Part shown: positions 1 through 64,000 of the stretch, one piece after another
How the letters are laid out: every line of letters begins with the position of its first letter
Numbering within the stretch: position 1 is the first letter of the stretch
Virus record (IMG/VR): IMGVR_UViG_3300046170_000505
DNA from: a virus
Reading direction: 5' to 3' (one strand)
DNA length: 64,000 nucleotides
Position numbers and translations under genes: made by a program
The notes under the pieces: generated by a model
Told to the model about the DNA's origin: nothing
Seen by the model: only the letters and a program-made list of their open reading frames with translations
Databases searched by the model: none

Positions 1-342
1 GCTCATAAAAATAATGAAAATCATCTAGGCTCTTATTCTTTTGGTTGGGTGGATTTAGACTCTCAAGCTTGCGAGCAAGGTATTTATAATCTCTATACCC
101 AAGAAAGTATTGGCGGTGGTAGAGAAGTAAACTATGAGGCTTTTTATAGCTCACTATCTTCCGTTAGAGATGTTTTAGAAAAAGAGTGCTTGCATTCTGG
201 TGAAGAAATTATTTTAGGCTTACCTTACGGAATATCTTGTGGGTTAGCAGGTGGAAGTTGGAGAATAATTTATGCAATGATTGAAGATATTTTTATTGAC
301 AGCCCTATTAAAATATATATAGTTGAATATGATGGCAGATAG
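1..342 (+). CDS. Macrodomain protein (ADP-ribose processing), 5'-truncated by the window edge
   Basis: Frame is open from base 1. C-terminal LPYGISCGLAGGSW..IYAMIE matches the macrodomain P-x-I-G/S-C-G-L-A-G-G-x-W signature. Confidence 0.8.
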   Translation, partial: AHKNNENHLGSYSFGWVDLDSQACEQGIYNLYTQESIGGGREVNYEAFYSSLSSVRDVLEKECLHSGEEIILGLPYGISCGLAGGSWRIIYAMIEDIFIDSPIKIYIVEYDGR

Positions 343-1117
343 ATTTGATTTAGAAGATGCAATGAGCGCCCTATATGGCATGGGTGACGATATAGATGCC
401 ATTCTTCACTCTTATATGGATGCCAAAGTTCGCCCAACAGAAGATGAGATGGGTAATATGTTGATTGGCGCAAAAGCCTTACATAATGCTAGGTATCAAA
501 AAATGTGGGAAGTTTTTGAAGAATTAATTAAAAATGGAACTATTTCAAGTAAAAATACTGAAAATAATGATCTTAATCCCATAACTAAAAGCCTCTATGA
601 TGACGGCACATTAAAAAACAATAATTCAAATGATTAATACAATAGAAACTTGGAAAGCGCCCAAAGAAGTAGCGTTAGCTATTATTGATTTAGCTTTAGA
701 ACATATCAAAAAAGTTGAGCTTAACCCCGAAGTTGAAACCGAAGGAGATAACTTTGATTATTGGAATAGCTATGATTTAGGAGATGGCAATTATATAGAT
801 TATAATATTCATTGTGGAGATGAGTGGTGCGTACTTAAACAAGATGGTTCGGGAGAGTATGAATATACTGACCCTAGCACATGGTCTTGGGATGCTTGCG
901 CCTATGCAGTTAATCCACCAACTAAAGAAAATAAGTATCATCAAATAGACACAGATAGAGAACATTATTTATTTAATTACAATAAAAAGGGAAATAAAGA
1001 AGTAGTTTTTGAGGCTTAAAAGTGTATATTCTTGTATGGATTCTGACGCTTTAATATACGGCTTTACCTGTTTTTTGTTATTTATTTTTTTGCTTGATAC
1101 TTTTTTAAAATAAAACC

Positions 1118-1146
1118 TTGACAAGAATAAATTATTCCCCTACTAT
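1118..1146 (+). promoter_or_regulatory. sigma70-type early promoter
   Basis: TTGACA-17 nt-TACTAT directly upstream of ORF 1147..1725. Confidence 0.8.
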
Positions 1147-1725
1147 ATGGGAATTATGAGCGGAGAAGGTTTATCAGTAAGTTTTAGAAGAACGCAAAAG
1201 ACTAGCAAGTCTAATCAACAACTCCTTAGAGAGTTTCAAAAGATTATCTATGCTAGTCGAGTGACTACTCACATGAAATGGTATGGCGAAGCTCATAGTG
1301 TTGACATACTAGAGCATGGTGACGACAATCGACCAAAGTTTCAACAAGAATATGTTGCGATTAAAGACACCTTTCAATTTGAAATTAGTGTTTACGATTC
1401 TTGGTATCAAGATGCAGACCTATATGAATCCCATGAGAGAGAAGATAGCTTTGTTTCTTTTGCTAGAAAATTTGCCGAAGATAATAATTTAATGTATTTC
1501 CCCGAAGGTTATCCTGCTGAATGGATAGAGCAAGAAATAATTGATGGAAATAAAAATTGGAATCATTTTAATGTAAAACCCGATGATAAAAACATTGACA
1601 AGATATGCGAAATATACCATGATTATAGTATGGCTAGGCTTAAAGAAGATAAAAACGAATTTTGGTACGAAGCTAGAGATAAAATAAAACAATTAATGAA
1701 TCAAGAAGAAGTTTTAAATTATTAA
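1147..1725 (+). CDS. Hypothetical protein
   Basis: 192-aa ORF with its own promoter; the true start may be the ATG at 1156. Confidence 0.75.
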   Translation: MGIMSGEGLSVSFRRTQKTSKSNQQLLREFQKIIYASRVTTHMKWYGEAHSVDILEHGDDNRPKFQQEYVAIKDTFQFEISVYDSWYQDADLYESHEREDSFVSFARKFAEDNNLMYFPEGYPAEWIEQEIIDGNKNWNHFNVKPDDKNIDKICEIYHDYSMARLKEDKNEFWYEARDKIKQLMNQEEVLNY

Positions 1726-2964
1726 TTTAATACCATGAAAATAGACAATACACCCGAACATAAATACATTTTAATTGACACTAGCGCAAAAGCATCTTAT
1801 GCTTTTATTAGTTCTGCCATATTAACAGAGTATGAGGCTCAAACAAAAAATCGAGCTTTCGCAATGAATCGTGCTAACAAAAAATATGTATTAAATAAAG
1901 ATTGGAAATGAGTTTTATATCCTACATTGCGGTTGATTGGGGTAAACCAAATTCAATTTTACCACAAAGACCAATTTTGATGACTAAGACAGAAGCATTT
2001 AATTTAAACAAACAATTACTTTTAAATAACGAAAAGAAAAGATATGTAAGAGAAGAATTAGGATTAAGCTTAAATAATTCAAATAAAAAACAATATGAGT
2101 AAAAAAGATAGCCACTTAACAATAAGAGAAGATTTACTAGAAGAAGACCCCGACATCGCTGTCCCTATTAGATTTCTTGACTATCAAGAAGATGCTTGGA
2201 TTGGGGATAGTGATACCTTAAACATAGATGAAGAATATTCTCCCGAAAATGGAGAGCAATTAGATGATATGTCGGGTTACAACATGATTATTAAAATTAC
2301 CGATCCAAATCAATTAGATAAATATGGCAATCCTTGGAAAGAAAGATTAGCATTTGCTATTTCAGCAGATTTTGACTGGAACTAATCATAAATTTTCATA
2401 TCATAAAGTATGATTAACTATATTATTTTATTCCTCTTCTTATTTTTTATAAGTTGCAATCAAACTAAGAATATCGAAGCGATTTCTTCTGATTTAAATC
2501 AAAGCCTTTCTGAACCAAGTAACATTCAAAAAGAGATAGATGATTTACTAGCTGAAGATAAGAAGAATAAAATGCTAGAATTAGAATATCTTGAACAAAT
2601 AAGATTGGCGCAAGAAAACAATGATACAGAAGCCTTTGAATTTTTCTTTCAAGAATATGCTGATGTCGAAAGGTTGAAAATTCCCGAAGAACTTAAAAAA
2701 GAACCAAATTATTTTCAAGGCGGTATAAAAGTTAAATATTAACGAGTGACAGAGCAAATCATAGAGCATATTAATTACCAAAAGGGTTATGAAAAGGGCT
2801 ATTCTGACGCTCAAGAAAACCTTGCAAAAAAATTTGAAAAAATTTTAAGTAAAAACGCTAACCAATCATACGATAAAGGTTTCCGAGAAGGAGCAAATCA
2901 AAAAAATAATAAACCATGTGTTTGTGGTTTTTGGGGCGAAGAAAAGAAATAGAAATGATTAATC

Positions 2965-3129
2965 GTGATAAAACTAGCAAGTAAAATGCTATATCATGTT
3001 GGAGATTTGGTTTCTTGGTTTTTGCGCTTCACTTGTTTTAGTTGGTTGTATCCACTTTATAGAAAAATTATGATATTAAGTTCTGAGCTTGACAAAGATG
3101 GAGAAGTATGGGAGAATGCAAATAAATGA
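2965..3129 (+). CDS. Small hypothetical protein, paralog of 11229..11438 (absent from the ORF track)
   Basis: GTG start, 54 aa. SKMLYHVGDLVS..LR...YPLYRKIM..S..LD....VWENA is shared with the 11229 ORF. Confidence 0.7.
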   Translation: MIKLASKMLYHVGDLVSWFLRFTCFSWLYPLYRKIMILSSELDKDGEVWENANK

Positions 3130-3425
3130 TTAATTGGATTAAAGTTGAAGAAAAAACTCCCGAAGAGGGAAAGAGATTGCTTTACTTCTTTGAAGGCACA
3201 GGAGTATGGACAGGTTTTTATTATGGTAGGGATGAAGGCTATCCTAGTTCAAATAACCATGTATTTGGTTGCGAAGCAGGATTCTTAACAGGAGATGTTA
3301 CTCATTATTGCTATATTGATTACCCCGAAGGTGAAGATGCAGAGTGGAGAGTTGACGCAGATAGAGAATTTTCTGAAGAAACCAAACTTCAAATAAATAA
3401 AATGAAAGAACCTATTGATTGGTAA
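3126..3425 (+). CDS. DUF551-like phage protein
   Basis: N-terminal WIKVEEKTPE and C-terminal VTHY pattern. Confidence 0.6.
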   Translation: MINWIKVEEKTPEEGKRLLYFFEGTGVWTGFYYGRDEGYPSSNNHVFGCEAGFLTGDVTHYCYIDYPEGEDAEWRVDADREFSEETKLQINKMKEPIDW

Positions 3426-5701
3426 ATAATGAAAACATTACATAATACTAAAAACTGCAAATACAGAAAATTCTTGCATAGAAAACTAAAGCACGGCAAA
3501 ATAAGTGGCAAGTTTTATAAGTTTATTTGCAGAAATTTTCCTTATCGAGTTACTGCAAGAGAAGTGACGATATGTGTCAGAAAGGTTCTTGATGGTGAAA
3601 TGACTGAAAATAAAGCTATCTTCACTTTACAAGGAGCAGAAAGCGAACTAAAGTATCAACAAGAGTTATACAAGTCAAATGTAGAATGCAGAAAGAAAAT
3701 TGAAAAACCTAATAAACGAATAAATATTAACACAAAAGACTCTTTGTACGCTTACAATAAATGAAACTATTAAAGTGGGCTTGGAATAGTGTTTGCGCAA
3801 TTTTTATAATATGTTATTGTATTTATGCTAGTTTTAAAGAGTGCTTATTAGGGGAAGAATAAAATGAAAGAAATTATATTAAAAACTTTAAAAGAAATTG
3901 CTTGCGGTAGCACAGGCTCTTGCCAAATAAACTTACAATCCGAATCTGCCCAAATAACGATAGCTGAAAAACTAGAAATAGCTCTCAGACCTTATGTTTC
4001 TGAATTGATAGAGGAGATTATTTGCCCATCAGATGTGCCAACTAATGACTTATGATGAGCATTATAAAAATATAAGAAAAGCTTCTAGTCTTGTTTCTAA
4101 AGCTATATCTGAATGCGATCTCAGTTTAAAAGAATTAAAACTTTTGCACTCTAAACTCGGTTTCCTAATTAAAAATTTAAATTATTGGAGTGCGTATGGA
4201 AATAAATTTAGATACCACTATGATCTAAAGCATTTCGTCCTTTGGGTATTAAAAACCTTTAGTAAGGAAGGTAATTAAATACGAAACCTAAGCCTGTGCT
4301 TGCCATTGTAACAATAGTGGTAAGCATAAACTTTATTATATTAAAACAATCTTTTTCTGTAAGCATGATGTAAATAACGATGCTTGACTAGATATGGATC
4401 ATTTTTTTTATTGACATTGCTATTATATTATTTTAACCTCTTTTACATCAGATGATTTGTTTAAATTCACAAGGACTACCACTAATCGAGGAACTAAAAG
4501 ATTTAAGAGCTATAACCTTAGAAGATATGGAAAAAGAAAAAGATATAATAGAAAAAACAGGAGATGAAAAGGAAGCATTAATTGAGGAAATAGTAGAGTA
4601 TAATATTAACAACGGAACAAGCGTTATATTTCTCGAACCTAAAGACATGTATGACCAAGCTATTCACGGATATAGTAGACAAGGCAATGTGATTTATTCG
4701 TACAACGAAATAATTCAATCTCTCATTGATAATAACAATACATATGAAGAAGCAATCGAATGGGTTGATTTCAATACTTTTGGAACTTTTGACCACATGA
4801 GCAATGTGGATTGGATAAAAGATAACCCCAACACTAATCCCCCTATTTTTATGTACGAAGAATGAATACCGAAACACTAGAAGAACAAGACGCTGATACC
4901 ATATCAGTCAAAGTTAATTTTAAAGTTGACAAGCATGGGAACAAAATATACAACCTTGATTTAATTATTGAGAATTTCATCGAAGAAACTCAAAACTTAT
5001 TTTGGAAAAATATTAAAAGCGATGAATAATTTAATAGAAAAAGAAATAGTTTGGTCTAAAGGCAAAACTAGGAAAGAAATGTCAAAGCAAACTTTTTGGT
5101 CTAGCTCGAAAGATTGTAGTGGTCTTAGCGGTCTTGAAGTTAGAGCATACGACTTTAATGTTCATGTTGGTTGTACTGCAATCACAAGCCAAGGAAGAAG
5201 TCATAATAAATATTTTCAAATCCCTGTTGACAAGATCGAAGAGTTTTGTAATGCTTTGATGGAAGCTAAAAAATTAATGGAAAGTAAAAGTAATGAAAAA
5301 ATATAGATTATCAGTAACAGAAGAAATTGGTGGATACATTATAGTTGAAGCTAAGAATGTAGATGAAGCAGAAGAAATTGCAGAAGAATTACTTGACGAA
5401 CATGGTTGTCAAGATCTTTTTTACAATCATAATTTAACTAAATATCATGGCGATCAAACTCATGGAGATAGAGGAGTTTTTAGTTGCGAGGAAATAAAAT
5501 GAAAAGATTTGAAATAGAAATAGCAAGCACAACTTATCGCACTTACTTTATTGATTCAGAATCGAAAGATGATGCAGTCAGTAGGGCTTTTGATGAAGTT
5601 GATGCTGATTGGGAAATAAGCAAAGCATGGAAACAAAATGCTGAAGTTAGTTTTGTAGAAGAGCAAGAAAAAGAATCTGAAGAAGATTCAATGGAATTAA
5701 A

Positions 5702-5986
5702 ATGAAAGTTTCAGAATTAGAAGTTAAAGAAAGTTTTGATGGCGAACTATATTTTCGCTTACCCGATGACTTGCTAGATAGACTAGGATGGGAAGTTGGT
5801 GATGACTTGAAGTTCATCCCACAAGATGAAGCATTTATTATTAAAAAAGTAAAATATGAAACGATTGAGCTTGACTTTGATAACGAAGAATTGCTAAAAT
5901 ATATGCAGTTCGCACATGAAAAAAATATTACATTTAATGAGCTTTGCGAACAAGCGATAAAAGAAAAAATAAAAGAAAATGAATAA
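5702..5986 (+). CDS. AbrB/MazE-like DNA-binding protein
   Basis: GELYFRLPDDLLDRLGWEVGDDLKF swapped-hairpin motif. Confidence 0.7.
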   Translation: MKVSELEVKESFDGELYFRLPDDLLDRLGWEVGDDLKFIPQDEAFIIKKVKYETIELDFDNEELLKYMQFAHEKNITFNELCEQAIKEKIKENE

Positions 5987-6315
5987 ATGCGAAGAGATAC
6001 AAAAAATAGATAGTTTGTTTGAAGTCGAGAGCGGATTAGATACTCGTCTTTTCGAGTTAGCAGGTTATCCTCTCATAGAAGACCTTGTAGAAAAAATGTT
6101 CCAATTAAAGGAGCAAATGAATAAGAGGCTCAATGATCGAGCAAAACTTTTAGGCATAGGTGGAGAGTTTGGTGTTGTTCCACCCGATACATCTCATTTA
6201 AATAATGATGATTTTGGCGCATTTATCAGAGGAGAGATTAGTGTCGATGGAAAAAAGATTAAGACTCCATTAAAAAACTCTTGACATTAGTAGACACAAC
6301 ATTTATCGTAAAAGC

Positions 6316-6675
6316 ATGAAAAAAATTATAGGAGACGATTACCCAACTTACGAAGATTCAGCAAAACTTACTCTTGCCGAAAGAGAAGTGCATAAAGATA
6401 ACTTGGAAAGGTTACTATTAGAAAACCTTCAACTTAAACATCGCTTGTCTTGCGTTGCCGATGACATAGAAATCATAGATAGGCACATTAAAAAGAATTG
6501 CAATAAAAGATTTAAAAGACCAAGTCTTAATAAGGATGGTAGTGTGTTTGCCGAGGAAGCATGGCACAACATCACTAATATAGAAATTGCTTGCGATTTA
6601 TCTGACGAATCAGTTGATGAATGGGGTTCTGACCTAGCACAAGAATATAGGCAAAAGTTAATGACCCATGAATAA
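6316..6675 (+). CDS. Hypothetical protein, tandem paralog of 6668..6904
   Basis: Shared HI..NCN..F..P.L..DG....E.AWHNI.NI...C motif; leaderless promoter TTGACA(6281)-17-TATCGT-6-ATG. Confidence 0.75.
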   Translation: MKKIIGDDYPTYEDSAKLTLAEREVHKDNLERLLLENLQLKHRLSCVADDIEIIDRHIKKNCNKRFKRPSLNKDGSVFAEEAWHNITNIEIACDLSDESVDEWGSDLAQEYRQKLMTHE

Positions 6676-6904
6676 TATCGAGCCAACATATTTGCTTAAT
6701 AAACTTGACTCAATCGAAAAAGATTTAAAAATATTAATTGACCATATCGAGCAAAATTGCAACGATGCTTTTGAAAAACCAACCTTATCTCAAGATGGCA
6801 ACATCTATTATGAAAAGGCTTGGCATAATATATACAACATAATGTTTACTTGTCGTTTTGGCATCAAAGATCATGTGGAATTACAGAATAATACATTACA
6901 ATAG
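6668..6904 (+). CDS. Hypothetical protein, tandem paralog of 6316..6675
   Basis: Same motif as the upstream ORF. Confidence 0.7.
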   Translation: MNNIEPTYLLNKLDSIEKDLKILIDHIEQNCNDAFEKPTLSQDGNIYYEKAWHNIYNIMFTCRFGIKDHVELQNNTLQ

Positions 6905-7161
6905 CGACAAAGGTATGGGCTTAAAAGACCACTATGGTCTTTATGAAGTTATATATAATGATGAAGGTAAAATATCTGCGCATACAGAAGAACCCGAAGT
7001 GATAGCTGATACTCCCGAAGAATTGATAGAATCTTTGGAGATGATGTTGGATGATGCAAAAAAATGTAAAAATAAAATACTTGACTATAAGACAATAGAG
7101 TTTTATCCTTTGACTAATGACGATAAAGAAGAATCTGTAACCTTAGAAGAATTATTTAATA

Positions 7162-7299
7162 ATGAAGGAGAACCAAAAGAAGAAAACTAAACAACCTAAG
7201 CCAAAAACATCTACTCAAAATGGCAAAGGCGATTCTCCTAGAAATATTTCTGATAAATTTAAAAAAAACTATCAACAAATTAATTGGTCTAAAAAGTGA
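7162..7299 (+). CDS. Small basic phage protein (GKGDSPR..NY..INW type; absent from the ORF track)
   Basis: 45-aa ORF that fills the gap and overlaps the next start. Confidence 0.55.
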   Translation: MKENQKKKTKQPKPKTSTQNGKGDSPRNISDKFKKNYQQINWSKK

Positions 7300-7893
7300 A
7301 AATAACAATAAATAATTATAATAAAACTTATAGCGCTGAAGTCGATGATGATATGGATGTTGAAAGCATAGCTGACATCTTTAAAGGTTTGCTTGTGAGT
7401 ATGGGATACCACCCATGCAATGTAGATGAATTATTTAATACAGAATATAAGTGGTTTACACAAGCGGAAATAGATAATAACAGGCAAGGTCATTTAAAAA
7501 GAGACATCCAACCCTTTATGAACGCTTTTAAAAAAGGCTATGAAGCTAAAGAGCTTCAAGAGCAAATGTACAACCAAGACCTTCAAGAAAAATCATATCA
7601 AGAAAAATTAAATAAAATAAAAGATAATGAGTAAAAAGAGAGAGTATTGTGTTGGGATTAAAATAATCAACTGCTTTTATGTCGAGGCTGAAAATCGAGA
7701 CGAAGCAGAGCAAATAGTCAGAGAGTATGATCCATACAAAACTCTTGACGATTGTGATTTTAACATCGAGTATGCCGATCCTACAAATGGAGAGATAGCA
7801 TGGAAGATAAAAGCAGATGAAGTAGATTGGAATGAACTTCGTGATAAAGATGACGATTGGACTAATCATCTTCACGATCAACAATAAAATATT

Positions 7894-8343
7894 ATGCCAA
7901 ATTGGACTCACAATATAGTAGGCTTTGAAGCCCCAAAAAATAAATTGCAAGAAATAAAAGCAAAGTTATTTAGCGATAACAATGTTTTTAATTTTAATAA
8001 AGTAATACCCATGCCCGAACATTCTGAAAAATTTCACGCTAAAGGGAATCTTGGTGATGAAGAGCGAAAAAAATTCGGGGATAATAATTGGTATCATTGG
8101 TCGGTATATAATTGGGGAACTAAATGGAATTCGGTAAGAGCAGAAGTTTCAGAAGAAAGTGATAATTGTATTAACTACCACTTTGATACGGCATGGGATG
8201 CTCCTAGACCAATCATTCAAGAAATATGCACCAATGGTATGCTAAAAAATTGTTCTGATTTCTATTGGACTTGTTACCATGAAAACGAGGAAGAACCCGA
8301 AGAAATAATTAAGACAATAGCGTGTGCTGATTATGTAACATGA
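7894..8343 (+). CDS. DUF1281/YubB-like protein
   Basis: MPNW..N, WYHW...NWGTKW and FDTAW.AP motifs. Confidence 0.75.
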   Translation: MPNWTHNIVGFEAPKNKLQEIKAKLFSDNNVFNFNKVIPMPEHSEKFHAKGNLGDEERKKFGDNNWYHWSVYNWGTKWNSVRAEVSEESDNCINYHFDTAWDAPRPIIQEICTNGMLKNCSDFYWTCYHENEEEPEEIIKTIACADYVT

Positions 8344-11300
8344 ACTTCTCTATCTTAAATAAAATTCAGCAACAAGCTGAAGAAATAAAAGATATTATTG
8401 ATCAAATAAAAGCCCTTGAAGAAGGGCTTAATTATTTAAATTACCCAAAACATCTTGATTATTTAAAAGAGTCAGACAAAGAAAAAACTCGCTTGACAAT
8501 CCAAAGACTACATGAAAGACTAGAATCCGATTATCCACATTGGAAAGAATAAATAAAAACAAATATGAAATTAACTAAATATCAAAAATCTGAATTACTT
8601 AAACATGATTGGGATGTCTATGAGGCAGAACATGGTCAAAATTGCGCATGGATTAGAATTGAACCTTCCGATGGGGAGATATTTGGACAAGTCGCTGAAG
8701 AATTAGGTTTAACAGGAGATGATGGAGATATTAAATTATTAATTGTCGGAACACAACAAGGAGATTAAATATGAGAACCACACAAAGAGAACTTAGAGAA
8801 GGTAACCCTACTATTGAAGATATGAGATATGATCTTGCGGAACAAGAAGCAATGAATATGAGTGTCAGTCAAATGATTCAATATATAATAGATGGGTTTG
8901 AAGGATTAGATAATATTCCCGACATTGAAATAAAAGAAGAATGGGAAGAAATTTTTGGAGAATTAAAAAATTGGGAGACAAATAAATGAATTTAGAACAA
9001 GCAATAGAATTAGTTTTAGAAGAAGCAGAAACATCTGCTATTGGCGATTTAGGAGAAAATCCCCATAGTCAATCGGTTATGTCTGCAATCGAATTAGTGC
9101 AATCTTTCTACGAAGAGCATGGACATCATTTCTCAAACTTTTCTCTTGACAAGGATTGCTGATCATGCAATTATATGTCTATCGTTAAATTAATAAACAA
9201 AAATTATTATGAAAAATTATTTTGAAACGCAAAGAGTTAATTGGAAAACATGGAATCCTAGCCAAATTATTTTTAAGAGCAATCGACTTATTAAAAAGTT
9301 AATGCCCGAAGAAAATGTTTTGTCTTGGACTAGTAAAGGTGATCGCAATCAAAAAATGTGCGAATTAACAAAAGGTAAAGTGCAAACAGGCTATCAAGGC
9401 AAAACTTATCATGGTAGTGAAAATCTTAAAGGTGTTATGGTTCAACTCAAAGATATGAATAGCGAATTTCCATCTGCTAACATTGATTTCGTTGATTATA
9501 CCCATCGAAAAGATAGTGTTGGAAATAATGTTGGAAGACTTGATGTATTAGTTTATCTAAATTCTTATCATGCTCCTTGGGAATATGTAAGATGTCTACA
9601 AACCAATAATTGGATTAGAAAACCAAGGGGCAATGTAGCGCCACTAGAAGAAGGTTATCGTATTTGTTATGGTGGACAAGGTGATTCTAATTCTATGTTA
9701 TTCGATGAGTTTCAAGAATTAATTCAAATAACAGAGGCAGTTAAAAACTTTCTTGTCGAAGTTCTTGTTCCTGTCAAAAATGGAGAGTATGACTATTCAG
9801 AATTAATGGTTGCATAATTGATGAAAGAATTAGAGATAAATAAAGAAGATCAAAGTGGGGAAGAGTCTCACTTATATAATATTATTAGTGCTTGCGAATT
9901 AGTCCTTGACGATATGGAGCATGGAGCAAAGTTATCTGAATCGAGTTTTAATTTACTCGGTTATGCAGATGGAATAATGCTTCGTATTCAAAAAGATGTT
10001 AGCAAGCAAAATATCCCAACAAACATAAGTGAATAATTTACTAGAGAGTTTGCCCGATGTATTTTATGCTATAAATATTATAGCAGGATGCGCCTTAGTA
10101 TTGCTCTTTCTTTTAATTATTACTAGCATAGATTCTGACTAATGAATATAGACTACGAATTACTAGAAGAACAAAGAAATCATTTGTTATCTATCTTGTG
10201 GCATGACAATAAAGACCCTCTTTTGAAAAAGAACTTTCGCCCCGAATTAGATAGCGAAATAGGTTGGGGCATTATTCATCTTTTAGATGCTCTATTGGAT
10301 GAAAATGAGAAGAATAAATAATGATTACAGAAACACAAATACAAAATTTTCTTTATGATATTGATGATGAATTAAGTGACGATCAAATAAATTCATTAGC
10401 ACAAAAAATATATAATAATCAAAAAATATTATTGGAGTTAATTAAAGATGGCACATGATGAATTTAATAGTGGTGCAAGTCATGGATTTAGCATGGCATT
10501 GTATGCAGTAAGAGATGTTGACAGAGAAATAGAGTACCCAAAAGAGGGGTTCGATAAAACAGATTATATAAGATATAATTCTCAAAAAGATTTATTATAC
10601 AAAATATATGAATCAATTAAAAAGCAACAAAAACTAGAAGTACATGAAAACGATTATTAAATTATTCTTGACATTTTCTTGTTTTTTTCTTATAAGTTGT
10701 TCTAGTGTAAAATTATCAAATAATTGCTTTTGCGTAGAAACACTTATCGACTGCGACATTTGTAAAAAACAACTTAAAAAATATGATCGTAAAAACCATT
10801 AAAAAACTAATTTGGTCTTTCACTCGTAAGCGAGAAATCAACAAAGTCACCAAGGATAGCATGATTAAGAACGAAAAAGTTCTTGAGCATTTAAGTGACG
10901 AAGCAGATTATGATGGGATGGGGGATTGGGGTAGATTTCCACCAATCAAAAAAGATAAATAATTATGGTTGACCTCACTTTATTTGAAAGAATAAATTCT
11001 CAAATACAAAGGTTAAGCGATGATCATAGCGAAGAAAATACTGATTTAATAAATAATGTATTGTTGCCTATGTTGCAGTACATCAGAGATCACGAAAAAA
11101 TAATGGAAGAAATTGCTAGAATTAGTAGTAAACATGGAATTTAATATGAGCCAACCAATGCAATGTCAAATTAATTGGGTAAAAAATTTAAATGAGTTAA
11201 TTAAACAACAAACTGATAGAAGAAATAATTGAAAACTTATTTAAGTAAAATCTTCTATTTCTTAGGAGACTTAGTCTCTCATCTTTTGCGTTATAATATA

Positions 11301-11725
11301 ACAGGCGCAATCTTTTATCCATTGTATAGAAAGCTAATGTTAATTAGTGTTAGCCTTGACACAAATAATATTGTGTGGGAGAATGCTCAAGATAAAGAAA
11401 GTTTAAAAATAGATTTAATTAGTAAAAGTAAAAGATGAAAATACAATTAGGGATAAGAGGTAGCATAGATGCAATCAACCATATTATCATTAAACTAGAT
11501 GATCTTATGCTTGTAACTGCTGACAATTTATTTCTCACAGGAGAAGAGGGTCGAATTAAAACAGGAAAAAATTTAGTCGAATTATTAAATGCTTTATCAA
11601 AGGATCATAAAATATCTGTCGGTGAAAGTATAGCTAAAGAAATTGAAAGAGAATTAAATTTAGAAAACAAAGAATTGCAAAAATTTATTGTTGACAAGGT
11701 TTAATTTTTGCCCTACTATTAATGT

Positions 11726-12229
11726 ATGAAAAAAGAAAACGCATCCGCTTTAGCGCTTGTTTACTTACATAAGCATAACTTACTCCAAAATGGTTGGAGA
11801 TTTAATTGGCATAGTAAAAAAGTTGCTCTTGGGACTTGTAATTATAATAAGAAAAAAATTTACTTATCTAAATGGTATGTCGAGCTTAACGATAAATTAG
11901 AAGTTGTTGATACTATTTTGCATGAGATCGCTCATGCTTTAGCTTACCATCGTCATGGAAGCGCAGGTCGTGGACATGGTAAAATATGGAAATCTATTTG
12001 CAGGGAGATAGGAGCAAGACCCGAAAGGTGCAATAAGAAAAAATTAAATAAACCAAATGATCATTATAAATATGTTGACACTTGTTGCGGAACAACTTAT
12101 AAAAGACACAGATTAAGAAAACACGCTAGATATTCTTGCCCAAAATGCGGGGTTGTTTTATACAAAGGAGAGAAGGCGAAAATAGCAGATCGCGCCACAA
12201 AAGAACTATTAAATGATATATTAAGATGA
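11726..12229 (+). CDS. SprT-like Zn metalloprotease
   Basis: LGTC, TILHEIAHAL (HExxH), GHGKIWK and a C-terminal Cys knuckle; leaderless promoter TTGACA-17-TACTAT-6-ATG. Confidence 0.85.
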   Translation: MKKENASALALVYLHKHNLLQNGWRFNWHSKKVALGTCNYNKKKIYLSKWYVELNDKLEVVDTILHEIAHALAYHRHGSAGRGHGKIWKSICREIGARPERCNKKKLNKPNDHYKYVDTCCGTTYKRHRLRKHARYSCPKCGVVLYKGEKAKIADRATKELLNDILR

Positions 12230-12620
12230 GAAAAGGACACTATATATGGAACAGAGCAGACAGAGTAGACCCCTCTGTTATGCCACAAGTAGTTTTAGAA
12301 TCTTTCAATGAATGGCGCAAAGATTTAATGAAAGAATATAAATGCGGAAATGAAGATAGAAAAGCTCAAATATTGCGCACAATAAAAAAGCAAAAAATTA
12401 ACCTCGTTTATAATTTAGAGAGACTAGGCTATGAACAATATAATTGAAGTAAAAGAAAAGAAGTATAAAAATCGCAAAGATTCTTTGTGGGTCGTAACTT
12501 CTAATCATGCAGAAAATATTAATTTATTAACTCGCAAAAAAAGCCTTGACAGGGTTGATTTACTATGCTTAACTGATCTTGGTTTTAAAATAAATCATAA
12601 ATAAATAAGGAGAAAATATT

Positions 12621-13040
12621 ATGGGATTAGATATGTACGCATACGCAAAGAACTCCAACGGAGAAGAAGAATCACTTGCTGATTGGCGCAAGCATAATCG
12701 CTTGCATGGTTGGATGGAAGACCTTTGGGAAGACAAAGGTAGACCATACGAAGGCAACTTAGATGATTTAAATAATGGGGGCATGGGGGAATTTAATTGT
12801 GTCCCTGTTGAGCTTACCTTGGAAGACCTTGATCAACTAGAGATTGATATTAAGGAAAAAGTTTTGCCCGAAACAGGTGGATTCTTTTTCGGTGACGATT
12901 CTTTTGATTGGGAAGACGATGATGGTAATAAGCCAAAAGCAGGAGACTATTATTACAAGCAAACTGATCTACAATTCATTGAAGATGCTCGCAAAGCAAT
13001 TAATGAAGGGAAAAAAGTTTATTATAGTAGTTGGTGGTAA
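12621..13040 (+). CDS. Conserved phage protein (MGLDMY...WRK.N.LH.W...YY.SWW type)
   Basis: Characteristic N- and C-terminal motifs; AGGAG ribosome-binding site. Confidence 0.7.
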   Translation: MGLDMYAYAKNSNGEEESLADWRKHNRLHGWMEDLWEDKGRPYEGNLDDLNNGGMGEFNCVPVELTLEDLDQLEIDIKEKVLPETGGFFFGDDSFDWEDDDGNKPKAGDYYYKQTDLQFIEDARKAINEGKKVYYSSWW

Positions 13041-13045
13041 ATTTT

Positions 13046-13120
13046 CGCATGGTAGCCAAGTGGTAAGGCAGGAGTCTGCAAAACTCCCATTCATCAGTTC
13101 GATTCTGATCCATGCGTCCA
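13046..13120 (+). tRNA. tRNA-Cys(GCA)
   Basis: Acceptor stem CGCATGG/CCATGCG, anticodon arm GGAGT-CTGCAAA-ACTCC, T-arm ATCAG-TTCGATT-CTGAT, U discriminator and encoded CCA. Confidence 0.95.
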
Positions 13121-16100
13121 TTTAAACAAAATGACTGATTATCAAATATATGTTACTGCGCTATTAATGCTTTTTATAATAATAGGAATTTTAGAATAAA
13201 ATATGAAACCAATTACCACAAAAGAGATTGAAGCAATCGAACATCTAGGAGATTACATCCGTGATGGATTAGAAGAAGTCAAAGAAGAAATCCATAATCT
13301 TTCAAATAGTGATGTTGTTCATGCGCTTGATGACATCAGATCAGTTCTTGATGAAATGACTAACGAAGTTTCCGAACTACGAGTATCTATGAGAGACATC
13401 GCTAGATCACTAGAAATTATTGCTAATAAATAAAAAGTGTTGACAAGCTAATAAAATAATTCTAACATAGCTTCCATGAATACAACAGAAGCATTCCTAG
13501 ATAGCATTAAACAATCAATTTCTAACGCAGAGAAGATAGCGAACTCGATTCCTCGCAAGGGTCTAAATGTTTATCTTGACAAGTCAACTATGGTCATGCA
13601 ACAATTTGCTGATCCTAGTGCATTTGATCATGCCAAGAAAGTTACCGCAAGAGCAGGGCAATCAAGTTGCCTTCGCAATGTATTAGATGCAGGGGGCAGA
13701 ACACAAGCAAAAGCATTATAAAAGATGCAAAATAATTGTTTAACTATATAAACACAAACTTCTTATTAATAACATAACAAAACGCTTAATATATCATGCA
13801 AAATTTACCAACATACGAAGAGTGGACAAAAGATATGTCCTTGGCAGATCAAATAAAATTTTATTTTGATGTTGACATTGACAACTATTTAGGTGATCCT
13901 TGGGAAATACTCGCAGAATGTGCAGTTGATTCACATTGGCTAAGTGAGTTTAAAGTTAATTTTAAAGAATATTTACAAGAAAGAGAATATATAAGATGAA
14001 TGAATTAAATTATTATCGAGTTGACTCAATTCCTTATTTTTACATTGCAGAAATTGTTAAACAAGGTCATGCCCTTTATAGCAAAAAAGTGAAAGTTGAT
14101 GCTTTTACTATTGACAATACTACGAATAAGATTCACAATTTAGGTTGGGATAGAGCAATAAAATCTCATGTAGAAAAAATTAATAACAAGAAAAGAAAAG
14201 ATCAGTTATATTTACCATGAAAGAATTAAAAGAAAAATTAAAAGAAAACATTCAATATCATGTGGATAGAGTGGCTAAAACAGGCTCATCAAGTTTCTCT
14301 ACTTGCGACTATCGTGGATGGGATAAAGATATTTGGAATCACAGACATTCTATCATTGACAAACTAGTCAGCACAGGCTATCGTGTTGAAAGTGCAGTTA
14401 ATCATGGAGTATTAGATGTAAAAATAACTGCAAATTTAGAATTATGAAAGTAAATAAAGTTTGGAATATTGAGCCACAAAAAATGTTAGATTATATTCTT
14501 GAAGCGGACAGATCAAATGGTTTGCACAAAGAGGGAGATTATAGTCCTGCATTTTATGTTGGAAAAGACTTAGATTATATTCGTGAAGTTTATGAAGATT
14601 ACAATGGTCTTGATAGTCTTACCGAAGCAGAGCAAATAGAGAACGAATATTACCGATTGGAGATTGCATAATGAAAGTAACAAATGTGAGATATTTTGAG
14701 ACAAACAGAGGTCTCGGTTATCAATGCAAAACCAACATCGAGGGCATCGAAATATGGAACGATGGAAATGGTGGAGCAACTTATTTAGATGGTGCATATA
14801 AATATACAAAAAATTTCGAGCATTTATCTGAATCATACTTGGAAAATTTAATTGACAAATACGAAAAACTATGAAAAACCAAATAGAAGAAATAGTTTAC
14901 CACAAAGATCAAATGTCTCTCGATTTTAATTGGGAAGAAATTGATGACGAATTAATTAAGAGAGAGGCGACAATTTCCGTAGCAAATGGAGAGTATGAAG
15001 ATTGGGATCATGCTTATGAATCCCATTGGGATATGTGGGAAAGTGGAGATTTAATCTTGACAGAATCATTTTAAATCTTTATGGTATCGACATATTAAAA
15101 TAATATCTTTATAAAAACAAAAAATATCGACACATGAACATCAATCACATATACGAAGACGAAACTACTGAAGAAAAATTTTGGTACGATAGTTTCACAG
15201 GTACTTACTTTCTCGATGATGAAGAATGGGAAGAGCCAATGGAATTTACCGAAGATGAATTAATTAACGAAGGAATTTATTTAAATGAGTTCAACCAAAG
15301 GGTATAGTGCGATAGAAGGTTGCATAAGGCAAAGCTCAGACTTGCCAATAGAAAAAGACATTCAAGAAATAACCTTGACAACAGAAGACTTACATGATCT
15401 ACTTGGTCAACTTTTTATTATTAAGAAAATCAAAAACAAAGAAATAAAGCTAATATTATCAGATGAAAGAATATAATATAAATCTTGGCTTAACTAATCA
15501 AGACATTAAAGAAATTACGGATGGCGGAATTAAGTTACATTTTTTGCCAACTAGCGATACTGATTATGATGAAAAAATCACTATCTCAATCGGCAAAGTT
15601 GACGATGATGCGCCTTTGTCAGAGTGCATGGATTTAGTTGTAGGTCAATTTCAAGATTCAGAAAGTGAAGAATTATCCTTGACAGGGTTATCTTGATAGG
15701 TTAATGTATTGGTATGAATTACATAACAGAAGAAATTAAATTTAAAGTTCCACAAAATGGTGGAGATCAATATCGCTTATATGAGTGCGTAGATCAAATC
15801 GCAGACCTCATTGATATGTATTTCGGTACTGCAATAGAAGATACCACAAATATACATAGATTAGTTGACGAAGAACTTGTTGTGGCAATGAGAAGGCAAG
15901 CTAAAGAAAATGAACTAGAAAATATAAATGGGGGTAGCAGGTAATGGGTAAGAAAGCAACAAAAAAGGGGGTGACTCCAAAAGAAAAAGGTCAAAAACTC
16001 CACATGATTTCTAAAAAATCATCTCACACAGGCGCACAACCCTTGGTAGAGCATATAGATATGCCAAATGTCAAGGTCACACAAAAAATGCGTAAAGCTC

Positions 16101-16445
16101 AAGAAAGTAAAAGAAATTTAGATAAGTAAACTATTGCTCAATTAAAAAAATTTTTAATTTTCACATTAGTTTATTTTATAAATATTATTATACAAAACAG
16201 ATGAAAGAGATCGTCAATTTAATTAAACAAAAAATCGAAGAGAATAAAAATCTCTCGATCACCAATCAAGAAGATGAACAAGTTTACATCTTAGAAATCG
16301 CTTGCATGAAAGAATGTTTAGATTTCATAAACAACTATGATTGGGATAGTTACAACAAATTAAAAAAAAAGTGTTGACAGACGAACAAAAGTTTTCTATG
16401 ATCTGAATCATAATTTAATTATCAACAACAAAACAAAAAACGAAA

Positions 16446-18746
16446 ATGATAATCACACAAGAAAAAACAAAACAAGTTGTTCAATCGCATGATTTCGAGC
16501 AAGTAAACTGCACGATTGATGCCGAAGATATGCGCTATGTTGCATCTCTTCTTAGAAACAACTATTCTAATCCTGCGCTTGCAGTTGTTAGAGAGATTAG
16601 CGCAAACGCATTGGATGCCAATACCGAAGCTAATTCTACTAAAAGAATTGAAGTAAAATTGCCATCAAGTATGAGTCCAAACTTTTCTGTTCGTGACTTC
16701 GGTGGTGGATTAAGTGAAGAAGATATTTTTGGTCTTTATTCCAAGTATGGTAAGTCAACCAAAAGACAATCAAACAATTATATTGGTGCTTTCGGTATCG
16801 GTAAGTTTGCTCCACTTTCTTACGGAGATAGTTTTACTTGCGTTTCTTATTATGGTGGAAACAAAACTACTTACAATGTTTTCGTCAATGAAGATGACGA
16901 TACAAAGATTGCAAGAATTGGTGATCCCGAATCAACCAATGAACCAACAGGTCTTTGTATTGAAGTTGCAGTTTCCGAATCTGATCGTGACAACTTTAGA
17001 AACATCGCTCAAAATTTCTTCAAATTCTTTTCAAAGAAAGATATGCCTAATTTTGTAGGTACTGAAGAAGGTTTTATTTCTGCACCCGAAATTTCAATCG
17101 AAGCAAAAGATGGTTCATGGTTTTTTACTGAGGAAGAAAATCGTTACAATTATTATAATAGAAGTCAAAATCGCCCTAAAATTCTCATGGGTAGAGTTTC
17201 CTATCCACTAAGTTCAGACTCTATTGTAACTGATAAGTTTTTTAAAGACGATAAAAAGAAAAGAATTGTAGATTCAATCTTGCAAGCATCAAACTTTCAT
17301 TTGCGATTACCTCTTGGTTCTGTAAAGTTGCACCATAGTCGTGAGATGTTGGAGTACAATGAGTCAACACAAAGAGTATTGTGCAAGTATCTCAACAAAG
17401 TTGTAGATGAAATCCAAATAATTGCACAAGAAAAACTTGCCGATTCAGATGATTTGTTCTTGGCTAAAAGAAATTATGCTAAGATAATCAATACCATGCC
17501 ATATCATTGTAAGGATATTTTTAACAATGCTTTCTCATGGAATGGGATTGAAATTAATAGTCCTGCTTTTTCTCGTCCACACGATATGTACGAAGATTTG
17601 ATTATTACAGAATTTACTAGAGATTCCGATACAAGTGCAAGAGATGGGTTTAAGGTTAAATCGGGCAAAGTAAACAGATTATTGTGTCAAGATAATTGCT
17701 TATTTATGATTCAAAATTTAGAATCTGCTCATGGCAATAACTTGAGGGTTCGCACTCTTATGACTGAAGATACTGACCTTCAAGTAGTTTATGTCGTGAG
17801 AGCAGTTAATAGTTCAGCGGAAAATGTTCTTTGGACTCAATGGGAATTTAATCGTATTTCAGATGATCATATTAGATATTCTGATAATGTGGAAAAACAA
17901 AAGCCCAACAGAAGTGGAGTGCGTAAGTCTAACGGAAGTCGAGCAGACATTGCATTATTCAGCATGAAACTTGACAGAAGTAGTTGCTATCGCAATGCCG
18001 ACTATTGGGAAAATGCTTCCTCAAAGATTAATGAAATCGAAGATGGTTCTGAAGTCGATGGTAATTTTGATGGAAAATTGATTTATGTTCCAATCAAGAA
18101 TTACAAAATTGATTACCCTCTTGATGGTTTTAGTTCTGAACTTGATGCGATGCGCTCAAGAATGAAGAAAATTAATGACTCAATTAAAGAAGATGCGCCC
18201 AAATATGCTTTGTTCGGTGTTCGCAAGATTGACATTAAAAAATTAGACAAAGACTTATGGATAGACTTTAAAGACTTCTACAAATTAATTGCTAAAAAAT
18301 TATTGCTCGATAATATTGACGAAGCGAATCGTATCTATACCGCCAACTTAATTAGCAAAGATAAAGATCACGATAGTTTTGATAGAGAGTTTTACCAACA
18401 TTTGTACAAAGTCTTTGTCGCCAATGGTTTAAACTTCAAAAACCTTAAAGATAGTTTGTTTGTAGAATGTTTAAATTTATATAAAAGTTATGGTGATCGT
18501 AATTCTAATCTTCTTATTTATGTGAATTATTTATTGGAGTGCGACAAGACTTGGGTTGAATCCAACTTAACTGAAAAGATTTCTTTTGCCGATTATAAAA
18601 GCAAGATGATTGCTTGCCATGAGAAATATCCAATGATTTCACTTGTCGGTTGTCATTATTCTGATTGGAGAAACGATGCGTTCACTCACATTGAATCTGT
18701 AACCATGATCGAAAATTACATTACCATGTGTGAGCTTTGTGGCTAA
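16446..18746 (+). CDS. rIIA: rIIA-like protein (N-terminal GHKL/HATPase domain)
   Basis: YSNP..AVVREISANALDA, VRDFGGG, YGKSTK..SN..IGAFGIG and SRE.LEY motifs; directly followed by an rIIB-like gene. Confidence 0.85.
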   Translation: MIITQEKTKQVVQSHDFEQVNCTIDAEDMRYVASLLRNNYSNPALAVVREISANALDANTEANSTKRIEVKLPSSMSPNFSVRDFGGGLSEEDIFGLYSKYGKSTKRQSNNYIGAFGIGKFAPLSYGDSFTCVSYYGGNKTTYNVFVNEDDDTKIARIGDPESTNEPTGLCIEVAVSESDRDNFRNIAQNFFKFFSKKDMPNFVGTEEGFISAPEISIEAKDGSWFFTEEENRYNYYNRSQNRPKILMGRVSYPLSSDSIVTDKFFKDDKKKRIVDSILQASNFHLRLPLGSVKLHHSREMLEYNESTQRVLCKYLNKVVDEIQIIAQEKLADSDDLFLAKRNYAKIINTMPYHCKDIFNNAFSWNGIEINSPAFSRPHDMYEDLIITEFTRDSDTSARDGFKVKSGKVNRLLCQDNCLFMIQNLESAHGNNLRVRTLMTEDTDLQVVYVVRAVNSSAENVLWTQWEFNRISDDHIRYSDNVEKQKPNRSGVRKSNGSRADIALFSMKLDRSSCYRNADYWENASSKINEIEDGSEVDGNFDGKLIYVPIKNYKIDYPLDGFSSELDAMRSRMKKINDSIKEDAPKYALFGVRKIDIKKLDKDLWIDFKDFYKLIAKKLLLDNIDEANRIYTANLISKDKDHDSFDREFYQHLYKVFVANGLNFKNLKDSLFVECLNLYKSYGDRNSNLLIYVNYLLECDKTWVESNLTEKISFADYKSKMIACHEKYPMISLVGCHYSDWRNDAFTHIESVTMIENYITMCELCG

Positions 18747-18770
18747 ACTTTGTTGTTATATGCTATTGAA

Positions 18771-18808
18771 GAGGGAGAGGTTTATCGTTTACCCTCTCCC
18801 TCTTCTTA
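18771..18808 (+). terminator. Hairpin/terminator between rIIA and rIIB
   Basis: GAGGGAGAGG...CCTCTCCCTC stem followed by a T-rich tract. Confidence 0.6.
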
Positions 18809-18900
18809 ATCTTTTAAAAAAAACTATTGACATAACATTTAAAATCTACTAGAGTATTAAACATAGCTCAAATTACTGAAAGTTAAAATTAAAAAATACC

Positions 18901-20202
18901 ATGAATAAAGTACCATACATAATTAACGAAAATTCTCTCACCATCTTTTGGGAAGGTAAACCTTATACCTTACGCAAAGATCATGTCAACTTCAACCTTG
19001 CAAAGAGTGCAATCTTGGAAGCTAGATATGATGATCTAGGAGATTTGCTAGACATTGCCAAAGCAGTTGAAAATTTTGTTGAAGGAGATGTTGAAGTCAA
19101 AGACGAAGTTGTTTACTACAAAGGTCATCGTTTGCATGGTGTTGTGGTTGATAAATTGCTTGAAATGCTTCGTGCAGGAATGAAAGATTCTGCTCCTCTT
19201 GTTAATTTTATCACTAGGTTGCAAAGCAATCCATCTGCAAACTCTGTAAATGAACTTTATTCTTTTATGAGTTATAAGTCTTTGCCAAACACTCCCGAAG
19301 GTAAGATTTTGGGATACAAAGGTGTTCAATCAGATTTTTGGTCTAATACAGGCAATGCTGACACTATTGTTTTGCAAGGTCAAACCAATGAGCGCCATCA
19401 AATTTTCAACGGAGTTGGAGAAACGATTGAAGTTGCTCGTAGATGCGTAGACGATAACAAAGATCATCATTGTTCTTTTGGTCTTCACATTGGCTCATAC
19501 GATTATGCCAATAATTGGGCAGGAGAAGATGGTCGTTTACTTATCGTAGAGTTTGATCCCGAAGATGCAGTTTCAGTTCCAACCGATTGCGATTTCCAAA
19601 AACTTCGTGTTTCTAAGTATCGTGTTATTTCAGATATAACTGACACAAGAAAAGAACTCGATAAACCTGTCTATGAAGCTAACAAACCAATCTACGGATC
19701 AAACGATACTGATCTTGAAGTTGATTATGACGAAGATTATGACGATGACGAAGATTATGTCGATGAAGATGATTCTGATTTCGAGGAAGAAAGCACTCCA
19801 CAATCTTTATTCGTTGACTCTGACGAAGAACCAATCATAAATGGTTGCGGAGATGATTCGGATGATGACTATGATTTCGGTGATGCAGATGACGAACCCG
19901 AAGTTATTCTTCCCGAAGGATATGATGACCCTGCTTTTGATGGAAATGAAGGTTCGGGGCAAAACGAAGACAAAACTACATCAGATAGTCAAGACATGAT
20001 TGATTTAGCAATTAAGAATTATGTTCAAAATAAATTTGAATCGGGCATAAAGCCAACAATCAAAAATATTGCTGACCTTAAAATTTGTCGTAATAATTCT
20101 GTTCGTTGCAAAGAAATTGGATTTTTAGTTGAAAAACTTGGATTTCAAGTTGAAGATAACAATAACAAAATCTTTAGTAATCTACAAATAAATGGAATTT
20201 GA
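18901..20202 (+). CDS. rIIB: rIIB-like protein with a long acidic segment
   Basis: NPS..SV.ELY.F, G.ILGYKGV, CS.GLH.GS..YA and P.DAVSVP.D....KLRV..Y motifs. Confidence 0.85.
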   Translation: MNKVPYIINENSLTIFWEGKPYTLRKDHVNFNLAKSAILEARYDDLGDLLDIAKAVENFVEGDVEVKDEVVYYKGHRLHGVVVDKLLEMLRAGMKDSAPLVNFITRLQSNPSANSVNELYSFMSYKSLPNTPEGKILGYKGVQSDFWSNTGNADTIVLQGQTNERHQIFNGVGETIEVARRCVDDNKDHHCSFGLHIGSYDYANNWAGEDGRLLIVEFDPEDAVSVPTDCDFQKLRVSKYRVISDITDTRKELDKPVYEANKPIYGSNDTDLEVDYDEDYDDDEDYVDEDDSDFEEESTPQSLFVDSDEEPIINGCGDDSDDDYDFGDADDEPEVILPEGYDDPAFDGNEGSGQNEDKTTSDSQDMIDLAIKNYVQNKFESGIKPTIKNIADLKICRNNSVRCKEIGFLVEKLGFQVEDNNNKIFSNLQINGI

Positions 20203-21231
20203 TATAAGAGAACGAATCATTCATCATGCAATCGAATTGCGTGAAAAATCAAGAGAAAGCGGAAAAATAATTTCCGAAATTCAAAACGACAAAAAAGCAC
20301 TTGAAGAATATTTCAAGAAGGATGCTGAAGAGAATACAAAGTTTATGACTAGGTTTTTTGCTTTACTAGATGAGTATGAAGCAATCAATGGTAAGATAAA
20401 AACAGATTTGTAATTTTATAATAAAAATTTATGTTTAATATTTGGTATTGTGGCGCAGTTTTTTTCATTGGATTTCACGATCTAATGTTGTTTCCTGTGG
20501 TCAACTTTCATCACCACTTGGGTAATCACATAAAAGCCTAAGACTCTTTTTATTCATTAATACATCATTGACATATACAATAAGCTATAATACAATATAT
20601 AGATAGAGTAATATACAATGAATTAATAATAGATTATGTGTGAATTGGTGAAAATGTGGGTTGGCAGACTTAATTTTATAAAATATTTTGTTAAATTGTT
20701 TTATTTTATTTACGGAAAAATCGGTACAAACAGAATCAAATCAAATAAAAAAGATTTTAAAATTGATAATGCCGAAATAATTAAACAAAAAATTAATAGA
20801 AATAAATTTGGCTTCCCGACATATAGTGAACCAAATAAATAAAATAAAAATTAATACAAATAGCCCCGAATAATTTAACTTTTTTTTAAGTATAATAAAC
20901 TATTTTAGGGCATTTTAATTAAGTTTAAATAAATAAACAATAATTTTGGGGCGCATTGAGTATCGAAGCACAGAGCGTTGAGCATCTTGAGAATTGGTTT
21001 CGGAATGGATTTAACCAAATATTTGATGACGGATACGAAGTCGAGGATGTTCTTTGGGCAGACGAAACAGGAAAACCTTCGTTTCAAATAAACAAAAAGA
21101 CAGAGCTAAGAGCGATAGTAGATATGATTGCTATAAAAGATCAACCAAATAATTTAGTATTACTATTGCCCCCTTTAATTATAAAAGATTTTGAATCAAA
21201 TAATAATTAATAATTGACAAATAAATATTAA

Positions 21232-21516
21232 TCAGTTATGTCCTAATTCGTTTTTATCTAATGTAGACTTATCGCGCTTTAATTGTTTAAAAATTTCTTC
21301 ACGATCTTCTTGGGTTAGTTCTTCGTAGAATGTATCGACCCAATGTTTTCTTGCCAACTTTTGCTTAACAGGGAAATCACGATGCAAAACAAAATTAGAA
21401 AAGAATCTATCCAAATAAGATAAAACTTCTTGCCTCACATCATATCTTGACCCTTCGGTTGGTTTGTTCTTTAAAGGAGTCCACTCTGAGAAATGTTCAT
21501 ATTCGTCTTCTATCAT
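21232..21516 (-). CDS. Hypothetical protein on the opposite strand, preceded by the GTGTA late-type motif
   Basis: 94-aa ORF; GTGTA (21526-21530 on the - strand) lies 9 nt before the ATG. Confidence 0.6.
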   Translation of the reverse strand: MIEDEYEHFSEWTPLKNKPTEGSRYDVRQEVLSYLDRFFSNFVLHRDFPVKQKLARKHWVDTFYEELTQEDREEIFKQLKRDKSTLDKNELGHN

Positions 21517-22977
21517 GCAAATAAGTACACATTGGTATTGACATCGGGGCGCAAATAAATTAATCTATTAATAATGCAAAACAGACAAATAAATAAAGCT
21601 TACCTTCACTATACAGAAATGATGACCATTCTAGGATCACAAAACATAATGCCCAAAGAGGTGTTCTTTAAAATGATTCAAATAATGTTCCAAGATAAAG
21701 ACCAAAATAATTACAATAAAAATTTTGATCAAATAAAATCGTGGCACAAAGCAAAACATAATAATGTAGAAGACTTTAAAACTAAACGACCCCGCCCAAA
21801 TAATAATATAAAAGAAGATTCAGGTGGTGAAAATAAATCCTCCGAAAGCCCACAAAGGCAAATAAACGAAGCGCTAGATAAAATAGTATTCCTTCAAGCC
21901 GAAATAAATAAATACAAGGGGGATGCAGAAATGACCAAATCATTAGAAGGCGCTTTAATTAATCAAAAAAATAAGATCAATAATATTACAAATAATGGTA
22001 AACAAATAAAGGGCTTATTTAATAATCAATATTATATTAATCATGTTGATTCAAAATAATTAAGAATGAAATTTTTATTAATAATTTGTTTATTGTTTAG
22101 TGGTTGTGTTTCATCCAAGATGGAGAGCGATATAATTGGTGGTAAAATTTGTCCCTTTTGTTTTCGCGACAACCCTATTTGGAGAAAAAGTTTTTGCCCC
22201 GATTGTTTTCGTGTTGACATGGGTGCGGATGCAAACTATGATTACGCAATGATTAACAACAAACCAAGGAGATAAATTATGAGCAATATAGCAAAATGTG
22301 CAAGAGCAACCGCAGTAATGAACAAAGTAAAGGGCGGAGATCCATTCAGCTTTACCCGAAGGTTCTTAGGGTATAATGAAGCGACAGAAGGAATAATGGC
22401 ACAACAAAGAGAAGCCGATTTAAAATTACAAAAAATTCTTGCTAGTAAAAAAGCAAAGGGGTTAGCATAATGAACTTAGTAAAACCACTAAATAAAAAAG
22501 TTAGTATGTTTGCAACCAATGATGAGTTGTATGAAAAATTAACTAACAAAGAAATTATGACGATTAAATTGGCAAAGCTTGAAGAGTTTGCAGATGATTT
22601 ATATAGGTCTACCACCAGCGAATATAACGCGAAGTTATTTCCCCCTGAAAATAGTTGGTTTAAAATTAAAGGATTATTAAAAGAATTAAATCAATTAAAT
22701 GATTGAGGCAATAATTATTACGATATTAGCTTCAATCTTATTAATCTTTAGAAAAGAACCTTGACACCACCGAATTTATTTCTTAGTATAGCATTATGGA
22801 AACGATAGATTTAACACCAAATTGGGTTACTGCGGTAAAGATTTACATCGAAGTACTCCAAAACAATAATGCCTCAGAAGAGGGTAAACAAAGTGCTAAG
22901 GAAGAATTACTTTACTTAGCAGAGTATGTTGACAATATGCGTCTTGAAAAAAAACTTGAAGCAATCAAAGAAAGTAG

Positions 22978-23006
22978 TTGACATTTTATATATTTAATTG
23001 TAGTAT
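22978..23006 (+). promoter_or_regulatory. sigma70-type promoter for the structured ncRNA
   Basis: TTGACA-17 nt-TAGTAT followed by sequence with no ORF of 60 aa or more. Confidence 0.75.
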
Positions 23007-23035
23007 GTTGTTTGTTATATTATTAGTATAGTTAG

Positions 23036-23370
23036 TAAATGAGAAGAGGCGACTCATTAAAATAGCCTCAGTATTTTTGTTCTTTAATAGTTTAATTTTT
23101 AATTCTGCAGGCAGATCCTTATTAACCAAAGGGCTCAAACTCTGTCTGTAGAAACACTTTGGAAGGGCTTATAATCCTTCCTGTGGGTGACCGAATAAAC
23201 CTGTGATGAGCGGGTTAAGGTACGCAAATTCCCTGTGGTGGGGTAGCAGAGTCCAATCGGATGAGCTGATGACGAATACCAAGTCTAATTTGTGGTTCGA
23301 AGTAGGAACTCTATGAACTGATGTTCATCCCGAAAAGTTGAGAGTATTCAGTAGTCTCTTCCCACACTAT
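23036..23370 (+). ncRNA. Structured ncRNA of about 330 nt (possibly ROOL-like)
   Basis: ORF-free and richer in GC than its flanks. It has a 5' H-type pseudoknot, several helices with G-U pairs, a long-range TGTGGG/CCCACA pairing, its own promoter and a downstream hairpin. Confidence 0.75.
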
Positions 23371-23390
23371 TTTCCCTTATGTTATGTGTT

Positions 23391-23431
23391 GCCCCCTGTC
23401 TAATTTATTTGTAGTTTTTAGACGGGGGGTT
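23391..23431 (+). terminator. Hairpin downstream of the ncRNA
   Basis: CCCCCTGTCTAA...TTAGACGGGGGG stem; the U-tract is weak. Confidence 0.5.
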
Positions 23432-23591
23432 CACATGGCAAAGATTACCAACACTAAAAATCATAACCCAACATGCACCTTGATATTACAAATTATAGTA
23501 ACCATTATAGTAGCAATCATATTAATCAGCAAAGAATAATTACAAATTATAAATTGTGAAATACTAAATAATAAATAAAGAATTTCTCTCT

Positions 23592-23644
23592 AATCCCCTT
23601 GCAGGACTGCGATCCGTCGCTTATCTCTGTAGGGGGATTTTTTT
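23592..23644 (+). terminator. Rho-independent terminator
   Basis: AATCCCCTTGCAG...CTGTAGGGGGATT stem followed by a T-run. Confidence 0.65.
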
Positions 23645-23665
23645 GTGCCTCGATTTCTGTTTCTG

Positions 23666-23732
23666 TAAGTCGTTGAATATCAAGCACTTGCGCGAGCCCG
23701 ACCCGCATAAAGCGTTGATTGGCAACAACTTA
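23666..23732. repeat. 67-bp double-palindrome element, copy 1
   Basis: TAAGTCGTTGAATATCAAGCACTTG-17 nt-TAAAGCGTTGATTGGCAACAACTTA. Confidence 0.9.
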
Positions 23733-23798
23733 CAACAAAGTGCATTTTAATTAAACTTTTTTCTTTACAAGGTATGCGTATTGGTCTATATTGTATCT

Positions 23799-24185
23799 AT
23801 GACAGAGAGAAATCCAGGAAACAAAAAGTATAAGATTGACCACAAGAAAAAGGTCTTTGTATACAAGAACCTTCACAAAGATTGTTGGTCAGTCAAGCAA
23901 GACGGACTAGTCAAAGCACACACCGATGAGATTAATCTTTGGGACTGTGCATTTCAAGTAAATGCCAGGGGCAGACAAAAAGTTATTGATGAGCAACGCA
24001 AAAATGTTCACGCGGGCATCAATGGTTACATAGATGAACTTGATCTAGATTTACCTAATCCTGTGGAAGTAACTTACAACCCATACAAGTATGATTCTTT
24101 TGTTGACAAGGCAACCGAGTCTCCTATATACTCTATGGATAACGCAAAACTAACACACAACAAAGTAACAGCATATACAACATGA
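23799..24185 (+). CDS. Conserved phage protein (VYKNLH..CWSV...RKNVHA type), leaderless
   Basis: Start corrected to the ATG 6 nt after TTTACA-17-TATATT. Confidence 0.75.
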   Translation: MTERNPGNKKYKIDHKKKVFVYKNLHKDCWSVKQDGLVKAHTDEINLWDCAFQVNARGRQKVIDEQRKNVHAGINGYIDELDLDLPNPVEVTYNPYKYDSFVDKATESPIYSMDNAKLTHNKVTAYTT

Positions 24186-25940
24186 AATTATTAAAAGACA
24201 TTATAGATAATTGGGGTTTCGTAGACTCCAAGCAACTAAAAGAACTTGTGGAATATTTTCCATCAGTACCATTGGTTATTAAGTGGGGCATGAGAGAAAG
24301 AGAGATTTTCAAGGCTTGCGAAGTATCCAAACGCATAGAGAAAGTTGAGTCCGAATCAGACGACTATGTTCGTGAAGTTTTCATTAACGCAGGAAACTTA
24401 AAAAAGTTAAGAGAAGTATTGGGGGTAAAAGCGTGAAACAACTATTAGTTAAGATACCTATGTCACAATCTATTCAAGAAGTTATTGATTACATTTATTA
24501 TAGCGAGATGGAGGGTAGAGAGGACGAAACAGATTCGTGGTATACCACCTATAAAAGTTTATTAGAGTTAAAAGAAAAAGTATTAGATGAGGAGGATATG
24601 ACATGAGAAGTTGGGAAGAAAGAGACATAGTTGATATATTAAAAGAGCGACATGGCGAATTGAATAAAGCGTCAGTTGAGTTATCCGAAGGTGGCGATCA
24701 TGAAGGCTCAGATGCAATTGATGATGACCTTTTAATTATCGAAGATTTTTTAGAGAAACAATTCAGTGTCAAGTGGTACGGCACACAATTCCTCAGAATA
24801 CCAATCAAAGGATAAACATGAATAAATTAATGGAAGCACACAAAAGAAAACTATCGCCTGAGTCATCAATTGTCGCAGCAATCAATGGAATTGCAGATGA
24901 ACTATATGAGTTGAGAAAAGAGAACAGAGATCTTCAAGGCGAATTAAAAAACATAGCGGGGTCTCTCGATTATGTTAGTCAATACCTCTACGACATTAGT
25001 TGGGAGCTAAAGAAAAACAGAGAAAAAAGTATTGACAAAGAAGTTCAACTAAGTTAGATTTATATTATGACAGAAAAAACAATAGTAGCAGACACACCCG
25101 AAGCGATAGACCGATTCCGATTGGTAGCTCTTAAAGGAGCGTTAAAGATGGAGGTTCTTGGTATGACAAGACGAGGTCAATCAGTCTATTCAATCGTAAA
25201 ACAAGAGTTCGGATTTAAAGGCAACAAGGTATCCGTACTAAAACAACTAGAACAAAAAATTAAGGAGATTATTTAAAATGACTAAAGCACAAATCGAATC
25301 AAGAGTAGAAGGTTGGAATTGGAACATGAACATCTTTGAGATATACGATGAACTCAGAGACGGGCATACGGGAGAACAACAAGAGCAACTTTTAACTTTT
25401 GCTTATAATTATTTCAATAAAGATTCAGCTATCGCAGATTTAGCATGTCACTTCGGCATCACTATTGAAACAGACGAAGACTCACCAATCCCTTGCTAAG
25501 ATGAGAATAGAAGAAAGAATGATAGATTATGCCCAAAAGTGGTATGAAGTAAACGACCTAGAGACAGAGAAAAAGAACGGAAACGATCTTTATCTTCGAG
25601 TCAATGACAATGTATTTACTGAAGTCTCACACTGCGACATCAGACAAAAAGCCATGCTATGGTTAGAATCAGAATTAGAAGGAGTAAACAATTATTAAAA
25701 TGAACAATTACATAGAAGGAGTTTGCATCGGAAGTCCAATTGACTTACCCGAATACGATGAACAAGCAGAGCAATGGAAACTATGGTTTGAAGAGTCCGA
25801 GACCCCATACCACCCATACGACGAATTGCTTAGGGAGAACATTAATTTTCCTGATCTAATTTCTTATAGTTGTGACTCAGCCGAAGAGGCTTGCGAGCTT
25901 TACAACTATTACAACCAAAACCCTGTAACAAAGGACGCCA

Positions 25941-26171
25941 ATGAAACTACTAACTAAAATTCTTAACGCAGTTAAACCAAAGTACAAGCTTGTTTACCGT
26001 ACAGCTAACGGAGCAACTGCAATGTATACAATCACCAAGCCAAAACACAAAGGCGAGTTCGGCAACATGACCGAAGGCAAAGATGTTGTCGGCTTTAAAT
26101 CTTGGTGCTTTAATCGAAATGGATTTAGGTCTTTTCGTTATGATCGCATCGTAAGCCTAATAAAGGGATAA
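25941..26171 (+). CDS. WYL-like small protein
   Basis: C-terminal FRSFRYDRI motif. Confidence 0.45.
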   Translation: MKLLTKILNAVKPKYKLVYRTANGATAMYTITKPKHKGEFGNMTEGKDVVGFKSWCFNRNGFRSFRYDRIVSLIKG

Positions 26172-26341
26172 TTATTATGACACTACAACAAAAACTAAGG
26201 GCTCTCGGGCACCAATTGGCTGAGGCAGAACTATACGGGTTTAACATCCCTCAACCTCTAGACGCGAAGCATTACTACATGCTTAATAAGTTTTACAAAT
26301 TCAAAACTCGCAAATAGCAAATAACCTTTCCTCCACTACTA

Positions 26342-26382
26342 GCCCCGTCTTTGGTTGAGTTATGCCAAGGACGGGGTTTTTT
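26342..26382 (+). terminator. Rho-independent terminator
   Basis: GCCCCGTCTTTGG...CCAAGGACGGGGT stem followed by a T-run. Confidence 0.75.
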
Positions 26383-26383
26383 A

Positions 26384-26450
26384 TAAAGTACTGAGCATCA
26401 ACAACTTACGCGGGCCTGGGCCGCCTAAGCCCTTGATTACCAAGGACTTA
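26384..26450. repeat. 67-bp double-palindrome element, copy 2
   Basis: TAAAGTACTGAGCATCAACAACTTA-CGCGGGCCTGGGCCGCC-TAAGCCCTTGATTACCAAGGACTTA. Confidence 0.9.
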
Positions 26451-26463
26451 GGGGCTTTAAGGG

Positions 26464-26775
26464 TTAAGACCTCTCTAAGCTCATTTGATTGAGGGATTGA
26501 AAGCAGAAAGCGTTACTGGCAGGAGTATCCTCGCCATACTTTTCAGCATAATCAACCCAAGACACGGCAGTCTTTCCATGATCTTTTTCGCACTCAGCTT
26601 TTGCGACTGCTTTGACTGCATCCGCAACTTGTTTTGATCCGAGAATATCGTGACCTTCGGCAAGTGAGAGAATGACTTGACCTACATATCTGTTGAGGTC
26701 TTCTATGCTATATGCATTTTTTCCGATTTTCATTCTTACTGCTGATTCGAGTAGTTCTTGTGGTAGTAGTGACAT
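26464..26775 (-). CDS. Hypothetical protein, single inverted cassette between copies 2 and 3
   Basis: 103-aa ORF with an AAGGA ribosome-binding site; TTGACA on the - strand at 26838-26843. Confidence 0.75.
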   Translation of the reverse strand: MSLLPQELLESAVRMKIGKNAYSIEDLNRYVGQVILSLAEGHDILGSKQVADAVKAVAKAECEKDHGKTAVSWVDYAEKYGEDTPASNAFCFQSLNQMSLERS

Positions 26776-26869
26776 ATTTTTCCTTTTGTTAGTGTTGTTA
26801 TTTAATTATTCCTAATATTAAGGCATATATTAGCCCGTGTCAACGATTTTTTTTATTTTTTTTATTACA

Positions 26870-26936
26870 TAAGTCGCTGCCATTCAACGACTTACAACGC
26901 TTCCCCCCGCGCAAGTCCTTGATATACAAGCACTTA
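26870..26936. repeat. 67-bp double-palindrome element, copy 3 (divergent spacer)
   Basis: TAAGTCGCTGCCATTCAACGACTTA-CAACGCTTCCCCCCGCG-CAAGTCCTTGATATACAAGCACTTA. Confidence 0.85.
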
Positions 26937-27002
26937 CAACAAAAGCACATTTTATTAAACTTTTTTCTTTACAAAGTACAAAAATTAGCTTACTATGTAT
27001 AT

Positions 27003-27122
27003 ATGAAAGTGAGAGAGATAAAGATAAGAAAAACAATCCTTTTTACAAAGGCTCGCCCATTCAAAATGAAGAATAAAATTTTAGACAGAAAAACAAAACA
27101 CAAAAAACAATATGAATATTAA
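27003..27122 (+). CDS. 39-aa highly basic peptide, leaderless
   Basis: ATG 6 nt after TTTACA-17-TACTAT; MKVREIKIRKTILFTKARPFKMKNKILDRKTKHKKQYEY. Confidence 0.6.
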   Translation: MKVREIKIRKTILFTKARPFKMKNKILDRKTKHKKQYEY

Positions 27123-27395
27123 AAAAGAATTCTCTCCCTCAGATCGCCCAAGTGCTATTGATGCTATGGATCATGGCATGAGCTACATTTGGGAAAACTT
27201 TATCGAGCCACGCATCAAAGATGGCGGGATTGAAGAAATTGATCTTGACTTGCTTGCCCAACTAGGTCTTATCTTTAAAGACATTGCAGAAAAAGCCGAG
27301 GCATACTATGCTATGGAAGAAAAAAAGTTTACCGATTCCCATAATTATTTAAATTAACTATTGACAGAAAACCTAAATTATATATTATTAAAGCT

Positions 27396-28271
27396 ATGAA
27401 TAACACAGAAAACAATCAAGTCGTTCCCACTAACAGAGTTAACCTTCACATCATGGGCGGTAATCGTTCTATTGTCGATTACGGAGATGTGGTAAATGTC
27501 GTGACTCCTCCTGTCAGTTACAGAGAGAAGCCAAACAAGAGAACAGGTGAGTTCTCTGTTTCTCATCAACCAATCCCACATCACGATTTAGTGGATCGCA
27601 CTAAGGGGTTTCTAGAAACAGGTGGATTCACTATTCATGACGAGCTTCATTCGCTTGCTCGTGATGGCAACCATTATTTTGGTTTGTTCTCCGTTGATCA
27701 TCCTAATCGCAAACCATCCGAAAGAGGTTGCGTTATTGGTCTACGCAATTCTCACGACAAGACATTTCCTGCGGGTTTGTGTGCAGGTGATGCTCCTTTT
27801 GTTTGTGATAATCTCATCTTTACCAATACCATCAAGTTGTCTCGCAGACATACTTGCAACATTGAGAAAGACCTTAACTTCACTATCAATCGTGCATTGG
27901 GTAAGTTGTTCGATTTTTGGATCGGTCAAGATAATCGCATCGAGGCTTATCAAAACTTTGAGCTTACCAATTCTCAAGCCAATGATCTTATCATCAACGC
28001 TTGTAAAGCAGGTGCTTGTGCAAAGTCTAAGGTAATGGATATTGTGGATCAATGGGAATCTTCCGATCATCCCGAATTTTGGGATCGCAACGCTAATTCC
28101 CTTTACAATGCTTTTACCGAGGTTTACAAAGGTAATCTTGTAGCTTTGCCTAAAAGATCAGAGGCTCTTCATTCTGTTCTTGACTCTGTTGTCGATTTCA
28201 GAATGGACAATTTTTTAACTGCCGAACCCATTGAAAGGGCGGTAGTTGAAGGCGAAATAGTTTCTGTCTAA
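27396..28271 (+). CDS. DUF932/DUF945-family protein
   Basis: PIPH, GLRNSHDK, FVCDNL and RRHT motifs; leaderless TTGACA promoter at 27361. Confidence 0.8.
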   Translation: MNNTENNQVVPTNRVNLHIMGGNRSIVDYGDVVNVVTPPVSYREKPNKRTGEFSVSHQPIPHHDLVDRTKGFLETGGFTIHDELHSLARDGNHYFGLFSVDHPNRKPSERGCVIGLRNSHDKTFPAGLCAGDAPFVCDNLIFTNTIKLSRRHTCNIEKDLNFTINRALGKLFDFWIGQDNRIEAYQNFELTNSQANDLIINACKAGACAKSKVMDIVDQWESSDHPEFWDRNANSLYNAFTEVYKGNLVALPKRSEALHSVLDSVVDFRMDNFLTAEPIERAVVEGEIVSV

Positions 28272-28292
28272 ATAAGGATCAGCCCATCCTTA

Positions 28293-28318
28293 GCCCCCTC
28301 TTCGGAGGGGGTTTTTTT
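28293..28318 (+). terminator. Rho-independent terminator
   Basis: GCCCCCTC-TTCG-GAGGGGGT-TTTTTT. Confidence 0.9.
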
Positions 28319-28335
28319 GTGCCCTTTTATTTACG

Positions 28336-28402
28336 CAACTCGTTGGTAATCAACGACTTGCGCGGGCCAGGCCCGCGTAAGTACTTGCAGTTCAACTACT
28401 TA
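28336..28402. repeat. 67-bp double-palindrome element, copy 4
   Basis: The spacer CGCGGGCC-A-GGCCCGCG is itself a perfect inverted repeat. Confidence 0.9.
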
Positions 28403-28468
28403 CGACAAAGTGCAATTTAATCGATCTTTTTTCTTTACAAGATACTAGTTTTGTGGCATAGTATACTT

Positions 28469-28675
28469 ATGAAAGAAACAGTAAAAGTATTAATGTCCCG
28501 TGATGGTTTAACCCAAGCTGAGGCGGTAAAACAAGTAAAAGATTTCTTTCTTGCAATGCAAGAAGATATCCAAAGCGGAGGAGATCCTTTTTCCTGGGAA
28601 AACGATTTTGTTCAAGAGTTTGGTCTTGAGCCTGACTACTTTGAAGATTTTATTTTTTCGCTTGCAGTTATTTAA
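28469..28675 (+). CDS. Small acidic phage protein (LM.RDG.T..EA...FGLEPDY type), leaderless
   Basis: Start corrected to the ATG 6 nt after TTTACA-17-CATAGT. Confidence 0.7.
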   Translation: MKETVKVLMSRDGLTQAEAVKQVKDFFLAMQEDIQSGGDPFSWENDFVQEFGLEPDYFEDFIFSLAVI

Positions 28676-28696
28676 CAATTCAACTATTATTCTTTT

Positions 28697-29434
28697 ATGA
28701 TTAAGCAAACATTACTCACTTCAGGCAACGCTAAAATTACTAAGGGCGAAGCATTCGGATATTTAACAAAAGGCATTCATTTAGCTCCCGCCAATTTGTC
28801 AGGCTACGAAGTTTGCCGTTGGCGTTCAAAAGGTTGCACTATGGCTTGTCTCAACACGGCAGGTCGTGGACAAATGAATTCCGTTCAAGATTCACGCATT
28901 GCTAAGACAAAGTTATTCTTTGAGCAAAGATTTGACTTTCTTTCAAAACTATCAAAAGAAATTACTTCCACGATAAAGTCAGCAAGCAAAAAGAGCTTGC
29001 AAGCGGTGTTTCGTCCTAACCTTACAAGCGATATCGCATGGGAAGATATTGTCAATGAAGATGGAGTGAATTTGTTTGAGAAGCATAACTCAATTCAATT
29101 TTATGATTATACTAAATCATTTAAGAGAATGTGTTCTTTCCTTAACAAACCTTTCATTAAGGGTGAGTCAAAGTTTCCTTCAAATTATCACTTAACTTTT
29201 TCTTGCTCAGAACATAACGAAGAAAAATGCAAAATGGTTCTTTCAATGGGTGGCAATGTCGCTGTAGTCTTTCGCAACGAATTACCTAAAACTTGGAACG
29301 GGTACGAGGTTGTCAATGGTGATGAATCGGACTTGCGTTTCCTAGACAAAAAAGGTGTCGTTGTTGGGCTTATCGAAAAAGGTCTTGCTAAAAAAGACTT
29401 GACGGGATTCGTTAAAGAAGGTATAAATTCATAA
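28697..29434 (+). CDS. GP88-like phage protein (Cys-cluster enzyme-like)
   Basis: C....GC...CL..AGRG, R.N.TSDI.WE, FYDYTK, NYHLTFS and GD..DLRFLD motifs. Confidence 0.75.
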   Translation: MIKQTLLTSGNAKITKGEAFGYLTKGIHLAPANLSGYEVCRWRSKGCTMACLNTAGRGQMNSVQDSRIAKTKLFFEQRFDFLSKLSKEITSTIKSASKKSLQAVFRPNLTSDIAWEDIVNEDGVNLFEKHNSIQFYDYTKSFKRMCSFLNKPFIKGESKFPSNYHLTFSCSEHNEEKCKMVLSMGGNVAVVFRNELPKTWNGYEVVNGDESDLRFLDKKGVVVGLIEKGLAKKDLTGFVKEGINS

Positions 29435-29684
29435 TGGACTATTACGATTCAGCCGAAAACATTGGGATAACGCAAGATCGTGCTTTGCAAGAATTAGCAA
29501 GCCACGGGATTACATCTAACGAGGATATTATAGAATTCTTCAAGGATATGGGTGAGCATGAAGAATATGATGCTCAAGAAGTTTTGATTTGGTTAGGGTA
29601 TTAATTGCCCATTTTTAACGCGGGCATCAAATACGCAAAACTTTTCGCCCAGGCTAGCCCCAGGAAGAAAAACTTTTAACCCCG

Positions 29685-29751
29685 TAAGTCGCTGACTGTC
29701 AACGACTTGCGCGGGCCTAGGCCGCGTAAGTGCCTGATATACAACAACTTG
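29685..29751. repeat. 67-bp double-palindrome element, copy 5
   Basis: Same 25-17-25 architecture. Confidence 0.9.
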
Positions 29752-29817
29752 TGACAATCTGCAAAAAAACTTAACTTTTTTCTTTACATGATAGGTTATT
29801 TATGCGATATTATAACC

Positions 29818-30024
29818 ATGAAACATACAGGAAACTCAATCAGAAAAGTCATTAAACAACTGAAGAAATGCGTGGACATCACAAGCATTCAAAGAACTGC
29901 AAACGGATATATGATCTGTGCCAAGAATGGCGAACAGAATCTTATCCATGAAGGCTCAAACTGCTACCACCCACTTCGCAGATGGCTCAAAACTAACACA
30001 TCACTAAAAACACTAAAATTCTAA
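29818..30024 (+). CDS. Small basic protein (possibly HicA-like fold), leaderless
   Basis: Start corrected to the ATG after TTTACA-17-GATATT; the fold call is tentative. Confidence 0.55.
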   Translation: MKHTGNSIRKVIKQLKKCVDITSIQRTANGYMICAKNGEQNLIHEGSNCYHPLRRWLKTNTSLKTLKF

Positions 30025-30207
30025 TGATTACTATATCTCGCAACCAAAACTTCAGGGAATGGCTAAACATCACAATGTTCGGCAAACTCGTGGACAATGT
30101 AAAAAGCTCGGCACGAGCATATCATGTCGCCCAAAGGCTTCAAATTGAACATAAACAAAAAACTGGAGAAAAAGTCATAATCATTCAAAAAAATTAAATT
30201 TATATAT

Positions 30208-30310
30208 GTCCCCGCGTTCTATTTGATCTGCAAATCAGAGGAGATGAGAGAAATTTAGATTGCAGTCTTAATTAAACTCTTGCAGGTTCGACTCCTGCCG
30301 CGACAGGGAC
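30208..30310 (+). ncRNA. tRNA-like element or degenerate tRNA
   Basis: Perfect T-arm GCAGG-TTCGACT-CCTGC and a closing GTCCC/GGGAC + CGCG/CGCG stem; no D-arm and no CCA. Confidence 0.45.
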
Positions 30311-30320
30311 ACGCCTTTAG

Positions 30321-30387
30321 TAAGTCTTTGGTAACCAACGACTTACGCGGGCCTGGACCGCCTAAGTACTTGATAGTCAACAACTTA
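30321..30387. repeat. 67-bp double-palindrome element, copy 6
   Basis: Same 25-17-25 architecture. Confidence 0.9.
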
Positions 30388-30495
30388 CAAAAAAGTGCGT
30401 TTTTATTGTATTTTTTTCTTGCAACTTTTTATAAATTACCTTATTGTCTTATACATGATCAGGTTTATCTAAATTAACTTAAAAACATATATAAC

Positions 30496-31494
30496 ATGAA
30501 AGTACAAACTACAAACAAAACTAAAAAAGCATCAAAACTATCTTTTGCTAGAAAACTTGGCAGATCAAAAGCTAAGATGGCTACAAAGTTAAGTGAAAGC
30601 GAAAAGATTGAGACTCAAGACTTTTTTGAAGAAAACTTCGTGAAAGATGATTACGAGTATTTACCCGTAACCTTTACTAGTGAAGATTTACCTTTGATAG
30701 AATACATGAAGTCTTCAGAGATAAACTCCAATAACAGACAAAAGGTTGCGGATAATGTTGCAAGATTATTTCGTTGTCTTAAAGCGGGCATATGGTATCA
30801 AGAAAATCTAGATATCCATGTAGCTAAAGAAGGTCACTTAATGAATGGACAACACACATTAGAGGCTGTAGCTCAATTTTTCTTGGATGCAAACACACCA
30901 AGTGGTTCTGAAGTACCAATCGGATTTAAGATTGGTTGCAATGAAGATGCAATGCCTTATTTGGACACCCAAAAGAAAAGAACCCCTGAGCAAAACCTTA
31001 TGATCGAAAATGTTTTACTTAACCCTACTCAAAAAGCTATTGTTTTAATTGAGGGAAAAAGAGTTATACATGGTAAGCCTTTTGGTTATAGTGGTCAAGT
31101 CAATTACTTTGAGTACGAAGATATCATTGAAGACAATAAAAGCATATTAACGGATGTCTTTAAAGACAGAGTCTTATCTAGAGATTTCCCACATAAATCT
31201 ATAGGCTATGCTTTGTTCTTGCTTGCAAAAGAGAATCAAGAATTAGCAGAAGATATCATGAATGAGATTTGTGATTCTCATAGCATGGAAAACAGGGGAA
31301 AGTCTTTCGCTGATCCAAAACAACTCGAAGAGCATTTGTTAGTCGAAATGTACAGAAGAGAAAAAAGGGATAAAATAGACACAATGAGTAGCAAGACTAA
31401 CAGAGATTGCTACCGCCAAGAAGAATTCTTTCCTATTGCGGTTGATTGGTTAGTCTCAAACCATAACATTGACAGAAAGGTTTTCAAAGCATGA
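30496..31494 (+). CDS. ParB/DGQHR-like N-terminal domain protein
   Basis: NNR...V......L..G.W....I.....G.LMNGQHTL.A motif. Confidence 0.55.
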   Translation: MKVQTTNKTKKASKLSFARKLGRSKAKMATKLSESEKIETQDFFEENFVKDDYEYLPVTFTSEDLPLIEYMKSSEINSNNRQKVADNVARLFRCLKAGIWYQENLDIHVAKEGHLMNGQHTLEAVAQFFLDANTPSGSEVPIGFKIGCNEDAMPYLDTQKKRTPEQNLMIENVLLNPTQKAIVLIEGKRVIHGKPFGYSGQVNYFEYEDIIEDNKSILTDVFKDRVLSRDFPHKSIGYALFLLAKENQELAEDIMNEICDSHSMENRGKSFADPKQLEEHLLVEMYRREKRDKIDTMSSKTNRDCYRQEEFFPIAVDWLVSNHNIDRKVFKA

Positions 31495-31836
31495 GCCACT
31501 ACATAAAGAAAGCAATTAACTCGTATCAAGAGCTAGCGTTCTACATTGGTAAGACTAGGTTATGCCCAATAACCCAAAGGGCTAATCCAAAGAATCAATC
31601 AGTATCTGACTTTGCAAAAAATGGTCAAATGTATTGGAAAACTATAATGCACATTGATGACCATAAATTGCATCCTGAGTTCGGGGAGTCATTCTTAATT
31701 AATTGTTTTAGAGATAAACTTAGCCACTTAGTCTTACTCAACAAAGACATACCTCACGCTATGGCATTAGTTTATGACAAAAAATCAGAGTCGCTCATAG
31801 ATAAGCTTTTTAAAGAGTTATCTTAACTTAATCGCG

Positions 31837-31903
31837 TAAGTCATTGATAGTCAGTGGCTTACGCGGGCCAGGGCCGCGTAAGTACTTGCGGGTCAACAAC
31901 TTA
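31837..31903. repeat. 67-bp double-palindrome element, copy 7
   Basis: Same 25-17-25 architecture. Confidence 0.9.
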
Positions 31904-31969
31904 CAACATAATGTAAAAAAACTTAACTTTTTTCTTGCGTTAATTAACTACATATGCGATAGTATTATC

Positions 31970-32332
31970 ATGATAGCAAAACAACAATTACTTAACTTCG
32001 ACAATCTCGCTTTCCATACTCATCCTTCTTGCGACAACGCAGTTATGGCTCAACTAAACATGGGCGACATAACTATTTCAGTTGTAGCAAACATTGCTAA
32101 TGGGGATAGTCTTTATGGTCATCTTGACGATGACGAGTACGAAGTTGCAATGTGGAAAAAAGGAAGTGCAGACATGATTCCTCTTGGTGTTGGAGACGAT
32201 GTCCTTGCAAGGCAAACTCCCGCTCAAGTCAGCAAGCTCATGAGAGACGCTCAACTTGACGGAGATGCTTGGGTTGATCTTCTCAGAAAGTTAAGAAAAG
32301 ACTTTCGTGACGACTTAGGACTTGACGACTAA
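31970..32332 (+). CDS. Conserved phage protein (ISVV...SLYG....YEVAM type), leaderless
   Basis: Start corrected to the ATG after TTGCGT-17-GATAGT; the longer N-terminus in the track translates the repeat. Confidence 0.7.
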   Translation: MIAKQQLLNFDNLAFHTHPSCDNAVMAQLNMGDITISVVANIANGDSLYGHLDDDEYEVAMWKKGSADMIPLGVGDDVLARQTPAQVSKLMRDAQLDGDAWVDLLRKLRKDFRDDLGLDD

Positions 32333-32968
32333 TCACAACTAAACTATATTACTATTATGACAGAAGAACAAAGAATCGCCATTATTAAAAACGCAGTCCT
32401 TGCTAGTCAAGGTTTCCAAAGTGCATCTGTTGACGAATTTGTTGCAGAAGTAAAAACGGAAGATATTGTCACTAGGCATGGATTACTTGATGCCCAAAAA
32501 GAAGATGTAGAAGATGAGAAGCAATTTCTTAACTCTGATTCAGCAGAAGACATCGAAGAAGAAGATCAAGACATGGGTGTTGTCAGCGATCAAATGAAAG
32601 GAGTCTACCAATCATGAGTTGGGATATTATATTATTCTTGCCTTGGCTTTTTGTTTTTTACATCATGTGGGAGGACTTAAAACATGGATGATCCTTTTTT
32701 TATAGCTACTACAATCGGTGGCAATAGTATGTTCGCTCTTATGGAAGTCGAAGGTAACGAAAAACCAAGACAAGGCGAACACAAGATTTCTGAATCTTGC
32801 TTAGAAGCAAACTTAGCCACGGGCAGATTCACCGATATAACAGAACAAGCGACAGGTGCATACGGCAAGCTATATGTCTTGACAGAAGAAATGCCTCAAG
32901 AATAAATAATAAATAAACAAATAGCAAATAATAATATAGCCCGCGATCTTCGATTTTTTAGTTTCTCG

Positions 32969-33035
32969 TAAGTCGTTGATATTCAACGACTTGCGCGGGC
33001 CTGGCCGCCCTAAGTGCTTGGCACTCAAGGACTTA
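32969..33035. repeat. 67-bp double-palindrome element, copy 8 (where + and - gene blocks converge)
   Basis: TAAGTCGTTGATATTCAACGACTTG-17 nt-TAAGTGCTTGGCACTCAAGGACTTA. Confidence 0.9.
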
Positions 33036-33040
33036 CGCGA

Positions 33041-33373
33041 TTAAATGAGATCGTAGTATTGTGGAGAGGTATCGACCTTATGGCTTATGGTGTCAATCTC
33101 CAATTCCACTCCAGCGAGCTGTTTCTTAGCTTCGTCTATTAATTCTTTTGGAGGGATTATTGGAAATCCATTTTTGCCCCATGCTTCCACCGATTCGATT
33201 TGGTCAAAGTATCCGACGATATGAGTTTCTGAAACTTGATCGCCATAAAGGGATTCGGTCTCATCTCTCCAAAAAGAGCAGGTCAGGATCATCTCAGAGA
33301 TTTCAGCGTTATCAATCGAAACGAAGAAAAGATCTTCGCTTGTATCTATATCATCAATGTTTATTTTATTCAT
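33041..33373 (-). CDS. Acidic hypothetical protein, cassette gene
   Basis: Stop codon 5 nt from copy 8; TTGACA on the - strand at 33402-33407. Confidence 0.7.
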   Translation of the reverse strand: MNKINIDDIDTSEDLFFVSIDNAEISEMILTCSFWRDETESLYGDQVSETHIVGYFDQIESVEAWGKNGFPIIPPKELIDEAKKQLAGVELEIDTISHKVDTSPQYYDLI

Positions 33374-33437
33374 ACCTTAATATCGCTTATATTTTGGCTT
33401 ATGTCAAACTTTTTGTTTGTTATTTTGAAAGTTTACA

Positions 33438-33504
33438 TAAACTATTGATATTCAACGACTTACGCGGGCCTGGCCGCCATAAGCGGCTGATAGCCAAAGA
33501 CTTA
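33438..33504. repeat. 67-bp double-palindrome element, copy 9
   Basis: Its terminal TTA is the TAA stop of ORF 33502..33738. Confidence 0.9.
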
Positions 33505-33738
33505 CGACAAATCCATTACAAGCTCGTCTAATCGTGGGTAGTCAAGCCCACTATCATTCCAGGCTACCCCATCAGGAGTTTGATAGCCTATTGAGCTATC
33601 ACCTGAAACCTCTCTTAACGAGTCAACAAAGACATCGTAAGAAGTGCAGTCTTTAGCAAAGCTGTAAAGACCTTCGTCGTTTTGTATCCATAATGCCACG
33701 TTCCAGGTGGCTCGATTTTTCCAGCCGTTATAGCTCAT
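33502..33738 (-). CDS. Conserved phage protein (YNGW.N.ATWNVALWI.NDE type)
   Basis: Characteristic N-terminal motif. Confidence 0.75.
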   Translation of the reverse strand: MSYNGWKNRATWNVALWIQNDEGLYSFAKDCTSYDVFVDSLREVSGDSSIGYQTPDGVAWNDSGLDYPRLDELVMDLS

Positions 33739-33864
33739 AGTTTCGAGGTGTTGTGCCCCGCCTTCCTCATAGAGTGAAGGGCTTCAGGGCGAGTCATATT
33801 GAATCGGGACATAAGATACATAAGCAAGTCATGACCCGTGAGTTGTTGATTTCTGTCTGTCATA

Positions 33865-34050
33865 TTAAGCGAATGCAAGCCAAAGAGCAAGGGCGTCGAT
33901 TTGCTCTTGAACGAGTTCCTTTTCTTGTTCTGCGTTGATGATTAGTTGTTGAGAGCGAATGCAACCTTCGTTTGCGATATCAGACTCTAGGTCGATAATT
34001 TGCTGAAGCTCGTTAATTCTGTCGAATAGGTTTCTAATTTTTTCTTTCAT
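33865..34050 (-). CDS. Small coiled-coil protein, leaderless
   Basis: TTTACA-17-TACTTT-6-ATG on the - strand. Confidence 0.65.
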   Translation of the reverse strand: MKEKIRNLFDRINELQQIIDLESDIANEGCIRSQQLIINAEQEKELVQEQIDALALWLAFA

Positions 34051-34177
34051 AAGTATAAAGTACCATAGTAAGTAAAGCTTGTAAAGTAAATTCGCACTTT
34101 TTTTGCAATTAATTGAAATACGGGCAAATAAGTTTTACCCCAGGCGGGCATCGATGCACAAAACTTTTAGTTTTTTG

Positions 34178-34244
34178 TAAGTCATTGCGTATCAACGACT
34201 TACGCGGGCCTGGGCCGCCTAAGCGGCTGATATTCAACGAGTTA
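34178..34244. repeat. 67-bp double-palindrome element, copy 10
   Basis: Contains the TGA stop of ORF 34234..34434. Confidence 0.9.
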
Positions 34245-34434
34245 GGGAATCTTTTTCGAAAGCGTCAATCATTTGACTCCACTCCCAGAGGTTGCCGTCT
34301 GGATCTTCGTAAAAGCTATACCCAGATTTGGCGTGAGTCAGGATGTGCGAAAATCCTATATTTTCCGCCCAGGCCTGAAAGTCAGCGTCGCGTTTTTCTT
34401 CGTCTAATTGGTCTTGTGTTATTGTTATCTTCAT
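34234..34434 (-). CDS. Small acidic protein, leaderless cassette gene
   Basis: TTGACT-17-TACATT-5-ATG. Confidence 0.7.
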   Translation of the reverse strand: MKITITQDQLDEEKRDADFQAWAENIGFSHILTHAKSGYSFYEDPDGNLWEWSQMIDAFEKDSLTR

Positions 34435-34496
34435 ACCCTAATGTACCTCTATCCTGGGCGAAAGTCAAGAAAAGATTTTACTTTTTTATCTTTCCG

Positions 34497-34563
34497 TAAA
34501 CCCTTGCGTATCAACGACTTACGCGGGCTTGGGCTCCATAAGCCCTTGATTGTCAAGAACTTA
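34497..34563. repeat. 67-bp double-palindrome element, copy 11
   Basis: Contains the TGA stop of the ORF ending at 34553. Confidence 0.9.
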
Positions 34564-34753
34564 GGGGAACAAACACATCGGGCTTACGATCCTCTGGCAA
34601 TGGCCAGCCTTTGAATTCCTCGCCATCGAGGTCTTCGAGCCTGAACATGATGCCCTCGAGCATTTCCTCAAGCTGAGCATTTTTTTTCTCCAGATCAACG
34701 ATCCTGCTGAGCAGGAGCTGACTCGTGTGTGTGTATATTTTATTTTCTATCAT
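34553..34753 (-). CDS. Small hypothetical protein, leaderless cassette gene
   Basis: Start corrected to 34753: TTGACT-17-TACTAT-6-ATG. Confidence 0.65.
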   Translation of the reverse strand: MIENKIYTHTSQLLLSRIVDLEKKNAQLEEMLEGIMFRLEDLDGEEFKGWPLPEDRKPDVFVPLSS

Positions 34754-34818
34754 ACCCTTATAGTACGACAGAATTTTGCTCAAGTCAAACTTTTTTTGAA
34801 TTATTTTGCAAGTTTTTC

Positions 34819-34885
34819 TAAGCCGTTGTGTATCAACGACTTACGCGGGCCTGGCCGCCATAAGCGGCTGATACTCAACGACTTA
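34819..34885. repeat. 67-bp double-palindrome element, copy 12
   Basis: Same 25-17-25 architecture. Confidence 0.9.
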
Positions 34886-34887
34886 TG

Positions 34888-35127
34888 CTAAAAGTCGTAT
34901 TGGTCATGATAGCCATAGTCATAATCCTGATATCGGTCAAAGCTGGGCTCTTCATGGTTACGGTGTACTTCTGACATCTCAGCAGGCTCGTCGCTATTCC
35001 TGACATCAGTGAGTATTTTCTCAAGACGAGCAAGACGGGCAAGCTCTTTTTCACGAGCTTCAAACTCGACATCAGTGATGCCGTTGGCGTGGGCGAGGCG
35101 AGTGAGAGAATCATTTTCATTTTCCAT
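34888..35127 (-). CDS. Small acidic protein, leaderless cassette gene
   Basis: TTGACA-17-TATGTT-6-ATG supports this frame over 34875..35162. Confidence 0.7.
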   Translation of the reverse strand: MENENDSLTRLAHANGITDVEFEAREKELARLARLEKILTDVRNSDEPAEMSEVHRNHEEPSFDRYQDYDYGYHDQYDF

Positions 35128-35237
35128 ATATATAACATAAAGGCATTGCTAACCTGTGTCAAATCAATTCAACAATAAACGAAATTGGACCAAATAAAAG
35201 GCTTGCGGGCCTCAGCTTAGACATACGATATTTTTCG

Positions 35238-35304
35238 TAAGTCATTGTATATCAACGACTTACGCGGGCCTGGCCGCTATAAGCGGCTGATAGTCAACGA
35301 CTTA
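35238..35304. repeat. 67-bp double-palindrome element, copy 13
   Basis: Its terminal TTA is the stop of ORF 35302..35454. Confidence 0.9.
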
Positions 35305-35454
35305 TGACTTTATTATTCGATATCGCCTTACGCGACCACTATAGGCAAGGCGGGCTTTAAGTAAAGCTTCAGCCTCACGCTTAAACATCGGAACTGTTTC
35401 GGCTACCCATCCGATCTTAGAAGAAAAGGGGATTGATTCTAGTATGTATTTCAT
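35302..35454 (-). CDS. 50-aa hypothetical protein (absent from the ORF track)
   Basis: MKYILESIPFSSKIGWVAETVPMFKREAEALLKARLAYSGRVRRYRIIKS; follows 35459..35653. Confidence 0.55.
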   Translation of the reverse strand: MKYILESIPFSSKIGWVAETVPMFKREAEALLKARLAYSGRVRRYRIIKS

Positions 35455-35458
35455 TTTA

Positions 35459-35653
35459 TTAGTCAACTAAGATTAAAGGTTTGGGTAGTGGAGTGTGGGC
35501 GAGATAAGCCTCCAACTCATTAACCTCCGATTGTGCTATCCTATCAAGATCGGCTTGAGCCGCGACGCACTGCATCATAGCTGAACCTGAGCCATTACTT
35601 GCGGCTTCTAGGTTGTCATTAATTATTTGTTGTAATCTTTGTTTTTCTGTCAT
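35459..35653 (-). CDS. Small hypothetical protein, leaderless
   Basis: TTGCAA-17-TAGTTT-6-ATG. Confidence 0.65.
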   Translation of the reverse strand: MTEKQRLQQIINDNLEAASNGSGSAMMQCVAAQADLDRIAQSEVNELEAYLAHTPLPKPLILVD

Positions 35654-35719
35654 AAGTATAAACTAAGGGAATTTTTGTTGAATTGCAATCTTTTTTTTCA
35701 ACTATTTTGCAGGTTTTCT

Positions 35720-35786
35720 TAAGCCGTTGCGTACCAACGACTTACGCGGGCCTGGCCGCCATAAGCGGCTGATAGTCAACGACTTA
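35720..35786. repeat. 67-bp double-palindrome element, copy 14
   Basis: Its terminal TTA is the stop of ORF 35784..36098. Confidence 0.9.
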
Positions 35787-36098
35787 GAAGATTAAAGGTA
35801 AGTCATTGTTTGCGTGTGACATGACGCAAAACCAATCGCTTGGATTTATTGCGTTGCCGTTAAGCATGGGTACGAAGTCTTTTTGATATACCCCCAAGCC
35901 TGTTATGCCGTTGACTCTTTCCCTAGTGGTAGGGGTATTCCAACCTGCAAGCGAAGCTTTAATTAACCCGCTAGAGTCACGCTTCACAATGGCGTTGCCA
36001 TGTAGCCAAACGGTTTGCCCGTCTGTCTCGGTGTTGCCGACTTTTTTAGATTTGCCTTGTTCAAAGGCTTGTTTAATTTGTTGTGTCACTTTTCTCAT
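35784..36098 (-). CDS. Conserved phage protein (MRK.T....AF..G....GNT...LHGN.I...T.TT.ER.N type)
   Basis: Characteristic motif pattern. Confidence 0.7.
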   Translation of the reverse strand: MRKVTQQIKQAFEQGKSKKVGNTETDGQTVWLHGNAIVKRDSSGLIKASLAGWNTPTTRERVNGITGLGVYQKDFVPMLNGNAINPSDWFCVMSHANNDLPLIF

Positions 36099-36152
36099 GT
36101 TATTTGTTTGCGTAAATGGTTGCGATTATTATTCCTATGATTAAGGATGTGA

Positions 36153-36497
36153 TCATGGATGCACCCCATGGTCTAAGAGTTGAACTGCCTCGTAAACCGA
36201 GCATTTGAGATCATCGCAGATATCTGCGAGTTTTTCCTCTCTTGCTTCGGCACGAGATTGACGATAACGGGTTACCTTGCAAAAGCGAGGATCTGCCTCT
36301 GCACCTGCCATCTCTTTAAGTTCGGAGAAAAGATCCCAAGAAACAATTCCTTGTTTGCAAAAGTTGTATGCACACTGCTTGCGTGATACCCCCTGAATGT
36401 CGAAGATGTGCCGTGCCATCTTATCGTTGAAAACGCTCAAGCTCGCTTGAATCAGCTTGTCTGAGATTTTTGAGAATGTTATATGTATTAGTTTCAT
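36153..36497 (-). CDS. Hypothetical protein, leaderless
   Basis: TTGACA-17-GATAGT-6-ATG. Confidence 0.65.
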   Translation of the reverse strand: MKLIHITFSKISDKLIQASLSVFNDKMARHIFDIQGVSRKQCAYNFCKQGIVSWDLFSELKEMAGAEADPRFCKVTRYRQSRAEAREEKLADICDDLKCSVYEAVQLLDHGVHP

Positions 36498-36573
36498 AAT
36501 TATACTATCGCATATGCAGTGCCTTCTGTCAAGCTATTTGAAAATTTTCTTTGAATTATTTTGCTTATTTCTG

Positions 36574-36640
36574 TAAGTTGTTGTTTATCAACGACTTACG
36601 CAGGCCAGGCTCGCCTAACCCCTTGACTATCAAGGATTTA
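36574..36640. repeat. 67-bp double-palindrome element, copy 15
   Basis: TAAGTTGTTGTTTATCAACGACTTA-CGCAGGCCAGGCTCGCC-TAACCCCTTGACTATCAAGGATTTA. Confidence 0.85.
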
Positions 36641-36660
36641 GGAGATTTAGTTTTGTATTA

Positions 36661-36921
36661 CTACGCTCTCTGAAAGTCAGGGTATCTCCCCATAAGGTTC
36701 AAAAAATCGTGGAGTGATGGTTCGGTAATCCTACCGTCATCATCCTTCATGCCGTCAATCAAATCCTGATTTGTGACATTTTCGGCAGTCTCAACGATTT
36801 GATCCCAAGTCCAAACATTGTCGCCAACATCTTCCCACAGGGAAATTCCCGACTTTTCGTCGCGTGAAAATTCAAGAAGTCCATTGACCCCTATAACATG
36901 TTTAATCTTAACAGCTAACAT
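36661..36921 (-). CDS. Hypothetical protein, leaderless
   Basis: Start corrected to 36921: TTGCAA-17-TACCTT-6-ATG. Confidence 0.65.
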   Translation of the reverse strand: MLAVKIKHVIGVNGLLEFSRDEKSGISLWEDVGDNVWTWDQIVETAENVTNQDLIDGMKDDDGRITEPSLHDFLNLMGRYPDFQRA

Positions 36922-37166
36922 ACCTATAAGGTAGCATACCCACCAAGCAATTGCAACACATTTTTTGCCCAATTATTTGGAAATATTGAAATAGGGTGCC
37001 CACTTTTTTGAATTATAACAAATAGCGTTTATTCACAATAGGCTGGGGGGTGGTATTTTTCATTCTCATTTTAGAATATTACGTTTTCATATATTGGCGC
37101 ATCCAAAAAAAATCGGGGGGGTAAATTTAAAAAAAGGTTTTTTTTATTTAAATCCCGTGTGTTTCT

Positions 37167-37180
37167 GTGTAATATAAAAT
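37167..37180 (+). promoter_or_regulatory. Putative late promoter (GTGTA motif)
   Basis: GTGTAATATA, with GTGTA 12 nt before the ATG; the motif recurs before other late genes. Confidence 0.6.
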
Positions 37181-37183
37181 AAC

Positions 37184-37990
37184 ATGAAAGAACTAGATTT
37201 CAGTCAAGCTATAATCCAAAGATTGCAAGATCAAATTGGTAACGAAAAAGAAATAACGATAGAAGCCTGGGCTGCCGAAGAAAAAAGCGGCAAAAAGCTT
37301 AACAAACCATTTAGAACTCCAGGTGGGCCTAAAAAGTTTTCTGTTTATGTAAAAAACGAAAAAGGCAACGTTGTAAAAGTAAGCTTCGGGGATCCGAACA
37401 TGTCAATTAAACGCGATGACCCTGCTCGTCGTAAAAGTTTTCGCGCTAGACACGGCTGCGATAACCCTGGGCCAAAAACTAAAGCTAAATATTGGAGCTG
37501 CAAGATGTGGAGCAAAAAGAGTGTCACCAAAATGACCAAAGGTGAAGAGTCTTCGTTTGAAGAAGCAGAAGAAGAAATGGTTGCTTTCTTGGATGAATCT
37601 GAAAGCAAAAAAGGGTTATGGGAAAATATCCGCGACAAAAAGAAAAGAGAGGGCAAAAACTACAAACCTGCAAAACCAGGCGACAAAGATTATCCAGACC
37701 CTAAAGCTCTAAAGAAAGCTCAAAAATCTTCAGAAGAAAAAAAATCAAAAGCTGATAAAAAAGAAGAAAAAAAAGACGGTGAATCAGGCTTAACAGACGA
37801 GCAGAAAAAACTTCCTGATTTTATTAAAAAGAACTTGCTTAAGAAAAAGAAAGCAAAAGCTGAAGACAAAGAAGACAAAGACGACAGCGGTTTAACCGAC
37901 AAACAAAAGAAACTTCCCGACTTTATTAAAAAAAATTTAAAAAACAAAAAAAAGACAGACAAAAAAGAAGGCAAAGAAGAAAAGAAGTAA
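37184..37990 (+). CDS. Conserved basic phage protein (virion/DNA-associated candidate)
   Basis: KKFSVYVK...V.FGDP...RRKSFRARH.C...YWSC..W domain, GLW.NI..KK motif and a duplicated SGLTD.QKKLPDFIKKNL. Confidence 0.7.
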   Translation: MKELDFSQAIIQRLQDQIGNEKEITIEAWAAEEKSGKKLNKPFRTPGGPKKFSVYVKNEKGNVVKVSFGDPNMSIKRDDPARRKSFRARHGCDNPGPKTKAKYWSCKMWSKKSVTKMTKGEESSFEEAEEEMVAFLDESESKKGLWENIRDKKKREGKNYKPAKPGDKDYPDPKALKKAQKSSEEKKSKADKKEEKKDGESGLTDEQKKLPDFIKKNLLKKKKAKAEDKEDKDDSGLTDKQKKLPDFIKKNLKNKKKTDKKEGKEEKK

Positions 37991-38297
37991 TTTTTGTAAT
38001 GTATCATTATGCCCCGAAAAAATATAATCGAAGAGTTAAAAGTCGGGGCTCCTGAAATTCCTACAAATACTTGCTCTTATATTGATTTTGTTTTAGAAAT
38101 TCTTAAAGAAATTAAAGAGGAATCACCATCCCATCAAATTGGAGAAAAAATAGATTTAATAGAAAGCCACATGGAGTATCTTAGGTCTGCCAATCAGACT
38201 CTAAGAGACGGAGGGGAGTATTGGTACCATCAATGCAAATCTCAAGCTTCCAAAAAATAAGAATTGAATTTATAAATACTAATCAGTATAATTTATT

Positions 38298-39992
38298 ATG
38301 TCAGAAAATACTGAAAATGTAAAAAGAGTTAGAGATCTTGAAGATTTTGATCCAGCCGTTCCACTTTCCGATCAAGACTACTTAATTGTTGCAACTAATG
38401 AGGATGCAAATAACGACGGAACAAACGAAAGAGTCCCCTTAACAAAAAAAGCTAAGATTTCTGAAGCTGTACAAGCTGTGAATAGAGCTGTAGCCGCAAA
38501 AAGAGAATCTCAACCTGAGACTATTGAAATTGTGGATGAAAACGGAAACAATACCACAATACCAAATCCGTTGAAAAATATCACTACAGAAGTTGATGGC
38601 AACGGTGTTGAAGTAGACATTACCCCAGTAACAGCTGAAAATCTTGACGGATTAGTTGATCCTGGAAGCGGGCTTGAGGTAAAAACTATATGTAGAAATG
38701 AAGATTTTGAGGTTGTAGATTGCGGCGACCCTTCAGTAAAATACAAAACTAAAAAATTAAGTTTAGCCACATCCGAGGAATCAAAAACTATAACGATTCA
38801 CGTTAATACAAATGATGGAGTAGAGTACGAAAAATCTGGAAAAGCTTTAATCAATGGCGCTTTAAGTGAAAAATTTAAAAGACTAAGAGACGCATTTCAA
38901 TATATCCAAAATGATATTGGAGATTCAGATACAACAATAAACATTCATATAGAAACTGATACAGACGAAGGAGAAATTAACCACGTTAATAACGTTTATC
39001 ATACAAGAAAAAACGCAGAAATTAATGGTTGCTATATTTACATCTATGGCAGTGATGCGCAATGGCGACAAGGGGCAAATCCGCCAAAAGTAAAAATAAA
39101 AACCAAAAACCTACCTTCAACAAACAATGCTTATGTACCGTTTTGGTTTAACGCTTACCAAATAAGAATTAATTTCGTTCATTTTTGCACTGACCTGGAT
39201 GATAATAAAAATATTCATACTTGCTTTCGAGCTCATAAAAATTGTTTACTAGAATTTTTTGGTTGCAAATTTAGCGTAAGAGGCTCTACTCACATTTATA
39301 TTGAAGCGAGCAGGGGGGCAACGGTTGAAATTCAAAATAAAAGTGATGGCATTAATGATTTAGATTACAGAGATAAAAATTTCTGGGAACCAGCTATAGA
39401 ATTTGATTTTCACGATAGAGGAAGTGCTGCGACTTCTGGTCCAGCAGCTGCAGGCGATCCTTTTTATTGCGACTATCTTTTTGCTGCGGATACTGGTGGG
39501 GTATTTAGATTCCCAGAATATGGAAGTCACATTCCATATAGTGATACTCAAAAAACAAACTTCCAATCTAGAATTCACTTTTGTTCGGACAAAGTTGTAA
39601 TCGGGGCCGCTCTTTTTGGTCTCGAGGGTAATTGCGTTATGGATATTGTTGGGCTTTTCACCACTAGCCTTAACAAAAATTTTACTGCTACGAAAATACC
39701 GTACTTTTTAAGAGCAAGCGCTTTTAATGCAATAGGAATCAAGACCGCCTATCAACCAGGTGGAACAGTTGCAAATGGATATGGAGAAGTATTCGCCAGT
39801 AATGGAGTTGTACCTGGAAACGTTTTCGTGAATCCTACAACTCAATATGATATAGCTGTAAAAGAAGACGTTGATTATGTTAAACAATCAGGTGTTAGTC
39901 AATCACTCACCCTTATAACCAAAGTAAAAATGACACCAAATGATTCTGCTGAGACTGACTTAGAAGACTATTGGGATCCCCATAACTTTTAA
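38298..39992 (+). CDS. Putative tail fibre/spike-like virion protein
   Basis: N-terminal module shared with 40011..41246; beta-rich C-terminal region. Confidence 0.55.
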   Translation: MSENTENVKRVRDLEDFDPAVPLSDQDYLIVATNEDANNDGTNERVPLTKKAKISEAVQAVNRAVAAKRESQPETIEIVDENGNNTTIPNPLKNITTEVDGNGVEVDITPVTAENLDGLVDPGSGLEVKTICRNEDFEVVDCGDPSVKYKTKKLSLATSEESKTITIHVNTNDGVEYEKSGKALINGALSEKFKRLRDAFQYIQNDIGDSDTTINIHIETDTDEGEINHVNNVYHTRKNAEINGCYIYIYGSDAQWRQGANPPKVKIKTKNLPSTNNAYVPFWFNAYQIRINFVHFCTDLDDNKNIHTCFRAHKNCLLEFFGCKFSVRGSTHIYIEASRGATVEIQNKSDGINDLDYRDKNFWEPAIEFDFHDRGSAATSGPAAAGDPFYCDYLFAADTGGVFRFPEYGSHIPYSDTQKTNFQSRIHFCSDKVVIGAALFGLEGNCVMDIVGLFTTSLNKNFTATKIPYFLRASAFNAIGIKTAYQPGGTVANGYGEVFASNGVVPGNVFVNPTTQYDIAVKEDVDYVKQSGVSQSLTLITKVKMTPNDSAETDLEDYWDPHNF

Positions 39993-40010
39993 TAAAACAT
40001 TTATTTTATT

Positions 40011-41246
40011 ATGTCAGATCAAGAAAATGTAAAAAAAATCAGAGAGCTCGATGGCTTTGATGATTTGACCCCTCTTTCTGAAACAGATTATTTAATAGTA
40101 GCAACAAATGAAGACGCCGACGGAGACGGCTTAAAAGAAAGGCTTCCTTTTACCAAAAAAGCTACCATTTCCCAAGCCGTAGAAGTATACAATAACTCTA
40201 TAGCTCAACCTCCTGCAGTTGACCCAGGGACTGGCGAACCTGCTGCTCCAGATCCAGAAGAACAACCAGGATATGAAGAAACCGATCCAGCTACAGGCAA
40301 AACCGTAAAAAGAATTACCACTCCAGTAAACGGTGGCAACTTAGATAGCTTTCTTGATCCTGATGGCGGGTTAACAACTGTTGATTTTTGTCAAGACGAA
40401 TCCAAAGCTGAAGTTGCATGTGACGGAAGTCAAGGGGAAGTAAAATACAAAACTAAAAAAATAAGCTCTAACGGATTTAGTGGATTTGATGTTGAATTTT
40501 TGCATGGATTCCCTAAAACCAAGAGGGTTTACCGAGGGGGAATATTAAGCAGTGTCTCACATGGAATAGGAAAATTTTTAGAGCATTTTGCTCCCGCAAG
40601 AGGCGGCACAAACGATACGGCTAAGGCAATTAATGATGAAGAGACAGATCCACCAGTATCACTACCGATTACCGCTGAAGATCATAGCCATAATCACACA
40701 AGCAATATTGTTAATAGATTTTTTGTAGGCTTAACTTCTAACACATCAAGTAATTTCGGAATGATTATTTGGGCAAACGATTCAGGTGAGTCAAACTTTA
40801 GTGACGACCAGTCTGGAGCTTGGTACTTTTCCCTTAAATGGGGCTGGCAATTTATTAACCTGCCAAGCTTGCGATACAGCGATCAATTTGTTGAAAATTA
40901 TTGGATTTATGATTCTCAAAATCTTGGGTGGTACTGGTTAAGTATGGATATTTATCCTTGGATTTACTTTAATAGCGATTTACTTGGTAACGGATCGTCA
41001 ACTGGTTGGGGCTATGCAAATAATGCCACAACAAATGATACAGACGGAATTATACAAACAATAGGGCCAGTAGATCTGGGAACAAGCATTTACTTTAAAG
41101 ACCAGGGGTGGTACGCAAAAAGCAGTTTAAACGCCCCTAACCCTACCGTAGATACTAACGCTCCATTAACAGATCCAGGTCCACAACCAACAAGATCAGT
41201 AACGTCAATCTCTCCAGAACTGTTAGCAAACGAACCTGCAAGATGA
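40011..41246 (+). CDS. Putative fibre protein with a C-terminal Trp-rich (W..x.GW) repeat domain
   Basis: Shared N-terminus; WYFSLKWGW, WIYDSQNLGWYW and YPWIYF...GWGY repeats. Confidence 0.55.
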   Translation: MSDQENVKKIRELDGFDDLTPLSETDYLIVATNEDADGDGLKERLPFTKKATISQAVEVYNNSIAQPPAVDPGTGEPAAPDPEEQPGYEETDPATGKTVKRITTPVNGGNLDSFLDPDGGLTTVDFCQDESKAEVACDGSQGEVKYKTKKISSNGFSGFDVEFLHGFPKTKRVYRGGILSSVSHGIGKFLEHFAPARGGTNDTAKAINDEETDPPVSLPITAEDHSHNHTSNIVNRFFVGLTSNTSSNFGMIIWANDSGESNFSDDQSGAWYFSLKWGWQFINLPSLRYSDQFVENYWIYDSQNLGWYWLSMDIYPWIYFNSDLLGNGSSTGWGYANNATTNDTDGIIQTIGPVDLGTSIYFKDQGWYAKSSLNAPNPTVDTNAPLTDPGPQPTRSVTSISPELLANEPAR

Positions 41247-41439
41247 ACCTAACAAAAGACCAATTAGAAAAAATCGAAAAAGAAGCAATGAAATCTCTAC
41301 CTAAGGCAAAAAAAGATTTCTTAAAAGCACACGGCGTAAAGAACGAAAAAGAATTTACGGAGCGCTATAAAAGTAAAGTTGCTAATTCTAAAAAGAAGTA
41401 AATACTTTAGAGGGTAGCTCTAGTAAAGCGGTAAGCTAT

Positions 41440-42744
41440 CTAAGAGTTATCTGCCACCCATTGAGAAGCTGCCGCTAAAGCCTCAGATGTTGAAGTAGCC
41501 ATCGCATTATTAATCGTAGTTTGGCTCAAAGTAGTTCTACGGCAGCCCAAGCCCTCCGTACCTCCACCTGCAGTAAATACTACGTTTCCATCATCTTCTA
41601 AATCTATCACATTATAAACTGCTTTTGTGATAGAATAGCATCTATTGACTCCCGATTGCGTCGAATTTTGAGTTGCTGGAGCTCCAGCAACAACTTGATA
41701 TCTTTGAGCGGCAGGAGCAGCATCTGCCTCTGGCATAACAGCCCACTGAGCATTTTGCCTAACATACAATTGTCCATCTAAGGGAGCTTCCTGAATTCCA
41801 GAGTTAGGTGCGTCATATATTGCTGAGGCCCTAAACTTAGGATGACTTGTTACTACATCGATAAAATCATTTAAAGAAATTTTAAAAGCGCCATCAGCCC
41901 TAGAGACAATAAAAATATCGCTGTCTTCCAACTGTATAGCTTCTGTTAGTTGATCTATTGTTGTTCTGCAATTTTGAGGAATAGCTGAACAGTCAGTAGC
42001 TGTCTGAGTAGGCGTTTCAGTAGGCGTTTCAGTAGGCGTTTCAGTAGGCGTTTCTTCAGGCTCAGGGGTTTCAGTGGGAGGATCTGGAGAAGTGGTTTCA
42101 GTATCGTTGCCAGAATCACTGCCAGAATCACTGCTAGAATCACTGCTAGAATCACTGCTAGAAAGTGAGCTTGCTACAGAGAATCTATTTTTAACCCAGC
42201 CTTCGAGAATTAAGCTATATCCAAGGTAGAGCATTAACTCACGTATTGCCTCTGCATACGTTGGTTGGTCGTTAAAAGGTTGTGCAGAGCTGTTTTGAGA
42301 AATATTTGCAACACCACCACCTAGACTAACTCCGTATTGAGTTATTCCTAAGTCATACAGTTCGGATTCCGTGATAGCCTCATAAGAATCGTTTGGAAAG
42401 GTCCAGGCATTTGCCCCGTTTTCTCCAGCACCTCTTGTGAAAAAATGAGGGGTAGGCATGTTAAATACGTCACCTGGATTTTGGTAGTTTAACCAATCCG
42501 TTGATCCTCCGTTATACCAAGCTTCTGAGTTCCTGGGTATTTTTCCTAAAAAGCTCATGGACGCTTCAGTACTCCAGATACTACCATCAGTTTTTAAATA
42601 CCCATACGCCGTCGTAGGGTTTCTTACCAATTCTCCATTGCTTCCGTTTGCGTCCAAAACACCAATTGATGTTAATTCAGACAAAATAACTTTATCTCCA
42701 TCATCTAAGTTTGCCCACCAGGCACTTGGATCATTCCATTCCAT
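41440..42744 (-). CDS. Putative virion surface/fibre protein with a Ser/Thr/Pro linker
   Basis: SSDS and TETP tandem repeats, TIDQL...D.FIV...FKISL module and EAPLDGQLYVRQNAQW motif. Confidence 0.55.
   Translation of the reverse strand: MEWNDPSAWWANLDDGDKVILSELTSIGVLDANGSNGELVRNPTTAYGYLKTDGSIWSTEASMSFLGKIPRNSEAWYNGGSTDWLNYQNPGDVFNMPTPHFFTRGAGENGANAWTFPNDSYEAITESELYDLGITQYGVSLGGGVANISQNSSAQPFNDQPTYAEAIRELMLYLGYSLILEGWVKNRFSVASSLSSSDSSSDSSSDSGSDSGNDTETTSPDPPTETPEPEETPTETPTETPTETPTQTATDCSAIPQNCRTTIDQLTEAIQLEDSDIFIVSRADGAFKISLNDFIDVVTSHPKFRASAIYDAPNSGIQEAPLDGQLYVRQNAQWAVMPEADAAPAAQRYQVVAGAPATQNSTQSGVNRCYSITKAVYNVIDLEDDGNVVFTAGGGTEGLGCRRTTLSQTTINNAMATSTSEALAAASQWVADNS
42007..42163. repeat. Two 12-bp coding tandem repeats
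   Basis: (AGTAGGCGTTTC)x4 at 42007-42054 and (GCYAGAATCACT)x4 at 42109-42156. Confidence 0.9.
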
Positions 42745-42935
42745 TATTTCTTTTTCTTGTTGATTTCTTTTTTTAGTTGAGCGTATACTTTCTCAACCTC
42801 ACCTTCTTTAAGTAAATCAGAAGGAGCCTTGCTGCCCAAAGCTTTATTTGCAGTTTTTAACCACTGCGTAGCGCTATAAGAAGGCATACTCTTTGCCAAC
42901 AGATGAAGAACGTCGTATTTAGATAAATTAGGCAT
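42744..42935 (-). CDS. Xre/MbcA/ParS antitoxin toxin-binding domain (DUF2384-like), orphan
   Basis: A..WL..AN.ALG..AP.DLL..G....V...L pattern. Confidence 0.7.
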   Translation of the reverse strand: MPNLSKYDVLHLLAKSMPSYSATQWLKTANKALGSKAPSDLLKEGEVEKVYAQLKKEINKKKK

Positions 42936-42992
42936 TTATATATTATATTACACCAAAGTCAGTGTATTTATATTTATAACCAATAAAAAATT

Positions 42993-43715
42993 ATGGGACG
43001 TAAAAAATCTACCCCTGACATAGAGTCAATCGCAGAAAATTCCTTAAGATCTAAAATAATAGTAAAAGGAAAAGAATTAACAGAAAAACAAAAGACTTTT
43101 TTAAAAATTGCATGCGACAAAGAAACAAGTGTTATGTTTGTAAACGGACCTGCGGGTTCGACAAAAACTTATATGGCAGTTTTTGCTGCACTAAGGCTTT
43201 TGCAAAAAAACTATGACCTTGACCTACTTTATGTAAGAAGCGTGATAGAAAGCGCGGATAAAGGCTTAGGAGCCTTGCCAGGGACTCTTGAGGAAAAGTT
43301 TAATCCTTACATGGCTCCCCTCGAAGACAAACTGACAGAATTGTTACCCAAAACAAGTACGGTAAAAAGTGACCTATTAGATTCTGGGAGAATACAGGCT
43401 ATGCCAATAAACTTTTTAAGAGGGGCAAATTGGATAGATAAAATTGTAGTAGCTGATGAATCTCAAAATTTCACATTCAAAGAATTGACCACCCTAATAA
43501 CCAGAATTGGAGAAAATAGTAAGTTATTTATTTGTGGTGACATTATGCAAAGCGACATCAATGGAAGAAGTGGCTTTAAAGATATGATTAATTTATTCAA
43601 AGATTCAGAAAGTAAATCCAAAGGAATACATTATTTTCAATTTAATGAAGATGATATCTTTAGAAGTGAGATACTTAAGTATATAATAAAGAAACTTAAA
43701 ACTTGTAATAATTAA
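42993..43715 (+). CDS. phoH: PhoH-like ATPase
   Basis: GPAGSTKT, LGALPG, FLRG, DESQN, TRIGENSK and GD..QSD motifs. Confidence 0.93.
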   Translation: MGRKKSTPDIESIAENSLRSKIIVKGKELTEKQKTFLKIACDKETSVMFVNGPAGSTKTYMAVFAALRLLQKNYDLDLLYVRSVIESADKGLGALPGTLEEKFNPYMAPLEDKLTELLPKTSTVKSDLLDSGRIQAMPINFLRGANWIDKIVVADESQNFTFKELTTLITRIGENSKLFICGDIMQSDINGRSGFKDMINLFKDSESKSKGIHYFQFNEDDIFRSEILKYIIKKLKTCNN

Positions 43716-43717
43716 TT

Positions 43718-44341
43718 ATGGAAGGATTATATATAGTCATATCTGCTCTTATTGGTGCAATCGCTACAGTAGCAAGCGTATTTTTACGTCAACAATTTTC
43801 TAAATCAAAAAGCAGAGACCCTATTTTAACTGAGCATCAAAACAGCGACAATATTTATACGGCGCTGAATTTCATTATGGAACAAATGGGGGCAGACAGA
43901 GCGTATATCTTTCAATTTCATAACGGCTCTTACTATATGTCAGGAAGAAGTCAGCAAAAATTTAGCTGCACTCATGAAACAACTACTCAAGGGGTAAGCA
44001 GAGAGTCAGGTTATTCACAAAATCACATAGTATCCAACTATCACGAATATATCGACAGTATTGTTAAAGATGAATGTTTTTCATTTCAAACTGCCGAAGA
44101 AGTTGGAGATCATGCTTTTGGAGCTTTAATGAAAGCCAAAGGGGTGCAAAGTATTTATAATATACCAGTTAAAACTTTAAATAATAAAATAATAGGAATT
44201 CTAGGCGTTGATTATGTTAAAAAATGCGTTAAAGATTCTGACTTTAGCGTATGCAACGTAGACCATGCAGAAAAATTCTGTGAAGAAACCAATGAGTTTA
44301 TGAGAAGACAAGCCAGAATCATCGCAGGTTATTTAGTTTAA
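43718..44341 (+). CDS. Holin candidate (single N-terminal TM helix plus GAF-like domain, T4 gpt-like architecture)
   Basis: Hydrophobic N-terminal helix, ADRAYIFQFHNG and IGILGVDY motifs. Confidence 0.5.
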   Translation: MEGLYIVISALIGAIATVASVFLRQQFSKSKSRDPILTEHQNSDNIYTALNFIMEQMGADRAYIFQFHNGSYYMSGRSQQKFSCTHETTTQGVSRESGYSQNHIVSNYHEYIDSIVKDECFSFQTAEEVGDHAFGALMKAKGVQSIYNIPVKTLNNKIIGILGVDYVKKCVKDSDFSVCNVDHAEKFCEETNEFMRRQARIIAGYLV

Positions 44342-44380
44342 AATTGATTTTTAATACATTTATTTTTAATATAAAGGTAT

Positions 44381-44695
44381 ATGCAATTTATATACTGTAC
44401 TGAATGCGGCTCGAAGAACGTTTATTCTGGATCGAAGCCTAAATTTTGCTCTTCTTGCGGTCACCCTATGGGTACAACAAGTTCTACAAAAAATAATAAT
44501 TTAAATAAAGAAGCTATCGTGCAAACAAAAGCTTCATTGGCGGAAAATGAAACGGATATCGATTATGTGCCATCAATAAGCTCGTTACAATACGAAATTA
44601 GTGATGACGGGACCCTAGGTAGTAAGACAATTAACGTCGGAGACATATTTAATGCCCAGGAAGCCAGCCAAAAAAGAAGACGCCCCTCAAGGTAA
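44381..44695 (+). CDS. Zinc-ribbon protein
   Basis: CTECG...KFCSSCG. Confidence 0.7.
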   Translation: MQFIYCTECGSKNVYSGSKPKFCSSCGHPMGTTSSTKNNNLNKEAIVQTKASLAENETDIDYVPSISSLQYEISDDGTLGSKTINVGDIFNAQEASQKRRRPSR

Positions 44696-45401
44696 TAAAT
44701 TAAAATACGAGGACTTCTCCGACTTAATAGATCAAGAATTAAGGAAAAGGAGCAGGAATTGGTTTTTAACCTCTGTTAATTGGGTTGACTTTGATGATGT
44801 GTCTCAAATAATTAGGGCTCACATAAATAATAAATGGCATCAATGGGATCAATCTAGACCAATTAAACCATGGCTTAATAAAATAATAGCCAATCAAATG
44901 AAAAACATCTTGCGTAATCATTACAGTAATTACGCCAGACCCTGCTTAAATTGTCCATTCAATTCAGACGTAGAATACAATCTCTGTAGCTTTACTGAAA
45001 GCGGTACACAAGACAAAACTTGCCCGCTTTACGCTAAATGGGAATCTTCTAAAAAACACGCTTATAATGTTAAAATAACACTTCACCTGGATAGCCACAT
45101 TCACGAAGTCGATCAAGGGTCTGAACATTTCTTGGGGTCTGACATAGCTTTAGCTTCAGAAAAATTATTTAAAGAAATGGAGAACGTTCTTAACGAAAGA
45201 CAATATAAAGCATTTAAAATGTTATATATAGAAAACAAAACAGACGAAGAAGTAGCTCATGAAATGGGCTTTAAAAGCACGGAGTCTGGAAGAAAAGCAG
45301 GTTATAAACAAATAAAGAACTTAAGAAAGATGCTAAAAGATAAAGCGGCAAAAATATTAAAAAACAAAGGAATAACCTTTTTAGGCGATGAATCTAACTG
45401 A
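44652..45401 (+). CDS. Phage ECF-like RNA polymerase sigma factor
   Basis: Region 2-like DDVSQ......KW..WD..R....WL..I..N...N..R and region 4 HTH L.ERQ......Y......EEVA.EMG, with a Cys-rich insert between them. Confidence 0.75.
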   Translation: MPRKPAKKEDAPQGNKLKYEDFSDLIDQELRKRSRNWFLTSVNWVDFDDVSQIIRAHINNKWHQWDQSRPIKPWLNKIIANQMKNILRNHYSNYARPCLNCPFNSDVEYNLCSFTESGTQDKTCPLYAKWESSKKHAYNVKITLHLDSHIHEVDQGSEHFLGSDIALASEKLFKEMENVLNERQYKAFKMLYIENKTDEEVAHEMGFKSTESGRKAGYKQIKNLRKMLKDKAAKILKNKGITFLGDESN

Positions 45402-46437
45402 CGAACAAAAACAAACAATAAGGGATAACTTTAAATCAAACCCCGATCTACTTGAACTAACTAGGTTAGTATTTCAGAACGATTCAATTGATGGCAGAAG
45501 CAGAGAAGGTAGAGCTGTAAGAGAATTTTTATCAGAAGAGAAGCTGGAATACCAAACGAGGTTTAGAGAGAAGGTTGAAGATATAGAGCTAACAGACGAG
45601 CAAGAAGAATTCATTAAAGCTCAAGCTCAAAACGGTTTAAGCGCTTACCAAATAGCTGAAATACTGTTTCCAGATATACGTATTATTCGTTTCTGTAAAC
45701 AACACCATACTATCCTTGATTTTCTAAGAGAATATGAACCCGCTTTTGTTCATGAAACAGAGACTGCTGTTAATCGCACATACGTACCTCCAAAGATTTT
45801 TACCACAGCTTTCAATAAGATTAATGAATTCACAATGAAAGGTTTGTCCGAAGATAAATTATCTTACGAAGATACCGAATGTATTGAGTCTTTAATGAGA
45901 AGTTTATCGGCGCCAAGATTCATACAAGTAATCAGTAATTATAACAACATGAAAGATAGAGAGTTATTTGAAGCTGAGTTTATAAGAGCTACATGGGATA
46001 AACCAGATTTAACAAGCGATGAAATTAATCTTTATATTAATGTTTGTGTCGATTATATTAATTTAAAAAATATTACGGGGCACATTGAAAAACTAAATAC
46101 AATGTTTAATGAAGTCGAAGATCAACAAGATATGACTGTGCGCCTCGCAGAAGTCTTAAAGTCGAAGACCGATGAGTACGATAAGTGCGAGAAAAGAATG
46201 GAATCTTTAATTAAGAAATTAAATGGTGATAGAGCTGAGCGTTTAAAGAACAGGGGAAAAGAAAACGCGACCATTGTTTCTTTAGTAAAGAACTTCCAAG
46301 CAGAGCATGAAAGACGCAGAATGATCGAATTAGCAGAGATGCAAAAAAAATTAGTTGAAGAAGAGACAACTAGACTTGATAATATGGATAGCTGGAAAGC
46401 AAAAATATTAGGAATATCAAAACACGACGCCACATGA
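45388..46437 (+). CDS. Hypothetical helical/coiled-coil protein (possible terminase small subunit)
   Basis: Upstream of TerL with a C-terminal coiled coil; the function is inferred from position only. Confidence 0.4.
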   Translation: MNLTDEQKQTIRDNFKSNPDLLELTRLVFQNDSIDGRSREGRAVREFLSEEKLEYQTRFREKVEDIELTDEQEEFIKAQAQNGLSAYQIAEILFPDIRIIRFCKQHHTILDFLREYEPAFVHETETAVNRTYVPPKIFTTAFNKINEFTMKGLSEDKLSYEDTECIESLMRSLSAPRFIQVISNYNNMKDRELFEAEFIRATWDKPDLTSDEINLYINVCVDYINLKNITGHIEKLNTMFNEVEDQQDMTVRLAEVLKSKTDEYDKCEKRMESLIKKLNGDRAERLKNRGKENATIVSLVKNFQAEHERRRMIELAEMQKKLVEEETTRLDNMDSWKAKILGISKHDAT

Positions 46438-46949
46438 AAAAAATAGAATTATTAGTAGGAGATTATGAATACTCTCAAATAGAAGAAATATTTGAGAATG
46501 AACCAGACTTTGAACCAATAACAGAAAAAGATCAAGTTATTATTGCTACATTAAAACAAGTAATAAATAAAAACAATCTTAAAGAAGAAAATGTTGGCGG
46601 CCAAGAGACTTACCAAACAACAGTTAAAAAGATCATCGAACCAGAAAACAAATCCCTTAGTGAAGGAAACGTAGATTTTAAATTATGATTACTAAACAAG
46701 ACGAAGAAAAGATTATCGAAGGAATTGCTAACGCAAATCTTAACTCTCTCAACATTAATGGATTGCTTGAGGCGGCTAAGTTTTATTCAATTACTCTTGC
46801 TAAAAATTCTGTTTCAGAAATGAGTGAAGAAAAAAAGCAAGAAGTATATGATAAAATGTTAAAGAGCGAAGCCGCTCAGAAAAAAGCAGACGAAGCTGCT
46901 GCCGAAAACCCAGAAGACGGGCCACAGGTAGTAGAAGAGAGCTTAGAAG

Positions 46950-47906
46950 CTGAGCCAGTCTCCTGAACGTGTTATATGCAAGGTATGCCAGAAATCGTTT
47001 AAAAACGACAAAGGCCTTCATTTGCATCTTTCCAGGATTCACAAGATTCCTGCGGCTGAATATTACGTAAATTTCTACCAGCGTAAAGATAAACACACTG
47101 GCGAGTTTCTTCCTTTTTGCGGTAAGGGACCAACCTTTGTTGAGAAAGGCGTTTATTTTAATACGGATTTTTCTTGCTTAGATAATTTCTATGCGTGGGC
47201 CGAATATGCCCCAAAAGAAGAAGTAAAAGATTATTTAATTAATCAATTAAAATTTAGGATAAATTCTAAAAGTCTTTCTTTTGCCCCTTCTTACTTAGAG
47301 CTTTTATTGCATGACCTACCTAGTTTAAATACTTATAAAAAATTCTTTGGTTCTTATTCCAAAGCATGCTCTTTGGCTGACGCCGAACCATTATTTAATA
47401 AAAAATTATTTAAAAACTTTTTTGAACCTAACGAAAACGTAGACTCAGCAAAGATCCTTATTGACACTCGAGAAAAGAAACCGTTATCTTTCGATAAGTC
47501 TGCATCAATGAAACTTGATTTCGGAGACTATGCTGTAGGGTCTCCGCACTACGATTATACTTATGTTGACCGAAAGAGCGAAACAGACTTCAAGAGCACG
47601 ATGACCATGGGTTATGATCGCTTCAACCGTGAAATGGAAAGGGCTATGGAATTCGATTCTTACTTGTTTATTGTGGTCGAAAGCTCTATAGAAGATATAA
47701 AGCACAATAATATTTATGGCCCCCGAGAATCAAACCTTTCTTTTATTTGGCATAACATGCGCCTACTAACACATAATTTCCCAAGAAAATGCCAATTCAT
47801 TTTCAGTGGAGGAAGGGAAGAGTCTGAGTGGCTGATTCCCAAGCTTTTGGTTTACGGAAAAAAACTGTGGTCTGTCGATATGCAATATTTCTTAGATAAT
47901 CGATGA
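46950..47906 (+). CDS. C2H2 zinc finger plus ERCC4/XPF-type nuclease
   Basis: IDTREK, GDY, DRKS and FIVVE motifs; in-frame CKVC-x12-H-x4-H begins upstream of the track start. Confidence 0.75.
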   Translation: MSQSPERVICKVCQKSFKNDKGLHLHLSRIHKIPAAEYYVNFYQRKDKHTGEFLPFCGKGPTFVEKGVYFNTDFSCLDNFYAWAEYAPKEEVKDYLINQLKFRINSKSLSFAPSYLELLLHDLPSLNTYKKFFGSYSKACSLADAEPLFNKKLFKNFFEPNENVDSAKILIDTREKKPLSFDKSASMKLDFGDYAVGSPHYDYTYVDRKSETDFKSTMTMGYDRFNREMERAMEFDSYLFIVVESSIEDIKHNNIYGPRESNLSFIWHNMRLLTHNFPRKCQFIFSGGREESEWLIPKLLVYGKKLWSVDMQYFLDNR

Positions 47907-49777
47907 CCTGGGAAGTAGGAAAGTATAATCCGATTAAGGCAGAAGATTCGGTCAACGATCAACTGCTTAAACTTAAAGGGCATCTTGACGAGCAAGATGC
48001 CAAATATAATCTACATAATTTTCTTAAAGAAAATATTACTTTTACAACTAATTTATTGTCGGGGGTAGAATTATTTCCTTTTCAACACTTGGCAATTAAA
48101 TCGATGCTCGAAACGGATTATTTTTTAGGGATTTGGAGCCGTGGTATGTCCAAGTCTTTTAGCACTGCTATATACGCTTTTCTAGACGCAATCTTCAACC
48201 AAGGAGTTCAGATAGGTATTCTTGCTGCAACATTCAGGCAGTCAAAAATGATATTTGAAAAAATAGAAGATATCGCAAGCAAACCAGAAGCACAGTTTTT
48301 ATCTCAATGTATTACAAAAAAATCCAAGAAAAACGACCAATGGACTTTAGAAATCGGAGAGTCTAAAATAATTGCTTTGCCACTTGGTGATGGTTCTAAA
48401 CTTCGTGGATTCAGGTTTCATAGAATTATTATAGACGAGTTTCTTTTAATGCCTGAGCATATTTACAATGAGGTTATACTTCCATTCTTAAGTGTTGTTC
48501 AGAATCCAACCGAAAGGGAAAAGGTGAGAAAACTTGAGGATCAATTGATCGCTCAAGGGAAAATGGAAGAGAAAGACAGGTATGTCTGGCCTAACAATAA
48601 ATTAATAGCTTTATCTTCTGCAAGTTATAAGTTTGAATATTTATATAAGGTATATGAGACATTTGAGGATCTTATTGTTAATGGAGTGCCTCCTGGCTCA
48701 AAAGATACCTCTAGAAGGGTAATCATGCATTTGAGTTATGATGTTGCTCCTAAAGCTCTGTACGATCAAAATTTAATCAATCAATCTAAGCAGACCATGA
48801 GTCAGTCTCAGTTTGACAGAGAGTTTAATGCTATTTTTACTGATGACAGTTCTGGCTACTTTAAAACCTCTACTATGGCCGCTTGCACAATAAGTGAAGG
48901 AGATGCTCCTCATATGGAGGTAGCTGGAGAAAGAGATTCTAAATATTTGCTTGCTTTTGACCCCAGTTGGGCAGAAAGCGAAAGTTCAGATGATTTTGCT
49001 ATACAAGTTTTTAAATTAAACGATAATACTAAAACTGGAACGCTTGTTCATAGCTACGCAGTCCCTGGATTAAAAATGCAAGATCATATAAATTACTTTC
49101 ATTACATACTAAGTAATTTTAATATTGTTTTTATAATTGGAGACTATGGTGGAGGTGTACAGTTTTTACAGGCTGCAAATGCTAGTGAAAAGTTTAATCA
49201 ATCAAAAATCAAAATCGAAGAAATAGGTGTTGAATTTGATGATCTGGAAAACTATCAAAAGGTTTTGGTGGAAGCTAAAAACGCTTATAATTTGAAAGAA
49301 AGAAAGATTTGTGTACTTAGAAAGCCAAGTTCTGATTGGATAAGAAGAGCCAATGAACTTTTACAGGCAAACTTTGATCATAAAAAAATATGGTTCGGCT
49401 CGAGACCTTTAGATGAAAACTATCACAAGCAAGTAAAAAAAGACATACCTATTAACGATTTGATATTTATGCCCAACCAAAAAGAATTACTAAAAGGGTC
49501 GGGGACTTCAAAGATAATTGACTTTATAGACCATCAATATGATATGGTAAACTATACCAAAAATCAATGCGCATTAATACAAGTTTCAGCTTCTCCACAA
49601 GGAACTCAAACATTTGGGCTACCTCCGAGCTTAAGAAGACAGAGCGGCCCGAATAAAACAAGAAAAGACTCTTATTCCGCTTTTGTTCTTGGTAACTGGA
49701 TGATTAAAACTTATTACGATTTTATGGATGCCGAAAGTTCTCCTACAGAAAGTACTTTTATTCCCTACATGGTTTAA
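47903..49777 (+). CDS. terL: Terminase large subunit
   Basis: Walker A-like SRGMSKS, LRG.R, Walker B IIIDE, RNase H-like AFDPS and late KD motif. Confidence 0.9.
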   Translation: MTWEVGKYNPIKAEDSVNDQLLKLKGHLDEQDAKYNLHNFLKENITFTTNLLSGVELFPFQHLAIKSMLETDYFLGIWSRGMSKSFSTAIYAFLDAIFNQGVQIGILAATFRQSKMIFEKIEDIASKPEAQFLSQCITKKSKKNDQWTLEIGESKIIALPLGDGSKLRGFRFHRIIIDEFLLMPEHIYNEVILPFLSVVQNPTEREKVRKLEDQLIAQGKMEEKDRYVWPNNKLIALSSASYKFEYLYKVYETFEDLIVNGVPPGSKDTSRRVIMHLSYDVAPKALYDQNLINQSKQTMSQSQFDREFNAIFTDDSSGYFKTSTMAACTISEGDAPHMEVAGERDSKYLLAFDPSWAESESSDDFAIQVFKLNDNTKTGTLVHSYAVPGLKMQDHINYFHYILSNFNIVFIIGDYGGGVQFLQAANASEKFNQSKIKIEEIGVEFDDLENYQKVLVEAKNAYNLKERKICVLRKPSSDWIRRANELLQANFDHKKIWFGSRPLDENYHKQVKKDIPINDLIFMPNQKELLKGSGTSKIIDFIDHQYDMVNYTKNQCALIQVSASPQGTQTFGLPPSLRRQSGPNKTRKDSYSAFVLGNWMIKTYYDFMDAESSPTESTFIPYMV

Positions 49778-49839
49778 AGTTAAAAGTTGACTTTAGACTT
49801 TAAAAGTAGACTTTAGTCGACTTTGGTGTAATATTATTT

Positions 49840-51843
49840 ATGCCAAGACAATACACCAAGCGATCTGATTACTGGAATAAGTTTAGTCAAGCCGAACAAA
49901 GCCCTTCTAATTTAGAAGACGTCTTAAAAAACTCTCAAGAAGAAATAATTCCAGCAAGCGCTGGAGAAGCTTACTATACAGAAGCCTCATGCGTAACTAG
50001 AAACGTAGGTCAGGTTGATCAAGAAGGAGCGAGTAGGTCTAGAAGAAACAGGGCTCCTGTAGCCAAAAAGCCAAACTCTTTCGCAAACATAGAAGCATTA
50101 AAACTACCATACGAATATTCAAAGGGTTTTGTGTCGCCAAGGCATTCTATACATATGTGTCAAAAAGCATATGCAAATGTCCCTATATTTCGTAATGCAA
50201 TTGATGTTATGGCAGAGTTTTCCAACTCTGATATTTATCTAGAAGGAGGCTCTGAGAAATCTAAACAATTTATAGAAAAGTGGCTCCATAGAATAGAATC
50301 ATGGAAATTAAAAGATCAATATTTTAGAGAGTATTATAGATCTGGAAATGTTTTTATTTACAAGATAGATGGAAAGTTTACTTCTGAAGACTTGATTAAA
50401 ATGAATCAAATCTATGGCGCGGAGTCTTTTGTCCCAGGAAGAAGGATTCCTATTAAATATGTTTTTCTTAATCCTTATGATTTTGTAGCTGATAGAACTT
50501 TAAATTTTGGAGAAAAAAATGGCGTATATAAAAAACTTTTAAGTGAATACGATATCGAAAGATTAAAAAATCCTCAGACAGAATACGACAAAGAAGTTTT
50601 TGACGCTTTACCCCCTGAAGCAAAAGAAAAAATAAAAGAAGGCGGATACCTTAAAGATGGAATAAAAATATACCTTGATCCTAAAAAACTTGTTTTCTCT
50701 TTTTATAAAAAACAGGATTATGAACCATTTGCTATTCCTTTTGGATTTTCAGTGCTTGACGATATCAACTGGAAAATGGAACTTAAAAAAGTTGATCAGG
50801 CTATTACAAGAACGATTGAGAACGTTATCCTGTTAGTCACAATGGGTAACACTCCAGACAAAGGAGGGGTAAACCCAAATAATTTAAAAGCCATGCAACA
50901 GCTTTTTCAAAACGAAAGCATCGGCAGGGCATTGATAGCTGATTATACAACTAAAGCAGAATTTATTATTCCTGATTTAAATAAAGTTCTTGGCGCCTCT
51001 AAATATCAAATAGTGAATGAAGACATTAAGGAAGGCCTTCAAAACATAATCGTAGGAAAAGAGAATTATTCTAGTACCCAAGTTAAAGCTCAAATTTTTC
51101 TTGAAAGATTAAAAGAAGCTCGCAACGCATTTCTTAATGATGTATTACAACCTCAAATAAAAGAAGTATGCAAAATCATGGGCTTCAGAACTTTTCCTCA
51201 AGCTAAGTTTGTAGAGATTGATATTAAAGATGAAGTTCAATTACAACGCGTCACCTCAAGATTAATAGAAATGGGAATTATAACCCCAGAACAAGGAATG
51301 ACTGCTTTAAAACAGGGAGTTTATCCTGACCCCAAAGATCTCAAAGTTGCACAAGAGCAATTTGTTGAAGATAGAGAAAAAGGATATTACACCCCACTAA
51401 CAGTTGCGCAACCAATATTACCAGATGACGCCCCTGCTCCCGCACAAAAGCCAAAAGTTCCAGGGGAAACTGGTAGGCCAGCTGGAACAAATACTAATAC
51501 CGATAAAATCTTTGCGCAAGACACTCACAGTAGAAAAGATATTCAAAGCGTTATATACAAGATAGAAGATTTAAGAAAATATTCAGAATCTTCTTTAAAA
51601 AAACAATACAACAAGAAAAGATTATCTAAACAGCAAAAAGAAATGCTTGATGATTTAACTCAAAGCGTTGTTATGTCTAAACAAATAGAAAACTGGGAAA
51701 GCACTATAGAAGCATGCATAAAAGACTTTAATAATATAGAAAGTCTTGATGTAATGAATAATGTTTTAGAAGTTGGAGAAAAACATGAACTTGTTTCTTA
51801 TCCCGCCGCTATACTTTATCACAGTAAAAAAATAAATAAATAA
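49840..51843 (+). CDS. Portal protein
   Basis: Follows TerL, 667 aa; AY..VPIFRNAID.MA and Y..GN..IY patterns. Confidence 0.8.
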   Translation: MPRQYTKRSDYWNKFSQAEQSPSNLEDVLKNSQEEIIPASAGEAYYTEASCVTRNVGQVDQEGASRSRRNRAPVAKKPNSFANIEALKLPYEYSKGFVSPRHSIHMCQKAYANVPIFRNAIDVMAEFSNSDIYLEGGSEKSKQFIEKWLHRIESWKLKDQYFREYYRSGNVFIYKIDGKFTSEDLIKMNQIYGAESFVPGRRIPIKYVFLNPYDFVADRTLNFGEKNGVYKKLLSEYDIERLKNPQTEYDKEVFDALPPEAKEKIKEGGYLKDGIKIYLDPKKLVFSFYKKQDYEPFAIPFGFSVLDDINWKMELKKVDQAITRTIENVILLVTMGNTPDKGGVNPNNLKAMQQLFQNESIGRALIADYTTKAEFIIPDLNKVLGASKYQIVNEDIKEGLQNIIVGKENYSSTQVKAQIFLERLKEARNAFLNDVLQPQIKEVCKIMGFRTFPQAKFVEIDIKDEVQLQRVTSRLIEMGIITPEQGMTALKQGVYPDPKDLKVAQEQFVEDREKGYYTPLTVAQPILPDDAPAPAQKPKVPGETGRPAGTNTNTDKIFAQDTHSRKDIQSVIYKIEDLRKYSESSLKKQYNKKRLSKQQKEMLDDLTQSVVMSKQIENWESTIEACIKDFNNIESLDVMNNVLEVGEKHELVSYPAAILYHSKKINK

Positions 51844-51871
51844 AAAGTTTTTTCCGTGTAATATATATTTT

Positions 51872-53440
51872 ATGGATCTTCCTTTTAAATATACTACAAG
51901 TTTTGCAGAAACTGTTGTTCTTTCTGAACTTGATAAAAAAGATTTAACTTCTTTTGCTTCTTTAACTTCCTTAAAAGATATTATGCCCGAAGGTATTGAT
52001 CTTGAAAAAAATATTGATTTAGTAGGGGTAGCCTTTAATGCCGCAGTAGCAAATAAGTTTAATAAAAACGGAGATGGAATAGATTCTTCAACCGCTATAG
52101 CAATAAAAGATTATTTTATTCATAAGCCAGCAAACATTGAACATAACAAACAAAAAGTGGTTGGTCACATTGTGGGATCTTCTTTATCGAAGTTTGGAAC
52201 AAATGAATTAATTTCACCAGAAGAAGCTTCTACTATAGACGGACCTTTTAATATTGCTTTGTCAGCAGTTGTATATAGAAGCGTAAACCCTAAGTTCGCA
52301 GAATTGGTACAAGAATCTGTAAACGAAAGCAGCGCAAATTATCAAATGGTTTCTGCAAGCTGGGAAATTGGATTTAATGATTACGCTATTGCTGTGGGTG
52401 GAGATGATTTGCATGAGTGCGAAATCGTTGAAGGCGAAAAGAAAGATGACTATAAACAATTTTTAAAAGCTTATGGCGGAAGCGGGAAAACAGATAAAGG
52501 TCAAAAAGTCAGCAGATTAATTATGGGTGATATTTATCCTTTAGGTATTGGGTTTACCGCCAATCCAGCTGCTGAAGTAAAAGGATTAACGGTGATCGAA
52601 AAAAATAATATTGAAGCCTGTGAAAAGCCTGTATATGAAAAAATAGAAGTTTCTAATAATATTTTTACAGAAAAAATTTCCCATTACACAAAACCCGATG
52701 TAATTTTAAACAAGAATCAAAAACCAGGAAAAAACATGGAACAAGAAATTCTCAAACAACTTACTGAAACTCTCGAGTCACAGGCTTCTGAAAAGAAACT
52801 TTCTCAAGAGGCTATCGCTAATATTACCAAGGTCTTTCATGACGCAATTGTTGACAAGAGTGAACAATGGAAATCAGACAAAGAAGCCCTGGAAAATCAA
52901 AAAGAAAATTTGGTAAAGGCTTCCGAAGAGTCCGCCAAAGAAATCGAAGATCTTAAAACTCAACTCGCTTCTGTTAATGAAGATCTTGGAAAGATCAAGA
53001 CTGAAGTTGAAGCTCGTGAAGAAGCTGATCGCTTTAACGAAAGAATGAGTGAACTTGACGACATGTTCGAATTAGAGGACGAAGATCGCGTAATCATCGC
53101 TTCCGAACTTAAAGGCATTAAAGAAGTTAAGGCTTATGACGAATACAAGTCTAAACTTTCTGTTACCTGGAATCATAAGACTAAAGCCTTTAAAGAAGAA
53201 CAAGAAAAACTTTTCAATGAAAAACTAGAAGCAGAAGTCCAAAAACGCTTGGGTGAACTTTCCGACAAGGAAACCGTAGAAGCTTCCAGTGAAGAAGTTG
53301 CAGAAGAAGCTATTGAAAATGCAGAAGCTGAAGAAGAAGCTGTTGCAAACAATAACGCTGATTCAGCACAAGAAGATTTGTCTCTTAGAGAACAATTCAA
53401 ACAAGCTTTCTCGAAAGACAACGTAACAATTCAACTATAA
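51872..53440 (+). CDS. Prohead protease fused to an acidic coiled-coil scaffold
   Basis: N.NGD, NIEH...VVGHI and SASWE motifs; EK-rich C-terminal half. Confidence 0.75.
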   Translation: MDLPFKYTTSFAETVVLSELDKKDLTSFASLTSLKDIMPEGIDLEKNIDLVGVAFNAAVANKFNKNGDGIDSSTAIAIKDYFIHKPANIEHNKQKVVGHIVGSSLSKFGTNELISPEEASTIDGPFNIALSAVVYRSVNPKFAELVQESVNESSANYQMVSASWEIGFNDYAIAVGGDDLHECEIVEGEKKDDYKQFLKAYGGSGKTDKGQKVSRLIMGDIYPLGIGFTANPAAEVKGLTVIEKNNIEACEKPVYEKIEVSNNIFTEKISHYTKPDVILNKNQKPGKNMEQEILKQLTETLESQASEKKLSQEAIANITKVFHDAIVDKSEQWKSDKEALENQKENLVKASEESAKEIEDLKTQLASVNEDLGKIKTEVEAREEADRFNERMSELDDMFELEDEDRVIIASELKGIKEVKAYDEYKSKLSVTWNHKTKAFKEEQEKLFNEKLEAEVQKRLGELSDKETVEASSEEVAEEAIENAEAEEEAVANNNADSAQEDLSLREQFKQAFSKDNVTIQL

Positions 53441-53458
53441 AAATTAGAGGATAATAAA

Positions 53459-54148
53459 ATGGCAAATAGACTACTTCCATTCAGACAATACAACGAGCAC
53501 TTCGTAATCAACCTCTTTCGGTTGAAACTCGAAAGTGAAACTATCGCAGGCTTTAAAGCTGACAATGGCTCAAGCGGAAATCATGACGCTGGACTTTTGG
53601 TAAAAGTATCAGATGCAGACTGGGCAAAATCAGAACCTGCTGGTTACGATGTAGCTTCAGCTGAAGCTACAGTACTTGACGGCTACCTTGGCGCTTCCAA
53701 GAGTAATTTCCCTCATGTTGCTGCTAACTCTTATCCAGCCGCTCAACCTATGTTTCAAGTGGCAGGAGCAACAGAGCGTCCTTTGGGTGTAACTCTTCGT
53801 CAAACTCTTGCGTTTGATGAGAACGGAGAAAAACTTCTTTACTATCGTCAAAAGCTTGAAGATCTTTACGGAGTTCTTCCTGGTGAAGTTGTTCCCGTTT
53901 TGACAAAGGGTATCATTACCGTTGCTAAGTCTGCATGCGTTGAAGCTCTAGTAGCTGGCCCAGTTTACTGTGGCGCTGGTGGAAAGTTCACTAAAGAAGC
54001 TGGCAGTGAAGATAGTTCAAACCAACAAGTCGGAACTGTGATCGGCATAGGAGACAGAGACGACGTATTTGATGGATCGAAATCCCCCGACTACTTTGCT
54101 GATGACGGATCCGACGGAGCTTATTATATCATCAATCTTGATCTTTAA
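53459..54148 (+). CDS. Capsid decoration/cement protein
   Basis: Lies between protease and MCP; PLGVTL...DENGEKL...V..GE.VPVLTKG pattern. Confidence 0.6.
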   Translation: MANRLLPFRQYNEHFVINLFRLKLESETIAGFKADNGSSGNHDAGLLVKVSDADWAKSEPAGYDVASAEATVLDGYLGASKSNFPHVAANSYPAAQPMFQVAGATERPLGVTLRQTLAFDENGEKLLYYRQKLEDLYGVLPGEVVPVLTKGIITVAKSACVEALVAGPVYCGAGGKFTKEAGSEDSSNQQVGTVIGIGDRDDVFDGSKSPDYFADDGSDGAYYIINLDL

Positions 54149-54177
54149 TTTTAAATAAAGAGAGGACAATAACAAAA

Positions 54178-55347
54178 ATGAAAATCACACTCAAAAGAAC
54201 TGAAGAACAAGTAGAACTTGTAAAGGCAATGGCATCCCGCAATCGTGAGGTTGCATATGAAGCCCAGCAAGCTTTGGCCGAATTTATCGGGCCTGTCCTC
54301 GCTGAAGTTGTCAACCAGGCTCCTACTCTTAGTAACCTTTTCACGAACTTCCAGTTCAATGAAATGGACAGCCCAAGCATTCCGCTTGACTTGTATTATG
54401 ACATTACCGCGCCTGATTATGTAAAGGTATACAGCACGACTGTTCCTGGTGGATTGCCCACTAACACCGTGACTCCTACCAGTCAGGAAATGAAATTCAG
54501 CACGTATCGTCTTGATACCGCTGTTGACTTTGACAAGCGCTATGCAGCCAAATCCCGCATGGATGTTGTTGGTAAAACTTTTACCCGTATCGCTCAAGAA
54601 ATCATGATTCGTCAGGAAGCTACTTCTGCTAACTTGATCATGGGAGCTCTTAAAGAAGCTCGGACTAACGGAAAATCCCATCTTATTGAAAAAGCTGCTG
54701 GAGAAACTTTAAACCTTGCAGATTTCAATCAACTCCTTACTCTTGCAAAGAGAATCAACACCGCATGGACGGGTTCCGCTCCAGAAGGTGGACGCATCAA
54801 GGGCATTACTGACCTGATTATGTCTCCTGAGCAAGTTGAAGGATTAAGGGCTTTGGCTTATCAACCAGTTCACACTGGCAGCAAGAACGACATTGCCGCT
54901 ACTGACTCAATGCGTGAAGCTATTTACAACAACGCTGGAATTCCTGAATTCTACGGTGTTAGCATCATGGAAATCAATGAGCTTGGTGAAAATAGCGATG
55001 CAGCTACTGCTGGAGATGGCAACCAAAAGTTCACCAAGGTGTTTGATACCTTGCAAAGCGACAAAGATGTCCGCGATGTTATCGTCGGCCTTGACCGTTC
55101 TCGCGAATCTTTGTTCCGTGCAGTTGCAGTTGATTCTGAAACTAGTGCAGAGCTTAATTTGGTTGCTGATGATCAATACAGTGTTCGTCAGTCCAAGATC
55201 GGATATTATGGATCCATGGAAGAAGGTCGCATGATCCTTGATGACCGTGTTCTTACTGGATTCGAATTCACTAAGACTACTGCTGCTGCTGCTGAGGGTG
55301 ATGCTACCGAATCCACCGAAGAAGCCGAATCCACCGAAGAAGCTTAA
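54178..55347 (+). CDS. Major capsid protein
   Basis: Position, 389 aa, strong GAGGA ribosome-binding site and a downstream terminator. Confidence 0.8.
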   Translation: MKITLKRTEEQVELVKAMASRNREVAYEAQQALAEFIGPVLAEVVNQAPTLSNLFTNFQFNEMDSPSIPLDLYYDITAPDYVKVYSTTVPGGLPTNTVTPTSQEMKFSTYRLDTAVDFDKRYAAKSRMDVVGKTFTRIAQEIMIRQEATSANLIMGALKEARTNGKSHLIEKAAGETLNLADFNQLLTLAKRINTAWTGSAPEGGRIKGITDLIMSPEQVEGLRALAYQPVHTGSKNDIAATDSMREAIYNNAGIPEFYGVSIMEINELGENSDAATAGDGNQKFTKVFDTLQSDKDVRDVIVGLDRSRESLFRAVAVDSETSAELNLVADDQYSVRQSKIGYYGSMEEGRMILDDRVLTGFEFTKTTAAAAEGDATESTEEAESTEEA

Positions 55348-55377
55348 AGTTAGTTTTCGATAAAAACCTTTCAAAAA

Positions 55378-55400
55378 GTCCACCTTCTGGTGGATTTTTT
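55378..55400 (+). terminator. Rho-independent terminator after MCP
   Basis: GTCCACC-TTCT-GGTGGAT-TTTTT. Confidence 0.85.
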
Positions 55401-55446
55401 GTTTAATCAGGTGTATAATAATTTAACAAGGAGAAAGGATAACATT

Positions 55447-55878
55447 ATGCCAAGAAAAAAAACAACCAAAAAACCTGCAACAAAAAAAGTTCAGGCCAAA
55501 AAACAAGAACCCCAAAAAGATAAGGTTAAAAAAACAATGGAATTTGCTGACGGCAAAGATCATTTAAAAGAAGAAGCGGCTGAAACAAGAAACCTGGAAT
55601 CAATACTGGGAATGACTGAGCCAAGCCCTTTTTCAGAATCTGATGCCAGCGTTTTTGAAAGTAATCTGGAAAATATGAATCTAAGCGAAATGCAAGCAAT
55701 TGCAGTAAAAGCTGGAGTATTTCCTTCTGGAACAAAAATGATGCTTAAAACCAAGCTTATAAAGTCTTTTAAAAAGTGGGAGCAAGGCCATGGGAACGTG
55801 GTTCAAATAACCAGGCCAGTAGTTGACCCAGATTCCGAACAAGGAAAAGCTTTGTTAAATTTAATTAGGGAACAATAA
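55447..55878 (+). CDS. Hypothetical late protein
   Basis: Start corrected using GTGTA at 55411 and the AGGAG/AAGGA ribosome-binding site. Confidence 0.65.
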   Translation: MPRKKTTKKPATKKVQAKKQEPQKDKVKKTMEFADGKDHLKEEAAETRNLESILGMTEPSPFSESDASVFESNLENMNLSEMQAIAVKAGVFPSGTKMMLKTKLIKSFKKWEQGHGNVVQITRPVVDPDSEQGKALLNLIREQ

Positions 55879-55879
55879 A

Positions 55880-57253
55880 GTGTCAGAACAAGATGAAAGT
55901 CAAAGCAGCGAGGCTAATGAAAGTCAAGATGATGCGGGCTCTTCATCTGAAAGCGCTTTTTCTGTAGTTTCCAGGCAATTAGAAAGTGATGTTTCTGCTG
56001 GAGTTAAGGTTTTCGTCTTAACTCCTGCTTTTGAAAATACGGAAGATCTTTCTGTATTTAGCGTAGGAGATACTGTCGTATTCAATAAAGGTAATGCTCA
56101 AAACGAAGAAACCGCTCAAATAGAATTGCTTGGAGGAAGTTCTATAACCTTAACTCAACCTTTAACTAAAAATCATACAGCAGGCGATTTCGTAACAATT
56201 TCAGAATCTAACGCTGGGAACTTGACTGTTAATCAAACTTCTGTTGTTACTGATTCTTTAATAGTTGGAGATCCCGATCAAAGCGAAGAGGAAAATATTT
56301 TAGAAGTTGAAGATGGTCATATAGCTGCTGATGCAGATATTACGGTACAAGGAGATATTTTTGCAGACGACGCATCATTTGATAATCTTGATATCCAAGG
56401 AGACATAACAGTTCAAGGTGAAACTGTTGACTTAACGAACCTATCAAACAACAATGTTGCGCAAGATTTATCCGAAGTTATAGAGTCAATAAATGAAGGT
56501 TTAAGCGGTGTAGCTGAAGCGATAACTAATAAAGAACATACACACGGCGATAACAGTGATGTTGATCACGATCACGGCATTAGACCAACTCAGCCTTACG
56601 TATCACCAAACTATGCTACAGATCCAACCTCACCATGTCCAAATACTGGATATTACATGAGGGTAGATGAATGCACAAATTGTTATTTTGAAGAAAATTT
56701 AAATCAAATAGGAGCTTTTGCAAAACAATTAGTTGAGTTTGAGTTTGATTATATAACTGGAGAAGCTGCAGTGAGAAGCGAGCTTTACACTATATCTGGA
56801 TCATTAAGCGGTAGGCTTGGAGAGATGAATGTTTTACTGAATCAATCTTTTTGTTATACTGGTTGCGATGGAAACCCTTTTCCTAGACTAGGAAAAGAGG
56901 AGGGTGACATACTGCAGCACCTTTACATGAGAGACTACAACACAAAACAAGCGCAAAAGATAATGCGAGGCCTTTACGACGAAAATACAACAGCTAGTGT
57001 TATTCAGAACGAAGCGGAATGGACTGAACTATCAGAAGGTGATACAACTATCAGAAGAAGCCCTGGAAGCTCTGCTTCATCTGCCAGTAATAGAATCGCC
57101 TTGAGTAAAGATTTTAAAGCTTTATCTGATGATGCCGACAGAAAAATAAAGCAACTTGTTTATAATTATAATATGTACGGAGCACAGCCAAGGCAAGTAG
57201 CTGGTGAAGATGGGGCTTATAAGGCAATAATACAATCAAGAAAAGATAATTAA
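55880..57253 (+). CDS. Putative head-tail adaptor with a long acidic N-terminal extension
   Basis: Position after MCP; C-terminal W.EL.EGDT.IRR...Y....A.P.QV.G pattern. Confidence 0.45.
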   Translation: MSEQDESQSSEANESQDDAGSSSESAFSVVSRQLESDVSAGVKVFVLTPAFENTEDLSVFSVGDTVVFNKGNAQNEETAQIELLGGSSITLTQPLTKNHTAGDFVTISESNAGNLTVNQTSVVTDSLIVGDPDQSEEENILEVEDGHIAADADITVQGDIFADDASFDNLDIQGDITVQGETVDLTNLSNNNVAQDLSEVIESINEGLSGVAEAITNKEHTHGDNSDVDHDHGIRPTQPYVSPNYATDPTSPCPNTGYYMRVDECTNCYFEENLNQIGAFAKQLVEFEFDYITGEAAVRSELYTISGSLSGRLGEMNVLLNQSFCYTGCDGNPFPRLGKEEGDILQHLYMRDYNTKQAQKIMRGLYDENTTASVIQNEAEWTELSEGDTTIRRSPGSSASSASNRIALSKDFKALSDDADRKIKQLVYNYNMYGAQPRQVAGEDGAYKAIIQSRKDN

Positions 57254-59271
57254 TTCTTTTCTAATTCTTTTACTCTTTTACTTAAGTCTTTTACTGCTTC
57301 CAATAAGAAAGGAACCAGTTTTGTGTAGTCTACTTTAAAGTATCCGTCTTCGCCTTTTTTAACTGCGCTAGGAATAACCTTTTCAACTTCTTGAGCTATA
57401 AGACCTTGGTCTTCGCCTGATTTATTAGATTCTTTTTTCCATTCGAAATTAACACCTCTTATATTTTCAAGAAATTTTATTGGTGATTGAATAGGAGAAA
57501 TATTTGTTTTTAAATTAATATCAGAATCAACAAAAGTAGGCTCTGAATTAGCCGCAGGTTTATCGAGTTTCTTATCTAGTTCGGTTTGTAAACCACTAAT
57601 ATCTCCTATAGTAACGCCCCCTGAGCCTGAGCCTGAACCTGCGCTAGCCGCAGCTCCAGTAAGTATTTTGTTACCTCCCCAATAAAGCACTGAAGAAACG
57701 GAGTATAGCTTGTTTGTTGTAGTTGTTGGAGCAGAAGCAGTATTGTTTAACTTTATTGCGCCATCGGATTCAATAGTCATTTTATCAGACCCATCAATAT
57801 CAAATTGAATTTTTGAATTTGCTACATTGTTCCCCTCGTCAGCTTGTAAAAGTAAAACTCCGTCATTTGTTCGAATATCGCTATAATTAGAAACAGAGGC
57901 TTCGTCTTTTAAACGAATTGTAGGATTTTCTTCTTTTATTTCCAATTTAACGTCAGGACTATCTGTTCCAATCCCAACCTTGCCGTCGGAGTCTATGCGC
58001 ATTTTTTCTGTAAATGTAGAAAGTGATCCACCTCTAGTCCAAAATACCAAGTCCGCTTTTCGTGAGTTTGCCGTACTGTCCGAGCATACTGCACCGATGT
58101 TTGCCATATCTTCTGAGGTGCTAGAGGTTTTAGGAACCCTAAAGTTTATAAACGGCCCAATGTCTGCCGTTCTCGCAACTCCTTTAGTTTCTAAAATTAA
58201 GTTTGCTCCGCTACCTGCATTTAAAACGCCATAACTATCTGTTTCTATTTCCAACTTAGCGCTAGGACTCGTCGTTCCAATCCCGACCTTGCCGTTTCGG
58301 TCAATACGCATTGCTTCTATTAATGGATCGCCACTTGTACCGCCTTGATGTACCTCGAAAGCTAGTCCTACATTATTTGAGTCCACATCGGTCTGTACCG
58401 CTGTAATTGCCGCGTGTTTACCTCCTGCTCCTGTTAGAGCGGTAAAAGCTACCGAGCCGCCTTTATTACCACTTCCTTCTGTCGTATTACTTTTAATTAA
58501 TAAACCGACTTGACTAAAATCGTTTGTACTAAGTGAGTATGTACCCGCATCTGTTTCTACAGCTAACTTTGCATCAGGACTCGCCGTTCCAATCCCGACA
58601 TTTCCTCCATTATAAACTATATCACCAGAAGAGTTTCCATCTACCCACTTTCCTCCCTGACCTTCAGTTAAAATCTTAGAACCATTAAAGTATAGACCGT
58701 CAGATTTTCTATAAATTTTTCCATCTGTTGGTGCTGGATCACTAGCTACCTCATTAAAGGTTACTGGATTCGTGAACGTTGTAGGTCCACCAAAATTAGT
58801 AAGCCCAGTAAAAGTTGTAATTCCGCTTAAAAGACTTGTGCCTTGCGCATTAATTCCACCAAGAGTCGTAATACCTTGGGTTACAGAGAGGCTTTTATCT
58901 ATAACCACATTTTCTTTCAATGATATTCCATCATCGGTAACCTTTATTTGTTCTTTACCTCCTTGTTTTATAACGACTGGAGGCTGAGTTGCTAAAGGTT
59001 GTCCATTTTCGTCTAAAATCACATCTCCAATCCCTACGTCAATACCGCCTTCTTCATTTTCAGAAACAGGCGGAGAGCTTCCTATTGTCGGTAAAATAGC
59101 TTTTCTAAGCTGAGAGATAGTGGTTTTTACAGTTATCCTTGGATTAAAATCGTTAGGGTCTTCTGATTCTCTTTTGACATCATTTTCATTAAGCGATAAA
59201 GCTAAATAACTATTGTCTGTAACAGTGTTATCTTCAGTAGAGTCGAGGTTTCTAATTTTTATTGTTTGCAT
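57250..59271 (-). CDS. Tail fibre with C-terminal peptidase S74 (intramolecular chaperone)
   Basis: Three G.VGIGT.SP..KL repeats; SD..LK.NI..., GLIAQEV and VDY..L...L.EAVK.L motifs. Confidence 0.85.
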   Translation of the reverse strand: MQTIKIRNLDSTEDNTVTDNSYLALSLNENDVKRESEDPNDFNPRITVKTTISQLRKAILPTIGSSPPVSENEEGGIDVGIGDVILDENGQPLATQPPVVIKQGGKEQIKVTDDGISLKENVVIDKSLSVTQGITTLGGINAQGTSLLSGITTFTGLTNFGGPTTFTNPVTFNEVASDPAPTDGKIYRKSDGLYFNGSKILTEGQGGKWVDGNSSGDIVYNGGNVGIGTASPDAKLAVETDAGTYSLSTNDFSQVGLLIKSNTTEGSGNKGGSVAFTALTGAGGKHAAITAVQTDVDSNNVGLAFEVHQGGTSGDPLIEAMRIDRNGKVGIGTTSPSAKLEIETDSYGVLNAGSGANLILETKGVARTADIGPFINFRVPKTSSTSEDMANIGAVCSDSTANSRKADLVFWTRGGSLSTFTEKMRIDSDGKVGIGTDSPDVKLEIKEENPTIRLKDEASVSNYSDIRTNDGVLLLQADEGNNVANSKIQFDIDGSDKMTIESDGAIKLNNTASAPTTTTNKLYSVSSVLYWGGNKILTGAAASAGSGSGSGGVTIGDISGLQTELDKKLDKPAANSEPTFVDSDINLKTNISPIQSPIKFLENIRGVNFEWKKESNKSGEDQGLIAQEVEKVIPSAVKKGEDGYFKVDYTKLVPFLLEAVKDLSKRVKELEKN

Positions 59272-59304
59272 GGCTTTTCCGTCTATTTAGATATACACTT
59301 AAAA

Positions 59305-60285
59305 TTAAGCGCCGCTGATATCCATTAGATCTTTCATGGATAAAGAGCCACCTTTCTTTTTTGCAGCCTCTGATAAACTTACCCCAGTGTTTTGCTGCAT
59401 GCCCAATTCTTCCATATCTTCTTTAGTTGCTCCGACTATAGTTGAAGCGCCTTTATCTCCTGAGAATTTTTTCTTCATATCTTCTCTTGCTTCAGAAGAG
59501 TTTGCAAAGTCAAGAAGAGCCTCGGGGTCTTTTTTTATTTTCTCAGGAATATCTTCATTCATTTCAAAAACGTTCTTAAATATTCTAGTATAAACAATAA
59601 GATTTAATTGAAAATTAGTAAGGTACATAATTGGCTTACCAAAAAAATCGTTAGACGTTTCGCAAAATGCAAAATAAATTCTATAAAAGTCTTGCAAAAC
59701 TAAATTCTGTATAGATAGTTCGCTAAATCTTTCGTGAAAATTATTATAATGAGAAACTAAAGATGAAACTTCAGAAGCTTCTGCGTATTCGTATTCTTCT
59801 TTAGTGTAAAGAGGTTCCTTAAAGGATTTGTCTTTATAAAAACTATTAACTATATAAAAATCATTAGCTCTATTTAACGCGTATGATTCGCAACTGTTAG
59901 CTGTCAAGCCGCTTTTTTTATTTCTTAAAGAGTTTAATTGATCTTCAGCTTGGGAGATTTGTTTGTTGATTTGTCCAAGCGCGCTTTTTAAAACAATATT
60001 CTTTTTATTTTTAACTAAATTTTCTAAATAAAAAGATTGAGATTCAATTTCAGAATCATCTTCATCTGTCCAGATACCTTCAGACTTTAAATCTTCAAGT
60101 ATTTCTTTTTCAGAAGGAAGACCTCTTTTTTGAGCCATTGATGAATAAGCTTCATATACATCATCAAAGTCAACTAAATCAGAATTAGACTGGTGTTTTA
60201 TTAATACTTTTTTTTCGCCTATAAAATAAGCAGAAAAACCATCAGATATTTCTTTTAGAAGTTTTCTATAACCCTTGAGTTCCAC
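59305..60285 (-). CDS. Hypothetical protein (tail-assembly chaperone candidate)
   Basis: 326-aa helical ORF within the structural region. Confidence 0.45.
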   Translation of the reverse strand: MELKGYRKLLKEISDGFSAYFIGEKKVLIKHQSNSDLVDFDDVYEAYSSMAQKRGLPSEKEILEDLKSEGIWTDEDDSEIESQSFYLENLVKNKKNIVLKSALGQINKQISQAEDQLNSLRNKKSGLTANSCESYALNRANDFYIVNSFYKDKSFKEPLYTKEEYEYAEASEVSSLVSHYNNFHERFSELSIQNLVLQDFYRIYFAFCETSNDFFGKPIMYLTNFQLNLIVYTRIFKNVFEMNEDIPEKIKKDPEALLDFANSSEAREDMKKKFSGDKGASTIVGATKEDMEELGMQQNTGVSLSEAAKKKGGSLSMKDLMDISGA

Positions 60286-60288
60286 TCA

Positions 60289-61050
60289 TCAGGCTAATTC
60301 AGCGTCAAGTTCTTGTTCTAAATTTTCAAAATCTTCTTTCGCAGGATTTTGACTAAAATACCAAAAACTAACAAAGGTCATCAATTTTTCTTTTGCCAAA
60401 CCAAAAATTTCATCTTCTGATTCTTCTAGTTCATAATAGGAATCTTCTTTTTCTTCTGTAGACTCGCCAGCAAACAAAGGTATTTCTTCTTCGTCTTGCT
60501 TAATAAAGCACAGGTTCAGCATGTACCATAAGATGGCTCTGTTTTGAGCTTTAGTGTCGGCAGTATGATTAAAAAGATTTTGATAATTAGTTTCTAGATC
60601 AACTATCTCTCTTCGAGTGTTAGCGAATGTCTCGGTAAGTTCAGACTCTTTCTTCTTTTCGTTTTCTGTTTTCTTTTTTTTCTGAGACAATTTTGCAAGA
60701 GCGTTTTGAGTTTCACCGAGTTCTTTATAAAGACGAATAAGCTTTTGAGAATCTCCTTCTGTCAATAACCCTCCAGTATCGCTATATTTTTTAGCTAACA
60801 TAGCTTTTGTTAAAATACCTTTTTTGATGCATTTACTCATCTCAATGCTAAATTCCATATCTGCGTCTTCTATTTGACGCCTGGAAGGCTGGTAAATAAT
60901 AACATTACTGGGGACAGGCTTCTTGACCACCTTGCTAGTGGTAACAGTTTCCATTTCTCCAGTTTCTTTATTTTTGCGTTTAGAAGTCTTTTCTTCTTCT
61001 ACTTCCTGTTCAGTGCTTACAGTGAATTGGTATATAATTTTTTTATTCAT
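60289..61050 (-). CDS. Hypothetical protein (tail-assembly chaperone candidate)
   Basis: 253-aa ORF co-oriented with 59305..60285. Confidence 0.45.
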   Translation of the reverse strand: MNKKIIYQFTVSTEQEVEEEKTSKRKNKETGEMETVTTSKVVKKPVPSNVIIYQPSRRQIEDADMEFSIEMSKCIKKGILTKAMLAKKYSDTGGLLTEGDSQKLIRLYKELGETQNALAKLSQKKKKTENEKKKESELTETFANTRREIVDLETNYQNLFNHTADTKAQNRAILWYMLNLCFIKQDEEEIPLFAGESTEEKEDSYYELEESEDEIFGLAKEKLMTFVSFWYFSQNPAKEDFENLEQELDAELA

Positions 61051-61079
61051 TTATCCTTGTTCCTTTTGTTATAATAAGT

Positions 61080-61364
61080 TTAAAACTTAAAACTTATAGT
61101 AAAATTTTCAAAATTGTTTTCAGATTCTCTGATACTCTCGTTGCCCATGTCAAGAATTTTCTTTCTCAAATATTGCATTTTATTATAATCAAAATAGTCA
61201 GCTTGATCAATTAAGCTGTGATGACTATCAGGAAGAGCTTTTTTTAATTTTTTAAAATTTATAGTATGCTCGTTTTGCAGATCTTCGACAAGGGTCAAGA
61301 AAGACTTAAAAAGTAATTTTGTGTTTTTGCTGTATATTGCGTTGATTGCTTTACGTGCATCCAT
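61080..61364 (-). CDS. Hypothetical protein
   Basis: 94-aa ORF. Confidence 0.6.
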   Translation of the reverse strand: MDARKAINAIYSKNTKLLFKSFLTLVEDLQNEHTINFKKLKKALPDSHHSLIDQADYFDYNKMQYLRKKILDMGNESIRESENNFENFTISFKF

Positions 61365-61430
61365 GTTTTATATATTAATAGAAGTTGCTGTTTTTTTCAA
61401 TAAACTATTATCATTGGTGTATATAACTAT

Positions 61431-61880
61431 ATGTCCTCTTTTTTATCATCTGCGCAGAAACAACAATTTGAAGCAGTCATGCAAAGAATGCATGAAACTT
61501 TTTCGCGCACAATATTCGCTTATAAAGATTCTAAAAAAATCATCGTAAGCATGGATCCAAATTTTAATTTTCTTTATAACAACGTAAAAGGCGTAAAAAC
61601 AGCTCTGCATAGAACTCAATTTAAAACTCTAAACGCTAGAGTTTTATACATGGATAAACAAAACGAGGTATCATTCGATTCTGAAGTTGATAGTACAGTA
61701 AAGCTTCACCACGATATAGGGGAAGTAAGAATTAAACTAGATTCTGAAGGTTATGATTATTTCAAAGACGCAAAAAGAGTAGAGATAGACGGAAGATTAA
61801 TGTTCAAAGTGACCGATGTGAAAAAACATGGTTTATTTAGGCCTAAATTTTTCACCTACTATTTAAGGCCAACTGATTAA
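61431..61880 (+). CDS. Putative head-closure/neck protein
   Basis: Position, beta-rich C-terminus and GTGTA 9 nt upstream. Confidence 0.45.
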   Translation: MSSFLSSAQKQQFEAVMQRMHETFSRTIFAYKDSKKIIVSMDPNFNFLYNNVKGVKTALHRTQFKTLNARVLYMDKQNEVSFDSEVDSTVKLHHDIGEVRIKLDSEGYDYFKDAKRVEIDGRLMFKVTDVKKHGLFRPKFFTYYLRPTD

Positions 61881-62497
61881 TGAGCGTTACGCTAACAATA
61901 GATCATAGAGTTTTAGGAAAACAAGTAGTCAATTCTTTAGCCTCACTTAATAATGCAACGCAAATTAGAAAAAGCCTCTTTATAGGAAATCAAAGCATTG
62001 ATCAAGTATTTGAAAAAATGAAAAAAGAAATGATAAAAGATTTCTTAATGCACCCCGTGACAAGAGAAATATCAGCAGGCCCAAGCTCTTCTAATATTAG
62101 TGGAACATTAGGAGGGTATGGTAATCTTTTTTCTTTTATTGGTTTTAATAAGGGGGATGACCCTATATCTCCAATAATCAGCTTACTAAATCAAAGCCAT
62201 GTAATAGTATCAAGATTCAATGCCAGAGGTTTCTTAAGAATAACTATAGAGCTTCCTTCTGCAAAGGAAATATTTTCAGCAACCCCAATGCCATGGGCGA
62301 CTGGATTAAGTTGGGCTCAAAGAATTGAAATGGGTATTTCTGGATACCCAAAGTTTATAGCGAGAAAAGATAAAGGAAGATCAGGCGGAGGAATACAGGC
62401 CGAAGAAACTTTATTTACTGGAAGATTTCAAAATGTTAAGTATATTTCAAATTTTATAGCTTTATGGGAAAAAAAATTCCAAAAAATATTTAAATAA
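61880..62497 (+). CDS. Putative neck/tail-completion protein
   Basis: Position; GNLFSFIGF and PW..G.SW...IE.G.SG patterns. Confidence 0.45.
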   Translation: MSVTLTIDHRVLGKQVVNSLASLNNATQIRKSLFIGNQSIDQVFEKMKKEMIKDFLMHPVTREISAGPSSSNISGTLGGYGNLFSFIGFNKGDDPISPIISLLNQSHVIVSRFNARGFLRITIELPSAKEIFSATPMPWATGLSWAQRIEMGISGYPKFIARKDKGRSGGGIQAEETLFTGRFQNVKYISNFIALWEKKFQKIFK

Positions 62498-63402
62498 TGA
62501 TCCCTCAGTTCCAGCATGAAGCCAATACTAGTTTTGCACTCTGGTTAGATTATTATATGTCAACAAAAGCGCAGGCTTTCTCAAACAAAGAAGTTGAGCT
62601 ATATTATACACCAGACGAGAGGCTTCTTCAGTACCCAGAAGACCCACTTGGGTTTACAACTTACAGCAGCGAATATAAGCAATGGGTATATGACCAAGAT
62701 ATACCAGGCGCTCAAATACCAAACGGAATTCATATTGATACTGGAAATGGATACGAATTTTGCGCTAGAGGGCAAAGTGGATTAATGATTGATTTTGATA
62801 ATGGAAGAGTATTGCTTGACGGGGATCAATTCCCAAACAATTATAAAACTTTACAAATCAAAACTGATGTGTCGGTAAAAGATGTAAACGTTTACTTGGC
62901 AGACGACACAGAAGAGAACCTTGTTATTCAAGGAAAATATAATATTAATAGCAGAACTACCCCCAACTACGGCCAAGGGGTTGGGATTGAACCTTATGAT
63001 CATGTCGCTCCAGCTGCATTTGTTTCTATGGAAAGCTCTAGAAATACTCCTTATGCTTTTGGAGGAGAGGATCTTACAAGATTAAATTATAGAGTGATTT
63101 TATTTGCCGAAGATCTTTATCAACTTGACGGATTCATGTCTGTGTGTACCGATGCAAAAGAGTTAGCTATAAGAAATTTAGGTTATGATAATCATCCTTT
63201 TGATAATTATGGAGACTTAAAAGAAGGTTCCTACAGTTATAGTGAAGCGGTTAAAAACTGCCAACACCCTGGACCGTTAATGTTTATAGAAGATGTTCAA
63301 GCCTCTAAAATTAGCGATAAATCTAACAGAACAAACAATCCAGATCTGTATTTAGGGTTCATTGATTTTCAAGTTAGCCAGGCAAGATTTCCAAGAAGTT
63401 AA
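62497..63402 (+). CDS. Putative tail terminator/completion protein
   Basis: Position directly upstream of the tail tube candidate. Confidence 0.4.
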   Translation: MIPQFQHEANTSFALWLDYYMSTKAQAFSNKEVELYYTPDERLLQYPEDPLGFTTYSSEYKQWVYDQDIPGAQIPNGIHIDTGNGYEFCARGQSGLMIDFDNGRVLLDGDQFPNNYKTLQIKTDVSVKDVNVYLADDTEENLVIQGKYNINSRTTPNYGQGVGIEPYDHVAPAAFVSMESSRNTPYAFGGEDLTRLNYRVILFAEDLYQLDGFMSVCTDAKELAIRNLGYDNHPFDNYGDLKEGSYSYSEAVKNCQHPGPLMFIEDVQASKISDKSNRTNNPDLYLGFIDFQVSQARFPRS

Positions 63403-63477
63403 AAAAATATTTCCCAATAATCAAAATGCAATGTAATTCTATACAAACATTTACCTACAAATTAGGAGAAAAACAAA

Positions 63478-64000
63478 ATGGCAGTACATAGAAATCGAGT
63501 AATTTATCAATCTGAAGCATTATTTATAAGTCCAGACGCGACTGGATACCATTACACTGGAGCTAATGGTGAAACCGATCTTGCAAACGGTTCAAAAATA
63601 AACGGAAGCTTCGGCTTAGTGACTCCCCCAATCAATGCTACCCAAGTAGTTGGTGGAAAAAATAACAAAGGCCAAGCGGCTGGATGGATGTGTGGTGACA
63701 CTTGGCCAAAATGGACCCCAGATGGAGAATCCCTCTTGAAGGCAAAATTTGATAATACTGTTGATGTTGATAGCACAACTATTAACGTAACTGTCACCGC
63801 TAAGGTTTTTGACGGACAAGATTTTAATTTTACAAGTCTTGCACGTCCAGCAGATACTCTTGGCCAAGAATTCCCAGCTGCAGACTTTGACGTTACTGGA
63901 GATCCTGCAGGTGACTCAAGGCTCCTTGACGCTATTATCGATAACAATGAAACAATTCAAAGTAACAATGCGGCTGCACATACTGCTTCATCTATAGCTA
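63478..64000 (+). CDS. Putative major tail (tube) protein, 3'-truncated by the window edge
   Basis: AGGAG ribosome-binding site; starts MAVHRNRVIYQSEALFISPDATG and stays open to the window end (missing from the track because there is no stop). Confidence 0.55.
   Translation, partial: MAVHRNRVIYQSEALFISPDATGYHYTGANGETDLANGSKINGSFGLVTPPINATQVVGGKNNKGQAAGWMCGDTWPKWTPDGESLLKAKFDNTVDVDSTTINVTVTAKVFDGQDFNFTSLARPADTLGQEFPAADFDVTGDPAGDSRLLDAIIDNNETIQSNNAAAHTASSIA

Follow-up and report, generated by a model that had tools for sequence, protein, structure and literature searches.

A manA RNA of an uncultured marine phage lineage, probably expressed as a self-contained gene behind a pseudoknot and boxA leader

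Organization of the locus

We analysed a 64,000-nt stretch of viral DNA, the IMG/VR record IMGVR_UViG_3300046170_000505 (hereafter, the window). A sequence-only reading had placed a promoter-driven structured RNA of about 330 nt with a 5' pseudoknot at positions 23036–23370. The features identified at this locus are listed in Table 1. The segment is free of ORFs, as had been claimed, with only short ORFs, none of them conserved, and every helix that the reading had proposed was found at its place. The proposed promoter was also picked up by a promoter scan, and judging from its position, transcription would start at approximately 23013. The description of the segment as the template of a promoter-driven, plus-strand structured RNA with a 5' pseudoknot was upheld, but the proposed end at 23370 was not: the transcription unit most likely runs past this position to the intrinsic terminator.

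Table 1. Features of the manA unit and their positions in the window.
Feature	Coordinates	Strand	Basis
Sigma-70-type promoter TTGACA-17-TAGTAT	22978..23006	+	Promoter scan
H-type pseudoknot: stem 1 23038-43/23053-58, stem 2 23046-50/23065-69	23038..23069	+	Covariation in relatives
boxA-like element TGTTCTTTAATAGTTTAA; core GTTCTTTAATA at 23079-89	23078..23095	+	Consensus match
13-bp hairpin module, lineage-specific, in variable insertion site between boxA and manA	23103..23153	+	Folding
manA RNA, Rfam RF01745, full length	23161..23370	+	Covariance-model match and clade covariation
manA internal pseudoknot, 23205-08 (GAUG) with 23326-29 (CAUC)	23205..23329	+	Covariation
Loop-loop pairing, ACUG 23317-20 with CAGU 23349-52	23317..23352	+	Covariation
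13-bp GC-rich hairpin without T-run	23391..23430	+	-22.4 kcal/mol, z -5.7
34-aa ORF, one hydrophobic segment (membrane peptide)	23435..23539	+	Conservation in sublineage
Intrinsic terminator, branched stem and T7 run	23592..23645	+	-26.3 kcal/mol, z -4.8

Identification of the RNA

The core of the flagged stretch is a catalogued manA RNA, and it is a real folded RNA. When the whole window was searched against Rfam, manA (RF01745) matched on the plus strand with 81 bits (gathering score 55.2, E = 5e-19), and the match extended over the full length of the model (model positions 1–192 of 192). It was the sole structured-RNA match apart from one tRNA; the nearest tRNA lies ~10 kb from the manA unit. 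The hairpins at 23161–81, 23198–216 and 23313–28 and the long-range TGTGGG/CCCACA pairing, all noticed from the sequence beforehand, proved to be helices of the manA family model. Most of the model helices were recovered by RNAalifold on 34 clade sequences, with compensatory changes in 21 of the 38 predicted pairs.

The sequence-only reading had likened the layout and motifs of the RNA to the ROOL class and had suggested a minimal variant or a new class. Neither ROOL nor GOLLD was matched, whether at the gathering score in the whole window or at E up to 10 in a permissive pass with lax filters over the 1.1 kb between 22700 and 23800. The motifs quoted as ROOL-like are conserved nucleotides of manA. 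The full-length manA match covers 210 of the 335 nt, and for this part the Rfam search that had been proposed as a check returned a known family, the outcome that had been named as removing the novelty. The other proposed check, covariation among homologs, gave support for the leader pseudoknot as well as for the manA helices.

The part of the segment upstream of manA (23036–23160) had no Rfam match at E up to 10, and the permissive pass added only noise. A preQ1-I-type riboswitch was considered for this leader, which combines a stem of 5 bp with an A-rich linker and a second stem that is short; only the shape is similar, and preQ1 was not matched at E up to 10 in 22700–23800.

Relatives of the manA unit

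Related loci were gathered from IMG/VR via the neighboring L5-gp82-like gene (23781–24185; Pfam PF25735), which yielded 80 loci. According to a clade HMM, manA was located just upstream of this gene, on the same strand, in 45 of them; all 20 manA copies tested among the 45 scored above the Rfam gathering score, and no manA was found in the loci without a clade-HMM match. Together, IMG/VR and marine metagenomes provided 113 full-length clade manA copies. A manA 19-mer was detected in at least 120 marine metagenome contigs, including contigs from Tara Oceans. The 80 listed of these matching stretches were all DNA contigs of at least 1.1 kb, with no short transcript-like contigs among them. Four metagenome contigs with only partial manA-like matches in other phage contexts were excluded from the counts. 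The 19-mer was also present in partial manA-like matches, without a leader and in GC-richer phage contexts, in L094, L116, L127, L098, and L121; these may be further manA relatives.

The order of the unit is fixed in the relatives: promoter, hairpin or pseudoknot, A-rich linker, boxA-like motif, optional stem-closed module, ACACTTT junction, manA, and terminator. A TTGAC-type promoter with a spacer of 16–18 nt and a TA...T -10 box was found upstream of the leader in nearly all cases.

Leader pseudoknot

The 5' leader sits outside the manA model. The proposed pseudoknot, AATGAG/CTCATT crossed with GAGGC/GCCTC, is present, and both of its helices are kept in relatives by compensatory changes. 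The usual form of stem 1 is TTGAG/CTCAA. The window has ATGAG/CTCAT and L061 has CTGAG/CTCAG; four metagenome contigs have TTAAG/CTTAA, and CAGAG/CTCT was seen in three more. The sequence of stem 1 is conserved beyond the needs of structure alone. In total, the leader hairpin is kept in 81 of the 92 distinct upstream regions.

The loop of the hairpin is 7–10 nt long in 15 distinct IMG/VR leaders (window included) and is partly complementary to the segment just upstream of boxA. The stem 2 partners formed in this way in IMG/VR are GGAT/ATCC, AGATT/AATCT, AGCT/AGCT, GGGT/ACCC, GGGC/GCCC, GGGGT/ACCCC, GAGGC/GCCTC, and GGGTT/AACCC; metagenomes provided additional types, e.g., AGCC/GGCT and GAAGTAA/TTACTTC. 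Altogether, there are 11 sequence types of stem 2, all of them complementary. A column count on the model-fitted alignment gave 58% paired, with a +1 slide also scoring high, and this count understates the pairing, as both MAFFT and the covariance-model alignment place the leaders with a 5-bp stem 2 one column out of register. For this reason, cognate partners were compared with non-cognate ones. With one representative for each of the 11 types, none of 20,000 partner permutations reached the observed score of loop/linker complementarity. Such cognate complementarity among varied partners indicates that the H-type pseudoknot is real for this class of leaders. About half of the leaders belong to a second class, with a short 7-nt loop and a hairpin without stem 2.

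A covariance model of the leader (R1) was used to search 573 kb of DNA. There was one match per locus, always upstream of manA, and no match in the manA-less relatives, elsewhere in the window, or in Prochlorococcus phage P-SSM2. In L016 (~2540–2600), the stretch between manA and the terminator holds another leader-type hairpin, TTGAG...CTCAA, with an A-rich run after it.

boxA-like element

The core of the boxA-like element, GTTCTTTAATA, is an exact match to GYTCTTTAANA, the gamma-proteobacterial boxA consensus of Baniulyte et al. (PMC5725501). The motif is kept in 91 of the 92 distinct upstream regions, a few of them without the hairpin; about half of the leaders contain GATCTTTAACA, with one mismatch to the consensus. 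Other TGTTCTTTAA sites in the window, at 21465 and 21662, were set aside, being located within ORFs and without a leader.

The arrangement was compared with that of rRNA-operon leaders. The E. coli rrnH leader contains TGCTCTTTAACAATTTA after a hairpin. The same order is seen ahead of the 16S gene of a Cellvibrionales metagenome-assembled genome (MAG), where the rRNA leader has a hairpin and then GTTCTTTAACAA, a typical boxA that does not discriminate between hosts. The manA unit shares with such leaders a consensus boxA core in a promoter-proximal position on an untranslated transcript, as well as a hairpin upstream of boxA; unlike in rRNA leaders, the element ahead of boxA frequently takes the form of an H-type pseudoknot whose linker is A-rich. 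Sites of boxA outside rRNA are known, e.g., that of suhB (PMC5725501). By its similarity to rRNA leaders, the leader of the manA unit could work in the same way, i.e., through the use of Nus factors, Rho resistance and assistance with folding. No paper connecting manA and boxA was found in the searchable literature.

Variable module site

The proposed 13-bp helix (23103–15/23141–53) is present, with a predicted folding energy of -21.2 kcal/mol (z -4.7) on the plus strand compared to -12.5 kcal/mol (z -0.7) for the minus strand of the same stretch; the hairpin is strand-specific. This version of the hairpin had no copy in any fetched locus. Across 91 leaders, the distance between boxA and manA was up to 20 nt in 38 cases, which have nothing at the module site, 21–100 nt in 23 cases with a short insert, and >100 nt in 30 cases with a long insert. 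The related locus L101, with flanks 94–97% identical to those in the window, possesses an unrelated, ~90-nt stem-closed module at this site. Judging from these comparisons, the modules look interchangeable; a role for them in processing is speculation.

Two further observations concern this site. The manA copies of the window and L101 are 86.7% identical, whereas their genomes are otherwise 94–97% identical, and between boxA and manA one module has been exchanged wholesale for another; divergence or recombination seems to be concentrated in the RNA unit. L010 (~3270–3380) has a variant unit in which the manA-like RNA is shortened and scores under the Rfam threshold; the module that separates boxA from this RNA contains a T-arm-like hairpin (GGTTCGATTCC).

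Contacts within manA

Two pairings were identified when 94 distinct manA sequences were searched for column pairs that covary without being nested. The internal pseudoknot (23205–08/23326–29) occurs as four types: GAUG/CAUC, CGUG/CACG, UGUG/CACA, and, in P-SSM2, GGCAU/AUGCC. The ACUG/CAGU loop-loop pairing is replaced by ACUA/UAGU in two lineages, and all four of its pairs have compensatory changes. When both pairings were evaluated in the 34-sequence alignment, 97.8% of the cells paired and 7 of the 8 pairs had compensatory changes; the observed pairing was reached in none of 500 shuffles, and no slid register came close. In their treatment of manA, Weinberg et al. (2010, PMC2864571) marked one element "pseudoknot?", which we assume to be the pairing of 23205–08 with 23326–29. 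A further loop complementarity within manA, GAAUAC/GUAUUC, was rejected, as no covariation was seen on inspection of the alignment.

The covariation would fit contacts within one molecule or between molecules, and the two pairings may be of either kind. Other manA RNAs were recently described to form RNA-only assemblies in vitro, namely decamers and a 60-mer cage held by kissing loops, with kissing loops between molecules holding the manA pentamers together (bioRxiv 10.64898/2026.07.01.735769, unreviewed cryo-EM preprint).

Region downstream of manA

An intrinsic terminator follows manA in 90 of the 93 distinct downstream regions, with the T-run starting a median of 61 nt past manA. Most of the 37 IMG/VR downstream regions examined lack an ORF ahead of the terminator, and the next promoter follows closely, with its -35 box 7–12 nt past the T-run. 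Given the terminator that follows it, manA is not placed here as a 5'-UTR element of a protein gene; this placement is a matter of context, which is outside the Rfam model.

The window is one of four downstream regions with >150 nt ahead of the terminator. In its sublineage, 267 nt precede the terminator, and these include the GC-rich hairpin and the 34-aa ORF. The hairpin is conserved in L101, and its 3' arm holds a G-run located 6–11 nt upstream of the ATG at 23435; in the predicted fold, it would mask the ribosome-binding site of the ORF. L101 differs from the window by 13 substitutions in the ORF, 9 of which are non-synonymous, mostly among I, V and L, yet the reading frame is uninterrupted there, and a 55%-identical peptide is encoded ~220–300 nt downstream of the manA 19-mer in L152. 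The ORF is absent from the other relatives, i.e., it is confined to one sublineage; judging from its conservation there, it is probably a genuine small gene carried by the unit.

The loop of the terminator contains an inner mini-hairpin (23608–23621 in the window; CTGCGAT, 3–4 nt, TCGC), which is also conserved in the otherwise different terminators of L009, L018, L037, and L101. A different element, a conserved, ORF-poor segment of ~190 nt, is located between manA and the terminator in L001 (3509–3710) and L003 (3496–3710). It had no Rfam match at the gathering score and could be a second structured RNA.

Comparison with known manA settings

The described manA members are cyanophage, Photobacterium or marine copies located in 5' UTRs (Weinberg et al. 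2010, PMC2864571), and this setting was repeated for cyanophage S-CREM1. The copy in the window has the same helices, conserved nucleotides and internal pseudoknot; the last is also kept in P-SSM2, with a different sequence. In P-SSM2, manA (181.6 bits) is located between regA and a gene annotated as purL. A TTGACA-17-TATAAT promoter ends ~7 nt ahead of it, there is no leader, and an ORF begins 16 nt past it. As manA directly precedes an ORF there and has no leader, the manA family as a whole may have cis roles. The context of the window clade differs from this setting in every respect: unlike the known copies, it has a leader with a pseudoknot and boxA, a site for optional modules, and a terminator of its own.

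Interpretation and alternatives

We consider it likely, with a probability of about 0.72, that the unit, composed of a promoter, a leader with a pseudoknot and boxA, a module, manA, and a terminator, is a phage gene complete in itself that encodes the known manA RNA, and that its product acts in trans. The family membership, the order of parts, the covariation of the leader helices and of the two manA pairings, and the strict co-occurrence of leader and manA follow from the comparison of related sequences. In the proposed mechanism, the sigma-70 promoter, which is close to consensus, would drive transcription of the leader, hairpin module, manA fold, and terminator, with the 34-aa ORF included in this sublineage only. 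By analogy with rRNA operons, boxA would load host NusB/NusE (S10) and other Nus factors onto RNA polymerase, which would permit Rho-resistant synthesis of the untranslated RNA and help with its co-transcriptional folding. Once released, the manA RNA would exert its effect in trans rather than switch a downstream gene, and it would do so as a stable particle that probably associates with itself, a behavior reported in vitro for other members of the family. In the window itself, manA may also have an effect in cis on the 34-aa ORF, since the small ORF shares the unit. A more far-reaching version, which is tentative and on balance doubtful, is that this widespread lineage makes manA like an rRNA, with Nus recruitment giving abundant, properly folded manA early in infection and the ACUG/CAGU and GAUG/CAUC contacts assembling it into cage-like particles with a role in infected cells, the modules serving as processing handles or surface decorations.

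An alternative is that manA senses a signal and controls the next gene as a cis-regulatory element or riboswitch, in the window via the hairpin over the ribosome-binding site of the 34-aa ORF. The Rfam type of manA is Cis-reg, in agreement with the 5'-UTR placement described by Weinberg et al. (2010, PMC2864571), with the ORF 16 nt past manA in P-SSM2, and with the hairpin that covers the G-run ahead of the ATG at 23435. For this lineage, we nevertheless regard it as unlikely. The terminator is found in 90 of the 93 regions, and in most of the 37 IMG/VR regions it is strong, is not preceded by an ORF, and is followed by a gene with its own promoter. Neither the length nor the content of the segment separating manA from the terminator is constant, i.e., there is no conserved expression platform, and the small ORF that could be controlled is limited to one sublineage. 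Quite unlikely, in our judgment, is an explanation in which the leader is a nut-like site serving the whole early region, with antitermination, perhaps through a phage N-like protein, leading to read-through of the terminator and manA being a passenger. Like lambda nut, the leader combines a boxA with a small structured element beside an early phage promoter, and the conservation of the stem 1 sequence exceeds what its structure demands. In lambda nut, however, boxA is followed by boxB, whereas here the hairpin precedes boxA, as in rRNA leaders; across 573 kb of related DNA, manA accompanied the leader in every case, and the leader is tied to one RNA gene rather than an operon; downstream genes are served by promoters of their own; and no N-like protein has been identified. 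That the RNA is a minimal ROOL variant or represents a new class is scarcely conceivable after the full-length manA match with covariation, which refutes it, and with no ROOL or GOLLD match at any threshold tried. ROOL and GOLLD RNAs are several-fold longer, and neither their sequence nor their structure matches the manA unit. What can be said in favor of the comparison is an analogy: like manA, which is also reported to be multimeric, both are structured RNAs associated with phages and reported to form assemblies of RNA alone (preprint), and the original intuition survives only in this form.

The reading of manA as a self-contained gene matters for the standing of the family, which has been an orphan riboswitch candidate since 2010 and for which in vitro RNA-only cages are described in an unreviewed 2026 preprint. 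A unit layout that combines a strong promoter with an rRNA-style leader and a dedicated terminator, and usually has no gene to regulate, is independent genomic evidence that manA is a product itself, at least in this lineage. The manA family was known; what is unusual is manA as its own gene behind a pseudoknot and an rRNA-style boxA leader, an architecture that was not found in the searchable literature. The present analysis adds the covariation of the leader pseudoknot with its two leader classes, the swappable module site, the sublineage ORF, and the two covarying tertiary pairings.

Phage lineage and host

The source of the window is an uncultured marine phage lineage with genomes of ~200 kb and without a cultured relative. 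Five related IMG/VR contigs were searched whole, and each contained one manA; three of these contigs were rated 100% complete (194–214 kb), and the other two were rated 76% and 79% complete (~103–105 kb). No match was found by blastn of 22700–23700 against 50,697 phage records or by an exact 38-mer search of IMG/VR. A 667-aa protein (49840–51843) had no match in cultured phages, and the terminase had remote matches only, with at most 28% identity.

A weak hint of a gamma-proteobacterial host is given by the exact boxA match, the sigma-70 promoters, and a contig as long as a phage genome, with the manA 19-mer, that was binned in the Cellvibrionales MAG (L205, JAYQMT010000004.1, 210,818 bases). 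The 19-mer was found in three MAGs of unrelated phyla, and binning artefacts are likely, as the two MAGs other than the Cellvibrionales one belong to unrelated phyla.

An ATG was observed only ~6–8 nt after promoter -10 boxes at 22761–22798 in the window and just past the manA terminator in L002, L005, and L017; with such short distances, many early genes of this phage group look leaderless.

Follow-up and report, generated by a model that had tools for sequence, protein, structure and literature searches.

A 67-bp double-palindrome element at the junctions of accessory gene cassettes in an uncultured marine phage: description and candidate relation to IHF/HU-type sites

Description of the element and its locus

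The source genome is that of an uncultured large marine phage, of which a window of 64 kb was analysed. Small genes of one 13-kb accessory region are split by elements 67 bp in length, each with a GC-rich spacer of 17 bp between two 25-bp palindromes; none of the 15 copies has an indel (Table 1). All starts given by an earlier sequence-only reading of this DNA, and the 25-17-25 layout of every copy, were verified. A profile built from the 15 copies returns the same 15 places and none further in the 64-kb window (E<1e-3), which bears out the claim that no copy lies elsewhere. A degenerate palindrome pattern gives 15 pairs in the window, spaced exactly 42 bp, and 10 further unpaired hits with 3 mismatches, attributed to chance. 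All 15 copies are intergenic; neighbouring copies are separated by one to eleven ORFs. Two repeat families contain the element, one with a rightward promoter following it (D3) and one with a leftward promoter preceding it (D4). No matching family was found in Rfam with the element as query. Nucleotide search of a cultured-phage collection with the whole region or a single element gave 0 matches.

Table 1. Element copies and predicted promoters of the array (positions in the window).
Feature	Position	Strand	Remarks
Copy 1	23666–23732		Rightward promoter begins 31 nt beyond; profile, pattern, promoter scan
Copy 2	26384–26450		Convergent junction; no adjacent promoter; canonical terminator 26341–26378 abuts
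Copy 3	26870–26936		Between divergent promoters: leftward -35 at 26 nt, rightward -35 at 31 nt
Copy 4	28336–28402		Terminator 28292–28313 upstream; rightward promoter 31 nt downstream; spacer a perfect palindrome
Copy 5	29685–29751		Rightward promoter 31 nt downstream
Copy 6	30321–30387		Preceded by tRNA 3'-fragment; TTGCAA -35 box 31 nt downstream, read by eye
Copy 7	31837–31903		TTGCGT -35 box 31 nt downstream, read by eye
Copy 8	32969–33035		Convergent switch from + genes to - genes; no adjacent promoter
Copy 9	33438–33504		End holds stop codon of gene 33502–33738 (-); leftward promoter 30 nt off
Copy 10	34178–34244		Overlaps stop of gene 34234–34434 (-); no clear neighbouring promoter
Copy 11	34497–34563		Leftward promoter 28 nt off
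Copy 12	34819–34885		Leftward promoter 30 nt off
Copy 13	35238–35304		Leftward promoter 75 nt off
Copy 14	35720–35786		Leftward TTGCAA -35 box 31 nt off, read by eye
Copy 15	36574–36640		Last copy of the array; leftward promoter 41 nt off
Predicted T4-early-type sigma-70 promoter, TTTACA-17-TATATT	23764–23792	+	Also at 26968–26996, 28434–28462, 29783–29811
Predicted sigma-70-type promoter, TTGACA-17-GATATT	33379–33407	-	Leftward
Promoters similar to that at 33379–33407	26815–26843, 34440–34468, 34760–34788, 35134–35162, 36504–36532		Leftward

If the three -35 boxes identified by eye are included, 12 of 15 copies have a promoter of the form TTTACA/TTGACA-N17-TAnnnT at a distance of 26–41 nt; copy 13 is the more distant exception, at 75 nt. 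Elements at 26384 and 32969 lack a neighbouring promoter, and predicted consensus promoters without an element are present inside cassettes (24103, 25032, 27361, 32322).

Relatives

Uncultured phages forming a deep clade, with TerL identities as low as 37%, share the element. In a 200-kb complete relative the array occupies one syntenic place only; it is likewise limited to one syntenic region in G001, G006–G009 and the window, with copies confined to one locus of 9–13 kb and not dispersed. The region is modular, as had been proposed: the palindromes bound cassettes, and relatives differ in which cassettes they have, in what order and which way round. The elements mostly keep one polarity with respect to the genome backbone, regardless of gene direction. 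Nucleotide similarity between relatives is restricted to conserved gene cores, and ends of BLAST homology blocks are weakly enriched at elements (17% vs 11% expected). The elements appear to mark the seams of gene-cassette swaps between related phages.

Distance from element to -35 box is periodic across the clade (about 10.5 bp), with peaks at 30–31, 39–41 and 47–50 nt (R=0.31, nominal p=5e-7; random control R=0.03). A recognisable sigma-70 promoter is present at 22% of element sides across the clade vs 14% at random positions. The period of the palindromes is fixed within one genome and lineage-dependent, 40–42 or 48–53 bp. The 25-17-25 length, said never to change, is thus constant within this genome and different in relatives. 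Strict phasing by four helical turns does not hold, since other lineages use 40, 41 or 48–53 bp and phage DLP6 uses 25 bp; the sequence-only reading had itself named variable spacing in relatives among the findings that would refute its phased-array interpretation.

A core of the element, the 13-mer AATCAACGACTTA, is also found in the unrelated cultured Stenotrophomonas phage DLP6 (T4 superfamily), where it is non-palindromic. DLP6 contains 24 exact 10-mer copies (0.3 expected by chance), of which 21 lie on the + strand. They are scattered over about 100 kb, co-oriented with genes, and form direct repeats with a 25-bp period. The tandem pairs precede a GC hairpin and a TTTAC-N16/17-TATAAT promoter, with the motif 11–12, 21–22 or 32 nt from the promoter (Rayleigh R=0.96, 10.5-bp period). 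These repeats were earlier described as 'phage promoters in groups of two' by means of the repeat finder PHIRE, and IHF was not considered (Peters et al. 2017, PMC5349666). Shared by DLP6 and the clade are the identical 13-mer, its pairing, its location before a GC hairpin with a TTTAC/TATAAT promoter, and helically quantised distances. The DLP6 motif differs as a dispersed, non-palindromic direct repeat, the element of the clade being palindromic and confined to one locus.

Conservation and fit to IHF/HU-type sites

In 98 diverse copies the TAA, TTG, CAA and TTA blocks of the palindromes are nearly invariant, while central arm positions are unpaired in 22–57% of copies and compensatory changes are few. 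The palindromes are conserved through sequence, not base pairing. Positions 8/18 and 1/25 vary almost exclusively between A and G in the motif sense and correspond to the two R positions of WATCAR...TTR. Loop position 14, the A of WATCAA, is weakly conserved (0.2 bits). Outer flanks of the palindromes are CG and GC-rich. The spacer dyad covaries (pair 31–37 GC 55/CG 29; pair 32–36 CG 49/GC 18/UA 17), so that a purely 'stiff linker' role does not account for the spacer.

What is conserved is a 13-mer that matches the IHF consensus; each palindrome consists of two such halves back to back. Strict WATCAANNNNTTR matches are present in 16/30 palindromes; these are 16 of the 26 matches of the window and fall within 1,005 bp of element sequence. 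The TCAANNNNTTR core is present in 26/30 palindromes. Matches to the IHF core or consensus are about 100-fold enriched in elements relative to the rest of the window. In IHF complexes TTR lies 6 bp from the nearest kink and the distortions are about 9 bp apart (PMC5829579); the palindrome reproduces this geometry on both sides. In consensus, in variable positions and in geometry, the palindromes fit the IHF/HU-type site proposed earlier. The A/T-rich tract on the non-consensus side of IHF sites is missing, its place being held by the second, inverted consensus half and the GC-rich outer flanks. In the better-conserved arm the N4 is itself conserved as CGAC, which the IHF consensus does not require and which could indicate a different or additional reader.

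Known IHF sites include lambda attP (H'), phage Mu Pe and lambda pL, as well as the IHF-containing BIME/RIP repeats of E. coli. The WATCAR-N4-TTR consensus and the positions of the kink steps are the same in the phage element. Shared as well are a position upstream of phage early promoters and, as in BIME/RIP, inclusion in a repeated palindromic extragenic unit. In known sites the two sides are unlike, one bearing the consensus and the other an A-tract; in the phage element both bear the consensus, the flanks are GC-rich and the sites form rigid pairs. No DNABII protein (PF00216) is encoded by the phage or by its complete relative G001. G001 and DLP6 have in common RNR, PhoH and tail-fibre pieces only. 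This sparse gene sharing, together with the lack of a DNABII protein in G001, favours a pre-existing host factor.

Proposed function

With about an even chance of being correct, the element is interpreted as a DNA-level boundary and promoter-upstream module for a host IHF/HU-type protein, providing also homology for recombination. DNABII binding and an effect of it on transcription are presumed throughout. A host DNABII protein, either IHF or an HU-like homodimer, would bind each 25-bp palindrome as a symmetrised site formed by two inverted TCAA-N4-TTR half-sites with flexible TT/AA steps 9 bp apart and TTR blocks 6 bp outside them. Two bound proteins would produce two sharp bends 42 bp apart. 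The stiff GC-rich dyad spacer would keep the bends apart and be the counterpart of the G-run/C-run stem-loop of promoter-early stem-loops (PeSLs) of T4-type phages. The folded complex would stand on a fixed helical face upstream of T4-early-type sigma-70 promoters to its left or right, at a distance of 30–31 nt or of that plus one to three turns. Most likely it would set the geometry of upstream DNA for RNA polymerase. Probably it would also act as an insulator between neighbouring strong transcription units, stopping read-through, the diffusion of supercoils or the spread of silencers. With the same 67–100 bp present at every junction, homologous recombination would have a foothold there, by which cassettes would be gained, lost, moved and flipped. 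Several observations count against this interpretation: the conserved CGAC, the weakly conserved position 14, GC-rich flanks in place of an A-tract, the covarying spacer, promoters and elements that occur without each other, the 22% vs 14% promoter frequency at element sides, and a site spacing that differs between lineages.

A wider proposal is tentative and somewhat doubtful. The motif AATCAACGACTTA, read by a host DNA-bending protein, may be a portable early-gene punctuation in unrelated lineages (the marine clade and the T4-like DLP6). Its paired, symmetrised sites might fold junctions at genome entry, setting promoter geometry, insulating units, shielding restriction-type words of the spacer and giving seams for cassette exchange.

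Alternative explanations

The palindromes could instead be operators of another sequence-specific regulator, either phage-encoded (e.g. a small protein, made early, that represses or activates early promoters) or a non-DNABII host factor, with the lineage-specific dyad spacer as a second, co-evolving operator. This is unlikely, although conservation of the CGAC core in one arm exceeds what IHF requires, the spacer dyad covaries by lineage and the promoter distance tracks the helical repeat. A weak MazE/AbrB-like ORF exists at 5702–5986 (20.3 bits), called AbrB-like in the sequence-only reading; it is below the Pfam cut-off, is present in 2/17 related or motif-bearing records searched and is missing in G009, a complete genome with the element. 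ORF 30496, previously taken for ParB-like and considered as a ParB/KorB-type binder, has no ParB Pfam match and no homolog in other array-bearing loci. Neither ORF is a credible cognate binder, and both were rejected. No regulator is common to G001 and DLP6, though both carry the 13-mer. Block spacing (inner 7 bp centre to centre, outer 22 bp) is unusual for helix-turn-helix dimers.

Action in RNA, with three hairpins at the 3' end of transcription units as terminator, attenuator, RNase processing site or 3' stabiliser, is distinctly improbable. Stop codons lie inside the element in the - strand block, where it must therefore be transcribed; folds reach -15 to -36 kcal/mol, the spacer stem covaries, and PeSL stem-loops terminate transcription (PMC2839356). 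With G-U pairs included, 86% of arm positions pair on the strand with the conserved arm 5'. The - strand folds better in 14/15 copies, but this bias arises mostly because the conserved arm is G/T-rich and tolerates transitions; it is not counted as evidence of strand-specific hairpin selection. A single long hairpin was also rejected, as cross-palindrome pairing has fewer compensatory changes than the three local dyads. Against hairpin function, none of the three dyads is followed by a U-tract or T-run, on either strand, in the 15 copies, and specific bases are kept while central arm positions are unpaired in about half of the copies. Copies 2 and 4 each have a canonical terminator immediately upstream, which would leave the two untranscribed, and one copy sits between divergent promoters. 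The DLP6 motif is not a hairpin, and helical periodicity to the -35 box is a property of DNA.

A dedicated recombination or mobility system acting at the elements (integron attC-like, REP/RAYT-like or MITE-like) is a very improbable reading. It would suit cassette arrays delimited by imperfect palindromes, cassettes moved and inverted between relatives, the mostly constant polarity of the element despite gene direction and the tRNA 3'-fragment beside copy 6. Integron-like and RAYT-like forms were rejected on the complete relative G001, which has no tyrosine recombinase (PF00589), serine recombinase, resolvase or Y1 transposase (PF01797). Both strands carry cassettes, which are equipped with promoters of their own; the array keeps to its single syntenic locus instead of being dispersed, and no target-site duplication was seen. 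Integron attC arrays share with the phage array the constant polarity and the palindromic limits of cassettes; they differ in that integron cassettes are promoterless and co-oriented, whereas the phage array has no integrase and its element is conserved by sequence, not by folded structure.

Least probable, and barely to be entertained, are signals acting on the whole DNA molecule (for pausing or stopping polar entry of the genome behind the first-entering segment, or for replication or packaging): the array begins about 1 kb past a 22.6-kb stretch free of GGCC and CCWGG and its polarity relative to the backbone is mostly fixed, but 15 signals across 13 kb are unexpected for a stop signal, and promoter-linked helical phasing and the DLP6 layout over 100 kb favour function at the promoter level.

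Comparison with PeSLs and significance

As a proposed host-read boundary module the element resembles the PeSL idea in elaborated form. Terminator activity and mini-circles of PeSLs are experimentally demonstrated (Arbiol et al. 2010, PMC2839356; Comeau et al. 2014, PMC4122927). PeSLs and the element alike are composite repeats placed between genes, within a hyperplastic stretch of small accessory genes. PeSLs are the points at which cassettes are gained, lost and exchanged, and the phage elements appear to be so too. As PeSLs do, the element has a GC stem-loop (G-run, loop, C-run), an A/T-rich upstream stretch and a sigma-70-like early promoter (TTTACW-N17-TAYWAT type). In contrast to PeSLs, its GC stem-loop is not beside the -35 box but locked at fixed length between two 25-bp IHF-like palindromes. 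It serves promoters on either side, stands at convergent junctions too and is sequence-conserved across a deep clade. The phage is not T4-like: the region is hyperplastic, yet overlap of the complete relative with DLP6 ends at the few genes named above.

If a host architectural protein reads the sites, the layout and protection of the first-expressed accessory (probably anti-defence) genes would be linked to their exchange as ready-to-run units. There would also be a concrete sequence rule for locating early-gene cassette regions in uncultured phage genomes, and the 'paired promoters' of DLP6 would be reinterpreted. DLP6 and its Stenotrophomonas host are both cultured, which makes the idea bench-testable.

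The perfect 25-bp palindrome is present in 45 bacterial genome stretches of many phyla. These were first read as pointing to a universal host factor and then discounted, because terminator hairpins are common and tens of chance hits to one 10-bp stem are plausible. Several of the 45 matches adjoin tRNA or tmRNA genes, an integrase or IS transposases.

Element copies in the window

The 15 copies claimed in the sequence-only reading were confirmed by a repeat finder, direct reading and a profile search, all agreeing. The claimed length of 25 + 17 + 25 bp (palindrome, GC-rich spacer, second palindrome) is constant in 15/15 copies, with zero indels. A profile search of the 64-kb window at E<1e-3 returns just these 15, as also claimed. 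All are intergenic. The window is of phage nature (T4-type terminase N-domain, tail-fibre chaperone and PhoH present). Many relatives occur among uncultured viral contigs; no close cultured relative was found.

Coordinates of the element copies and associated features in the window
Feature	Position	Strand	Remarks
Element, copies 1-8 (starts)	23666, 26384, 26870, 28336, 29685, 30321, 31837, 32969		
Element, copies 9-15 (starts)	33438, 34178, 34497, 34819, 35238, 35720, 36574		
manA RNA motif	23161-23370	+	Rfam RF01745, 81 bits, E=1e-19
tRNA 3'-fragment (T-arm and acceptor 3' strand)	30281-30305	+	15 nt upstream of copy 6
268-aa protein	37184-37990	+	borders the array in several relatives
Conserved 249-aa protein	44652-45401	+	weak sigma-70 region 2 match, 21.6 bits
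94-aa early protein	5702-5986	+	weak MazE/AbrB-like match, 20.3 bits

Conservation and site type

Conservation was measured on an alignment of 98 diverse 67-bp copies. The blocks TAA, TTG, CAA and TTA are near-invariant. Central arm positions are unpaired in 22-57% of copies, with few compensatory changes; the inner pairs of the spacer covary. Three local dyads fit better than one long hairpin. The arm reading CAACGACTTA is more conserved than its partner. Polarity of the better-conserved arm agrees between both palindromes of one element in 210/261 informative cases, is mostly constant within arrays (13/15 copies alike in the window) and is independent of gene direction.

The conserved arm with its preceding bases, AATCAACGACTTA, fits WATCAANNNNTTR, and 16 of the 26 strict matches in the window fall within elements, which total 1,005 bp. 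The core is matched in 26/30 window palindromes. Variable positions of the outer and inner blocks exchange A and G in the motif sense, at consensus R positions. In IHF, TTR lies 6 bp from the nearest kink and the distortions are ~9 bp apart (PMC5829579); the palindrome has 9 bp between its TT and AA steps, and TTA blocks 6 bp further out on both sides. Consensus match, R-position variation and kink geometry together make the palindrome resemble a symmetrised IHF site. A homodimeric HU-like protein would fit such a site as well. No DNABII (IHF/HU-type) protein is encoded in G001, a complete 200-kb uncultured relative.

Distribution and variation

The element is present in many viral contigs. 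In G001 it keeps to one place, 179.7-189 kb, in synteny with the window. Distant clade members (TerL 37-57% identical) likewise have a local array, close to the terminase. The period from palindrome to palindrome is uniform inside each contig and differs between lineages: 42 bp in 115 elements, 50 in 95, 41 in 36 and 52 in 26, more rarely 49, 53, 40 or 48 bp. The proposed spacing of four helical turns thus holds for the window genome, where 42 bp is fixed, but is a lineage trait and not a defining one, since other lineages have 40, 41 or 48-53 bp. Three palindromes in a row (site-spacer-site-spacer-site) occur in some relatives (L243:2679-2787, L087:4827-4935); the unit is therefore extendable by one period.

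The perfect 25-bp palindrome occurs in 45 bacterial genome stretches of many phyla (L232-L276). They may be chance matches among abundant terminator hairpins, so their significance is uncertain, and they were not counted as support. Some follow a tRNA or tmRNA gene at 3-14 nt, and in L246 an integrase is the neighbour. Others precede a multi-copy IS4-type transposase of a Verrucomicrobiae chromosome, or argS of three Akkermansia species, and Treponema MAGs contain many. Phage-like double-element arrays occur in contigs L243, L237 and L238, binned as Enterobacterales, Rhodobacteraceae and Bdellovibrionota MAGs; the binning gives weak host hints.

Promoters and terminators around the copies

Genes of the array run rightward at 23.7-32.9 kb and leftward at 33.0-37.0 kb. 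At six copies a T4-early-type promoter (TTTACA or TTGCAA, 17 nt, TAnnnT) starts exactly 31 nt downstream, and the repeat unit there takes in the promoter too (repeat family D3). In the leftward block the promoter is on the opposite side, at a gap of 28-31, 41 or 75 nt, and the stop codon of the upstream gene falls within the element end. Copy 3 is flanked by divergent promoters, the leftward one at 26 nt. Copies 2 and 8 lie between convergent genes, without a promoter. Copies 2 and 4 are each directly preceded by a canonical terminator. Within cassettes there are four strong consensus promoters that lack an element. A 58-nt repeat (25032-25089 and 32322-32379; consensus promoter plus gene start, ATGACAGAA...) is a second promoter cassette, also element-free.

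Comparison with Stenotrophomonas phage DLP6

The cultured phage DLP6 (KU682439.2) was found by full-text search with the 10-mer of the IHF-like half-palindrome. Its authors described 'promoters' in groups of two, called by a repeat finder (PMC5349666). The 10-mer has 24 exact copies against 0.3 expected, 21 on one strand. The motif forms non-palindromic tandem pairs 25 bp apart, whereas the element of the window clade is palindromic. Downstream of each pair come a GC hairpin and a TTTAC-N16/17-TATAAT promoter. The motif-to--35 gap is 11-12, 21-22 or 32 nt (R=0.96 at a 10.5-bp period). In the marine clade the gap peaks at 30-31, 39-41 and 47-50 nt (R=0.31, control R=0.03), with a nominal p=5e-7 that overstates independence because the copies are related to one another. 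As read from their sequence, the 'paired phage promoters' of DLP6 (for example 45311-45347, 74440-74476, 84009-84045) are tandem IHF-consensus 13-mers ahead of hairpin/promoter units that resemble PeSLs (promoter-early stem-loops of T4-type phages), at helically quantised distances. G001 and DLP6 have only RNR, PhoH and tail-fibre pieces in common; this makes a shared phage-encoded reader of the motif improbable and speaks for a host factor.

Cassette reshuffling

Cassette genes are patchily shared among relatives. Order and orientation of cassettes change between them, which bears out the proposal of a modular region. The 27396/26919 unit is permuted in L114 versus L113 and the window. In most relatives the 33502 homolog is placed with the 25067 homolog, in reversed orientation. 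ORFs 30496 and 31491 were found in the window genome only, among the relatives compared.

Proposed role of the element

The element is read as a putative nucleoprotein boundary module that also supplies repeated homology for cassette shuffling, a reading given an even chance. It would consist of two host DNABII-type bends with a stiff GC dyad between them, and would sit on a set helical face upstream of early promoters; the repeats would offer PeSL-like homology for shuffling. We infer an effect on transcription, by stimulation or insulation. The boundary module does not account for the conserved CGAC, for the covariation of the spacer dyad or for a polarity that is mostly fixed. Less probably, the palindromes are operators of some other regulator. 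Action as an RNA hairpin is opposed by the helical quantisation, which is a property of DNA, not RNA. Dedicated recombination at the element is opposed by a search of G001, in which no recombinase was found. A whole-genome signal is a further, improbable reading.

Other features of the window

The 64 kb contain no CCGG, and 1-22600 also lacks GGCC, CCWGG and GGNCC. Of the GGCC and GGNCC in the array region, 22/25 and 16/18, respectively, are inside element spacers; restriction-type words avoided elsewhere thus concentrate in the elements. ARAGORN called no tRNA at the tRNA 3'-fragment, which could be an att-type remnant. The manA RNA motif lies ~300 bp ahead of the first element and is conserved at nucleotide level in several relatives. 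The 268-aa protein combines a conserved, basic N-terminal part with a lysine-rich tail in which a ~22-residue repeat occurs twice.

Follow-up and report, generated by a model that had tools for sequence, protein, structure and literature searches.

The stretch of DNA analyzed here (the window; 64,000 nucleotides, IMG/VR record IMGVR_UViG_3300046170_000505) belongs to an uncultured marine phage with a genome of ~200 kb, and carries fifteen copies of a 67-bp element. Each element is composed of two 25-bp dyads flanking a GC-rich 17-mer. The dyads lie 42 bp apart and supply four words of 11 bp, TCAACGACTTA, that share the invariant skeleton TCAA-N4-TTR, and the 17-bp centre is 88% GC and partly self-complementary. 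The elements are limited to one cassette region of 8-13 kb within the 200-kb genome; most copies come after a gene end, and some - strand ORFs have their stop codons inside the element. Copy 1 (23666..23732, 67 bp) follows a terminator-like hairpin with a T-run, copy 2 (26384..26450) sits between an intrinsic terminator (26341-26378), which it follows immediately, and the 3' end of a - strand gene, and copy 3 (26870..26936), which has the most degenerate centre, is situated between divergent promoters. Copy 4 (28336..28402) comes after a terminator (28292-28313) and is followed by copies 5 (29685..29751), 6 (30321..30387) and 7 (31837..31903), whereupon copy 8 (32969..33035) marks the site where the + and - strand cassette clusters converge. 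Beyond it, the end of copy 9 (33438..33504) supplies the stop codon of the upstream - strand ORF; copies 10 (34178..34244), 11 (34497..34563), 12 (34819..34885), 13 (35238..35304) and 14 (35720..35786) follow, and copy 15 (36574..36640) is the last in the array. No promoter flanks copy 2 or copy 8 on either side.

The promoters of the window have a rigid design, namely a -35 box, 17 nt, a -10 box, 5-7 nt and an ATG. Near-consensus promoters (at least 5 of 6 positions in the -35 box) preceded an ORF-starting ATG by 6 nt in 14 cases, by 7 nt in three and by 5 nt in two, against a background of about 0.5 per offset elsewhere. Because the design is rigid, the -35 calls are reliable. The element-free promoters had been described as mostly canonical, and this was confirmed: the ten that share the leaderless design use TTGACA (nine promoters) or TTGACG (one). 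The promoter used for comparison is TTGACA-N17-TAGATT-6 nt-ATG on the + strand (25032..25069), and further element-free -35 boxes are located at 296, 6281, 11691, 13440, 15679, 21538, 22761, 27361 and 32322.

The initial annotation reported that + strand promoters beside an element sit exactly 31 bp downstream with a weakened -35 box, and this gap was reproduced at six of six: the copies end at 23732, 26936, 28402, 29751, 30387 and 31903, and the -35 boxes start at 23764, 26968, 28434, 29783, 30419 and 31935. Four of the six sites were also recovered by an independent consensus scan. The weakened boxes (TTTACA four times, TTGCAA and TTGCGT) and the preceding A/T tract, (A)ACTTTTTTC or TTTTTTTC in all six, were likewise verified. 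We refer to this class, which consists of a T6-8C tract, TTG or TTT and three poorly conserved bases, as family A. Its first + strand module (23733..23801) comprises a 31-bp spacer ending in TTTTTTC, TTTACA (23764), N17, TATATT and 6 nt before the leaderless ATG at 23799, which starts an L5 gp82-like gene. The same 31-bp spacer and N17 recur on the + strand at 26937..27005 (TTTACA at 26968, TACTAT, 6 nt, ATG 27003), 28403..28471 (TTTACA at 28434, TG-extended CATAGT, 6 nt, ATG 28469), 29752..29820 (TTTACA at 29783, TG-extended GATATT, 6 nt, ATG 29818), 30388..30472 (TTGCAA at 30419, TATTGT, 7 nt, ATG 30455) and 31904..31972 (TTGCGT at 31935, TG-extended GATAGT, 6 nt, ATG 31970). The ATG at 30455 opens only a 5-codon mini-ORF, and a 332-aa gene follows at 30496. 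A TTGAC-type -35 box was present in 0 of 6 element-linked versus 10 of 10 element-free promoters (Fisher p = 1.2e-4, a value that overstates independence since the copies are homologous). Element, spacer, promoter and leaderless ATG form a single module of ~135 bp, in which the spacer is conserved at 1.3 bits per position, an information content equal to that of the element. Because the spacer itself is conserved, the six 31-bp gaps are not independent placements, and the fixed spacing could be inherited with the copied module under no functional constraint.

On the - strand, the reported gaps of 30, 28, 30, 31, 41 and 26 bp, together with two larger ones of 75 and 92 bp, were all reproduced. 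The rule of a weak -35 box does not extend to these neighbors, which carry TTGACA or TTGACT, except for TTGCAA at 35688 and TTTACA at 34085. Modules of the second family, family B (mostly with a TTGAC-type -35 box), adjoin copy 9 (33371..33437; 30-bp A-tract spacer, TTGACA at 33407, N17, GATATT, 5 nt, ATG 33373), copy 11 (34432..34496; 28-bp spacer, TTGACT at 34468, N17, TACATT, 5 nt, ATG 34434), copy 12 (34751..34818; 30-bp A-tract spacer, TTGACT at 34788, N17, TACTAT, 6 nt, ATG 34753), copy 14 (35651..35719; 31-bp A-tract spacer, TTGCAA at 35688, N17, TAGTTT, 6 nt, ATG 35653) and copy 15 (36495..36573; 41-bp A-tract spacer, TTGACA at 36532, N17, TG-extended GATAGT, 6 nt, ATG 36497). The promoter 92 bp from copy 10 (34048..34085) reads TTTACA (34085), N17, TACTTT, 6 nt and ATG 34050, and that 75 bp from copy 13 (35125..35162) reads TTGACA (35162), N17, TATGTT, 6 nt and ATG 35127. 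The promoter 26 bp from copy 3 (26815..26843, TTGACA-N17-TAATAT) is not leaderless and drives an SD-led gene (26775..26464).

The comparison was extended to about 33 related IMG/VR contigs, which hold 216 element copies, 176 of them exactly 67 bp long. In the window plus these relatives, 43 of 46 family A leaderless promoters had an element at no more than 45 bp (42 at 29-31 bp and one at 27 bp) and only three had none, whereas 112 of 179 TTGAC-type promoters lacked an element inside 150 bp (Fisher p = 3.5e-17, relatedness ignored). The gaps of family B peaked at 16-18, 28-31 and 39-41 bp. The best period of these gaps was 11-11.5 bp (Rayleigh R = 0.61, reached by 0 of 5000 random sets), and an 11-bp indel separates orthologous promoters with gaps of 29 and 40 bp. 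In orthologous cassettes the spacing is kept while the -35 box drifts among TTTACA, TTGCGT, TTGTGC and TTGCTA; similarly, the T-tract varies from T6 to T8 with the gap unchanged. Off-phase gaps also occur (33, 34, 35, 37 and 77 bp in marine phages; 5 bp in L094). Divergent promoter pairs surround one element in 11 cases, with no gene end on either side. A promoter was absent at 19 of 197 elements, which lie between convergent gene ends, and a leaderless promoter was not detectable near 73 of 210 elements.

The four words look like protein sites, because compensatory change is absent from them. Words 2 and 4 hardly vary, whereas words 1 and 3 differ within N4 without compensation, and Watson-Crick pairs in the four words are at or below the shuffled expectation, with no stem covariation. 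The invariant positions are exactly the CAA, TT and R of the IHF consensus WATCAANNNNTTR. In the window, 16 of the 26 matches to this consensus lie in the 1 kb of sequence that the elements make up, and ~9.4 would be expected in the whole window; moreover, 118 of 157 unique element copies contain a full match. The N4 of the words is CGAC, conserved far beyond the requirement of IHF, and a protein whose footprint spans ~35 bp could not fill all the words at once, given their spacings of 14 bp (inverted, overlapping) or 25 bp (direct).

The same word is found in a cultured phage, Stenotrophomonas phage DLP6 (KU682439.2), where it occurs 24 times versus 0 in the control, usually in direct pairs and with a strand bias of 21 versus 3. 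In DLP6 the words lie upstream of gene clusters and of TTTACT (10/14)-N16-TATAAT, with gaps to the -35 box of 10-12, 21-22 and 32 bp that are phased at 10.5 bp (R = 0.95). The distance from word end to -10 box is 54 nt both in the window (31+6+17) and in DLP6 (32+6+16). Peters et al. (2017, PMC5349666) took the paired motif, an output of PHIRE, as the promoter itself and offered no mechanism. The two phages share the identical word, a GC hairpin, a weak -35 box (TTTACT in DLP6), a good -10 box and helix-phased gaps; however, DLP6 has direct repeats 25 bp apart with the GC hairpin between word and -35 box, whereas in the window the words form two inverted pairs on either side of the GC block. 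Since the same 11-base word likewise lies helix-phased upstream of weak -35 boxes in the unrelated DLP6, it is probably the docking site of a factor, possibly IHF-like, that helps RNA polymerase. DLP6 and the marine phage group have almost no proteins in common, so a host factor is favored over a shared phage factor.

These data suggest, with a probability that we put at roughly one half, that the element makes up the upstream portion of a portable module for early promoters and serves as a platform for a protein that acts on RNA polymerase. Read in order, such a module would have the preceding cassette's stop codon or terminator, then the 67-bp element, an UP-like spacer of 30-31 bp that is rich in A/T, and a core promoter of sigma-70 type, followed by an ATG that may itself be the transcription start, giving a leaderless mRNA. 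The element would function as double-stranded DNA, with its words as two dyads bound by an IHF-type host DNA-bending protein or another factor, which would act on RNA polymerase from one helix face. In the main spacing class, the promoter-proximal word would end at about -67. A promoter whose -35 box matches the consensus would tolerate several in-phase distances (~17, 30 or 40 bp) and even the lack of an element. In the T-tract class, where only TTG or TTT of the -35 box is kept, the element nearly always stands at 30-31 bp and is probably required for full activity. The proposal of the initial annotation, a bidirectional and phased upstream activating sequence, is thus upheld in part: the separate promoter class, the quantised gaps, the divergent pairs and DLP6 speak for it, the exact 31 bp reflects a conserved spacer, promoterless convergent elements count against it, and activation itself is a prediction. 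The "pre-early" assignment of this class is unlikely; canonical element-free promoters fill the stretch taken to enter first, and the elements begin only after it.

Known sigma-70 promoters assisted by an upstream factor include lac with CAP (class I) and the IHF-stimulated lambda pL and Mu Pe promoters. Their -35 box is sub-optimal (TTTACA in lac), a protein binds upstream of the UP region, and their activity depends on helix face. The window resembles them in its sub-optimal -35 box, in a candidate upstream protein site and in words that match WATCAANNNNTTR. Unlike these promoters, it has four words per element, a GC clamp and an N4 (CGAC) more conserved than in IHF sites, and the same unit stands at 15 or more promoters of one genome.

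The strongest alternative, to which we give perhaps one chance in five, is that the element has no effect on initiation and is only a fence between cassettes, either a terminator-like or insulating hairpin or a linker for homologous recombination like the PeSLs (promoter-early stem-loops), the constant 31 bp arising only from co-copying of element, spacer and promoter. PeSL cassettes of T4-type phages (Arbiol et al. 2010, PMC2839356; Comeau et al. 2014, PMC4122927) join the same building blocks. They too are small composite regulatory units between small function-unknown genes of a plastic region, in the order stop codon, A/T-rich stretch and sigma-70-like early promoter, with a G/C-rich stem-loop. 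However, the PeSL stem-loop varies in sequence and in position in or next to the promoter (PMC2839356; PMC4122927), whereas the window has a fixed 67-bp sequence with four 11-mer copies held 30-31 (or ~17/40) bp upstream of the -35 box. Furthermore, PeSL promoters match the consensus and one window class has a degenerate -35 box, and gene starts are leaderless in the window and Shine-Dalgarno-led in PeSLs. Terminator activity and mini-circles have been demonstrated for PeSLs (PMC2839356; PMC4122927). A boundary role agrees with the position of most copies after gene ends, the stop codons inside elements, the 19 promoterless copies at convergent ends, the restriction to one 8-13-kb cassette region and a spacer conservation as high as that of the element. 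Moreover, the GC centre remains self-complementary through 142 different sequences (824 Watson-Crick pairs versus 679 in shuffles) and folds at -6.6 versus -5.2 kcal/mol for composition-matched shuffles, and the whole element is predicted to fold into a long hairpin (z down to -5.9). Nevertheless, no T-run follows the element, canonical separate terminators precede copies 2 and 4, the four words lack compensatory change, and the better-folding strand is the same genomic strand regardless of the direction of transcription. A pure boundary also leaves unexplained the clustering of gaps near 17, 30 and 40 bp, the 11, 22 and 32 bp with a weak -35 box in DLP6, and the eleven elements between divergent promoters with a gene end on neither side.

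It is improbable, though somewhat less far-fetched than the two explanations given last, that the dyads are operators at which a phage-encoded dimer or tetramer represses all cassette promoters at a set time. Dispersed global operators of this type, such as the KorB OB sites of IncP plasmids and the C1 operators of phage P1, serve repressors whose identity is known; they likewise place one palindromic site at many transcription units of one replicon in several distance classes. Strong consensus and weak promoters are indeed flanked by the same element, which is restricted to one early-gene region; dyad symmetry and the 42-bp (four-turn) repeat would suit a dimer of dimers, and the centre is homogeneous within a genome and different between genomes, as expected from co-evolution with a phage protein. 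In contrast to KorB and C1 operators, the element never overlaps the core promoter. In addition, the weak -35 class is the most strictly element-tied, which fits help and not hindrance, about 30 cassette proteins yielded no DNA-binding domain, and no small protein is clearly common with DLP6.

There is also little likelihood that the element is incidental and that promoters of the T-tract/TTGC class are read by a modified polymerase or one specified by the phage, for instance through a phage sigma-70-family protein. The phage does encode a divergent member of this family (window 44652-45401), whose orthologues in relatives exceed the Pfam cut-off, and TTTTTTC-TTG is invariant while the remaining -35 box is free. 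However, the -10 box, 17-bp spacing, TTG and leaderless start are all as in TTGACA promoters, the sigma gene adjoins packaging and structural genes, the usual location of late sigmas, MotA and AsiA were not found (in a search that had no positive control), and the 93% coupling to the element would be left unexplained.

Equally improbable is an RNA-level role, in which the element, as a long and imperfect hairpin in read-through transcripts, would undergo RNase III-type cleavage or protect 3' ends: the - strand cluster, whose cassettes lack separating terminators, does fold best on its transcribed strand (-36.8 kcal/mol, z = -5.9, with G-U pairs), and the DLP6 words are strand-biased (21 versus 3), but in the + cluster the better fold belongs to the non-transcribed strand and the terminators precede the element, the long stems lack covariation with observed pairing below expectation, and the excess of A-C over G-T mismatches is explained by which half-site varies, selection being unnecessary.

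In this study, the six plus-strand promoters adjoining copies of the 67-bp element were recovered where the initial annotation had placed them: the element copies end at 23732, 26936, 28402, 29751, 30387 and 31903, and the -35 hexamers begin exactly 31 bp further on. These hexamers were TTTACA (four times), TTGCAA and TTGCGT, each behind a T-tract ending in C, in agreement with the weakened -35 box claimed for them, and all eight distances given for the minus strand were reproduced. Four of the six sites were also found by an independent consensus promoter scan. Moreover, almost all sigma-70-type promoters that could be recognised in the window followed a rigid design absent from that annotation, in which the -35 box is succeeded by 17 bp, the -10 box, 5-7 nt and the ATG of the first gene (for example at 296-331, 6281-6318, 11691-11728 and 25032-25069), and this rigidity makes the -35 assignments reliable. 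Near-consensus promoters, with at least 5/6 matches in the -35 box, stood 6 nt before an ORF-starting ATG in 14 cases, 7 nt in three and 5 nt in two, with about 0.5 per other offset. With only 5-7 nt between the -10 box and the ATG, the mRNAs of the first genes are leaderless; the internal genes of the window carry Shine-Dalgarno sequences. The leaderless design was also observed in about 33 related IMG/VR contigs and in at least one promoter module of the cultured Stenotrophomonas phage DLP6. Ten promoters of this design had no element nearby, and all of them used TTGACA or TTGACG (10/10), whereas neither hexamer occurred in the element-linked promoters (0/6), as the contrast first drawn between the two groups would have it. 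The proposal that the element marks a pre-early class is not favoured, because TTGACA promoters without an element populate the first 23 kb and the elements begin only after them; a delayed-early class needing a factor would be more natural.

Two pattern scans of IMG/VR yielded 42 loci in the related contigs, none identical to the window, and an HMM trained on the 15 copies of the window recovered 216 element copies, 176 of which were exactly 67 bp long. Of 210 copies, 137 had a leaderless promoter beside them; the calling rule was simple and required a leaderless ATG, so that it misses Shine-Dalgarno-led promoters beside elements. In family A, the T-tract promoters, T5-8C precedes TTG(C/T)nn or TTTACA, and the gap to the element in 39 unique sequences was 30 or 31 bp, apart from one of 29 and one of 27 bp. 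When identical sequences were not collapsed, an element lay within 45 bp of 43 of the 46 family A promoters, the other three having none, whereas 112 of 179 TTGAC-type leaderless promoters had no element within 150 bp (Fisher p = 3.5e-17, a test that treats related copies as independent). The family A core is sub-optimal, only TTG or TTT of the -35 box being conserved and the last three positions carrying 0.4-1.2 bits. In orthologous genes these three bases drift (TTTACA, TTGCGT, TTGTGC, TTGCTA) and the distance to the element is constant; likewise, the T-tract has lengthened from T6 to T8 by substitution with the gap unchanged. TTTACA is a peculiarity of the window genome, and the trait of the class is that only TTG survives.

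The A-tract promoters of family B, whose -35 box is TTGACT or TTGACA and which include those on the minus strand of the window, had gaps of 16-18, 28-31 or 39-41 bp with few between. Their best period was 11-11.5 bp (R = 0.61), a value reached by 0 of 5000 random sets when the unique sequences, though related, are taken as independent. Two orthologous promoters differed in their gaps (29 vs 40 bp) by one 11-bp A-tract unit, and larger or off-phase gaps of 33-37 and 57-148 bp were also present. A T-tract in family A or an A-tract in family B abuts the -35 box, and the 40-bp spacers repeat A-tracts every 10-11 bp. UP elements are A/T-rich tracts at about -38 to -59 that are contacted by the alpha C-terminal domain of RNA polymerase. 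Across related cassettes the spacer was conserved at 1.3 bits per position, which equals the element and the -10 box and is almost twice the value of the -35/-10 interval; its conserved blocks are ACAA beside the element, then TGCA, a middle resembling TTAATT, and TTTTTTC directly against the -35 box. Because the spacer is conserved, the six identical 31-bp gaps represent copies of one module of about 135 bp rather than independent placements.

Among 197 element copies with enough flanking sequence, 91 stood between a gene end and a promoter, 19 lay between two convergent gene ends without a promoter and 11 between divergent promoters, the remaining 76 being partial or unresolved. The element is therefore promoter-associated, not promoter-exclusive. 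The initial annotation had proposed a bidirectional, helically phased activating sequence that defines a separate promoter class. Promoters stood on both sides of 11 elements; the family A coupling and the in-phase gaps support a separate class and phasing, and the promoterless copies at convergent ends qualify the proposal. A fixed orientation of the element relative to its promoters was dropped, as the HMM orientation calls were mixed in the relatives.

We infer from these sequences, with a probability of about 0.5, that the element is a protein-bound platform aiding RNA polymerase in an early-promoter module; that a protein binds, which protein it is and that it activates are all inferred. 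As the upstream platform of a portable module, it would be bound by a protein recognising its 11-mer words beside the A/T-rich, UP-like spacer, and this protein, which may be IHF-like, DNA-bending or of another kind, would aid the polymerase from one helix face. The distances upstream of the -35 box were in phase, as in class I activation: about 17, 30 and 40 bp for the marine phages, and 11, 21-22 and 32 bp for DLP6, the copies being related. Consensus promoters would tolerate several in-phase distances or no element, while the T-tract class, its -35 box reduced to TTG and tied to the element at 30-31 bp, probably depends on it. The main rival, which we consider unlikely, makes the element a boundary or a linker for recombination that is passed on with its promoter and does not affect initiation; the copying of the whole module and the promoterless copies favour it, and the in-phase distances speak against it. 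A global shut-off operator, which would reverse the sign of the effect at the same promoters, appears less likely again. That the T-tract class is read by a phage sigma factor or a different form of the polymerase seems improbable beside its tie to the element, although the phage has a gene for a divergent sigma-70-family protein (44652-45401, +; 21.6 bits on Sigma70_r2), whose orthologues in relatives pass the cut-off. The gene of this protein adjoins those of PhoH and a weak GAF-like protein (42993-43715 and 43718-44341), upstream of the terminase. MotA and AsiA were not found, which is weak evidence since the positive controls were silent.

The element consists of two 25-bp dyads, each reading TAAG-N4-TGA, three free bases and then TCAACGACTTA, around a GC-rich centre. 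Across the 157 unique copies, TAA, TG, CAA and TT(A/G) were invariant or nearly so, and words 2 and 4 were almost fixed, with words 1 and 3 variable at the four inner positions. In these variable columns, Watson-Crick pairs were as frequent as in shuffled columns or rarer, for local hairpins and a single long hairpin alike. An RNA or DNA stem formed by the four words was accordingly rejected for want of compensatory change, and the excess of A-C over G-T mismatches was explained by which half-site varies. This uncompensated variation argues for protein recognition of double-stranded words. The centre was 88% GC within DNA of 35% GC and usually measured 17 nt (range 15-25). It was self-complementary (824 paired cells vs 679 in shuffles, in 142 different sequences) and folded better than composition-matched shuffles; it lay 56-72 bp upstream of the -35 box and had no T-run. 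Within a genome the centre was homogeneous, and it differed in sequence and length between genomes (compare 34844-34860 of the window with loci L004, L016 and L023 of the relatives), which suggests concerted evolution of the element copies within each phage. The two dyads, four turns apart, would be clamped by this non-melting GC block, with a CAA-N4-TTR word at each outward end, and such a word at either end would explain promoter use on either side. Whole elements also folded well (z down to -5.9), but action at the RNA level, improbable on the whole, is unlikely in the plus cluster, because the better-folding strand is the same genomic strand regardless of the direction of transcription and separate terminators precede the elements there, canonical ones standing before copies 2 and 4.

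The word skeleton TCAA-N4-TT(A/G) corresponds to the core of the IHF consensus WATCAANNNNTTR, and the invariant columns of the element words fall on its CAA, TT and R. When sites were scored as matches to this 13-bp consensus, as used in the published literature, the window contained 26 full matches vs 9.4 expected, 16 of them in the 1 kb that the elements occupy, and at least one full match was present in 13 of the 15 window copies and 118 of the 157 unique copies. An IHF site is single, asymmetric and about 35 bp long, with N4 free and an A/T-rich 5' flank. The element words instead overlap as inverted pairs 14 bp apart; moreover, N4 was near-invariant as CGAC in two of the four words and the inner-word flank was 88% GC, and all three features speak against plain IHF. 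Within the platform reading, we name IHF or a close relative only tentatively, at somewhat less than even chances. No HU/IHF-family protein was found in five relatives, one of them complete, which means that a factor of this kind would be supplied by the host.

A text search with the 11-mer led to phage DLP6 (KU682439.2), whose genome contained TCAACGACTTA 24 times (0 times in the control), most copies forming direct pairs with a 25-bp spacing before gene clusters (for example at 45312-45347, 74441-74476 and 143405-143440). The proximal word was followed by a GC hairpin in many copies, TTTACT (10/14), 16 bp and TATAAT or TATACT. Word and -35 box were 10-12 bp apart in four cases, 21-22 bp in eight and 32 bp in two, giving R = 0.95 at a 10.5-bp period when the copies, though related, are taken as independent. 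The end of the word lay 54 nt from the -10 box both in the 32-bp class of DLP6 and in the window (31+6+17). The authors of the DLP6 paper described a repeated motif in pairs as PHIRE-predicted "phage promoters" and gave it only as a predicted promoter logo (Peters et al. 2017, PMC5349666); this motif appears to be the 11-mer word. DLP6 and the marine phage group have almost no proteins in common, and one weak 59-aa match was all that a comparison for a shared small word-binding protein returned. Since the two nevertheless share a grammar of word, GC stem-loop, weak TTTAC-type -35 box and phased spacing, the factor would lie outside the phage genomes. Direct pairs of the DLP6 type gave matches in only three IMG/VR contigs, one with a GC-rich, DLP6-like module and two with a coding repeat. 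The recurrence of the word in a cultured phage makes the hypothesis testable, DLP6 and Stenotrophomonas maltophilia being a cultured pair with the same word in the same predicted role.

The exact 25-bp dyad occurred at 12 loci in a scan of 185,579 species genomes, vs about 0.1 expected by our own estimate. Three of these loci, in two contigs, were in phage-like DNA binned with Cellvibrionales and Enterobacterales MAGs. Phage-like contigs with element arrays in gammaproteobacterial MAGs included a 210,818-bp contig of a MAG labelled Cellvibrionales (G011 C4), two contigs of a second MAG (G012 C152 and C176) and one of a third (G119 C177); this binning is a weak hint of a possible gammaproteobacterial host. 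The dyad was dispersed over the chromosomes of Akkermansia, at 8-11 sites per genome when up to three mismatches were allowed, and of Fibrobacter, at 2-4 sites per genome. These sites appeared intergenic, one lying upstream of argS in three genomes. One bacterial site adjoined a sigma-54-type TGGCAC-N5-TTGCA, and several stood beside other palindromes. Single matches were found in two Bacteroidota MAGs, one labelled Terrimonas. The dyad was rejected as a general motif of Gammaproteobacteria (absent from 118 of 121 sampled genomes) and of Verrucomicrobiota (absent from 78 of 81). It is conceivable, if doubtful, that TCAACGACTTA is the word of a cellular IHF-like or new protein, recruited separately by unrelated phages (the 200-kb marine group and the T4-like DLP6) as a portable, phased enhancer of early promoters whose -35 boxes are poor, with the Akkermansia and Fibrobacter dyad as its dispersed chromosomal site; in that case phages and bacteria would have in common a regulatory code that is widespread but so far unrecognised, with the word as its mark.

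The window comes from a large uncultured phage and carries rIIA (16446-18746), rIIB (18901-20202) and a large terminase (47903-49777), whose matches were only distant (22-28% identity), and a complete relative in IMG/VR measures 200,094 bp. Megablast and blastn searches against 50,697 phage records found no DNA-level similarity of the region to cultured phages. The stretch from 23.6 to 36.7 kb contains small genes, most of which match no family, in transcription units separated by the 15 element copies. They are on the plus strand up to 32.9 kb and on the minus strand from 33.0 kb onward, and thus form two convergent clusters. The closest described counterparts are the promoter-early stem-loop (PeSL) cassettes of T4-type phages (PMC2839356, PMC4122927), which are alike in layout and genomic setting. 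As in those cassettes, the promoters are sigma-70-like with an A/T-rich upstream region and stand directly after the stop codon of the upstream gene. PeSLs cluster in plastic regions upstream of ORFans, where recombination of their copies shuffles the cassettes; here, too, the elements are clustered, in 13 kb of the window and in a single 8-kb region of the complete 200-kb relative, beside small, mostly unannotatable ORFs. The PeSL stem-loop, placed within or next to the promoter, terminates upstream transcription; the GC centre is self-complementary beyond its composition, has no T-run and follows separate terminators in the plus cluster. The PeSL motif ends in a Shine-Dalgarno sequence and start codon, whereas the ATG here follows 5-7 nt after the -10 box. 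The present module differs in that its upstream element is fixed in sequence and in distance, one promoter class has a degenerate -35 box and the genes start leaderless. What is new is the comparative proof of coupling and phasing, together with the finding that the word matches the core of the IHF consensus and recurs in a cultured phage.

Almost nothing is known of how large uncultured phages control their early genes, and a compact promoter grammar (11-mer word, GC clamp, phased UP-like spacer, degenerate -35 box, leaderless start) is now defined in dozens of marine phage genomes, where it is of use in annotating the transcription units and leaderless genes of metagenomic contigs. Should host IHF or a relative be the factor, these phages would hard-wire a host architectural protein into a whole early-promoter class; if it is new, the word offers a handle to find it. 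No DNA-binding domain was found in about 30 cassette proteins. The few family matches among cassette genes were mycobacteriophage L5 gp82-like (23799-24185), DUF932 (27396-28271), GP88 (28697-29434), DUF7249 (33502-33738) and Kyanoviridae Gp96 (35784-36098). A ParB-like identity for the 332-aa protein at 30496-31494 (NGQHT) had no Pfam or PDB sequence support, and the tRNA-like appearance of 30210-30305 was unsupported by ARAGORN and by Rfam. The promoter behind element copy 6 opens a mini-ORF of five codons (30455-30472, +), after which the 332-aa gene begins at 30496 with no visible Shine-Dalgarno sequence. Directly upstream of element copy 1 lies a manA RNA motif (Rfam RF01745; 23161-23370, +) scoring 81 bits vs a gathering score of 55.2. 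On the minus strand, cassette ORFs stop inside the element (33502, 34234, 34553, 34875, 35302 and 35784), their TAA or TGA codon being part of the outer 11-mer, at an offset of 0 or 8 nt into the element.
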